Assembly (NCBI RefSeq): GCF_000341395.1
Contig: NC_020304.1
Location: 3,000,001-3,032,000, forward strand
DNA from: Desulfocapsa sulfexigens DSM 10523
Lineage (GTDB): Bacteria > Desulfobacterota > Desulfobulbia > Desulfobulbales > Desulfocapsaceae
Reading direction: 5' to 3'
Length of the DNA stretch: 32,000 nucleotides
A program made the translations under genes and the position numbers. Under the pieces are notes generated by a model. It saw only the letters and a program-made list of their open reading frames with translations. It ran no database searches and had not been told where the DNA came from. Positions 1 through 32,000 of the stretch are shown here, piece by piece (the stretch's first letter is position 1; the number at the start of each line of letters is the position of its first letter).

Positions 1-1454
1 ATAATGAGCGGATTGTCAAAATCAAAGCCAAAGAGACCGGGGTTTTCTCCAATCACTGCCGCTGAAAAAATGTAGAACACATAGTCATAGGTTTGTTCGG
101 GTATTTTATCACGATACTGTTTAAAAAACTGCCAGAAATTACGTTCTTTTGGATTATTCGGCATATCTCTCACAAGTTGAATAACGCGGTTTTCTCCCCA
201 GTTGTACGAGGCCATTACCAATAGCCCGGAGGCCTGAGCATCGGTATCGTAAATTTTTCGCAGGTACTTTGCTGCGGCCACGGTTGATTTGGCAAAATTA
301 TGCCGCTCGTCAAGGGGATCTACCTTTCGTTGCTTAAAAAGGGGACCTGTTTGCAGGCCATATCGAGAGCCGGTTTCAGGAATGAATTGCCACATACCTT
401 TGGCAATACCCCAGCGGGTTTTAGGGCCCAGGGCATTTACGTTAAAATTACTTTCCTGCAGAGCCAGATAAAAGAACTGTGGTGGGAGAAAATAATAGCG
501 CATGGTTCTGGCAATTGGAGAAGTGTAGCCATTGTTTTCTGCGCGTTCCAGGGCGTTAACAAGACGGCTGCTTGACTGCCACTTCTTGATGTAGCGTATG
601 ACTTCACTGGTAAAGTCAGCAGGAACAAATATTTCACATTCACCAAAAATTCTCGCAGTTTTTAGAATTGCCTCTTCCTGGGGACTGATATTTTTATAGA
701 TCCCGAGAGTGTCGACAAATTCGCTATAGCTGTTTTCCAACTCTCTTGCCTGCTGTTTATAATATTCTACCCTGGCAATGGTAGCAGTGTCATCACTGTC
801 TCGTGCTGTTTGAAGAACATCTGCAAACTCTACTTCCAGTCCTTTCATGGTATAGAAGATTTCAGCAGCGAGTTTTTTTTGTTTCTCAACCTGCAGATGC
901 ATGTAGATGGCAACTGAGCCAGCAATACAAAAAAGGCAGGTAACCAGGCCAATGATGATACCATACTTTCTTTTCTGTTTTTTCTGAACCTGGGCAAAGG
1001 CACGTCTAACCATTATGGTGTGCTCACCTGCGTCCCCGTCATCCTTATCACCGAAATAATGTTCCTGATAGTGGGACATGGATCGTGGAGTTCCAGGCTT
1101 TTTAGTTTCCTGGAAAGGCTGGTCAACCGACAGTGTAAGGAGTGGCCCGTTTCTTCCCAGTTCAATCCTGGTCAGTTTTTTAATGGCAATGCGATTAACC
1201 CGGTTACCGTCAACAAAAATACCATTGGCACTATTACAGTCTTGAATCCACCAGGTGTCTGCCAGAAAAATTACCTCGGCATGGTGGCGACTGACTACCG
1301 GATCGGTAATAGCTATATCACAGTCGGGATCACGACCGACACGAAAAGAGGAGGAAAATGCGCGTTCTGCAAACTGTCCGGCTGGCCATGTTGCTGAGAC
1401 TAAAACAGCTGGAGGTGACGAATTCTGCCCGTTATTTTCCAGCCTTTGAATCAT
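1..1454 (-). CDS. FHA domain - single TM helix - SLT-type (family 1) lytic transglycosylase fusion protein; C-terminus runs off the window start
   Basis: Absent from the ORF track because there is no in-window stop. Manual minus-strand translation from the ATG at 1454..1452 is open to position 3 (484 codons). N-terminus reads MIQRLENNGQ..SFRVGRDPDCDIAITDPVVSRHHAEVIF..SANGIFVDGNRVNRIAIKK..IELG, an FHA-like G-R..D..I....VSR.HA / NG..VNG pattern. A basic stretch plus TM follows (KKQKRKYGIIIGLVTCLFCIAGSVAIYM, residues ~164-185). SLT motifs are then present: YLALQESNFN (catalytic E-S), GIAKGMWQFIPETG (GLMQ-like) and MASYNWGENR (AYNxG). It starts 9 nt after the stop of the preceding DUF4150 gene, so it is likely co-transcribed. 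The plus-strand ORF 1020..1397 is its shadow. Confidence 0.8.
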   Translation of the reverse strand, partial: MIQRLENNGQNSSPPAVLVSATWPAGQFAERAFSSSFRVGRDPDCDIAITDPVVSRHHAEVIFLADTWWIQDCNSANGIFVDGNRVNRIAIKKLTRIELGRNGPLLTLSVDQPFQETKKPGTPRSMSHYQEHYFGDKDDGDAGEHTIMVRRAFAQVQKKQKRKYGIIIGLVTCLFCIAGSVAIYMHLQVEKQKKLAAEIFYTMKGLEVEFADVLQTARDSDDTATIARVEYYKQQARELENSYSEFVDTLGIYKNISPQEEAILKTARIFGECEIFVPADFTSEVIRYIKKWQSSSRLVNALERAENNGYTSPIARTMRYYFLPPQFFYLALQESNFNVNALGPKTRWGIAKGMWQFIPETGSRYGLQTGPLFKQRKVDPLDERHNFAKSTVAAAKYLRKIYDTDAQASGLLVMASYNWGENRVIQLVRDMPNNPKERNFWQFFKQYRDKIPEQTYDYVFYIFSAAVIGENPGLFGFDFDNPLI

Positions 1455-1463
1455 ATCAATTGA

Positions 1464-1871
1464 TTAGGGTGCTAACAAAAGGACTTTGGTTTGGCTGGGT
1501 ACTATCCTCATACCAGGAACATTTGTACCATTCTGCAGAGTTGGACTTGTCAGCCGTGTCGCTGGTTTTCCCTGGAAAAGCACGGTAAACGATCCTGCTA
1601 GATGCCGTGAAGGCCCCATGACTCTGCCAGAGGCTACTCCCATGGAGACACCTGCATTGTCACCATTGGTCATGGGGGTGACCGTTCCCATGTTATGAGC
1701 TGGCATTCCCATGATAAGAATTTTCGTACATGCGGTACCAGGATTTGCTGTGGGTCCCATTGCAATATTCGGATAAGGAATAGGTACAGGCGCAGGTGCT
1801 GGTGGAGCAGGGGTTAAACAAACGTCAGGAAAAGCAAAATCCTGACCCATCATTTGTGAATTGGCAAACAT
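1464..1871 (-). CDS. PAAR-like DUF4150 spike-tip protein (TagD-like); domain only, no C-terminal toxin extension
   Basis: 135 aa. The N-terminus MFANSQMMGQDFAFPDVCLTPAPPAPAPVPIPYPNIA matches the DUF4150 hallmark (..PDVC.TP....P.PYPN.A). The remainder is Gly/Thr/Met-rich. Its position is the end of a vgrG-DUF2169-PRP-DUF3540 module. Confidence 0.85.
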   Translation of the reverse strand: MFANSQMMGQDFAFPDVCLTPAPPAPAPVPIPYPNIAMGPTANPGTACTKILIMGMPAHNMGTVTPMTNGDNAGVSMGVASGRVMGPSRHLAGSFTVLFQGKPATRLTSPTLQNGTNVPGMRIVPSQTKVLLLAP

Positions 1872-1883
1872 TATTATCCTCCT

Positions 1884-2534
1884 CTAACCCATATGGATCA
1901 TTTTCCCATCAATCTTTATATTTTCTTTTGCAGTAACAACAGAATATTTGCCACGTAAGGACATCAGTCTTTCTGCATTGTAATCGATCTTACCAGCCTT
2001 AAGCTGATCAATATCTTCCACCTCACGGTAAGATCTTTTAACCTTTTGCCGCAAACAATCAAAAATTGATTCCATCTTTCCAGCCATCAATTTAACCAGG
2101 GCAACTTTACCCTCAAGGAAATTTCCAATATAGGATAAATGAGATATACTACACTCACTCTGCTCAGCCACTACCTGAAGATTTGTAGAGACAATGCGAA
2201 TCTGTGATGGACTGGTTACATTCACCCCCTGCTTACCTGCCAATTGCAGATTTCCATTTGGAGATAGCAGCTCAGTGTCGCCGTCAAAGAGAAGACGATT
2301 TCTGGTACTTTTTGTTCTCTCAAGTACAGATAATATATAACACTCACCAGCAGATGAACTTACCACTAGAACTTTGTCTTCAACTTCAGGATACAGTAAG
2401 CAACCAGCCGCTTTTTGTGCCCGATATCGGGAATCACCAACAGCTACCCAAAAACACTCTCTTTCAATTTCTACAACAACACCCATTTCCTGGAACATAG
2501 TAGGATCTTGTTCCTGTCTCGCAAGGTTATCCAT
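1884..2534 (-). CDS. DUF3540-like protein (TagC-like), T6SS spike accessory
   Basis: The ORF track gives 1884..2582 (232 aa). I prefer the internal ATG at 2534 (MDNLARQEQ..) because it is preceded by AAAGGAAAAACAA (Shine-Dalgarno-like) and removes the 19-nt overlap with the upstream gene. The product call rests mainly on conserved synteny between a pentapeptide-repeat gene and a DUF4150 gene. I cannot verify the family from sequence memory. Confidence 0.6.
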   Translation of the reverse strand: MDNLARQEQDPTMFQEMGVVVEIERECFWVAVGDSRYRAQKAAGCLLYPEVEDKVLVVSSSAGECYILSVLERTKSTRNRLLFDGDTELLSPNGNLQLAGKQGVNVTSPSQIRIVSTNLQVVAEQSECSISHLSYIGNFLEGKVALVKLMAGKMESIFDCLRQKVKRSYREVEDIDQLKAGKIDYNAERLMSLRGKYSVVTAKENIKIDGKMIHMG

Positions 2535-2563
2535 TTGTTTTTCCTTTATATGTTGAAAGTATA

Positions 2564-3619
2564 CTATAAGGTTGGGCTCCATTGTTCAGCAGCTGCCAGT
2601 TCAGGATCTGTTCCTACAATCGTTCCTTTGTTAACACCAGTCCAGATGGCCTGATGTTGTAGAGTCTGGTGAAATTTTGTTCGAGTCACATCAGCTCTGC
2701 TCATGTCAGCGTCGCTAATGTCTGCGTGGGAAAAATCACAGTAAGTAAGGTTTGCACCAATAAACCGTGATGATCGACAAAGAGCATTGTTGAAAATAGC
2801 ACATTCAAGTTGTGTATTGCTCAGGTTGGCAAGCCGTAGATTTGCACCATCAAAGCAGCTTTGGATTAGCCGGGCATTTTGAAGGCTCGCCTGTTCCATC
2901 ATGGCGTTCATAAATATTGCATATTGTCCCTGGACATTGTCAAAACAGGTTTGACGCAGGGTGGCATCCATAAAGTTGGTTTGAGTGATGTTTGCTCCAG
3001 TCAGATTTGCCAGTGAAAGATCTGCCCCTTTGAGCATTGCCCTGGAGAAATCAATTTCCCGAAGATCTTTCCCGCTAAGATCAGAATTCATGAGAAAAGA
3101 TTGAATAAAGCGGGCACCTTTAAGTTCAGTGCGGGTCAGGTCGGCTCCCAAAAAAACTGTCTGTTCACAATTGGCCTTACTGAGACAAATTCCATCTGTC
3201 TCGCATTCTATAAGGGCAGCCTTGAAGAGGGTGCTGCTTTTAAAGTTGGCATCAACAAGAGAACATTGATAGAAAACAGTATCTGTGCAGTCAGAGTTTT
3301 GAAAGGACACTTCACTGGCCTGGGTTTCTGCAAATTTCGCATCTGTGAGGATGCAATTGTCAAAACACACCTTATCGGTCTTACATCTGTTGAAAATTGT
3401 TTCACATAGCACAGCGCCACTGCAATCTGCTCCAGAAAAATCAGATTCATTAAAGATAGATTCGGTGAAAATTGTACCTGACATATTCGCCCCGGCAAAA
3501 TTCACTTGTTCAAAAATCCCACCACCAAGTTCAAGTTTAGACAGGTCTTTACCGGAGAAGTCTCTCCCACTAATGACTTCTCCTTTTTTGATTTTTGCTA
3601 CCAGTTTTGAAGGTGTCAT
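2564..3619 (-). CDS. Pentapeptide-repeat protein (TagB-like)
   Basis: 351 aa. It is almost entirely tandem A(D/N)LXX-type pentapeptides, e.g. ANMSGTIFTESIFNESDFSGADCSGAVLCETIF.., ADLSLANLTGANITQTNFMDATL.., ANLRLANLSNTQLECAIFNNALCRSSRFIGANLTYCDFSHADISDADMSRADV. A short non-repeat tail ends the protein. Confidence 0.9.
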   Translation of the reverse strand: MTPSKLVAKIKKGEVISGRDFSGKDLSKLELGGGIFEQVNFAGANMSGTIFTESIFNESDFSGADCSGAVLCETIFNRCKTDKVCFDNCILTDAKFAETQASEVSFQNSDCTDTVFYQCSLVDANFKSSTLFKAALIECETDGICLSKANCEQTVFLGADLTRTELKGARFIQSFLMNSDLSGKDLREIDFSRAMLKGADLSLANLTGANITQTNFMDATLRQTCFDNVQGQYAIFMNAMMEQASLQNARLIQSCFDGANLRLANLSNTQLECAIFNNALCRSSRFIGANLTYCDFSHADISDADMSRADVTRTKFHQTLQHQAIWTGVNKGTIVGTDPELAAAEQWSPTL

Positions 3620-3629
3620 TTACTTGTGC

Positions 3630-6197
3630 TCATAGTATTGTCTGGCCAATATTGGCCTGTTCAATTCTAGCATTGCTGAAATCAGTGTGTAAAAGGTCAG
3701 CTGCAAAAAGATTGGATCCGCGAAGGTCAGTTCCTGTGAGATTAGCCATTTGTAAAGAACCTTCAAAAAGGTTGATTGAAACCATGTAGGCTCTGCTTAA
3801 ATCGGCATTCATAAATTGAGTTTGTTTGGCGATAGCTCGGTAGAACCTACTGTTTTCGAGTTTGGTTTCACTCAAATCGGCATTACTTAAATCAGCCTCG
3901 GTAAACATTGCTCCTGTGAAATCACCGCCACGAAGATTTGCATTAATAAGTTTACAGAAGGAAAAATCAGCATCTCTAAAGCTGATCTCCACGGAAGCAC
4001 TGACACCTGTTAGATCAGCCTGGTGGAATATTGCCCCATCCCCCTGGCATTGTACAATAGTTGTGTTGCATAAGCTGGCTTTGGAAAAATTGACCCTGTG
4101 CAGCTTAGTTTGAATAAAAAGCGCCTCACTGATATTACTTTCTGAAAAATCGGCACCCTCAAGTTTGCTTTCAATGAATTGTCCTTTGGAAATGTCTGCG
4201 CGGTTCAGGTTGGCATTCAATCCTTCACATTGCATAAAATCAGCCTCTTTAAGGCTTGCCCCGTGAAATTGCGCCCCTTCCATGTTGGCTTTAAAAAGAA
4301 CGGCATTGTCCATGGAGCAGTTGCTGAAGCTTGCACCTGTGAGATTTGCGTCACCAAGATTCACCGCATCCATTTTGGACATATCACACACAGCATGAGC
4401 CATATTGGCACGGGCCAGCATACAGTTTTTAAGATTGGCTCCCTTCAGTTGCGTATTGCTGAGGTCAGCACCTTCAAGGAAGCAATTTTCAAGATCAATG
4501 CCATCAAGATTCATACCCGAAAGATTGACACCGGTAAAATCCATTCCGTTCATTGGTTCATTTTTTGAAAAATATTTCAGAAGAGTGGCACGATTTTCCT
4601 CATTTTTCCTGTTTGAATATACTGTAGCAGGATTATGGTGGCCATATTGGCGGTAAAGATCATTGAATTGCTGCTCAGTCTGTTTCAGCTGGTTCTCCTT
4701 TTCTTTGGTGAGCCTGCCAAATTTGCGAAGATCTGCACTTATTTCATCAGAAGAAAACTGTATTCGTCCACCATTTTTTTTCTGGTCATCCTGTGCCAGT
4801 TTCTCATGATCCAATCCCATGGATTCAGACATTTCCCGACATTCTTTTTTCATCGCCTCTTGTTTATCCTGCATATCCTTGAGAGATTTTTCAACAAGAA
4901 GATCCAAATTGTCTAAATCGTCCAAACCACTGTTTTGAGCAGTAAGTGTTGTCTTGTGGTCAAAGGTGTTTCCGGTAGTGAAACCAAGATCATTAAATTC
5001 CTTTTTTGATCTTTCAGCCTCAAGTTTGATTTTTTCCTGCAGGTGTTTTTCAAAAAGACTTTGCTTCTTATCCTTTATTGTTTCATTGACAAGTTCCTGA
5101 AGCCCTGACACATCATCGTCAGGAATAAGATCGTTCTCCTTGAGCGCGTACAGGTGACCCTTTTCAGGATCAAGCCTTCTTTCCAGGGCAGCTAAATAAT
5201 GGTTTTTGCTTCTGGGTGTATCGGTCTCCCGCTCATAGGCCACAAGTATTTCGGAAATATCTCTGGCCTGGTTATCCGAGACATCATGGGAACCGCGGTG
5301 TATGAGTATCCCTTTTTCAAGATGGGGAAAGAGAAGAACCGTATCAAGGACCAGTGGGATTTCCGAAAACCTCAAACTGTCTTCAACACTTTGATTGACA
5401 AAACACCGCGGATGAATTCCCGGGAGTCTTGATTGAAGGGATGATCGTTCAGGGTGCATGTTTTCACAGCTGAATTCTTCATTACCAATTAAAAAACCCT
5501 CGAATTGCTGGTCCAATGGAGCTGCATTGAAAAACGTTGGATCAAAATCCTTTGCAAATCCTGGAAACAGTTCTTTGAGCCATTTCTGATCATAGGTTCC
5601 GGTTTTTGCGTATCGTTGGGGCCAGGTAAGTTCGTAGCCTTGAAATCCTGCGGGTTCAATCTGGTCAGTTGGAAGAAGAAGGGGCTGCCGTGGGTCAATG
5701 ATATTGGGTAAGGGATAGGAGGTTTTATCCAATTGATCCATAGAGGGAATATAGCCTTTACCCAGTGGGTTTTTGGCATACTCTGGACCTCCAAAAGAAT
5801 TCTGATAGCTAATTGGTAAAGAGAGTATTTCCTGTGGATCACTGATTTCCCAGCGGGTGTTGCGTTTTCTCCATTCACGATCACCGAAGATATTTAATTC
5901 TTTGTCCAAATTTCCCAGCTTGACTCTTACAGTACCAGCCTGAACACTTTTTCCAGTCGGTGAGTAAAATCCGCCATGGATCAAGACCTCGGCTCTTTTC
6001 TTTGGCATACCAAGATCGAATAAGGTTTCAGGACCAATCTCTTCCTGCAGCATTTTCCAGAGATCAATCTCATTTTCTATCTTACCTGATGGGTAAAAAG
6101 AAAAGAGAGATATTACGGTGGAAACGAATACCTGTTTTTTATTATTCTCATAAACCTTATAGAGTAAGCTCAGTTTGAGCGGCTTAATTACTTTCAT
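3630..6197 (-). CDS. DUF2169 domain + charged coiled-coil linker + C-terminal pentapeptide-repeat domain (TagAB-like fusion)
   Basis: 855 aa. Residues ~1-345 carry DUF2169-like motifs (FDLGMPKKRAEVLIHGGFYSPTGKSV..VRVKLGNLDKELNIFGDREW). Residues ~365-520 are K/E/Q-rich, e.g. KDKKQSLFEKHLQEKIKLEAERSKKE and KDMQDKQEAMKKECREM. Residues ~551-855 are continuous pentapeptide repeats (GMDFTGVNLSGMNLDGIDLENCFLEGADLSNTQLKGANLKNCMLARANMAHA..). It lies directly downstream of vgrG. Confidence 0.85.
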   Translation of the reverse strand: MKVIKPLKLSLLYKVYENNKKQVFVSTVISLFSFYPSGKIENEIDLWKMLQEEIGPETLFDLGMPKKRAEVLIHGGFYSPTGKSVQAGTVRVKLGNLDKELNIFGDREWRKRNTRWEISDPQEILSLPISYQNSFGGPEYAKNPLGKGYIPSMDQLDKTSYPLPNIIDPRQPLLLPTDQIEPAGFQGYELTWPQRYAKTGTYDQKWLKELFPGFAKDFDPTFFNAAPLDQQFEGFLIGNEEFSCENMHPERSSLQSRLPGIHPRCFVNQSVEDSLRFSEIPLVLDTVLLFPHLEKGILIHRGSHDVSDNQARDISEILVAYERETDTPRSKNHYLAALERRLDPEKGHLYALKENDLIPDDDVSGLQELVNETIKDKKQSLFEKHLQEKIKLEAERSKKEFNDLGFTTGNTFDHKTTLTAQNSGLDDLDNLDLLVEKSLKDMQDKQEAMKKECREMSESMGLDHEKLAQDDQKKNGGRIQFSSDEISADLRKFGRLTKEKENQLKQTEQQFNDLYRQYGHHNPATVYSNRKNEENRATLLKYFSKNEPMNGMDFTGVNLSGMNLDGIDLENCFLEGADLSNTQLKGANLKNCMLARANMAHAVCDMSKMDAVNLGDANLTGASFSNCSMDNAVLFKANMEGAQFHGASLKEADFMQCEGLNANLNRADISKGQFIESKLEGADFSESNISEALFIQTKLHRVNFSKASLCNTTIVQCQGDGAIFHQADLTGVSASVEISFRDADFSFCKLINANLRGGDFTGAMFTEADLSNADLSETKLENSRFYRAIAKQTQFMNADLSRAYMVSINLFEGSLQMANLTGTDLRGSNLFAADLLHTDFSNARIEQANIGQTIL

Positions 6198-6203
6198 GAG
6201 AAC

Positions 6204-8492
6204 CTAACTGAATATTTTAATACCGCATTTTTCCAATGCTATGGCACCATATTTTTGGATAAGAGCATTGCCGTCTTTTAGATCCATTGCTCCTTTGCCA
6301 AATCTCAAGCCATAGTTAATTTCTCCTATAATAGCTGAGCAGGTGACAAATTTGGCACCAACAAAATTTTCCATTGCTGTGCCGATGGTGAGGGTGTAGT
6401 CCTCTGCAAAATGTATCGTCTGAACACTCCCACTGGATATTGCCCGTGTCAACCCGTTACTATGGCCGGTATGATTCCCCCCGACATCAATATGACGATC
6501 GCCTGTTACTGTGTATTTATCATTTCCTCCTACAGAAAATTCTCTGTTTTGGTCGACACTATAAAACTGATTTCCTGTAACAGAGAAATCTTCAACGCCA
6601 TCGACAATCTCAATCCTATCACCATTGCAATTAATGAGATCTCCACCTCCAATAATATCAGTTCGTCCTCCACTTTCTATGGTAATATTCTGTCCTTGTC
6701 CAATGGTGACATTTTGCATCTGATTAATTTCGACATTCTCTTCTCCGGTAACCTCAACTTTGCGATTTCCATCAACATAAATATATTGTTTGTCAGAACC
6801 TGCACCAAACGCAAAAGTTGAAGTACCTACGGTTTTATTTTCACTTCCTGCAATTCCAATGTATTTACTGCCACCAACGGTTTCATCAGAGTTTTCATCG
6901 CATTCCGAAACCATTGTCCCATCCGTATGCAAATAAATATTACCGGCATTAACTGCCCCTAATGACACAATGGATCCTTTAGTTGGTGATGACATATGGA
7001 TCTGTTGCCCACCGTTGGAATCTTCAATCCGGATTTGATTTCCACCTGCGGTACGAATCATTGACTGAGTCTGGTTAGAGCCTGTTACCGGGCTGCCAGT
7101 CTCAGGATTGGGAACGGTTCCGGAAATGATGGGTCGATCCGGATCTCCATCAATAAAGGTCAGCAGTACCTCGGTTCCCTTGTGCAGTGGAAAATGCATG
7201 CCATAGTCAGCACCGGCATAGGGCTGTGCCATTCGCACCCACCGAGAAGCCTTTCCATCTGCAGAATCGCTTTGATCAAAGGGGAGTTTTATCTTATAGC
7301 GACCTTCGTCATCAATTTCAGCATACTCACCATCTCCACCCGCATCAACGGTACCGTTAAGCGTCCCCTTCAATTTGGGCTTTTCCGCCAACCTTTCTGG
7401 CCTGAATTGGGCGTCTGCTGGGATACAGGTGAAATTATTAAAATAAGATGGGCCCTGCATATCAGTTTCTTCGACCGTATCACCGGTTCCGGTCAGGTAG
7501 GTGGACTGTACTCCCTGATGAGAGAGTTCTGTTATCAGATAACGCTGATTATAGGAGTCCCTGTAGTGGTCGTGCATCTCAAAAATATAACCGGCAAGAA
7601 AAGGTGGTACGGTCCCTTCACCATAAAATATAGCCTCACGGCAGAGGATCTCTTCAGCACGTATTCGGGCTAAGGCATTTCCCTCCTCCGGTGTTTTGAA
7701 ATGTTCTCCATAAATATAGACATGACCACGCCCCTCTGTGTCCACATCTGCCTCTCCCTTGAGATCAAGAGAAGGCTTGCGATAGTTGTAGTCTTTCAGA
7801 ATGACTTTTTTAGGCAACAGATGCTGATGGCAGGTGAATTCGCGAACCTGCTCAGTGGTGGAAGGAGAGAGAGAATCCGGTGGTGAATACCGGATTGATT
7901 CTCCGGAAGGGATATCTTCGTGAGCAGTGGAGGCATCTGCAATAATCAGTTTTTCTGCATCATCACCCTGTTGAAAATAATAATAGATTCCTTCCCGTTC
8001 CATCCATCGGGAAATAAAATTAAAATCACTTTCGTTATACTGGCAGATGTACTCCCATGGAGCATAGTTACCAGTCAGTTTTAATTCATAATCATGAGTG
8101 GTAAGACCGGTTTGTTTGAGCACCTCTTCGATGATATCGGGAATACTTTTATCGAGAAAGAGCTGGTTTTCAAGGTATTGGTCGGAAATCCATAGTCGTG
8201 GAACCAGTATGGCTCGAAAATAAATATGTCCGGAATACTCATGCAACTGCTCAAAGCGGGATAGAATGCCATGAAAGACTCGAAGCTCTTCCCCGTTTTT
8301 CTCAATTCTTAATTTTACCGGATTTTTCAACACCTCTTTTAAGTTTATATCAGGGTCATCGGCATAAAGAGTTATGTCAAATTCATACAGTTTAGAGATT
8401 GCCTCTGTACCGTTAAATTCAGCAACAGTAAAGGTGTCGTCCGGCTGAGATGTGGAAGTGAAAATAAATCTAATGTTTTCCTCAACTGGCAT
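6204..8492 (-). CDS. vgrG: T6SS spike protein VgrG (TssI)
   Basis: 762 aa. N-terminal gp27-like region (FTVAEFNGTEAISKLYEFDITLYADDP..). gp5 OB-fold region (RWVRMAQPYAGADYGMHFPLHKGTEVLLTFIDGDPDRPIISGTVPN). A long beta-helical repeat region follows (..GGNQIRIEDSNGGQQIHMSS..VTGEENVEINQMQNVTIGQGQNITIESGG..). Its start overlaps the clpV stop by 1 nt. Confidence 0.95.
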   Translation of the reverse strand: MPVEENIRFIFTSTSQPDDTFTVAEFNGTEAISKLYEFDITLYADDPDINLKEVLKNPVKLRIEKNGEELRVFHGILSRFEQLHEYSGHIYFRAILVPRLWISDQYLENQLFLDKSIPDIIEEVLKQTGLTTHDYELKLTGNYAPWEYICQYNESDFNFISRWMEREGIYYYFQQGDDAEKLIIADASTAHEDIPSGESIRYSPPDSLSPSTTEQVREFTCHQHLLPKKVILKDYNYRKPSLDLKGEADVDTEGRGHVYIYGEHFKTPEEGNALARIRAEEILCREAIFYGEGTVPPFLAGYIFEMHDHYRDSYNQRYLITELSHQGVQSTYLTGTGDTVEETDMQGPSYFNNFTCIPADAQFRPERLAEKPKLKGTLNGTVDAGGDGEYAEIDDEGRYKIKLPFDQSDSADGKASRWVRMAQPYAGADYGMHFPLHKGTEVLLTFIDGDPDRPIISGTVPNPETGSPVTGSNQTQSMIRTAGGNQIRIEDSNGGQQIHMSSPTKGSIVSLGAVNAGNIYLHTDGTMVSECDENSDETVGGSKYIGIAGSENKTVGTSTFAFGAGSDKQYIYVDGNRKVEVTGEENVEINQMQNVTIGQGQNITIESGGRTDIIGGGDLINCNGDRIEIVDGVEDFSVTGNQFYSVDQNREFSVGGNDKYTVTGDRHIDVGGNHTGHSNGLTRAISSGSVQTIHFAEDYTLTIGTAMENFVGAKFVTCSAIIGEINYGLRFGKGAMDLKDGNALIQKYGAIALEKCGIKIFS

Positions 8493-11143
8493 TAGTCATT
8501 CCCTCCAAATTGTATAGCAAAGTTACCATCTTGATCCATATCGAGGTGAACACTTGCAGGCATCGCCTCAGCACTCATGAAGGTGAGAATTTCTTTGGAC
8601 ATTTGTGGTAAAACCGTGCCATTCATGATGTGATCAATATTTCTTGCCCCGGTTTCCACTTCAGTACACCTGGCCGCGATCTGTTTAATAACCTCTTCGC
8701 TGTAGGTTAATTTCATCTTGTGAGTCTCGGCCAATCGTTTAACCAGCTTGTTTAGTTTTAATTTTACAATATCACTTAAGATGTCCTGCGGTAAAGTCAT
8801 ATAGGGAACCACCGTCATTCGTGCAAGGAGGGCAGGCTTGAAATGATTGCTCAAAATAGGCCGAACGGCATTCATAATGACCTCTGGCGGCAGATCAGCG
8901 TCGCCGGTGGTCATTTCGGTGATGACATCGGTTGCCAGATTGGAGGTGAGAAAAATAATAGTATTTTTGAAATCGATTTCTCTTCCTTCACCATCGGAGA
9001 GTGAGCCTTTATCAAAAACCTGATAAAAGAGATTCATCACCTCAAGATTGGCCTTTTCAACTTCATCCAGAAGAACTATTGAATAGGGACGCTGGCGAAC
9101 GGCTTCGGTGAGCACACCTCCTTCACCATAGCCGACATATCCTGGAGGTGAACCTACCAGTCGACTCAGGGTATGGCGTTCCTGAAATTCACTCATGTTA
9201 ATGGAGGTTACAAATCGCTCCCCTCCAAGGATCAGATCGGCCAGAGCCAGGGCTGTCTCAGTCTTGCCGACTCCACTTGGTCCAACCAGTAAAAATATTC
9301 CAAGAGGCTGATTCGGATCTTTAAGTCCTGATTTTGCAGCTTTGATTACTTCAGCAATCGCTGCAAGACCGTGATCCTGTCCCTTGATGCGATCCTTCAT
9401 CTTTTCTTCAAGGTTTACTATATTTGAAGCCTGATCACGCATGACACTACCGAGCGGGACACCTGTCCAATCCGATACAACTTTGGAAACGATATCCGGA
9501 TCAACTTCTATGCGAACCAGGGACTCATCTTTCTGGATAGACTTAAATTCTTCTGTCAGTGTTACAAGTTCTTTTTCAAGTTGCGGAATTATCTCTTTGT
9601 TCTCAGGTTCTTCAAGGGTAGCGGCTTCCTTGAGTTTGAAAAGCTCTTTTCGTGAATTTATTAATCTACCAGCCACTTCTTGCTCGGTTTTCCACTGCAG
9701 GATAAGGGCTTCCAGTTGTTTGCCAAGATCCGCTATTTTGGCCACGATTTCTGAAAAACGTTCTTCGTCTATCGCAAAACCATGAAGCTGATCTCTTTCC
9801 ATGGCCTTTTTCTCACGTTCCAGGGCCTGGACACTCCGTTCTCTGTCCTCAATTACATCGGGTTTAGCGGTGAGAAGCACCTTGACCCGGGCGGCACTGG
9901 TATCGAGCAGATCTACAGCCTTATCAGGCAACTGCCTGCCGGAAATATAGCGACTGGAAAGTTCGGCTGCTGCAATAATAGCGTCATCACGGACTATTAC
10001 CCCATGAGCCTCTTCGTACTTTTGTTTTAAACCACGCAGGATAAGGATGGCTGTTTCAGTGGAAGGTTCTTCAAGTTTAACAAGTTGAAATCTTCTGGCA
10101 AGGGCCGGGTCCTTCTCGAAATATTTCTTGTATTCAGACCAGGTTGTGGCGGCAACTGTCCGTAATTCGCCTCTGGCTAAAGCCGGTTTGAGGAGGTTCG
10201 CAGCATCGCTTTGTCCAGCAGCACCACCGGCACCAATCAGGGTATGAGCTTCGTCGATAAAGAGGATGATCGGCTTTGGTGATGCCTTGATCTCGTTAAT
10301 AACTGATTTGAGGCGATTCTCAAATTCTCCTTTGACTCCGGCGCCTGCCTGAAGAAGTCCCATGTCAAGGCCGAGAATAGATACATTTTCAAGGAGATCA
10401 GGTACGTCTCCTTCAACTATCCTCAGGGCAAGGCCTTCAACGACTGCAGTTTTACCAACACCTGCTTCTCCGACCACAATGGGATTGTTTTTTCTTCTTC
10501 TTGCAAGGATATCAACCATTTGTCGTATTTCAAGATCTCTTCCAAAAACCGGGTCGATCTCACCGTCTTTAGCTTTCGCGGTAAAATCTACACAAAATTT
10601 TCCAAGTGCCGTGGAGTCTCTGGGGCCTGAAACCTCCTTACTCTCTCCTGCCTCACCTGGAGCAGGCTGTTCAATGGATGGTTTAACAATATCCCAGAAT
10701 TCACTCTTGAGTCCATCAAACGATATACCATTCAATTGATCAAGAAATTGTCCTGCACCAAAGCGGGATGGATTGTTGACCAGGGTTAGCAGCAGTACTC
10801 CCGATCGAAGTCCGTTTTCATCAAGATCCACCGAGGCAATCAGCCAGGACTCCTGAAACCATTCCATCAACAGTGGAGAAAAAACGGGTTTGGCAGCATT
10901 TCCGGTTTTGAATTCTTCAAGGGCATGATCAATACCTTTACTGAATTTTCCGGGATCTATATCATAATGACGTAAAATAAGGGGAAGATCAGACTGATCT
11001 TCTTCAAGGAGTTTGGAAAGAAAATGCTCAAGGGTTACCTCATAATGGCTCCGTGAAACACACAGGCCGGCTGCGGCCTCAAGACAACGGGTACAAAAAG
11101 GATTTAAGCGCCCTAATAGCGATTTAATGTCTACGGTCAGCAT
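8492..11143 (-). CDS. clpV: T6SS AAA+ ATPase ClpV (TssH)
   Basis: 883 aa. Two Walker A motifs are present (GEAGVGKTAVVEGLA and GPSGVGKTETALALA), each with a Walker B (ILFIDEAH, VLLDEVEKA). There is a Clp N-domain-like N-terminus and a middle coiled-coil region. Confidence 0.95.
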   Translation of the reverse strand: MLTVDIKSLLGRLNPFCTRCLEAAAGLCVSRSHYEVTLEHFLSKLLEEDQSDLPLILRHYDIDPGKFSKGIDHALEEFKTGNAAKPVFSPLLMEWFQESWLIASVDLDENGLRSGVLLLTLVNNPSRFGAGQFLDQLNGISFDGLKSEFWDIVKPSIEQPAPGEAGESKEVSGPRDSTALGKFCVDFTAKAKDGEIDPVFGRDLEIRQMVDILARRRKNNPIVVGEAGVGKTAVVEGLALRIVEGDVPDLLENVSILGLDMGLLQAGAGVKGEFENRLKSVINEIKASPKPIILFIDEAHTLIGAGGAAGQSDAANLLKPALARGELRTVAATTWSEYKKYFEKDPALARRFQLVKLEEPSTETAILILRGLKQKYEEAHGVIVRDDAIIAAAELSSRYISGRQLPDKAVDLLDTSAARVKVLLTAKPDVIEDRERSVQALEREKKAMERDQLHGFAIDEERFSEIVAKIADLGKQLEALILQWKTEQEVAGRLINSRKELFKLKEAATLEEPENKEIIPQLEKELVTLTEEFKSIQKDESLVRIEVDPDIVSKVVSDWTGVPLGSVMRDQASNIVNLEEKMKDRIKGQDHGLAAIAEVIKAAKSGLKDPNQPLGIFLLVGPSGVGKTETALALADLILGGERFVTSINMSEFQERHTLSRLVGSPPGYVGYGEGGVLTEAVRQRPYSIVLLDEVEKANLEVMNLFYQVFDKGSLSDGEGREIDFKNTIIFLTSNLATDVITEMTTGDADLPPEVIMNAVRPILSNHFKPALLARMTVVPYMTLPQDILSDIVKLKLNKLVKRLAETHKMKLTYSEEVIKQIAARCTEVETGARNIDHIMNGTVLPQMSKEILTFMSAEAMPASVHLDMDQDGNFAIQFGGND

Positions 11144-11179
11144 GGTTCTCTCCGATTGTTGTTAGTAATGGAATATAAG

Positions 11180-12208
11180 TTATCTTTGAGGATAAAACAG
11201 GTTACTTTTTTCTCCGATCTCTTCTCCAGAAAACAGCCAGCTGTCAAGACCAAGGCCCGACCATTGTTCGCCTCCAAGACAGACTGTTTTGGCCTGTCGA
11301 CCCGCCATGGTTACCTTAATGTCGTAATCAAGAGGATCACTGACGAAGAGGTCTGTCAGCATGACAACCTTATTATACAAGGCGCTGCCGGGGAGAAATG
11401 CTCTATATTCTGGTTCATCAAGTGGTCCTATTTCTATACGAAACCGACCCATTCGATCTCCAATCTCTTCTCCAAGAAAGCTGTCACAGCCAAGGGCGAC
11501 AACAGATGCACCAAGCTGAATTCTCTGATCTTCAGGAATTTTCGCTTTTCGTTCCAGGCAGGAGAGAATGTCAACGGGAAGATTTAAAGCGTCGGAAAGC
11601 AGGGTTTTCAGGCCTAAGGCTGATCTTGGGGCCTGACTGAACAATCCGGCATATCGAAGTAAATCCTTGGGGTTTTGAATATTTTTTCGGAATTCCGGTT
11701 CTCCCAAACCCAGTAAGCAAAAAAGACGCTCCAGATGGGAATTCTCCTCTTCCTCACTGATTTGTTGAAACTGCCGATACTTCAACCAGCTTTGGAAAAA
11801 GAGGAGATAGAGTCTTTGGTGAATGATATCGAGGAAATCACGGCTGGCAGATGTGTCTTCTGAGGCCTCATCCAACAGCTCCTCACTGTAAAAGGTTGGC
11901 AGGGGAGATGAGGACCCGTATAAACTTAAAAAATTAGTTTTTATTTTGAACGTACTCTTGTCATTCTGATCACAATGTTCTTCGATCGATTCAATATCAC
12001 TTGCAGGAAAACCAAGGGATAAATGGGGGACAATCCGGATTTGATTATGTTGGTAGGGGGCTGCTTTACTCTCAGAGGACGGAGAATCAAGATAAAGGCG
12101 GAGCAGTCTAATGACCTGAAAAAAAGAAAAGTTCTCTCCTTCTTTCAGTAAGGACAACTTGACATCTAGCTTTAAATCAGGGGACGTTCCCCTATCCGTG
12201 CCGGCCAT
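11180..12208 (-). CDS. tssG: T6SS baseplate protein TssG
   Basis: 342 aa. The N-terminal FSFFQVIRLLRLY motif is typical of TssG. It overlaps the 3' end of tssF by 37 nt and lies in the conserved tssE-tssF-tssG order. Confidence 0.9.
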   Translation of the reverse strand: MAGTDRGTSPDLKLDVKLSLLKEGENFSFFQVIRLLRLYLDSPSSESKAAPYQHNQIRIVPHLSLGFPASDIESIEEHCDQNDKSTFKIKTNFLSLYGSSSPLPTFYSEELLDEASEDTSASRDFLDIIHQRLYLLFFQSWLKYRQFQQISEEEENSHLERLFCLLGLGEPEFRKNIQNPKDLLRYAGLFSQAPRSALGLKTLLSDALNLPVDILSCLERKAKIPEDQRIQLGASVVALGCDSFLGEEIGDRMGRFRIEIGPLDEPEYRAFLPGSALYNKVVMLTDLFVSDPLDYDIKVTMAGRQAKTVCLGGEQWSGLGLDSWLFSGEEIGEKSNLFYPQR

Positions 12209-13905
12209 GAAATGATTTCTCCTCTCAAACTTTCTTTAAGGGTGAACCTGGTAAAGGAATTAAAAGTTGAATATACTGCAAGAAATTCGTTGAGGATTGA
12301 AGCAAAAAGATAGAGATCACCTTGACTTGCAAAGTGATCATAACGGGCCTCCATATGAATTTCCCTCCCCCGCATCATAAGACCGTTTACTAGCCTGTCT
12401 CCAGGGGTGGAACTGATCTTCTGCAGACCATCTATTCGCTTCTGATTGGCTAGTAAAGTCGTTCTGTCTTTAGTGTCAGGAAAAAGGTACAGGCCGAGTA
12501 ATGTCTTTAAATTTTTAATATCAGCAAGTGAAGTGTAATTCAGGGACAGATGTCCGAGAAGTCTCCAGAGGAGGTTTTTCTCCAGAGGTGGCTGAGCCCC
12601 GGATGTGGGTGGACTTATATTGGAAAAGGTGATGAATTCAGGAGTTGAGCTTGTGGGCTGTGATATGTCACCAACCTGGATACTGTCGGGAAGATCACCA
12701 TTGGTGCACGTCAGTTCGATGCTAAGAGTCTCAGGAAGTGGTGGGCCATCTTTTTTAGGGTAACTTACAGAAATATAGGTGTCGGTCACCCTGCGTGATG
12801 GCGATTTCCTTTTACTTGTATTGTAAACAGGGCCAGATGCACCGTTTCGATTAAAGTGGTCAAAATGTTGATATTCCCTTGCTGTTGCAGTTCCCTGGAT
12901 GTAACCGGTTACCCTGTCCACCGAGTACACCTGGAAATGAGTTAAATTTGATGCAGCGGGCCGAACACGGTATTCGCTCATCCGGTGATCAAGACGGACG
13001 GGGTCTGCTTCATGCTTAAAAAGATTGAGTACAGGAGTGGCAAAAAGAATGAAATCTTTTGTACGGATTCTTGGTATTTGAAAAGGAATGTCGTTTAACT
13101 CAAAAATAATCTCAAATTGTGTTCCTTCTCCGCGATTGAACCATTTTTCAAGCCCGGTGAGATTAAGAAAAAGAAAATTCTCAGGGAGAGTGAAATATTC
13201 CTGAAGAATTCGGTATCCAGGAAAAGAGTTGCCGGGATAGGGCAAGACGCCATCTGCCATATTGAATCCCACAGGTTGCAGATGTTCTTTAGTTAAGGAA
13301 AATTCGGAGTCCTGATCTTTCGCCTTAATAATTATACGACGTAGATAATGACGAAGGATAAAATATTTGTCACTGGCAGAAGAGTAGTCACCCGCCAGAT
13401 GAAATTGTAAATTTTTTAGCTGAAGATTGTTGAGAGCTCCACCCTTTGTTTGAAGTGTGACCCGGATGGAGGAAGCCATTCCTGGGGTTTCCACAAAAGC
13501 GACATCCGTGATCGCTATCGGTTGTACCTCAACATCAAAACAGGTTTGAAAGAGGCAGGTTGTTCCGGCAACGGGGACCGAGGCCAGTTGGACACCTTTT
13601 TTTATTTTTAAGGCCTGTTTAAGTGAAGATTTGGGCTGGAAGGCGACAATGGCAGCGGAAGGTAATGGTCTAAGGTAATGCGGCCATATCAGATGAATGA
13701 GATCGTGGATGATTTCGGGAAAATCGTCATCAAGTTTTTCCCGGATGAGGCCGGTCAGAAAAGCTACTCCTTCCAGCAGTCGTTCGACATCGGGATCAGC
13801 AGAGGAACCGCTCAACATCGATGCTATGGAAGGGTGCGTTTCAGCAAATTCTGCCCCAAGATCACGCAAGGCAGCAAGTTCCTGAAGGTAGTAGTGATTG
13901 AGCAT
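12172..13905 (-). CDS. tssF: T6SS baseplate protein TssF
   Basis: 577 aa. The N-terminus MLNHYYLQELAALRDLGAEFAETHPSIASML is the characteristic TssF start (yY..EL..LR..g.eFa..hP.iA). Synteny supports the call. Confidence 0.9.
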   Translation of the reverse strand: MLNHYYLQELAALRDLGAEFAETHPSIASMLSGSSADPDVERLLEGVAFLTGLIREKLDDDFPEIIHDLIHLIWPHYLRPLPSAAIVAFQPKSSLKQALKIKKGVQLASVPVAGTTCLFQTCFDVEVQPIAITDVAFVETPGMASSIRVTLQTKGGALNNLQLKNLQFHLAGDYSSASDKYFILRHYLRRIIIKAKDQDSEFSLTKEHLQPVGFNMADGVLPYPGNSFPGYRILQEYFTLPENFLFLNLTGLEKWFNRGEGTQFEIIFELNDIPFQIPRIRTKDFILFATPVLNLFKHEADPVRLDHRMSEYRVRPAASNLTHFQVYSVDRVTGYIQGTATAREYQHFDHFNRNGASGPVYNTSKRKSPSRRVTDTYISVSYPKKDGPPLPETLSIELTCTNGDLPDSIQVGDISQPTSSTPEFITFSNISPPTSGAQPPLEKNLLWRLLGHLSLNYTSLADIKNLKTLLGLYLFPDTKDRTTLLANQKRIDGLQKISSTPGDRLVNGLMMRGREIHMEARYDHFASQGDLYLFASILNEFLAVYSTFNSFTRFTLKESLRGEIISWPARIGERPLI

Positions 13906-13919
13906 TGCGTATCTTCTGG

Positions 13920-14333
13920 TTATTTTTTTATGCTTATCTGACCATCGGAATTTAAAAGACTTTCAAAAAGTACTGAGGTATTGGAACCTGAGGTGGCAAG
14001 TTTTGCAAAAATCTGAAACTTCACAGCAAGACGATCTTCTTCCTGGGGGGTAAAGGCTACCCGCACGGCTCGCAGTCGTGGTTCGTACTGGGTAATTGTC
14101 TGTCTGATTGCCCTTTCAAAGCCTCGGAGTGACTGAGGGTATTCAGTAAGAAATTCAGTGAAATCAGGGGTTCCGTATTCTTCAGAAATCAGGACATTTC
14201 CCTGCCGGGTATTGAGGATCTGTTTCAGGTGGTCCTGGATGGAGTCGATCACCTTCAACGGATCCTCACTTTCCCGACGGAGAGGGTCATGCTCCCTCTG
14301 CCGGATACGCTCTAATAACCTGGCTTCCCGCAT
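13920..14333 (-). CDS. tssE: T6SS baseplate protein TssE (gp25-like)
   Basis: 137 aa. The size and sequence (..SIQDHLKQILNTRQGNVLISEEYGTPDFTEF..YEPRL..V) fit the GPW/gp25 family. Its position is between hcp and tssF. Confidence 0.9.
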   Translation of the reverse strand: MREARLLERIRQREHDPLRRESEDPLKVIDSIQDHLKQILNTRQGNVLISEEYGTPDFTEFLTEYPQSLRGFERAIRQTITQYEPRLRAVRVAFTPQEEDRLAVKFQIFAKLATSGSNTSVLFESLLNSDGQISIKK

Positions 14334-14362
14334 GATTCAGTTATCCCGTGTCATCTATACAT

Positions 14363-14380
14363 TCAGGATGAGATTCCTGA
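14363..14380 (-). other. Short hairpin (6-bp stem TCAGGA/TCCTGA, 6-nt loop) in the hcp-tssE spacer
   Basis: Read directly: tcaggatgagattcctga. It is not followed by a U-tract on the transcript, so at most it is a weak attenuator or RNA-stability element. Confidence 0.2.
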
Positions 14381-14383
14381 ACA

Positions 14384-14872
14384 TCAGACCATTGGAGCTT
14401 CCCAATCATCTTCAGCCGTAATGCCACCATCTTCCCAGGTCCATATTATTTTTTGATAACAAAAAGAGACGTGCTCTCTTTCTTTGTGCTGCATATTTTC
14501 AGGATATTTGTTGTTAAGCATCTCCTGACGTATTTTAGAGATGGACGCATTTTCCAGTTGGATGGTGTAGTGCTGTACTTCCTTGCCGGTTGAGGAAGGT
14601 TGCCAACACCGAAGCTCAAGGCTGGTTATGTTTTCATTATTGACCATGGCTGAATAAATAAGAGGACTTGACTTATCCACCTCTTTGACAAGGGTGAGCG
14701 GGCCATGTTGTCTCTTTCCGGTGGGAAGTCCAGAGGCTGCATCTCTTGGCGAAGATATTTCCTGATCAAAAGCAATTATAGCGATCATATCTTCACGACC
14801 TGCCTGGGTTACAGATCCTTTAATCTCGCCCTGAGTCTCTCCGGTAAGCTTGAGGTATGCATTTAATGCCAT
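14384..14872 (-). CDS. hcp: T6SS inner tube protein Hcp (TssD)
   Basis: 162 aa. MALNAYLKLTGETQGEIKGSVTQAGREDMIAIIAFDQEISSPRD..GKRQHGPLTLVKEVDKSSPLIY is a canonical Hcp1-family N-terminus. A strong SD (AAGGAGA) precedes the ATG. Confidence 0.93.
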   Translation of the reverse strand: MALNAYLKLTGETQGEIKGSVTQAGREDMIAIIAFDQEISSPRDAASGLPTGKRQHGPLTLVKEVDKSSPLIYSAMVNNENITSLELRCWQPSSTGKEVQHYTIQLENASISKIRQEMLNNKYPENMQHKEREHVSFCYQKIIWTWEDGGITAEDDWEAPMV

Positions 14873-14954
14873 TTGTCTGTCTCCTTAAGTTGTAATTTGA
14901 TAAGTGTTCAGCGGATGGAACAGTCTCAATTGAATTATCAAGAACATGGCTGTG

Positions 14955-16442
14955 CTATTTTTTGTCAAGTTTCCCAACCAGTGATAAAGTAAAAGATGCC
15001 CCCATATATTTGAAATGTGGGCGTACTTTCAGACCGACTTTGTACCAACCAGGTTCACCTTCCACGGAATCTACTGTTACTTCCGCCATTCTAAGTGGTC
15101 TGCGACTTCTGGCACTTGCCGAAGGGTTGTCCATTTCTGTAACATACTGACTGATCCACTTATTCAGCTCCATTTCAAGGTCGCTTCTTTCCTTCCAGGA
15201 ACCAATATTTTCTCTCTGCAAAACCTTGAGATAATGGGCCAGGCGGTTGATCACAAACATATAGGGCAACTGCAGGCCAAGTTTGTAGTTGAGCTCTGCC
15301 TCTTTACCTTCCTTTGAAATTCCGAAATTTTTGGCTTTTTGAACAGAATTAGCAGAGAAAAAGGCTGCATTATCGCTATTTTTTCTCATAGTAAGGCCGA
15401 TAAAACCTTCTTCTGCCAGTTCAAATTCCTTTCGTTCCGAAACCAGTACTTCGGTAGGAATTTTCGTTTGGGTTGCACCCATGGCATTATATTGGTGAAG
15501 TTTTAAATCTTCGACGGTGCCACCGCCTTGAGGGCCGATAATGTTAGCACACCAGCGATATTTGGCAAAACTGTCGGTGAGTCTTGTGGCAAAGGCAAAA
15601 GCCGCGTTGCCCCAGAGATATTTACCATGATTACCAACAACATTTTCTTCATATTCAAAGGTTTTGATAGGGTCACTTTCTGCACCATAGGGCAAGCGCA
15701 GGAGAAAACGTGGCATGGTCAGTCCGATATATCTCGCATCTTCTGATTCGCGGAAGGACTGCCATTTGAGATATTTGGGTCCCTCAAAGATCGATTTGAG
15801 ATCTTTCAAATTGGGGAGTTCATTAAAATCTTCAATATCGAAAAATTGAGGGCCAGCTGCGGCGATAAATGGGGCATGAGCCATTGCAGCAACGCTTGCA
15901 ATGGATTGAAGGAGCTTAATATCCTGAGGGCCTGGACCAAAGTCATAATTGCCAATCATGGCGGCGTAGGGTTGGCCACCAAATTGCCCATATTCCGCTG
16001 TATAAGCTGTTTTGTAGAGGCCGGATTTTGCAATTTCAGGAGAGTCCTCAAAATCATCAAGCAAGTCTTCTTTGCTGATATTAACTATCTCGAGTTTGAT
16101 GTTTTCACGGAAATCTGTATTGTCAACCATGTACTTCATGGAACGCCAGGCAGATTCGAGCTTTTGAAAATCTTCATGATGGAGGATGGCATCAACCTGT
16201 AGACCGACTTTCTTGTCTATTTCGGCGATCATTTCATCAACCACGGCTTTAGTGACTTTATCAACACCTTTACCGGGTTCGATCAACTGGGCGATAAGCG
16301 CCTCTACACCTTTTTTTGCCATGCCATAAGCTTCATCGGCAGGCTTAAGCTTTGTTGCCTGGGTAATCTCTTCAAGAAGGGATGTCGTTTCCTCTACTAT
16401 CTGCTCCCTGCCCTGAGCATTTTGTTCTTGTTCTTCGGCCAT
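14955..16442 (-). CDS. tssC: T6SS contractile sheath large subunit TssC (VipB)
   Basis: 495 aa, typical TssC length. The sequence is TssC-like (..AWRSMKYMVDNTDF..NIKLEIVNISKEDL.., ..GPQGGGTVEDL..). It lies 9 nt downstream of tssB. Confidence 0.95.
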   Translation of the reverse strand: MAEEQEQNAQGREQIVEETTSLLEEITQATKLKPADEAYGMAKKGVEALIAQLIEPGKGVDKVTKAVVDEMIAEIDKKVGLQVDAILHHEDFQKLESAWRSMKYMVDNTDFRENIKLEIVNISKEDLLDDFEDSPEIAKSGLYKTAYTAEYGQFGGQPYAAMIGNYDFGPGPQDIKLLQSIASVAAMAHAPFIAAAGPQFFDIEDFNELPNLKDLKSIFEGPKYLKWQSFRESEDARYIGLTMPRFLLRLPYGAESDPIKTFEYEENVVGNHGKYLWGNAAFAFATRLTDSFAKYRWCANIIGPQGGGTVEDLKLHQYNAMGATQTKIPTEVLVSERKEFELAEEGFIGLTMRKNSDNAAFFSANSVQKAKNFGISKEGKEAELNYKLGLQLPYMFVINRLAHYLKVLQRENIGSWKERSDLEMELNKWISQYVTEMDNPSASARSRRPLRMAEVTVDSVEGEPGWYKVGLKVRPHFKYMGASFTLSLVGKLDKK

Positions 16443-16451
16443 GGTTCTCTC

Positions 16452-16940
16452 CTATTTATCCTCGACACCGAGTTCTTTCAGCAGTTGATCTTTGGACTCG
16501 TCATCCTTCACAAGGCTTTGGATTTTCTTCCGAAATTCAGGTACATTTGACAGAGGTCCTTTTAACGCGGTCAGGGCCTGGCGAAGTTCCATGAGTTTTT
16601 TTAGTTCAGGACTGTTTTGGGCTATGGCATCTGGGGAAAAATCTTTCAGTGATTCAAATGCCAGTTTAACAGCAAGTTCTTCGTCAGGATCATCCGATAA
16701 TTTATTTGGTACCGTCATGTTCAAGCTGAGGTCTTGCTCTTTCATGACATCGTTGAAGTTGTCTTTATCGATATTGATGGGGTCTCGATCCTCAACAGCA
16801 CGCTCATCATCTTTTTGGGTGAAATCTCCCATGATGAGTATTTTTAGAGGAAGTTCCACCTCTTCCTTGGCATCTCCGGTTGCCGGACGATAGACAATAT
16901 TGACTCTCTCCTTAGGAGCAACAGAACCTTCCTTTGCCAT
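16452..16940 (-). CDS. tssB: T6SS contractile sheath small subunit TssB (VipA)
   Basis: 162 aa. The N-terminus MAKEGSVAPKERVNIVYRPATGDAKEEVELPLKILIMGDFT is the conserved TssB pattern. An SD (AGAGG) lies 8 nt upstream. Confidence 0.95.
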   Translation of the reverse strand: MAKEGSVAPKERVNIVYRPATGDAKEEVELPLKILIMGDFTQKDDERAVEDRDPINIDKDNFNDVMKEQDLSLNMTVPNKLSDDPDEELAVKLAFESLKDFSPDAIAQNSPELKKLMELRQALTALKGPLSNVPEFRKKIQSLVKDDESKDQLLKELGVEDK

Positions 16941-16982
16941 GATTTGCCTCTTTTGTTTAGTTGACGGTTAATAACATAACGT

Positions 16983-17012
16983 ATTATATGATAATATCTC
17001 TATCAATATAAA
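16983..17012 (-). promoter_or_regulatory. Candidate sigma70-type promoter upstream of tssB: -35 TTTATA, 18-nt spacer, -10 TATAAT, with an imperfect palindrome TGATA-N7-TATCA (16989..17005) in the spacer
   Basis: Read on the minus strand within the only long (164 nt), visibly AT-rich gap inside the T6SS array. The -10 is a perfect TATAAT ~43 nt upstream of the tssB ATG. The -35 is weak. No experimental support. Confidence 0.3.
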
Positions 17013-17056
17013 AGGTTTAAATCAAGAAATTTGTTGTAAAATCACCATTTAATGAC

Positions 17057-17075
17057 TTTGCAAAATAGATTCCGC
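17057..17075 (-). promoter_or_regulatory. Candidate sigma54 -24/-12 element, GCGGAATCTATTTTGCAAA (minus strand)
   Basis: GG and GC are separated by exactly 10 nt, and the -12 region TTTGCA matches the TTGCA consensus. The -24 region (CGGAAT) matches TGGCAC only at GG. It lies ~30 nt after the tssA stop and ~110 nt upstream of tssB. Confidence 0.25.
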
Positions 17076-17104
17076 ATCTAACATTTCGAAACAATTAAAA
17101 TGTA

Positions 17105-18685
17105 TTAGGATGAAATGCGGATTGCCTCTACTGAGTCGAGGGTGGCTATTTTATCAAGCAGATCCCTGCCACGCTCTTTTACAATTTTTGACGAAATCAT
17201 TTTCAGGCAGTGATAGAAGGTTTTGTAAACTATCAAGGCCTGAGTCGGGTCCCAGATTTCCAGCTTATGGTGCTCCAGCTCTTCGACGAGCTTCTCACAA
17301 TGCGGCAGAGCCATCTCGGCTTTTTTTCCGCTAATCAATATTCGTATGAGAGCCAGTCGCCATTGCATCGATTCTCTGGAAGAATGGGCTTCCATAATCC
17401 CTTGCTGAAGAAGCACAAGAGCCTCGGTGAGTTTTCGTTCCTTTAAGAGTTCTCCGGCACGCTGGATGGCATTGTTTAACTGATTTACCTCCTCTGTCGT
17501 CCCTTCAGCAGTGGAAAAACTGGAACCCATGTCCATGCCATCTCCTGCAGATCCAAGATTCTGACACCATTCCTTTGTCTCCTCATCAGCAAAGGGGGTC
17601 CCGTCTGAAAATTGGAGATTGTGTACCCCGGGGAGTCTGTGAAGGAGGGCAGCCGTTTCCTGGCATACTGCCTCCCAGGCCTTTTGGTATGGAAGACCGA
17701 GGTTTTCGAGGCTGGTGGCACAGTATCGCTGCAGATCCAGCCAGAAAATATATTGAGGAAACTGTCTTTCTGCAGTTGAGGATAAATTGATCCAGTCTCC
17801 TCGAGAGGACAGGTCTTGTATCATCAGAACGATATGAGGTTCCGGTGGCGGTATAATTGTTTTGCCTTCCACTGCCTGGGGAAGCACATCGATATCTGAC
17901 CAGATTGCTGTCCGCAGGGATCGATGCCCCAGTGGATTGATAAGATCCTGTTCTATCAGAGTAAGAGCTGCCCGCTTGATTCTTTCATTGGCTGTCTGAA
18001 TAGCGACTATGGGGTCTTCACTTGAGGAAGCTGTTTCCTGGACTTTCGGTTCCGGGGTAGGAATCGGTTTTTTTTCCACCTGTTCAGGTGGCTGTTGTTT
18101 CGGTTCGGGCTCTTTTACCTGCTTCTGCGGAGGGGATATAGCTTTTTCTTTTTTAATTGGAAGAGATTCAATGGTCCTTATCAACCGATTTAAAGAGGGG
18201 GGCTCAGGGAACAGCTCAAGGAAAAGCTGTTTAAGCTTATCGCAATGTGCCAAAAGAGTATTTTTGCTTTCTTCTTCTACGGATTGGAGACGAAGAAGCT
18301 CAAGAGCACTTGCACTGTTTTCAATCCACCATTCTGCAGCTGCCACCCGGCCACGCATTCTCTTTTTTAAGGGAAACATTGTGTCCCAGAACGTTTCCAG
18401 CAAATCGCAATAAGCCTGCAATCCAGTCGTAAGTCCTGCAAGCTCGCGGGTGTGAATTTGGGAAACGGCAAAATAACTCATCACCAAAAGATCTTTACTC
18501 TCCTCTGTTAATATCTTTTCGGTAAGTTGACTTACCCGCACCCAGTTAACTCCCTCAGAGGCAGATGGAGAACCAATTTTGTCTATTTCAGTTTGAAGTT
18601 CTTCAAAGGCTGGTTCGTAGCGGCTATCTGTACCGGCGGGACAAGCATCACTTATCGGAGTTGTTCCTATTGTAAGTATATCCAT
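17105..18685 (-). CDS. tssA: T6SS protein TssA (ImpA N-terminal domain family)
   Basis: 526 aa. ImpA_N-like start (PISDACPAGTDSRYEPAFEELQTEIDK). A Pro/Lys/Glu-rich linker follows (PPQKQVKEPEPKQQPPEQVEKKPIPTPEPK), then a helical C-terminal domain. It lies between tssM and tssB. Confidence 0.85.
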   Translation of the reverse strand: MDILTIGTTPISDACPAGTDSRYEPAFEELQTEIDKIGSPSASEGVNWVRVSQLTEKILTEESKDLLVMSYFAVSQIHTRELAGLTTGLQAYCDLLETFWDTMFPLKKRMRGRVAAAEWWIENSASALELLRLQSVEEESKNTLLAHCDKLKQLFLELFPEPPSLNRLIRTIESLPIKKEKAISPPQKQVKEPEPKQQPPEQVEKKPIPTPEPKVQETASSSEDPIVAIQTANERIKRAALTLIEQDLINPLGHRSLRTAIWSDIDVLPQAVEGKTIIPPPEPHIVLMIQDLSSRGDWINLSSTAERQFPQYIFWLDLQRYCATSLENLGLPYQKAWEAVCQETAALLHRLPGVHNLQFSDGTPFADEETKEWCQNLGSAGDGMDMGSSFSTAEGTTEEVNQLNNAIQRAGELLKERKLTEALVLLQQGIMEAHSSRESMQWRLALIRILISGKKAEMALPHCEKLVEELEHHKLEIWDPTQALIVYKTFYHCLKMISSKIVKERGRDLLDKIATLDSVEAIRISS

Positions 18686-18703
18686 CGTGATTCTCAGATT
18701 ATT

Positions 18704-21700
18704 TTAGTTATCCCAACAGTTTGTTATATCAGTGGGAACGTCAGGAAGTTTTTGTTCCCAGTTTTGTTTTATTTTCTGGGCCTCAGCCTGTTGTCTTGCC
18801 TTCCAGGATTTCTTCAAAGCTTCATTCTCAAGAGCAGTCATTTTCTGTTTCCGTTCCCATGTTGCAAGAAGTTCCTTGATGCCCTTGCTACTGTCTGCTG
18901 CCTGCATTTTGCGCTTTTCCTCAAGTTCGGCAAGGAACTTCTCCCTTTTTTCCTGCTGATCGATAATGCTGATAAGTGGTTGTCCGCCTTTGAGTTGAAA
19001 GTTGACCTTGATAGTTGTAATCCGCAGTCGGACCAACTGTTTCTTCTGGTCAGGAAAATCGTTTACTGAAAAAAGATGACTTCCATTCTGGAAATCTTTG
19101 GCAAAGTGGGCAAAGGCAAGTTTGCCCTCATATTTTTTCTTTAGAATAAGACTGCCTATTTCAATCTGCAGAGAAACTGATTCACAATTTTCAGGTTGCC
19201 ATGACATCTTTTTACGTATTGGATAATTTAAATTGACCAAACGCGTGGTTTCTGCACCGCATACGGACTCCAGTGTTGTGACATGGGGGGTGATTCTTGC
19301 CTCCTTGTTAACGCTGGTCGGATTGGCAGTTACCAGTATGTCATAGTTTGCATTAATAGTTGGCAGAGGAGGAATCTCGGGTTCCTTTTTCTTTTCCGGT
19401 TGAGCTCCGAAAACAGCATCTGCTTCAAGCTGCATATCAAGAGGTACTTCTTCGCTGAAGGAAAGATCAGGCTTGAAACGGACGAGGCGGATGCCGTCAG
19501 TGAGAAAATCCAGGAATTCTTTTTCGAAGGGGAGCATTTTACCCAGGGCTGTTTTTGGATAAAACCCCTTTTTGAGGCTCCTGCCAAGAAATGGGGCAGC
19601 TGGTCCTTTGATGAAACGAATGGCATAGCCGTCATCGAGAAAGAGCTCATCGTTCAGTTTTGTCTTGTCTGTTATATCCTGAACTTCCACAAGTACATTC
19701 TTTTCCCACAGGCTGTTTAAGTGACAGGCAGCCTCCAGGCAGGTATAATCTCGAAGAAAGGTGAGTGGGCCAGCAAGAAGCCGCCAGACCACTTTCTGTT
19801 GCTGGCCGGGTTGGCTCAGCTCTTTCCGGAAAGCCACGAGATGATGTTTGGCAAGATAGAAGGGGGACTTTGAAGTGGCAGGGTCGTCTTTGAAAATTTC
19901 AGCAGCCATACTGTAGGAGACCGTGCGAGAGGAGCTAGCCAGGGTAATGTCTTTTAGAGCCATCTGATAACTGTTGAATAACTTCCCTGCAGCAAGCTGA
20001 CTGGAAAGGATTCCGCTTGGATCAAGACCGGTTTTCTTTTCAAGGCTGCCGAGTGCCTTTTTCCCCTTTTTTGTTACCTTGGCAAGCAGAGAATTACTTT
20101 CTTCGATGGCAGCTTCTCGTGTGGCATCAATACGAGCCTGTTCTATCTGATTGATAAGAAGAATCCAGGTATTTTCTTTTTCATCTTCTTCCAGAGGGGC
20201 AAGTTCTCTGGCCATGGTTCGCAGCAGGGAAAAATAGGGGTTCTGATCTGTAGCCATGGTAGTGGCGACTTCCTGCCAGGAAGAACCATCACCCAGATAG
20301 TATTCAGCCTGGGGGAATTTTTCAGCAAAATCATACCATACCAGCCTGTAGGCCATCTCGTACCACTTTTGAAAACGTGCTTTATTGCTGGTGATCAAAA
20401 GAGGATCCGGCAATGCCGTACCGATATCTTCGAGCAGGGTATTGATTATATCTCTCCCCTTGATGGTGAAGGCAGGTGGTACCGTTGCGATATTTTTTCG
20501 GGTCAGGGGGGAGCTCCAGAAGTCCTGGACGTTCAGCGCGCTTGAATCGGAATTATGGTTGACCCATGAGACCAGCCAGTTGAGGCTGGTGTCGGGCATA
20601 CTAAGGATATGAAGGAGTGCACGCTGTAGACGTTCTTTTTCCAGATTAAGTGTTTCACTGCTCTCCTGCCAATTCAGGTAGTGGTGATATTGCAGGAGAA
20701 CCCTGTCACTGAGATCGGCTATGAGACGCCTGTCTTCTCCCCCGAAAAGAGCCTGAAAAGAGGGCTGTGCCTGCTGATCAAAACTTGATGGGTCCTTGTT
20801 GTCAAGCCGGGCCTGAATCAGGTTGATACGGTGCACAAGATGGGCAACAACGGTACCAATAATAACATCAGATGATCCAGGTGTTAACGCGGAGACAGCG
20901 GTGTCAAGTTGTATGTTGAGTCTTTCGTTGAACTCGCTGTTGAAGCGATGGCAGTATTTCTGTTTGAGACGGAGTTCGATGTCCTCACTTTTATTTAACC
21001 CGAAGCGGGGAATCCACCAGGCTCTGTTGTAGTCTTCCATGGTACTGATGGCCTTCTGGAAACGTTCCATCAGTGCTGTATCGGTAAGGAAGTCACCCTG
21101 GAGGACGACGGATTGTTTGAAAGCCTCAGTACCGTTTTGCAGTGTGGTCAGATTTTTAACAAATGAGAAACTTAACAGGCCGCAAAGGGTAAAGATTATG
21201 GCAGCCCAGGCTGTAAGACCAATGTTGCGTGTCAACCGATTCCAGGCAAGAGCTTTTTGGGTCGGGGCAAAGAGGGTACGGTCTTCGGGGAGGATACGGG
21301 AAAAAAGATCATGGAGAAAGAGTCCTTTATTGGTGCCAGGCAGGACGTCCTGCTGTTTGATCAAGCCAAGAGCATGGAGAAAGTTGGAGAAAGGGGTTCC
21401 TTCCTGGCGACCACTGCTGAAATAGAGCCCTCGCAGAATGGGGGATTCCTGGTAGGGGTTTGCCTTGAAGGTGGACTCGATAAAGGAGGAGAGTCGCCTG
21501 TGGAGAATTTTAAATTCGTTGGGAAAAAGAAGAAGATCCGCCGCGGATTGAGATTGTTTGCGGCTGGGATCCTGTTTACCGTGAAGCAGTTGCAGACGTA
21601 ATTGCTGAAGACGGTCACCAATGGTAGAGTCCACATCCTGAAGAAATGTTCTGATATCCTTGTGATTCCTGTTTATCAGTCCCATGGCCTGTTCAAGGCT

Positions 21701-22519
21701 CTTGTCGGGCAGACGGTCACAGAACTGCGTCATACCCTGCACCAGATCACACTTGGTGATGAGAACATAGACAGGAAAAACTTTCCCTAAAACCCGCATC
21801 AGCTCATCAATGCGTTGCCTGATGTTTCGACCATCCTCGGCAATGCGATCATCATCTGCCTGCAGCAACTTGTCTGCTGCTATAGTTACTACCAGACCAT
21901 TGAGGGGTTCTTTTCTGCGATATTTGACCAACAGGGAGAGAAACTTCTGCCATTCATCCTTATCACGTCCTTCTTCCAGTGGTATGGTATAGCGTCCGGC
22001 GGTGTCGAGGATGACTGCCTGTTCAAAGAACCACCAGTCACAGTTTCGTGTGCCGGCAACACCTCCAATTTTACTGGTTTCAGCAAAGGGCGCAGAAAGA
22101 TCTGCACTCTTGATAGCCGTTGATTTTCCAGAGCGTGACTCCCCGATAACCATATACCATGGCAGGACATAGAGAGGGTTGCCCTGTTTGCTCAGGTGGG
22201 AGGATTTGAGAATTTCAATTGCTTCCTGCCATCGTCCCTGAAGCTCCTGTAATCCTTCCTGGCCACTTCCCGCTCCTTTGATATAGGCATTGTCCTGTTC
22301 GATAACCTGATGGACAAAATTCTGTTCCCTTTTTCGGAGGAGGATTTTCCGAAAAAATATCCAGCCGAGATAGAGACCAACATAGCCAAGTAGAAAAAAG
22401 AGTCCGATCCACCATGGCCATTTTGCCCAGAGAACCAGGCCAAAGGTAGCAGTAGCGATCAGAAGCAGAAGGCTTGTCAGTAAGAGGAATTTAAAGGCGG
22501 CGAGCATTATCTTTTTCAT
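18704..22519 (-). CDS. tssM: T6SS membrane-complex protein TssM (IcmF)
   Basis: 1271 aa. N-terminal TM helices are present (LLLTSLLLLIATATFGLVLWAKWPWWIGLFFLLGYVGLYLGWIFF). There is a Walker A NTPase motif (VIGESRSGKSTAIK) and a third TM near residue ~440. A large periplasmic C-terminal part follows. Its start overlaps the tssL stop by 1 nt. Confidence 0.93.
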   Translation of the reverse strand: MKKIMLAAFKFLLLTSLLLLIATATFGLVLWAKWPWWIGLFFLLGYVGLYLGWIFFRKILLRKREQNFVHQVIEQDNAYIKGAGSGQEGLQELQGRWQEAIEILKSSHLSKQGNPLYVLPWYMVIGESRSGKSTAIKSADLSAPFAETSKIGGVAGTRNCDWWFFEQAVILDTAGRYTIPLEEGRDKDEWQKFLSLLVKYRRKEPLNGLVVTIAADKLLQADDDRIAEDGRNIRQRIDELMRVLGKVFPVYVLITKCDLVQGMTQFCDRLPDKSLEQAMGLINRNHKDIRTFLQDVDSTIGDRLQQLRLQLLHGKQDPSRKQSQSAADLLLFPNEFKILHRRLSSFIESTFKANPYQESPILRGLYFSSGRQEGTPFSNFLHALGLIKQQDVLPGTNKGLFLHDLFSRILPEDRTLFAPTQKALAWNRLTRNIGLTAWAAIIFTLCGLLSFSFVKNLTTLQNGTEAFKQSVVLQGDFLTDTALMERFQKAISTMEDYNRAWWIPRFGLNKSEDIELRLKQKYCHRFNSEFNERLNIQLDTAVSALTPGSSDVIIGTVVAHLVHRINLIQARLDNKDPSSFDQQAQPSFQALFGGEDRRLIADLSDRVLLQYHHYLNWQESSETLNLEKERLQRALLHILSMPDTSLNWLVSWVNHNSDSSALNVQDFWSSPLTRKNIATVPPAFTIKGRDIINTLLEDIGTALPDPLLITSNKARFQKWYEMAYRLVWYDFAEKFPQAEYYLGDGSSWQEVATTMATDQNPYFSLLRTMARELAPLEEDEKENTWILLINQIEQARIDATREAAIEESNSLLAKVTKKGKKALGSLEKKTGLDPSGILSSQLAAGKLFNSYQMALKDITLASSSRTVSYSMAAEIFKDDPATSKSPFYLAKHHLVAFRKELSQPGQQQKVVWRLLAGPLTFLRDYTCLEAACHLNSLWEKNVLVEVQDITDKTKLNDELFLDDGYAIRFIKGPAAPFLGRSLKKGFYPKTALGKMLPFEKEFLDFLTDGIRLVRFKPDLSFSEEVPLDMQLEADAVFGAQPEKKKEPEIPPLPTINANYDILVTANPTSVNKEARITPHVTTLESVCGAETTRLVNLNYPIRKKMSWQPENCESVSLQIEIGSLILKKKYEGKLAFAHFAKDFQNGSHLFSVNDFPDQKKQLVRLRITTIKVNFQLKGGQPLISIIDQQEKREKFLAELEEKRKMQAADSSKGIKELLATWERKQKMTALENEALKKSWKARQQAEAQKIKQNWEQKLPDVPTDITNCWDN

Positions 22520-23193
22520 TACTGCACCATGGAAATAAAGTTTTCACCGACATTATCAAGGACAAAACGATAAATGAAAAAAAGAACGCCATAGAGTAGC
22601 ACAGGAACCGTAGCACCTAATACCACACCAATTGGAAACCGACTGCTATCATTAAATTTTTCAGGGGTGGCTCCCTCCTGCAGGTAAGCATCGGGAAAAA
22701 GCGTTTTCTGGTCAAATGATCGCAGATCTGTTGTCCCTCCTATAAGTTTCAGATTGGAGTTCTTAAGCTGTTCCAGAAGAAACTCATCTCCAGGGTTACA
22801 GTAGCGGCCAGTGAATCCAAGAGCCAGACAGAGGTAGTATACTTCACGCACCTGCCCCTGTTGTGGGGTCAGCTGGTTCAGCTTGTCAAAGAAGAGTTCA
22901 CCGCCATCGGTGGTTTGATAGTAGGTACGCTGCAGCTGTTCCCCCTGCCATTTACTTTTTTCCTCCCAGTTTGAGCTGAGAATGGCCTCATCGATCCAGG
23001 CAAAGACTGCAAAACGGGAAAGATCATAATCTTCCTGGGGTAAATGGCTTTTGTGAAAGCTATCCTGACTTTTGGCGATCAGGTGGCTGATGTCGGTTTT
23101 GACCTTTTCAAGTGAGGCGGGCCGATTTGGTGTATCGTTGAGAAAATAGGTAACATAAGCGATTAATTCTACGAAACAGTCCACAAGTGCCAT
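22519..23193 (-). CDS. tssL: T6SS membrane-complex protein TssL (DotU family), without peptidoglycan-binding extension
   Basis: 224 aa. DotU-like cytoplasmic domain (VDCFVELIAYVTYF.., FAVFAWIDEAIL, VYYLCLALGFTGRY). A single C-terminal TM (FPIGVVLGATVPVLLYGVLFFIY) is present. The protein ends shortly after the TM, so there is no OmpA-like domain. Confidence 0.9.
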   Translation of the reverse strand: MALVDCFVELIAYVTYFLNDTPNRPASLEKVKTDISHLIAKSQDSFHKSHLPQEDYDLSRFAVFAWIDEAILSSNWEEKSKWQGEQLQRTYYQTTDGGELFFDKLNQLTPQQGQVREVYYLCLALGFTGRYCNPGDEFLLEQLKNSNLKLIGGTTDLRSFDQKTLFPDAYLQEGATPEKFNDSSRFPIGVVLGATVPVLLYGVLFFIYRFVLDNVGENFISMVQ

Positions 23194-23195
23194 AG

Positions 23196-24587
23196 TTATC
23201 TCCTGCCAACAACCATAAGTTCAGCCTTAAGATCTTCAGGTGCTTCGTCCCAGAAAATTGCCAGCTGATTGCTGTGCTGCACCTGTTGCCAGAGGTCGCC
23301 ATGATGATCAATTTGAAAATAGAGTGAACCACGCCTGCGGGGAAGCTCCTGCGGTGGTGTCTCCATATGTTTTACTTTGACTCCTGGCAGGGCTCTGGCA
23401 ATAAGTAACGGCAGAGTTTCCCGCGAACCTATCTTGGCCAGACCGGCAAAGCTCTGCAGAGCTTGATTGGGCTCCTGTTCCGTTGCCAGAACGAGATAGA
23501 AACGATTATGAGAATCAAACATGGATTTTGAGAGTTCGCCGCTGAAATACGTACCATCATAAATGAGCGGCAGCATGTATTCGGGGCCGGCTGTAATCTC
23601 ATCCAGTAGGCGCAGCAGGACATTTTGCGCCGACAGAAAGCAGGTGTGCAGTTTACGGTGATTGTAGGGCGGAACCAGAACAGTGCCGTTTTCATGTTCT
23701 CCAAGTACATTTATTGTCTCAGAGAAACTTGATAGTTCACCGATGATTTGACGCAGAAGACCGTATACCGTCCAGGGATGGACAGTCTGGGCTTCGGTTA
23801 TCTGAAAGAGGAGAGGAATATATCGGTTGAGTGAACGCAGGGCGAGAAGGAAGATTGTATCTTGGGCACCGAATTCTGCCGTATGAACACCACGTTCACG
23901 CTTGTAGGCCTCAAGGAGATGGGATCTGGAGGCGAGCTGGTCACGGATTTCAGTAACTAATCCCATAAGGGGTTCGCTTGCCTTGATACTGAGGCAAGGA
24001 GGGAAAAAACGGTTGGAGCGTACAATCTGCTCACCCTGCCGTAGAATACGGGCAAGGGGAATCAACTCATAGTCTCCCAGCTGGTCTTCTTCACTGTCCC
24101 AGAAAATTTTCAAGACGTAATGGAGGCGTTTAACCTGGGCACTTTTTCCACCCTGATAGAGATCCTGCACCTCTTCTGGCTCTGTAGTGGTAACAAAGCG
24201 GGTGGCCACATCGCTGACATTATCAAGACTGGAGAGGATGGTAACATTCTCGCCACCAGGATTCCATTTGCGCAGTCCTAGAAGAATTCCAAGTGGCTTG
24301 TCGCCTTCCAGCCAATCCTCACTGAATGAGCGGGGAGCAATCAGTCCATTCTCAGGAAAAGAGATAAAGCTGCCATCGGGAAATTGAAACTGTCCCTGGA
24401 GAACTTGCAAGGAGAGGTTACCCAGTGCTGCGTCCTGGATTTTAAGATTGCCGATACCCCAGAAATGCGGTTGCAGGAAAGTCTGCAGGGGCATGGTCAT
24501 GGATTGGATATAACGGTCCTGTAGTTGAAAGTGCTGGGGTTGGAGAAAGAGTCCCTGATGCCAGAAAAAAGGTCGTTCCATGATCAC
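23196..24587 (-). CDS. tssK: T6SS baseplate protein TssK
   Basis: 463 aa. The N-terminus ERPFFWHQGLFLQPQHFQLQDRY is the hallmark TssK start (W.eG..L.PQHFQqqdry). It sits in the conserved tssJ-tssK-tssL-tssM synteny. Confidence 0.9.
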   Translation of the reverse strand: MIMERPFFWHQGLFLQPQHFQLQDRYIQSMTMPLQTFLQPHFWGIGNLKIQDAALGNLSLQVLQGQFQFPDGSFISFPENGLIAPRSFSEDWLEGDKPLGILLGLRKWNPGGENVTILSSLDNVSDVATRFVTTTEPEEVQDLYQGGKSAQVKRLHYVLKIFWDSEEDQLGDYELIPLARILRQGEQIVRSNRFFPPCLSIKASEPLMGLVTEIRDQLASRSHLLEAYKRERGVHTAEFGAQDTIFLLALRSLNRYIPLLFQITEAQTVHPWTVYGLLRQIIGELSSFSETINVLGEHENGTVLVPPYNHRKLHTCFLSAQNVLLRLLDEITAGPEYMLPLIYDGTYFSGELSKSMFDSHNRFYLVLATEQEPNQALQSFAGLAKIGSRETLPLLIARALPGVKVKHMETPPQELPRRRGSLYFQIDHHGDLWQQVQHSNQLAIFWDEAPEDLKAELMVVGRR

Positions 24588-24591
24588 TCCT

Positions 24592-25122
24592 TCAGTGCGT
24601 TTGGATTGCAGCTATCTGTTCGGAACCCAGGTTTACGATCAGATTGAGTTTGCCGGCTTCGGCATATTTATAGCTTTTGTCTATAATAACAGGGATGTTG
24701 ATGGTTCGTACCATCCTTTCTTTCTGTAATACAAAGTAACCGGCTACCAGTCCAATATGTTTTGTCCCAGCAAGTCGATCCATGACAATTGTCAAATCCT
24801 GTTCTGGCTGGATAAAAAGGCGTTTGACGGAAGTAACACTGCTGTCAAACGGTTCACAGTCCAGCAGTTGGTAAATGCCGTCGCTGTTAGAAGCCAGTTG
24901 CTCAAACATGGCCTTGTTACGTAACTGGTATATACCAACCATTAGAGTATGAGGAGTACCTTCGTTCAGATTTAACAGGTGATCCGCCTTTATCCGCATG
25001 GTGATGCTGTCTTTTTCATAGACCCACTGCGGAACCGGAGGAGGTGCCGGGGCTTTTGAGCCACAGGAAGATAACAGGACAAGGCTGGAGAGAAGGATGA
25101 TAAGGGTGAAATATCGTTTCAA
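24592..25122 (-). CDS. tssJ: T6SS outer-membrane lipoprotein TssJ
   Basis: The ORF track gives 24592..25323 (243 aa), but that N-terminus overlaps the upstream gene by ~200 nt. An in-frame TTG at 25122, preceded by AAGAGG 7 nt upstream, gives a 176-aa product. It reads (M)KRYFTLIILLSSLVLLSSCGSKAPAPPP, a signal peptide with lipobox LLSS-C. The size and position upstream of tssK fit TssJ. Confidence 0.8.
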   Translation of the reverse strand: MKRYFTLIILLSSLVLLSSCGSKAPAPPPVPQWVYEKDSITMRIKADHLLNLNEGTPHTLMVGIYQLRNKAMFEQLASNSDGIYQLLDCEPFDSSVTSVKRLFIQPEQDLTIVMDRLAGTKHIGLVAGYFVLQKERMVRTINIPVIIDKSYKYAEAGKLNLIVNLGSEQIAAIQTH

Positions 25123-25126
25123 GGTA

Positions 25127-25864
25127 TTACCTCTTGGGAGGGTTGGCCATTGCAGCACATTGTTTTTCAAAGTTTCGTAAAAAATCTTCCATACAGCGCC
25201 CGGAGTCAAACCATCGGCGACACTCCTTATATGTTTTTTCGTAACGATTAAAGCTTTCGGCCTTACGTAAGGGGTTAAATTTAAATCCACCCTCATCTTT
25301 TCCTGCAAGACTGTCAGGATCAAGTTCCGTAAGAATCGTTTCTACAGTAGTTTCCATTGCCCTTTTAAAAGCGCGGTGCGATGTAACAAAAGCCGTCTTG
25401 ATCTTGTCCAGATGTTCCTTGAGTGAGGTGCTCTCGTGGTTTTTGTCGAGTTGTTCACCTATGAGGACGCGGATAGTCTTCTCGGTTTGCCCATCCTCAA
25501 GCAGAGTCAGATTTATTGTTCTGATAAGCTGATTGAGAGTCTCAAAAATTATGGTAAGTGTCTCGGTCAGTCGTTGTTGCAGGGCCTCGCTTTTCAAATC
25601 AATTTCTTCGACAGGGTGTCCCAAAAGGAGGGTACAGAAGCGGAGAAGCTGGTCATCACTATGGGATGGCATCGGAGGGGGGGCTGGAGATGCAGTGAAG
25701 CTGGAGATAATATCCTCAAGTATCTGCTGTTTTTTTTCATTATCATGACCCTTGAGCTCCTGATCGAGAAATGCCTCTATGGCAGCGGGCGCATTTTCAA
25801 TGTCCCGTTTGTAGATATTTCTGATGGTATCGACAAGGGAACCAACATTTGGATAAAGGTTCAT
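25127..25864 (-). CDS. Protein resembling the C-terminal module of TagH (T6SS Fha), but lacking an FHA domain
   Basis: 245 aa. It occupies the slot immediately upstream of tssJ that tagH/fha holds in many clusters. The C-terminal stretch ELDPDSLAGKDEGGFKFNPLRKAESFNRYEKTYKECRRWFDSGRCMEDFLRNFEKQC resembles, from memory, the conserved TagH C-terminal pattern (..k.W..Y...Y......ed.F...F...F..aY). No FHA signature is visible. Its ATG overlaps the upstream stop as ATGA. Confidence that this is a real CDS is high; the figure given is for the family assignment. Confidence 0.45.
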   Translation of the reverse strand: MNLYPNVGSLVDTIRNIYKRDIENAPAAIEAFLDQELKGHDNEKKQQILEDIISSFTASPAPPPMPSHSDDQLLRFCTLLLGHPVEEIDLKSEALQQRLTETLTIIFETLNQLIRTINLTLLEDGQTEKTIRVLIGEQLDKNHESTSLKEHLDKIKTAFVTSHRAFKRAMETTVETILTELDPDSLAGKDEGGFKFNPLRKAESFNRYEKTYKECRRWFDSGRCMEDFLRNFEKQCAAMANPPKR

Positions 25865-27135
25865 GACTTTTTCCCTGGTCGGAGAATGATTGTTTCTGCG
25901 AGCTCGTCATTTTCAGGTATGGGGTTCTTTTCTGAAAGCTGCCCGTCGGGGTGCTCCGGAGTGTAAGTTGTATTAAAGGTTGCTTTGTCAGGAGGAGGCA
26001 TTTTTACAGTTTGCACTGTATCCTCATCAGTGGAGAAATGGTTTTCAGGACCTCCCATAATAACGGTTTCCTGGCTGAAATCATCAACTGTGTCACTGTC
26101 TCTGACCGATGAAATGTGGTTGCTGGATATATTTTCTTTATGGAAAGAGACAGGAGCTTTTTGTTTATGCTTTTGAGCAAGCTTTTGCATAATAGTAAGA
26201 ATTGCTTCATCATGGTTCTGTTCTCCTCTTTTTTCCTGGATAGTGTCTGTTGGGCTGGGAACAGAGGCAGATGGCTCCTGAAAAGATGGGAACTGTTTGT
26301 GTTGCAGCAGTGGCAGTAAATGAAACCCGTCGAGAGAGTCACGTTCAGTTATCAGCATATAGAAAGGATAAAAAGCGAGTCCAAATATGGTGTCATGCAC
26401 GGCCTGTTGGGAGCCGTAGCAGAGTTCATGATCCTGACAATTCAGACAGGGGAAAGGATTATCCTGCAAAGGTTGCGAATCAAATTTGCTGTAATCGATA
26501 AACAACTGTCTGCAATCGTGAACAGTTGAAGGCTCGTTAGCTTGTTTTTCTCGAGTATACCATAGAGACTGGCCATTTGACTGGGTGCATGAAGGACAGA
26601 AGAGATAGCGGTGCAGACCTGTTGAGTATGGAGCCAATCCGGCCAACTGAAGCAGCACATCATCTTTGCAAAGCTGTAAAGTCTTGCCACATTCGGGGCA
26701 GGGGAGTTCAAAAAAAACTTCTTTTTTCCTGCAGTAGAAGAGAGATGCAAAGGCCAGCAGTTGCTGCTGTCTGTCAACTTGGGTGGCAAGTAGAATAGAG
26801 TGTTCGGGTGTTCTGGCACGACGCATAGTCATCGCCTGCTGCCAGTACTGATCAATTATGGAGTTGTTGAGAAACGAATCCTGCTCTAGGGGCCATTGGA
26901 TAGTATCCCGTTGAATTAACAGATTAACCTCTTTGATAGTGGAGCCAAAATCAGTGACAAATGCACCACGGAAAGTTCGGGCAAGCGGGTCTGCGTCATT
27001 AAGTATTGTAAAGGGAGCCGATGAGAAGTTATCGGGTGATGTGTTGGGTGTGGCCGGTCGGAGACGCAGGTAGAACTTTTGTTGTTCGGGGAGAAGATAT
27101 GATAGAAGGGAGGGATGGACACTTGTTTCTTTCAT
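25861..27135 (-). CDS. Uncharacterised Cys-rich (putative zinc-ribbon) protein with a disordered acidic/Ser-rich C-terminal half; first gene of the T6SS array
   Basis: 424 aa. CxxC pairs are present: ELPCPECGKTLQLC .. YLFCPSCTQ .. FPCLNCQDHELCYG. The C-terminal ~150 aa are low-complexity (QEPSASVPSPTDTIQEKRGEQNHDE.., SSVRDSDTVDDFSQE.., PEHPDGQLSEKNPIPENDE). It is translationally coupled (ATGA) to the next gene. I recognise no family. Confidence 0.6.
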   Translation of the reverse strand: MKETSVHPSLLSYLLPEQQKFYLRLRPATPNTSPDNFSSAPFTILNDADPLARTFRGAFVTDFGSTIKEVNLLIQRDTIQWPLEQDSFLNNSIIDQYWQQAMTMRRARTPEHSILLATQVDRQQQLLAFASLFYCRKKEVFFELPCPECGKTLQLCKDDVLLQLAGLAPYSTGLHRYLFCPSCTQSNGQSLWYTREKQANEPSTVHDCRQLFIDYSKFDSQPLQDNPFPCLNCQDHELCYGSQQAVHDTIFGLAFYPFYMLITERDSLDGFHLLPLLQHKQFPSFQEPSASVPSPTDTIQEKRGEQNHDEAILTIMQKLAQKHKQKAPVSFHKENISSNHISSVRDSDTVDDFSQETVIMGGPENHFSTDEDTVQTVKMPPPDKATFNTTYTPEHPDGQLSEKNPIPENDELAETIILRPGKKS

Positions 27136-27301
27136 ATTATGTTTATCTCTTTCACACTTGAATGTGGTGAGCGTTACATGAATTCGAACTTGAAAGCTGC
27201 TGATATCACTTCGGGTTATTTATTTAATACACCATGTTCAAGGAGATTTTGTCAAGTTTATTATCAGGTTTCCCAAACTCCTTAGTTGCTGTTTTACTCG
27301 G
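27136..27301 (-). promoter_or_regulatory. Intergenic region between the efflux operon and the first T6SS gene; probable T6SS promoter region
   Basis: 166-nt non-coding gap. A perfect TTGACA sits at 27255..27250 (minus strand), but the best downstream -10 (TATTAA) is at a poor 20-nt spacing. A direct repeat TTCAAGT occurs twice, ~40 nt apart, closer to the ATG. No GG-N10-GC sigma54 pattern was found. Confidence 0.3.
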
Positions 27302-28576
27302 TCAGGTAGAACTGCCAAGAGCGACGATTGGATCTATACGAGAGGCTTTTTGGGCAGGATAGAGACCAAAAAAGAGTCCGATTAGTATTGCTACAACCAG
27401 AGGGACAATAAGGCCGGGTATTGAGAATGTGATTGGCCATTTTGTGAGAGAGCCAATAACAAGAGAAAGAAAGATGCCGCCGACAATTCCCAAAAGCCCG
27501 CCTGTGAAGGTGAGAAGCACCGCTTCACTGAGAAACTGGGCAAGAATATGTTCGGGACTGGCACCTACAGCGCGTCTGAGACCAATCTCTTTTATTCGTT
27601 CGGATATGTTGGCAAGCATGATATTCATGATCCCTATACCTCCGATGATAAGAGAAAGTGCCGCTATTATGCCTAAAACAATATTGAATATATGCTGAAT
27701 TCTTTGCGATTGCGCAAGTAATTCAAGGGGAATGACAAGCTGAAAATCATCTACTCCGTTATGGGCAATCTCCAGGCTGCGGCGAATAAGCATAGCTGCT
27801 GTGGAGATCTGGTCTGTGCTGTGTATTCTCACTATGATTTCACTCAACGGCGGCTTGTCGTACGATGATGTGTTGTTTGTCCTGCTATCTGATTCAATAA
27901 CATCAAGTGGAAAAAAAATTGTGTCATTGAGGTTTTGCATGGTGAACTGTGTTTCGGCGGTGTTTGAGAGATCCTGACGGTTGAGAACACCCACAACCTG
28001 GAAGAGCTGATCTCCAATGCGAAGAGATTGTCCAAGCCGCCCATTTTCACCAAGTCTACTGGCGATCTGCCAGCCAAGGACACATACCTGGTTTCGCTCA
28101 CCTGTATCTGATTCGCTGATAAAACGACCATTATCAAGTTTGATGCCAAGTATACGACCATAACTTGCTGTACATTCAACAAGCTTGGGGCTCAGGTGCT
28201 CGGGGAGTCCGGTTAAATTGAGAGCCCGTTCTCTGGCCGCTGCGGTGTCACTGATAAAAGAATTATTGCTTTGCAGTCGATAACGATCGTCGTCCTGCAG
28301 GCCGGCTGAATGGTGCTCCCTGGCACGTGACCGTTGTTCCGGGGTCAGTTGGTCTGCCCTGATGTATATGTTGTTCACGCCCATTTTTTCAATCTGTCGT
28401 AACGTTTCCTGCTTCGCTCCATCACCGATGGCGATGATAGCCACCACAGCCATGACACCGCAGATAATACCTAGAGTAGAGAGAGTTGAACGGAGCTTAT
28501 GCTGCAGCAGGGAAGAGCAGGCGGTTTTGATGATTATTTTGATGAAATGTTTGTGTTTATTCAAGGTAACCATCAA
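27302..28576 (-). CDS. ABC transporter permease, MacB/FtsX-type (N-terminal TM, large periplasmic domain, C-terminal FtsX 3-TM bundle)
   Basis: 424 aa. It starts ..LRSTLSTLGIICGVMAVVAIIAIGDGAKQE, typical of the MacB/LolC N-terminus. The C-terminal FtsX-like region reads ..RIKEIGLRRAVGASPEHILAQFLSEAVLLTFTGGLLGI... It overlaps the ATPase gene by 20 nt. Confidence 0.88.
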   Translation of the reverse strand: MMVTLNKHKHFIKIIIKTACSSLLQHKLRSTLSTLGIICGVMAVVAIIAIGDGAKQETLRQIEKMGVNNIYIRADQLTPEQRSRAREHHSAGLQDDDRYRLQSNNSFISDTAAARERALNLTGLPEHLSPKLVECTASYGRILGIKLDNGRFISESDTGERNQVCVLGWQIASRLGENGRLGQSLRIGDQLFQVVGVLNRQDLSNTAETQFTMQNLNDTIFFPLDVIESDSRTNNTSSYDKPPLSEIIVRIHSTDQISTAAMLIRRSLEIAHNGVDDFQLVIPLELLAQSQRIQHIFNIVLGIIAALSLIIGGIGIMNIMLANISERIKEIGLRRAVGASPEHILAQFLSEAVLLTFTGGLLGIVGGIFLSLVIGSLTKWPITFSIPGLIVPLVVAILIGLFFGLYPAQKASRIDPIVALGSST

Positions 28577-29243
28577 TCATGTACCGTGTAGACCGGGCAA
28601 GTTTGGCAACATCGCGATCGTGGGTGACCATTATAACGGTGCAGCCCTGTTTATTGATTTCTTGAAATAAGGAGAGGACTTCCAGAGTGCTGGAATGATC
28701 AAGATTACCTGTGGGTTCGTCTGCCAGGATAAGCTCAGGTTGCATGGCAAGAGCACGTGCAATCGTTACTCTTTGCATCTCTCCACCGGAGAGTTCAGCT
28801 GGCTTGTGCATCATGCGCTTGTCCAGACCAACCTGATCGATGGCCCGACGGGCATTTTCACCGGCCTGTTCAGGCGCCATTCCATTGTAAAGGGCGGGAA
28901 GCAGGACATTTTCCATTACTGTCATTGCAGGTAACAGGTGAAAATTCTGAAAAACATGAGCAACAGTGTTTGCCCTGAGCCTTGCAAGTTCCTTCTCTTT
29001 AAGTTGCAGTATGTCTCGATTGTTGAGAAAATAGCTACCACTGCTTGGTCTCAGGAGGCAACCGAGAATGTGAAGAAGGGTAGACTTTCCTGAACCAGAT
29101 GCACCCATAACAGCGATAAACTCACCATGATGAACATCCATGTCAACGCCGTGCAGTACTTCTATCTTTCCGGATCCATGGGGATAGTGGTGACGAAGTT
29201 CTCTTGTGGAAATGAGCATATTCTGTTTATCGTTCCGGCTCAT
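28557..29243 (-). CDS. ABC transporter ATP-binding protein (MacB/LolD-like)
   Basis: 228 aa. Walker [17 protein letters not shown]-loop, ABC signature [15 protein letters not shown], Walker [13 protein letters not shown] and H-loop VTHD are all present. Confidence 0.93.
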
Positions 29244-30679
29244 CAGTTAATGACGGGATGTATCATGGATACGGTTTCTCCCGCCTTGAGTCCATCGGTT
29301 ACCTCTATGAAGTTTTCATTGCTGTATCCGGTATGTATACGGCGTAATACCAGTTTGCTGCCGTTTTTGACATAGCAGTAGTGGCCACTGCTGTCATGGA
29401 ATACAGCTTCCACAGGAAGTGACAGGGCCTGTTGCAGATTGGCAGTCTCAATAATAATACGGGCAGACATGCCTGGTCTGAGTTTTTTCTCTACCCTGTC
29501 AAAGGAGAAGTGAACCTGGAAGTATTTTTCTCCCTCTCTGCGTCCTGGTCGTTTCTTTGCCAATGCACCGATAAAAGAGAGTCTGGCTGGAAAACTGATG
29601 TCGGGATATGCTTCTACGGTGATGGTTGTACTCTGACCAATAGCCACTTTATGGAGATCAATTTCACGAATTGTACTCTTCACAATAAGACTCTCGATGT
29701 CGGGTAGATAGAGAATAGGGCTGTTAATTATAACAGTGTCGCCTTCACGGACAGTTCGCATTTCGCCATTGTAGAAACTTTCATGGTGGATAAGGAGACC
29801 GTCAAAGGGAGCACGTAGTACGGTTTTATCAAGCTCTGATTCTGCCTGTTCCAGAGCAGTTTGTTTTGCCTTCAGCTTTGCCATTACCTGCTGAATAGCA
29901 GCCTGGGCCCTGGCAATTTTGTGGACACCAGCCTGTCGTATTTGCTGATAAGCAAGTTTTGCATTTTCTACCTTGGCCTTGCTACTCTCCGTAAGAGAAG
30001 GCAGCACCAGGTCTCGATAACTTTTATAGCGACGGTCGGCGCTGGCAAATTGTTCAGTAAATGTGTCAATTTTTTCCTGTCCACGACTGATTTCGGCAGG
30101 ATTACTGTATCCATCGTCAGCCAGTAGCTTCAGGTCTCTTACATAGTCCTGGTAGCGTTTGAGTTCAGACTGGGCTTTATCACGTTCGTCCTGATATTGG
30201 GTAAGGGTTATGGGACCTTCACCCTGAACGAGTCTGTCAAATTCAAGACGGGCCACCTTGAGATTGTAGTCTGATGTGGTAACTCGCTGGGCCAACTCGG
30301 TTTTTTCCCACTCGAGTAACTGTTCCGCTGCATTGACACCGGCGCTGAGATCATCGATCTGGGCAGAGAGTTCTGCAATGATTTCTTCAAATTGAGTTGG
30401 ATCAAATCGGACCAGTACATCTCCTTTTTTTACAGGATAGCCATCAGGAGCGAGATAAATAACCTTTGCTCCGGCCCCCTTAATGCTGGATGATACGAAA
30501 TAAGCGTTGACCGCTTCTAAAGTGCCAAGGGTCTTCACTGTAATTTGAAAATCGCGAAGGGTGGCTGTGGTGAAGGAGGAAGGTTTTTCTTGTACCTGTT
30601 CGTCACTGCTCCAAAGGACTTGAGTTAATGTGAAGGCAAAAAAAACCAGAACAGCGGTGAGTAGAAAAAAACGTTTCAT
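29243..30679 (-). CDS. Periplasmic efflux adaptor (HlyD/MFP family)
   Basis: 478 aa. N-terminal signal/anchor (MKRFFLLTAVLVFFAFTLTQVLW). Lipoyl-like motif (YLAPDGYPVKKGDVLVRFD). A long coiled-coil hairpin region is present, then a beta-barrel C-terminal part (..LRAPFDGLL..). Its start overlaps the TolC-like stop as ATGA. Confidence 0.9.
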   Translation of the reverse strand: MKRFFLLTAVLVFFAFTLTQVLWSSDEQVQEKPSSFTTATLRDFQITVKTLGTLEAVNAYFVSSSIKGAGAKVIYLAPDGYPVKKGDVLVRFDPTQFEEIIAELSAQIDDLSAGVNAAEQLLEWEKTELAQRVTTSDYNLKVARLEFDRLVQGEGPITLTQYQDERDKAQSELKRYQDYVRDLKLLADDGYSNPAEISRGQEKIDTFTEQFASADRRYKSYRDLVLPSLTESSKAKVENAKLAYQQIRQAGVHKIARAQAAIQQVMAKLKAKQTALEQAESELDKTVLRAPFDGLLIHHESFYNGEMRTVREGDTVIINSPILYLPDIESLIVKSTIREIDLHKVAIGQSTTITVEAYPDISFPARLSFIGALAKKRPGRREGEKYFQVHFSFDRVEKKLRPGMSARIIIETANLQQALSLPVEAVFHDSSGHYCYVKNGSKLVLRRIHTGYSNENFIEVTDGLKAGETVSMIHPVIN

Positions 30680-32000
30680 GGTTTTGTCTCAGGAGAATAG
30701 GCAAGCAGGGTACCCATGACAGCACGCAGTCGGTATCCGTTTATGATATAGTTGATCTCGTCGGACATGAGATTTACTCTGGCGCGCTCGACCTGGGTTT
30801 GAGATTCAATGAGGTCGAAATTGTCTGCTTCGTTGTACTGGAATTTAATATGGGCCAGTCGTTGTTTACCAGTTGCCTGGATAAGCTGTTCCCGTCGAAG
30901 TGCTATTCGTTCCTCTGATTTTTCCAGGGAGTTGAGCACCGTTCGGACCTCACGGATAATGTTTTGCTGAGATGACTCGAATTTAAGATTCTCGCGCTTG
31001 ACAGCGAGACGACTCTTTGCCCAGGCGGTTTTTTCTTCTGAACGTGCCAGGTCGGTACTGCTTGTCAGACCAATACTCCAACGGTCCTCATCGAAAAAAA
31101 GAACATCCCCAAAGTCGCTTGAACGGCCCCGCCGAGTGTAAGTACTTACAAGTTTGAGCTCTGGAAGAGTGTTATGCCGGGCGATCTTTTCCCGGCGCAT
31201 TGCCTCAGCGATATCGGCTTTACTCTGGAATGATTCAATCCGTTGTTTAAGAGCTATCTTGACGGCCTGCTCCCTCTTCATCGTGATGAGTGTGTATTCC
31301 TGTGGAGCTTCAACATAAATGGGGCTGTCAAGTGGCAGGGCAACAATATCTTTTAAACGATCAGCGATTTCAGCGACCCGTTCTCTGGCGAGGCTCAAAC
31401 TCTCTTGGATATCTTTTATACGAATTTCTGCACGATAAATATCCATGGATTTCGCAATGCCGGATTTTTCTTTAACAATTGCACTTTTTAAATGGACTTT
31501 AAGATGTTTAAGTTGCTCGGTGTAGAGAGAAACCAGATGTTGTTCCCGGATAAGGGTGTAGACAGTGGTGACTGTATTGAGGATTGTATTTACTTTTTTT
31601 TGATGCAATGTTCGGTCTGAAGAGGCGAGGGCGTATTCGCTGGCATAAACACTGTCCAAGTTGATATCTTTCCCCAGACCACGTATCAGTGGTATTGCAA
31701 GTGAAAAACCAACCCCTGCACCATACTCATCAGTCTCCTTTTCGATACTTGGTTCCAGATTCAGGATGACACCGCTTGTAAACTTTTTAGAGATCAACCC
31801 TCCAACTCTCCAGATGGACTGTTCTTCCTCGGGGTTTGAGGTGTAATTAATACTGGAAAGAGGGTTGACCTTAATGTCAAAAGTGTTCTGGGCTGCTTCC
31901 ATATTGAGGCGACTGTTATCCAGATCCAGAGTGTCACTGATAAGGTTGCGATTGTAGCGGAGGGCTCTTGCGACAGCAGTCTCCAAAGTAAGACGAACAG
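30676..32000 (-). CDS. TolC-family outer-membrane efflux protein (5' end beyond window)
   Basis: The frame remains open upstream of the TTG listed at 31986 (..VRLTLETAVARAL..), so the true start is probably off window. The sequence is rich in the helical repeats typical of outer-membrane factors (..AEIRIKDIQESLSLARERVAEI.., ..LIESQTQVERARVNLMSDEINY..). It is the first gene of the adaptor-ATPase-permease operon. Confidence 0.8.
   Translation of the reverse strand, partial: VRLTLETAVARALRYNRNLISDTLDLDNSRLNMEAAQNTFDIKVNPLSSINYTSNPEEEQSIWRVGGLISKKFTSGVILNLEPSIEKETDEYGAGVGFSLAIPLIRGLGKDINLDSVYASEYALASSDRTLHQKKVNTILNTVTTVYTLIREQHLVSLYTEQLKHLKVHLKSAIVKEKSGIAKSMDIYRAEIRIKDIQESLSLARERVAEIADRLKDIVALPLDSPIYVEAPQEYTLITMKREQAVKIALKQRIESFQSKADIAEAMRREKIARHNTLPELKLVSTYTRRGRSSDFGDVLFFDEDRWSIGLTSSTDLARSEEKTAWAKSRLAVKRENLKFESSQQNIIREVRTVLNSLEKSEERIALRREQLIQATGKQRLAHIKFQYNEADNFDLIESQTQVERARVNLMSDEINYIINGYRLRAVMGTLLAYSPETKP

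Follow-up and report, generated by a model that had tools for sequence, protein, structure and literature searches.

We describe here a membrane protein of Desulfocapsa sulfexigens DSM 10523 that joins an FHA reader to a periplasmic wall-cutting enzyme and that is real, widely conserved, and unnamed; we refer to it as FHA-SLT. Its gene lies at the edge of the window, by which we mean the whole 32,000-nt stretch of DNA that was analyzed, next to a complete T6SS cluster. Across genomes, linkage of the gene to T6SS genes is frequent but not universal, and linkage to kinase or phosphatase genes is at least as common. From the domains, the conserved residues, the transmembrane (TM) helix, and the gene neighborhoods, we infer with moderate confidence that FHA-SLT is a kinase-controlled lytic transglycosylase, the output of a Hanks kinase/PP2C module, which in this organism serves T6SS assembly.

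A conserved protein with FHA, transmembrane, and SLT parts

The window contains 484 stop-free minus-strand codons of the gene, and their product is 100% identical to a 488-aa D. sulfexigens protein; the last four residues (IAAK) and the stop codon lie outside the window, past position 1. The initial annotation had described one uninterrupted frame with a missing 3′ end, which is thereby recovered. A sequencing-error fusion of two genes is ruled out, because the fused frame recurs in independent assemblies and in the top database matches: a match spanning both parts was found in all 80 loci kept from independent assemblies, 78 of 83 loci carry it as a single called ORF, and the best 120 database matches all combine FHA and SLT in ∼480 to 500 aa. 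Hundreds of full-length orthologues occur in Desulfobacterota, Acidobacteriota, Ignavibacteria/Bacteroidota, and Nitrospirae, with 45 to 60% identity across phyla at a fixed length, and they retain the single TM helix, the catalytic Glu-Ser, and the residues that bind phospho-threonine (pThr), as well as a juxtamembrane motif, Thr146-x-x-[IVML]-Arg.

On the N-terminal side, Pfam FHA (PF00498) matches residues 38 to 100 (E value of 3e-18; 66.4 bits against a cutoff of 20.7), within a region that AlphaFold2 (AF2) models as a beta-sandwich (residues 17 to 110, pLDDT of ∼90) and that Foldseek matches to solved FHA domains with target-normalized TM-scores of 0.81 to 0.85 (0.83 for Rv1747 FHA-1). 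The pThr-binding residues R41, S55, H58, and N77 are each found in 75 to 76 of 78 orthologues, which come from at least four phyla, and the pocket motifs G40-R41, S55-R56-x-H58, and S75-x-N77-G78 are each retained in 72 to 77 of them, which suggests that the domain is a pThr reader with an intact predicted pocket. The juxtamembrane motif, invariant in our alignment A1, shows similar constancy among the orthologues (Thr146 in 76/78, the aliphatic residue at +3 in 78/78, and Arg150 in 77/78), and T146 is, by its conservation, a candidate phospho-site.

The only hydrophobic segment of the protein, whose N-terminus is hydrophilic, spans residues 164 to 186 (Kyte-Doolittle 19-residue mean of 2.48) and is placed by AF2 inside one long helix (residues 144 to 219). 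Its N-terminal flank carries seven K/R and no D/E residues, and its C-terminal flank carries three K/R and two D/E residues; exactly one TM segment was found in 77 of the 78 orthologues, with the N-flank being the more positive one in 74 of these 77. This charge bias predicts the positive-inside topology that had been proposed earlier, with the FHA domain in and the SLT domain out. Further AF2 helices follow at residues 223 to 250, 258 to 269, 281 to 293, and 297 to 307, and this part of the protein harbors an FGECE motif that is kept in 77 to 78 of 78 orthologues. A Foldseek search with the whole model returned matches to FHA domains only and none for residues 187 to 315.

On the C-terminal side, Pfam SLT (PF01464) matches residues 316 to 434 (E value of 7e-15; 55 bits against a cutoff of 21.3), and a profile match of the domain to PDB entry 8rhe, a LysM peptidoglycan-binding protein, reached 1.3e-11. 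The motifs that the initial annotation had listed (E-S, GLMQ-like, and AYNxG-like) are all present and essentially invariant, namely, E334-S335 (YLALQES; 78/78 orthologues), G353-M-W-Q356 (G-[MI]-W-Q among orthologues), and S416-Y-N-W-G420 ([SC]-Y-N-W-G, with Y, N, W, and G in 78/78). The invariant Glu-Ser and the accompanying motifs argue for retained catalysis. Pfam, hydropathy, and charge bias agree on the architecture, that is, a predicted cytoplasmic FHA domain N-terminal to one TM helix and a predicted periplasmic SLT domain, with both domains above the Pfam cutoffs. As the earlier reader had supposed, we found no paper or curated family describing such a protein: the literature on FHA with SLT or lytic transglycosylase, on T6SS with SLT, and on Acidobacteria or Desulfobulbaceae T6SSs does not describe the architecture, no curated family was found for it, and the 2026 review of T6SS accessory genes has no entry for it (PMC13584744).

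Table 1. Features of the gene and its T6SS locus (positions in the window)
Feature	Positions	Strand	Basis
FHA-TM-SLT gene (484 of 488 codons)	1..1454	−	Open frame; 100% identity to P0001; Pfam FHA and SLT
FHA domain, residues 17-110, predicted cytoplasmic	1125..1406	−	Pfam; AF2; Foldseek; pThr residues
Juxtamembrane motif G143-E-H-T146-x-x-[IVML]149-R150, candidate kinase site and FHA ligand	1005..1028	−	Conservation
Single TM helix, residues 164-186, predicted N-in	897..965	−	Sole Kyte-Doolittle peak >1.6; KKQKRK just before
Predicted periplasmic helical region, residues 187-315, with F270-G-E-C-E274	510..896	−	AF2 helices; conservation
SLT (GH23, MltD-like) lytic transglycosylase domain, residues 316-484	3..509	−	Pfam; NCBIfam; PDB profile
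Catalytic E334 codon	453-455	−	SLT motif
PAAR-like (Tox-PAAR-like) spike-tip gene	1464..1871	−	Pfam 5.5e-40; 9 nt upstream of FHA-SLT
VgrG and class III Tvp spike-assembly module	1884..8492	−	Pfam; classification in PMC13373197
VgrG	6204-8492	−	Pfam
DUF2169-pentapeptide (TvpA-like)	3630-6197	−	Pfam
Pentapeptide protein (TvpB-like)	2564-3619	−	Pfam
DUF3540 (TvpC-like)	1884-2582	−	Pfam
T6SS core: ClpV, TssG, TssF, TssE, Hcp, TssC, TssB, TssA, TssM, TssL, TssK, TssJ	8492..25323	−	Pfam; NCBIfam
245-aa protein, TagH/Fha C-terminal domain only	25127..25864	−	PF20232 4e-5; no FHA found

The T6SS locus, the kinase module, and gene neighborhoods

FHA-SLT lies within a T6SS locus, with PAAR-like, VgrG, and core genes alongside it by Pfam and NCBIfam (Table 1). 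The TAA of the PAAR-like gene is followed by 9 nt (TCAATTGAT) and then by the ATG of FHA-SLT, as first annotated. Two further points of the annotation also stand: TssL is a 224-aa, DotU-only short form without a peptidoglycan-binding domain, and a scan of the 22 large ORFs revealed no OmpA/TagL-like domain. A scan for terminators and promoters around FHA-SLT found terminator-like sites to be no commoner than in shuffled sequences.

To read past the window, we used a contig (L003) whose 2,516 shared bases are all identical to it. Contrary to the earlier claim, FHA-SLT does not close the operon: two conserved co-directional genes follow on this contig, X (259 aa), which begins 7 nt past the FHA-SLT stop, and Y (255 aa), 25 nt beyond X. 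The junctions of FHA-SLT are translationally tight on both sides (9 nt upstream and 7 nt downstream). Neither X nor Y has a Pfam or NCBIfam match, profile searches against PDB sequences gave nothing significant, and both proteins are devoid of a signal peptide and of a TM segment (maximum hydropathy of 1.16 and 1.25, respectively). The AF2 model of X (pLDDT of 93.6) suggests an N-terminal flavodoxin/TIR-like domain and a beta-sandwich, with weak Foldseek matches only (query-normalized TM-score of ≤0.40).

The loci of two relatives, 88% and 76% identical, comprise PAAR-like, FHA-SLT, X, Y, a convergent sheath-like gene, a second FHA protein, a PP2C, a Trypsin_2 protein, a Ser/Thr kinase with PEGA, and CsgG/TPR proteins, with the stretch from the second FHA protein to the kinase lying 3 to 9 kb downstream. 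A PpkA/PppA-type kinase/phosphatase pair is thus found near FHA-SLT in close relatives. The kinase is predicted to have one TM helix, a cytoplasmic kinase domain, and a periplasmic PEGA part, and the second FHA protein, which is tail-anchored and has two FHA domains, could be the true Fha1 equivalent. The claim that FHA-SLT is the sole wall-directed function of the locus, and the notion that it is the locus's FHA protein, hold inside the window alone, where six-frame translation places the sole FHA and the sole SLT domain in this gene, but the relatives have the second FHA protein downstream. At the junction of FHA-SLT with the VgrG-Tvp-PAAR module, Electrothrix has an inserted RHS-WHH toxin with SUKH immunity.

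Linkage was counted over 42 fully flanked loci, with 10 kb on either side. A T6SS core gene was detected within 10 kb in 21 of them, a number that may be too low because the tblastn queries came from Desulfocapsa only; we call the others unlinked in the sense that no T6SS gene was detected within these 10 kb. Homologues are accordingly T6SS-linked at one half of these loci, in several phyla, and the family is not specific to T6SSs. In the sense of the 2026 review (PMC13584744), the gene is T6SS-associated, being encoded within T6SS loci, albeit not universally. The linked members occur throughout the protein tree and show at least five gene orders, in which FHA-SLT lies after the PAAR-like gene, after TssG, before TssB-TssC, near TssK-VgrG, or ahead of a PP2C gene and convergent with TssM-TssL-TssK. 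A kinase or PP2C gene was detected in 28 of the 42 loci; because Acidobacteria are rich in kinases, part of the proximity to kinases is due to chance. PP2C occupies the +1 position in 16 loci and a kinase the +2 position in 14; at two loci, the end of the kinase gene lies 10 bases past the called FHA-SLT start or ∼85 bases ahead of it.

Comparison with known systems

Only two cases of T6SS membrane complex passage through the wall are known, with MltE in E. coli and TagX in Acinetobacter, and the 2026 review counts TagX as the only T6SS peptidoglycan hydrolase encoded in the locus, with MltE coming from outside it (PMC13584744). MltE opens the peptidoglycan for TssJLM of the enteroaggregative E. 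coli Sci-1 system (PMC13584744, PMC5841429). Both MltE and, by sequence, FHA-SLT are GH23 lytic transglycosylases, with wall opening for TssJLM shown for the former and proposed for the latter. MltE, however, is an outer-membrane lipoprotein with a housekeeping role, its gene lies outside the T6SS locus, and it is the periplasmic domain of TssM that activates it; unlike FHA-SLT, it has neither an FHA domain nor an inner-membrane helix nor a link to a kinase. TagX (Acinetobacter and Burkholderia T6SS-1) resembles FHA-SLT in being locus-encoded and inner-membrane-anchored with a periplasmic catalytic domain (PMC13584744), but it is a VanY-type L,D-endopeptidase that acts on peptide stems, not glycan strands, and has no cytoplasmic signaling domain. 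FHA-SLT is not a TagX, as it has no VanY-type domain; no VanY or peptidase family is among its Pfam matches at E values up to 1.

Fha1/TagH, with PpkA/PppA, shares with FHA-SLT a T6SS-locus FHA domain accompanied by a Hanks kinase and a PP2C (the latter two seen in relatives). Yet TagH is soluble and cytoplasmic and combines FHA with T6SS_FHA_C, a domain that resides here on the separate, FHA-less 245-aa protein, and identity with TagH/Fha1 was rejected, with TIGR03354 reaching 39.5 bits against a cutoff of 120.25 over the FHA part only. The closest catalytic-domain sequence is that of MltD (family 1D; NCBIfam NF008050 positions 92 to 238, 6e-14), a lipoprotein with C-terminal LysM repeats in place of an N-terminal FHA domain and TM helix; an MltD orthologue was likewise rejected (NF008050 at 51.2 bits against a cutoff of 508; no LysM, no lipobox, and a hydrophilic N-terminus).

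Other envelope machines encode GH23 enzymes of their own that open the wall locally, such as EtgA/IpgF/IagB (T3SS), VirB1 (T4SS), and FlgJ/SltF (flagella). In contrast to FHA-SLT, these are small secreted or periplasmic proteins whose control comes from binding to rod or needle components and not from a cytoplasmic phospho-reader. The T3SS inner-membrane ring proteins YscD/EscD/PrgH share the topology of a cytoplasmic FHA fold, one TM helix, and a periplasmic domain, and Pfam Yop-YscD_cpl matches FHA-SLT at residues 36 to 101 (3e-13), but their periplasmic part consists of ring-building motifs and no enzyme. To our knowledge, T3SS FHA-like domains are without the canonical pThr pocket, which is intact in FHA-SLT. 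Finally, GarA/OdhI and Bdellovibrio DgcB, like FHA-SLT, carry a conserved Thr in a flexible stretch of the chain that also contains the FHA domain, and the Foldseek matches included 6i2p, 4qcj, and 6hc1 (the DgcB FHA domain with its phosphorylated N-terminal peptide). These proteins control cytoplasmic enzymes, whereas the output of FHA-SLT would lie across the membrane, and its T146 site is a predicted one.

Proposed function and competing explanations

We propose that FHA-SLT is a bitopic inner-membrane enzyme whose periplasmic MltD-like GH23 domain would be coupled via one TM helix to the cytoplasmic FHA domain and which would act as the output of a Hanks-type Ser/Thr kinase/PP2C envelope-signaling module. 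The FHA domain may dock on a phospho-threonine of the autophosphorylated kinase, of another T6SS component, or of its own T146-x-x-[IVML] motif, in the last case with the protein either switching itself in cis or oligomerizing in trans. Such docking would position the peptidoglycan-cutting domain, or activate it, at sites of kinase activity. In D. sulfexigens, the gene has the spike/Tvp module on one side and the kinase module of the same T6SS super-locus on the other, and the protein would be dedicated to opening the wall so that the TssJLM membrane complex can be inserted, as a functional analogue of MltE or TagX under phospho-control. Since TssL is short and both TagL and TagX are absent from the locus, FHA-SLT is most likely the dedicated wall opener here. 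That it licenses local opening of the wall for the T6SS is plausible, but we infer it entirely. A more specific version, which we offer tentatively, is a transmembrane phospho-switch, in which the kinase would phosphorylate T146, the protein's own or a neighboring FHA domain would read it, and the TM helix would be repositioned or oligomerized, turning the transglycosylase on precisely at the site of kinase firing. Within T6SS loci, such a switch would connect the threonine phosphorylation pathway to wall opening for membrane-complex insertion, a link missing so far, and FHA-SLT would be the first dedicated lytic transglycosylase from a T6SS locus.

FHA-SLT could instead be a general kinase-regulated wall-remodeling enzyme for growth, division, or envelope stress, with its module merely lying beside the T6SS in some lineages, an alternative that we take seriously even though we doubt it. 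A general role for the family is possible because half of the loci have no T6SS gene nearby, because one coherent Solibacteraceae/Bryobacteraceae-type clade has FHA-SLT as a standalone, monocistronic gene amid housekeeping genes, and because a Desulfobacterota locus (L086) carries it beside caspase-like proteases and an FHA/PP2C/kinase set; this locus and another one (L041) have FHA/PP2C/kinase and CsgG-like partners and no T6SS genes. The excess of kinase/PP2C over T6SS linkage points the same way, as does the equal conservation of the T146 motif and the FHA pocket in linked and unlinked members. However, FHA-SLT adjoins T6SS genes time and again, across several phyla and in the gene orders described above, often with gaps of ≤10 nt, while we estimate that a random gene would have T6SS genes in its 20-kb window by chance in only ∼1% of cases. 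Moreover, the kinase/PP2C/FHA module of the threonine phosphorylation pathway is itself a known T6SS regulator, so that linkage to this module is no argument against a T6SS role.

That the protein grips glycan strands rather than cutting them, as a peptidoglycan anchor or scaffold replacing the wall binding of TagL or an extended TssL, seems improbable to us. The short TssL, the lack of an OmpA-like gene in the window, and the YscD-like topology with its matching Pfam model would fit such a role, but all 78 orthologues keep the catalytic Glu-Ser and every SLT motif, and anchoring and cutting are in any case compatible with each other. We reject a secreted antibacterial muramidase effector (Tse3/Tge-like) riding on the PAAR-like/VgrG spike, with X and Y as immunity proteins, as very unlikely: although the gene directly follows the VgrG-Tvp-PAAR module, where effectors are typically found and where Electrothrix carries its toxin-immunity pair, and SLT-like effectors such as Tse3 are known (PMC3792639), a TM helix inside the protein and an FHA domain at its N-terminus do not suit a spike-loaded wall toxin, the cross-phylum identity and fixed length are unlike fast-evolving effectors, many loci have no nearby T6SS, and X and Y, having no export signal, could not protect periplasmic peptidoglycan.

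If FHA-SLT does act as a kinase-controlled lytic transglycosylase in T6SS assembly, it would be a dedicated wall opener for a T6SS type that occurs across Desulfobacterota, Acidobacteriota, and Ignavibacteria/Bacteroidota, at a step for which the 2026 review lists no T6SS-locus-encoded lytic transglycosylase (PMC13584744). Wall opening would then be tied directly to the kinase pathway that sets the time and place of T6SS assembly, and cytoplasmic phosphorylation in Gram-negative bacteria could govern a periplasmic wall-cutting enzyme.

A conserved fusion of FHA and lytic transglycosylase domains

The FHA-SLT frame runs for 484 codons without interruption on the minus strand (window 1-1454) and shows 100% identity with a D. 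sulfexigens DSM 10523 protein of 488 aa, annotated at its source only as 'FHA domain-containing protein', whose last four residues and stop codon lie outside the window. The three-part layout proposed in the initial annotation (FHA domain, transmembrane [TM] helix, SLT domain), together with its coordinates, was borne out by Pfam, hydropathy, AlphaFold2, and Foldseek (see the table). The 15 residues before the TM segment carry seven K/R and no acidic residue, compared to three K/R and two D/E after it, and the hydrophilic N terminus holds no signal peptide. In the AlphaFold2 model (mean pLDDT 77), a confident beta-sandwich (residues 17-110), which resembles the solved FHA domains Rv1747 FHA-1, GarA, and OdhI (Foldseek), is followed by a disordered linker, a single unbroken helix (residues 144-219) with the TM segment inside it, and a periplasmic helical region running into the SLT domain; for the catalytic part, a search with a profile of the family hit PDB 8rhe (a LysM peptidoglycan-binding protein).

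This protein is neither a one-off nor an assembly artefact. The best 120 database matches all contain FHA and SLT within ~480-500 aa, representatives clustered at 50% identity, searched exhaustively, yielded 277 clusters at E <= 1e-30, and with each species represented by one genome, >562 loci were confirmed among the matches listed (44-60% identity), distributed over Desulfobacterota, Acidobacteriota (Acidobacteriaceae, Bryobacteraceae, and Terriglobia), Ignavibacteria/Bacteroidota, and Nitrospirae. Among 78 full-length members, 75 to 76 keep each of the phospho-threonine-pocket residues R41, S55, H58, and N77, all 78 keep the catalytic E334-S335, and a periplasmic F-G-E-C-E motif (residues 270-274) is conserved; 77 have one TM segment, with the N-terminal flank richer in K/R in 74 of these. 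The cytoplasmic juxtamembrane motif G-E-H-T146-x-x-[IVML]-R is similarly maintained (Thr in 76/78, the aliphatic +3 residue in 78/78, Arg in 77/78). Because many FHA domains prefer ligands in which a threonine is followed by an aliphatic residue at +3, we infer from this motif that T146 may be phosphorylated by a kinase and bound by an FHA domain.

No NCBIfam family covers the whole protein; the best partial matches, all far under the cut-offs, are to the MltD catalytic region (51 bits, with the cut-off at 508) and to the FHA parts of FhaB and TagH. Membership tests for MltD, TagH, and TagX all failed (Pfam, NCBIfam), so that FHA-SLT belongs to none of the named families compared, and the NCBI curated families hold no model for it.

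Position within a T6SS super-locus

All large minus-strand ORFs over window 1464-25864 are T6SS genes, and the FHA-SLT ATG lies 9 nt past the PAAR-like stop. The VgrG, DUF2169-pentapeptide (PPR), pentapeptide (PPR), and DUF3540 genes (1884-8492, minus strand), together with the PAAR-like gene, correspond to the class III Tvp block, a spike-assembly module described in 2026 in Serratia (PMC13373197) and found here in a sulfur-disproportionating deltaproteobacterium. Six-frame translation of the whole window revealed no FHA or SLT domain besides those of FHA-SLT, and its scanned ORFs contain no OmpA/TagL-type domain. At the head of the cluster, the TagH-C gene is preceded, with a 4-nt overlap, by a gene for a 424-aa Cys-rich protein (CPECG...CPSC, CLNC; 25861-27135, minus strand) without a family match. 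The listed TssJ ORF (24592-25323, TTG start) also overlaps the TagH-C gene, and TssJ probably has its real start further downstream. The cluster is preceded upstream by a MacB-type tripartite efflux operon.

Coordinates of FHA-SLT features and surrounding genes
Feature	Position	Strand	Remarks
FHA domain	residues 38-100		Pfam 3e-18, far over curated cut-off
Sole hydrophobic segment	residues 164-186		after KKQKRK stretch
SLT lytic-transglycosylase domain	residues 316-434		Pfam 7e-15, far over curated cut-off
PAAR-like	window 1464-1871	-	then, in order, DUF3540, pentapeptide protein, DUF2169-pentapeptide, VgrG
ClpV, TssG, TssF, TssE, Hcp, TssC, TssB, TssA		-	next in order after VgrG
TssM, TssL, TssK, TssJ		-	next in order after TssA; TssL 224 aa, DotU-only
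TagH-C-only protein, 245 aa	window 25127-25864	-	head of T6SS cluster; PF20232, 4e-5; no FHA domain
Efflux operon	window 27302-31986	-	outer-membrane factor, HlyD-family adaptor, ABC ATPase, FtsX/MacB permease
Gene X (UWK_02692, 'hypothetical'), 259 aa	L003 2537-3316	+	7 nt past FHA-SLT stop
Gene Y, 255 aa	L003 3342-4109	+	25 nt past X
TssB-TssC-like protein, 522 aa	L003 4155-5723	-	convergent; Pfam VipB 7e-28, weak VipA 2.5e-3
Conserved signalling module downstream of T6SS	L084 5532-12253; L085 14718-21470; L002 13093-21470

The initial annotation was wrong to make FHA-SLT the last gene of the operon. The public contig L003, identical to the window at 2516/2516 shared bases, runs on past window position 1 and shows two further genes, X and Y. 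X has no match in Pfam, NCBIfam, or PDB sequences and belongs to a small family (124 proteins, the named members mostly from Desulfobacterota); its confident AlphaFold2 model (pLDDT 93.6) combines an N-terminal flavodoxin/TIR-like domain and a C-terminal beta-sandwich, and Foldseek matched it weakly to TIR-APAZ and TIR-STING. In a Nitrospirae locus (L023), X is directly upstream of FHA-SLT. Y, without a family or PDB match, accompanies FHA-SLT in Desulfobacterota and recurs at ~30% identity in Acidobacteriaceae (L036), a 'beta proteobacterium' MAG (L045), and an Acidobacteriota MAG (L061). The convergent 522-aa protein looks, from its sequence, like a fused, divergent TssB-TssC sheath subunit; its gene is additional to the cluster's canonical TssB/TssC, occurs also in L084, L085, L088, L006, and L009, and is a conserved neighbour of a tail-anchored FHA protein.

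Further downstream, relatives 88% and 76% identical encode a tail-anchored double-FHA protein, a PP2C phosphatase, a Trypsin_2 protease, and a Ser/Thr kinase that has a single TM helix and PEGA domains predicted to be periplasmic, ending with AhpC/TPR/CsgG-like envelope proteins (a 654-aa AhpC-TSA/TPR/CsgG-like protein and a CsgG/LpoB-like protein); the arrangement is the same in Desulfopila. This module may be an envelope-sensing counterpart of TagQRST-PpkA-PppA. Because X, Y, and the signalling genes of the relatives continue downstream, FHA-SLT occupies a central position in a T6SS super-locus, with the spike module on one side and, on the other, a module like the threonine phosphorylation pathway. 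In the Electrothrix locus L001 (5268-10004), an RHS-WHH nuclease toxin with SUKH immunity, ParE-like, and PIN/MazE toxin-antitoxin genes lie between PAAR-like and FHA-SLT, which marks this junction as an effector-insertion hotspot; a Cas6 gene is found just downstream.

Linkage to T6SS and kinase genes

ORFs were called in 83 loci, clustered, and searched with the T6SS proteins of the window and the Desulfopila signalling proteins. Among the 42 loci with >=8 kb on either side, a T6SS core gene lies within 10 kb of FHA-SLT in 21, a figure possibly under-counted since detection used tblastn with Desulfocapsa queries; a kinase or PP2C gene is nearby in 28, and either T6SS or kinase/PP2C in 31. 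PP2C is the first downstream gene in 16 loci and the kinase the second in 14, and in two loci the end of the kinase gene falls 10 bases inside and ~85 bases short of the called start of FHA-SLT, respectively. By our estimate, T6SS genes would lie within 20 kb of a random gene by chance in ~1% of cases. T6SS-linked members are scattered across the entire protein tree, with FHA-SLT directly after PAAR-like (Desulfobacterota, Ignavibacteria, Bacteroidota), directly after TssG, directly before TssB-TssC (Nitrospirae), downstream of TssF-TssG-ClpV-VgrG-TssK (Acidobacteriaceae), or followed by PP2C and convergent with TssM-TssL-TssK. That the linkage persists through such rearrangement argues for a functional tie.

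This tie is not obligatory. In a Solibacteraceae/Bryobacteraceae-type clade, the gene stands alone amid housekeeping genes, and in a 7.7-Mb genome (L086 10001-21467), with no T6SS gene within 10 kb, it is followed by genes for Peptidase_C14 (caspase-like)-FGE-sulfatase, DUF4384, a second Peptidase_C14, a double-FHA protein, PP2C, and a PEGA kinase. The main rival reading, a less probable one, takes FHA-SLT to be a general wall-remodelling enzyme under kinase control, without any role specific to the T6SS. A role as a peptidoglycan anchor is improbable given the invariance of the catalytic residues, and a T6SS effector can practically be discounted, as the internal TM helix, the strong conservation across phyla, the many loci T6SS-free within 10 kb, and the predicted cytoplasmic nature of X and Y (from their sequences) all speak against it.

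A proposed phospho-controlled wall-opening enzyme

What the analysis shows is the architecture, the topology signals, the conserved catalytic and phospho-threonine-binding residues, and the gene neighbourhoods; the mechanism that follows is inferred. The T6SS of D. sulfexigens has a short TssL and lacks TagL and TagX; we therefore give about even chances to FHA-SLT being a phospho-controlled wall-opening enzyme for insertion of TssJLM. The neighbouring Hanks-type kinase would make phospho-threonine and PP2C would remove it; the FHA domain would read this mark, which could be carried by the kinase, a T6SS component, or T146, and would in this way position or activate the periplasmic lytic transglycosylase, which would open peptidoglycan so that TssJLM can insert.

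FHA-SLT would act like the specialised wall-cutting enzymes of other trans-envelope machines, and would do the same job as MltE and TagX, which open the wall for the T6SS in E. coli and Acinetobacter, respectively (PMC13584744), but with phospho-control. Its FHA end resembles TagH/Fha1, its topology parallels that of the T3SS ring protein YscD, and a possible reading of T146 would parallel self-recognition in GarA/OdhI and DgcB. A description of such a fusion, or of a lytic transglycosylase in a T6SS locus, was not found in the literature searched, and neither is listed in a 2026 review of T6SS accessory genes (PMC13584744). This large, conserved family, so far without a name, suggests a mechanism that is clear and open to testing; its function is putative, and it is only partly specific to the T6SS.

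Follow-up and report, generated by a model that had tools for sequence, protein, structure and literature searches.

An FHA-less protein homologous to the C-terminal domain of TagH stands alone in the tagH slot of a Desulfocapsa sulfexigens type VI secretion cluster

The protein encoded directly upstream of tssJ in a type VI secretion system (T6SS) cluster of Desulfocapsa sulfexigens DSM 10523 is best described as a stand-alone homologue of the TagH C-terminal domain, lacking FHA and occupying the tagH slot. Support for this description comes from profile comparisons, structure prediction and gene order in a 32,000-nucleotide stretch of contig NC_020304.1 (positions 3,000,001 to 3,032,000; hereafter the window) and in related clusters. 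Coordinates of the features discussed are collected in Table 1.

Table 1. Features of the window, in window coordinates
Feature	Position	Strand	Basis or remark
FHA-TM-SLT protein, 488 aa, last 4 codons outside the window	1..1454	(-)	Translation; candidate phosphothreonine reader
tssK, tssL, tssM (baseplate and membrane-complex genes)	18704..24587	(-)	Downstream, same operon
tssJ, lipoprotein gene	24592..25122	(-)	True start is the TTG at 25122
Target gene, 245-aa FHA-less TagH-C-like protein	25127..25864	(-)	ORF, Pfam, hhalign, AF2
T6SS_FHA_C-like helical domain, about residues 68-240	25145..25663	(-)	hhalign 81-245, Pfam 164-232
N-terminal three-helix module, residues 1-57, family-specific	25694..25864	(-)	AF2, outside the hhalign match
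Partner gene, 424-aa cysteine-rich protein with acidic repeat tail	25861..27135	(-)	Stop overlaps target start (ATGA)
Terminal tail motif copy ETIILRP, T415-L418 of the partner, ~7 residues before the stop	25882..25893	(-)	Motif scan
ETVIM copy of the tail motif, T357-M360 in the partner	26056..26067	(-)	Motif scan

The tagH slot and the TagH C-terminal-like domain

The target ORF opens with ATG and closes with TAA, and its product consists of an N-terminal module, a short linker and a T6SS_FHA_C-like domain. On the minus strand the genes are ordered partner, target, tssJ, tssK, tssL and tssM. The TGA of the partner gene shares an ATGA overlap with the target ATG, and the target stop precedes the TTG of tssJ by 4 nt. 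Translated from this TTG, TssJ begins MKRYFTLIILLSSLVLLSSC, which includes the lipobox; a mechanical call that extends the tssJ ORF to 25323 is an over-extension. No terminator-like site was detected in 24900-27500, an interval that takes in the partner gene and the target as well as the beginning of tssJ, and scanning the coding strand ahead of the partner gene turned up no consensus sigma-70 promoter. Canonical tagH lies directly upstream of tssJ in seven canonical clusters fetched. The target is likewise the T6SS-cluster gene immediately upstream of tssJ/tssK, in agreement with the preliminary description, which had placed it in the conserved tagH slot.

That description had also proposed that the C-terminal ~60 residues of the protein resemble TagH and had suggested profile and structure comparisons. 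The Pfam profile T6SS_FHA_C (PF20232) matches the protein with 23.9 bits (E 4e-5), just above its gathering score of 23.7 and thus marginally; the HMMER alignment pairs residues 164-232 with profile positions 102-177 of 180, and the match covers just the last 40% of the model. TIGR03354 (TagH, NCBIfam) reaches only 12.3 bits (E 0.11), far under its curated cut-off of 120.25, and is limited to profile positions 339-415 at its C-terminal end. The weak PF20232 match recurs (E<0.01) in 25 of the 26 close homologues, many of which fall below the gathering score, and weak matches also occur in many distant members of the family. When the target-family profile was compared with 11 canonical TagH C-regions using hhalign, residues 81-245 aligned colinearly with the whole Pfam domain (probability 94.3%, E 1e-7, 157 columns) at an identity to canonical TagH of ~16%. 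Because this alignment spans 157 columns of the domain, it suggests that the whole C-domain (residues ~70-245) is present and not merely its last 60 residues. The earlier observation was correct as far as it went, with the homologous region now comprising ~165 residues, and the profile evidence points to a full-length, though strongly diverged, TagH C-terminal (T6SS_FHA_C) domain. Invariant or near-invariant residues of the target include G82, N111, T130-I131-R132, P183 and E233.

The absence of an FHA signature from the 245-aa protein, also asserted previously, was confirmed: Pfam yields no FHA domain at E≤1 and NCBIfam yields none either, and the AlphaFold (AF2) model is all-alpha with a pLDDT of 87.2. 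Together these results rule out a cryptic FHA domain inside the ORF. The model was built from 61 diverse sequences; an earlier run on close homologues alone was poor (pLDDT 62.6). In the N-terminal module, helices 7-20, 25-36 and 42-57 are each predicted with pLDDT >80, and this module occurs in three copies in P0049, P0075 and P0080. A Foldseek comparison of the target model with the PDB and BFVD returned nothing below E 0.8, and PDB sequence searches with the target-family and partner-family profiles gave no match.

The target belongs to a conserved family that, judging from its homologues, is widespread in relatives of sulfate reducers and is not a one-off. At 50% identity its sequences fall into at least 237 clusters, almost all of them 235-255 aa long, with at least 237 representatives at E≤1e-3 and 166 at E≤1e-30, and all named members are from Desulfobacterota. 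We considered whether longer members might be FHA fusions and rejected this, as none of the ten longest members scanned carries an FHA domain; in the six whose sequences were inspected, a partner-type repeat tail (P0082, P0063, P0146) or the triple N-module mentioned above accounts for the additional residues. No account of a TagH without FHA turned up in the literature searched, where the name T6SS_FHA_C and the accession PF20232 likewise gave no relevant description.

Two other explanations of the TagH likeness can be weighed against these data. If helical proteins had simply matched by chance, the target would be an unrelated, lineage-specific T6SS gene, and the Pfam score only 0.2 bits over threshold, the 12-bit TIGR03354 score and the lack of a structural match by Foldseek would all be accounted for. 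We nevertheless regard this as very unlikely given the hhalign result, which is colinear across the entire domain, the independent recurrence of the PF20232 match among close and distant members, and a genomic slot identical to that of canonical tagH. The short length of the target relative to canonical TagH (426-568 aa in the complete examples fetched) might instead suggest a decaying tagH remnant that has lost its 5' FHA-coding part. A remnant would not be expected to keep a length of ~245 aa and invariant residues across at least 237 clusters, with residues unchanged down to 28% identity; the operon is moreover intact, its genes are coupled and the AF2 model is confident. Conservation thus effectively refutes decay, to which we attach almost no probability.

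The cysteine-rich partner and its threonine motif

The preliminary description had predicted an interaction of the target with either the FHA-SLT protein or the zinc-ribbon protein encoded upstream, and comparison of gene neighborhoods supports a link with the latter. Genomic contexts were obtained by exact-protein look-ups, and a partner gene immediately precedes the TagH-C gene in nine of the ten examined (the window, L001, L004, L005, L006, L016, L086, L087 and L088). The stop and start codons of the pair overlap by 4 or 1 nt in seven contexts; in the other two, 2 and 16 nt lie between them. In L086 the pair travels together without adjacent T6SS genes, and its partner lacks the TVIL motif described below. 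In L082 a partner-type tail and TagH-C form one 546-aa ORF at the head of tssJKLM, and no zinc-ribbon domain was found near this fused ORF. Adjacency, co-travel and fusion thus provide strong comparative support for a gene link between the target and the upstream protein. The pairing of a TagH-C protein with a cysteine-rich partner suggests a natural separated form of TagH. We refer to this arrangement as the Desulfobacterota zinc-ribbon/TagH-C two-gene module, a definition made here and not a curated family; in the window it comprises the ATGA overlap and partner tail copies at T357 and T415.

The partner family contains 105 proteins of 424-884 aa, in which cysteines 135, 146, 149, 156, 180, 183, 230, 233 and 239 are invariant and probably form a double zinc-ribbon. 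No Pfam domain matches the family, nor the partner itself at E≤5, and an hhalign comparison of the 105-sequence partner alignment with a 45-sequence FHA alignment gives a probability of 0.15%. A cryptic FHA domain in the partner is ruled out by these two results.

The tail of the partner family carries a repeated motif with the consensus DDDLxETVILSP. In the last 260 aa of the 105 partner proteins there are on average 3.9 copies, compared with 0.17 in shuffled sequences; at least two copies are present in 98 of the 105, and in 82 a copy lies within 16 residues of the C-terminus. The TVIL motif is absent from all 12 canonical TagH/Fha sequences inspected, which indicates that it is not a general feature of TagH. 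FHA domains favor a hydrophobic residue at pT+3, a preference that the tail motif fits. The motif also resembles one described for mycobacterial Ser/Thr kinases, (acidic residues)-T-X-(X/V)-(large hydrophobic)-(P/R) (PMC6888350). The partner and its acidic Thr motif are new candidate components and substrates of T6SS-linked Ser/Thr signaling.

FHA proteins and the kinase/phosphatase module

The preliminary description stated that the only FHA domain in the window is fused to an SLT enzyme 24 kb away. Among the ORFs scanned this protein indeed holds the sole FHA domain in the window; a second, double-FHA protein of 339 aa is encoded just outside, where genes for a PP2C phosphatase and a Hanks kinase accompany it ~5-10 kb past the left edge. 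This flanking region was seen in two contigs that match the left end of the window at 100% and 98.7% identity, and the kinase beside the cluster has a PEGA domain. Translation of the FHA-TM-SLT gene reveals FHA residues of the form GR...SRHH...NG and one TM segment, so that the GR/SxxH/NG phosphothreonine-binding residues are kept, and L085, whose DNA is 100% identical, carries Pfam FHA and SLT domains. Homologues of FHA-TM-SLT are also found in Acidobacteriota and Rhodothermales, phyla or orders from which none of the named TagH-C or zinc-ribbon family members come. At FHA-TM-SLT loci, PP2C genes are present in 18 of 37 and Hanks-kinase genes in 11 of 37 (long loci). By these distributions the FHA-SLT protein belongs to a separate kinase/phosphatase module, and the double-FHA protein beside the kinase and phosphatase is an equally good FHA donor. 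It is possible that the target and the FHA proteins are functionally connected through phosphothreonine.

The preliminary description went further and suggested that the halves of TagH had been separated and the FHA half re-partnered to SLT. In the version of this idea that we considered, an ancestral TagH split, its FHA half now resides on FHA-TM-SLT, and direct binding of the latter to the 245-aa protein rebuilds TagH in trans. The cluster also encodes FHA-SLT in Desulfocapsaceae, Desulfopila and Electrothrix relatives, L016 has the order tssM, TagF, FHA-SLT downstream of the pair, and the phosphothreonine-binding residues are intact, all as this scenario would have it. However, FHA-SLT homologues extend to Acidobacteriota and Rhodothermales and are found chiefly with PP2C and kinase genes, TagH-C is coupled to the zinc-ribbon gene instead, a second FHA protein adjoins the kinase, and there is no sign of a split event. 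We found no evidence for the proposed re-partnering and consider a split of this kind unlikely.

A possible bipartite assembly factor and its relation to known systems

The interpretation that we favor, and hold to be probable though by no means assured, is that the target is a TagH-equivalent accessory component of a Desulfobacterota-type T6SS that is bipartite with the partner and acts in assembly. Partner and target would be made together by translational coupling and would work, presumably in physical contact, as a cytoplasmic factor at the membrane-complex/baseplate stage (TssJLM-TssK). The target would contribute the assembly-promoting activity, whatever it may be, of the canonical TagH C-domain, and the partner, with its zinc-ribbon and disordered acidic DDDLxETVILSP tail, would replace in trans the FHA domain and linker of TagH. 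The tail Thr motifs are proposed substrates of the neighboring Hanks kinase/PP2C pair; once phosphorylated, they could dock FHA domains in trans, those of the double-FHA protein and/or FHA-TM-SLT. Such a relay might tie T6SS assembly to a phospho-signal and perhaps to the local opening of peptidoglycan. The canonical TagH C-domain has no known function (review PMC13584744), so functional equivalence with it falls short of a mechanism.

An alternative is that the zinc-ribbon/245-aa pair is a regulatory device that controls the T6SS operon, perhaps at the level of transcription or as an anti-activator, and not a factor of the machine. Zinc ribbons are frequent nucleic-acid binders, the pair heads the operon, and in L086 it sits away from T6SS genes. 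V. cholerae TagH is also reported to affect hlyA transcription (PMC8993066; review PMC13584744). On the other hand, Pfam finds no DNA-binding domain in either protein, and both position and homology fit an assembly factor. TagF, which is reported to repress T6SS post-translationally by binding Fha/TagH (PMC5995506, PMC13584744), also co-occurs in distant clusters: seven more distant clusters with the TagH-C family have a TagF (DUF2094/TagF_N) gene following tssM, the window cluster itself being without one. We judge a purely regulatory role to be quite improbable and retain the assembly factor as the preferred reading.

The closest known counterparts are TagH/Fha1 proteins (P. aeruginosa PA0081, V. 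cholerae VCA0112, Serratia Fha; TIGR03354), whose C-terminal domain is homologous to that of the target and whose gene is, like the target, directly upstream of tssJ-tssK-tssL. A Hanks kinase/PP2C pair near the cluster and TagF in related clusters are further shared traits. Unlike TagH/Fha1, the target has neither an FHA domain nor a long Pro/Ala/Gln linker, it has an additional N-terminal three-helix module, and it is preceded by a coupled zinc-ribbon/repeat-tail gene that canonical TagH systems lack. The Agrobacterium/Rhizobium-type Fha (ImpI), a T6SS accessory protein in a slot like that of the target, is the reciprocal case, with an FHA domain present and no PF20232 match at E≤0.01; an example is the 389-aa FHA domain-containing protein encoded upstream of tssK in L067 (3842-5011). 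Agrobacterium Fha binds phospho-TssL, according to the account of PMC3953482 in the review PMC13584744. The existence of both a C-domain-only family and an FHA-only Agrobacterium-type Fha shows that the two halves of TagH are separable modules.

Known T6SS peptidoglycan remodelers include MltE, which is recruited by TssM in EAEC, and TagX of Acinetobacter. FHA-TM-SLT resembles these in being a predicted membrane-anchored lytic transglycosylase encoded with a T6SS and differs from them by its cytoplasmic FHA domain, a feature that implies recruitment in a phospho-dependent manner. Its gene sits apart from the target ORF, and a link to the 245-aa protein is hypothetical. A more speculative extension, which we put forward tentatively and with rather low expectation, is a Thr-phosphorylation pathway assembled in trans, in which the kinase would phosphorylate the repeated ETVILSP threonines of the partner tail, TagH-C would hold this multivalent phospho-tail at the nascent membrane complex and FHA-TM-SLT, through its cytoplasmic FHA domain, and/or the double-FHA protein would be recruited. 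If true, such a pathway would open peptidoglycan where and when the T6SS is built and would give the TagH C-domain the task of anchoring to the TssJLM/TssK complex.

The T6SS threonine-phosphorylation pathway has TagH/Fha as its central output, and a 2026 review calls the mechanism of TagH/Fha unclear (PMC13584744). A small, soluble, C-domain-only protein with a confident AlphaFold model offers a clean handle for finding the binding partners of the C-domain, which might be TssK, TssL, TssM or TagF. The family also bears on how T6SS clusters are classified, as surveys that recognize TagH by its FHA domain will score Desulfobacterota clusters, including those of cable-bacteria relatives, as Fha-less. 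A 2025 preprint classed 22% of tagF loci as without fha (10.64898/2025.12.08.692957), and loci like the seven TagF-carrying clusters above would be scored in the same way there if Fha was recognized by the FHA domain. This bias should be borne in mind for the recently described tagF loci without fha.

The head of the T6SS cluster

The window holds one complete T6SS cluster, all of it on the minus strand and headed by the genes for a 424-aa cysteine-rich, probable double zinc-ribbon protein and for the 245-aa protein with similarity to the C-terminal domain of TagH (hereafter the TagH-C protein). The ATG of the TagH-C gene overlaps the TGA of the gene upstream (ATGA), and its TAA lies 4 nt ahead of the true TssJ start, a TTG at 25122. 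From this codon TssJ has 176 aa, similar to the 175–189 aa of its relatives, with a lipoprotein signal peptide and the lipobox LLSSC. A mechanically derived TssJ ORF (24592–25323, minus strand, 243 aa) starts at a TTG at 25323 and would overlap the TagH-C gene by ∼200 nt; it was rejected in favour of the start at 25122. No terminator-like site occurs within the module, and this, with the short overlap and spacing, indicates that the two head genes and tssJ are tightly packed at the operon head. Scans of the spike/effector-loading set found no recognisable toxin domain.

Features of the T6SS cluster and its surroundings, in window coordinates unless a contig is named
Feature	Position	Strand	Remarks
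MacB/HlyD/TolC-like efflux operon	27302–31986		unrelated; upstream of the T6SS cluster; translations read by eye
Cysteine-rich protein, 424 aa	25861–27135	-	first gene of the cluster
TagH-C protein, 245 aa	25127–25864	-	second gene of the cluster
TssJ, TssK, TssL, TssM, TssA, TssB, TssC, Hcp, TssE, TssF, TssG, ClpV, VgrG		-	after the TagH-C gene, in this order
DUF2169/pentapeptide protein, pentapeptide protein, DUF3540, PAAR-like protein		-	after VgrG, in this order
Spike/effector-loading set: VgrG, DUF2169-pentapeptide (855 aa), pentapeptide-repeat (351 aa), DUF3540, Tox-PAAR-like	1464–8492	-
FHA-TM-SLT protein, 488 aa	1–1454	-	directly after the PAAR-like gene; reaches the left window edge
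FHA-TM-SLT protein on L085	L085 1063–2529
Two conserved unknown proteins, 259 and 255 aa	within L084 3094–11610		beyond the left window edge
Fused VipA/VipB-like sheath paralogue, 522 aa			beyond the edge, next in order
Double-FHA protein, 339 aa			beyond the edge, after the sheath paralogue
PP2C phosphatase, then trypsin-like protein			beyond the edge, after the double-FHA protein
Hanks kinase with PEGA domain			beyond the edge, after the trypsin-like protein
AhpC-TPR-CsgG protein	within L084 3094–11610		beyond the edge, same gene set

A TagH C-terminal domain without FHA

The preliminary description had placed in the tagH slot a protein that resembles the C-terminus of TagH and carries no FHA (phosphothreonine-binding) domain, and each of these points is borne out. 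The Pfam model T6SS_FHA_C (PF20232) matches the TagH-C protein with 23.9 bits, where the gathering score is 23.7, in an alignment limited to residues 164–232 (the last 40% of the model). For the whole-protein TagH model TIGR03354, which has a cut-off of 120 bits, the score is 12. Taken alone, these scores would be weak. The same weak T6SS_FHA_C match is found in 25 of 26 close homologues. Using hhalign, we compared a 61-sequence alignment of the family with the C-regions of 11 canonical TagH proteins, taken from annotated plasmids and chromids of Thalassospira, Bradyrhizobium, Bartonella, Proteus, Halomonas, E. coli, Vibrio, Rahnella, Photobacterium, Azospirillum and Phaeobacter. This profile–profile comparison gave a probability of 94.3% (E = 1e-7) over 157 colinear columns, in which residues 81–245 spanned the canonical Pfam domain from end to end. 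In 7 of the 11 canonical records tagH lies directly ahead of tssJ, the slot held here by the TagH-C gene.

Pfam detects no FHA domain in the TagH-C protein, and a confident AlphaFold2 model built from a diverse alignment (pLDDT 87.2, pTM 0.56) contains only helices: a three-helix N-module (residues 7–57) is joined by a short linker of low confidence to a helical domain (68–240). No structural relative was found among the solved or viral predicted structures searched, and no solved TagH C-domain came up in these searches; to our knowledge, there is no such structure. Three family members of 367–370 aa (P0049, P0075 and P0080) carry the ∼55-residue N-module in three tandem copies, and this triplication suggests an independent binding module.

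An exhaustive profile search over 1.84 billion representative proteins listed matches in at least 237 clusters at E ≤ 1e-3, and in 166 at E ≤ 1e-30. Almost all members have 235–255 aa and are matched end to end, and the ten longest matches listed are free of an FHA domain. Named members come from Desulfatitalea, Desulfobacterales, Desulfobacteraceae and Candidatus Electrothrix, and are annotated as hypothetical or, misleadingly, as "FHA domain protein". Because only 237 clusters were recovered at this threshold and the longer matches scanned lack FHA, the family seems, among the matches listed (87 weaker ones lie outside the list), to form a branch of the TagH C-domain that is deep and set apart.

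The TagH-C protein thus shares the C-domain and the gene slot of TagH, but lacks its defining features, having no FHA domain and scoring far under the TIGR03354 cut-off. Its reciprocal is the Rhizobium/Agrobacterium-type Fha (L067 3842–5011, from a Rhizobium sophoriradicis plasmid), in which FHA is present and PF20232 has no match, so that each of the two TagH modules occurs without the other, in different T6SS lineages. No mention was found, in a 2026 review of T6SS accessory factors (PMC13584744) or by full-text searches on Desulfobacterota T6SS and PF20232, of an FHA-less TagH, a role for the C-domain or the family of the cysteine-rich protein.

In seven more distant clusters of this type tagF follows tssM directly; it is absent from the window and from the Electrothrix clusters. 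The loci L004, L005, L006, L016, L087 and L088 combine the two-gene head with a tagF gene immediately behind tssM; in four of these it separates tssM from tssA. A survey that relies on the FHA domain to identify Fha would score these six loci as "TagF without Fha". TagF reportedly acts as a T6SS repressor through binding Fha (PMC5995506; review PMC13584744). If this holds here, the target of TagF in FHA-less clusters would have to lie outside the FHA domain.

The cysteine-rich partner

Across ten genomic contexts, with family members down to ∼35% identity to the TagH-C protein, a homologue of the cysteine-rich protein is encoded directly upstream of the TagH-C gene in nine: the window, Electrothrix communis (L001), Desulfatitalea (L004), L005, L006, L016, L086, L087 and L088. 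In seven of these the two genes overlap by 4 nt or 1 nt, and in the other two they are separated by 2 or 16 nt. In L082 there is no zinc-ribbon domain, and a tail with eight copies of the motif described below is fused to TagH-C in a single 546-aa ORF heading tssJKLM; P0063 and P0146 have the same appearance. Pairing, coupling and fusion together identify the upstream cysteine-rich protein as the predicted functional partner of the TagH-C protein. Possibly a relocated or repurposed copy, the L086 pair, from one MAG (7755–10858; 748 + 285 aa), has no adjacent T6SS gene, and its partner protein is without the TVIL motif.

None of the 105 partner-family members retrieved (P0256–P0360, 424–884 aa) has a Pfam domain or PDB relative. 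To the limit of profile detection, the partner can be said to have no cryptic FHA domain (hhalign probability 0.15%). The N-domain has nine invariant cysteines, three CxxC pairs among them, and is followed by an optional ∼250-aa insert and an acidic low-complexity tail that repeats a short motif, consensus DDDLxETVILSP. The last 260 residues of the 105 proteins contain a mean of 3.9 copies, compared with 0.17 in shuffles; 98 have at least two copies, and in 82 a copy lies no more than 16 residues from the C-terminus. The window protein carries ETVIM (T357) and a terminal ETIILRP (T415) in its tail (residues ∼340–424), and the motif is found in 0 of 12 canonical TagH/Fha sequences. In the motif the Thr follows acidic residues; positions +1 and +2 are V/I, position +3 is large and hydrophobic, and S/K/R-P comes next. 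FHA ligands prefer a hydrophobic residue at pT+3, a rule that the motif fits. The motif is also similar to one of mycobacterial Hanks kinases, given in PMC6888350 as X-acidic(4)-T-X-(X/V)-hydrophobic-(P/R)-I.

FHA proteins, signalling genes and a possible relay

The FHA-TM-SLT protein has an FHA domain in which the canonical GR/SxxH/NG residues are intact, together with a single transmembrane helix and an SLT (lytic transglycosylase) domain. Its predicted topology is a cytoplasmic FHA and a periplasmic lytic transglycosylase, making it a candidate phospho-regulated peptidoglycan remodeller. Two metagenomic contigs, L085 (100% identical) and L084 (98.7%), overlap the left end of the window and extend beyond it, and their genes indicate that the T6SS cluster is flanked by a full Ser/Thr signalling set.

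The idea that the FHA half of TagH moved to the SLT enzyme does not fare well. Homologues of FHA-SLT were recovered from Desulfobacterota, Acidobacteriota and Rhodothermales, 60 genomes at species level in all, whereas named members of the TagH-C/zinc-ribbon pair are from Desulfobacterota, with a single record from Nitrospirota in the case of the partner; this wider distribution argues against FHA-SLT as the other half of a split TagH. The double-FHA protein past the edge also means that FHA-SLT is not the sole candidate FHA. Within 10 kb of FHA-SLT, long-flank loci encode PP2C in 18/37, a kinase in 11/37 and at least one T6SS-like gene in 18/37.

The best-supported reading is that the TagH-C protein would do, at the stage of the membrane complex and baseplate, what the C-domain does in TagH. 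It would act together with its co-translated partner, whose tail may replace the canonical FHA domain and linker as regulatory input. With two FHA proteins encoded next door along with a kinase and a phosphatase, a trans-acting phosphothreonine relay is an attractive, though entirely inferred, possibility. The finding is of moderate interest in itself; a real trans phospho-relay to a lytic transglycosylase would make it one of higher interest.
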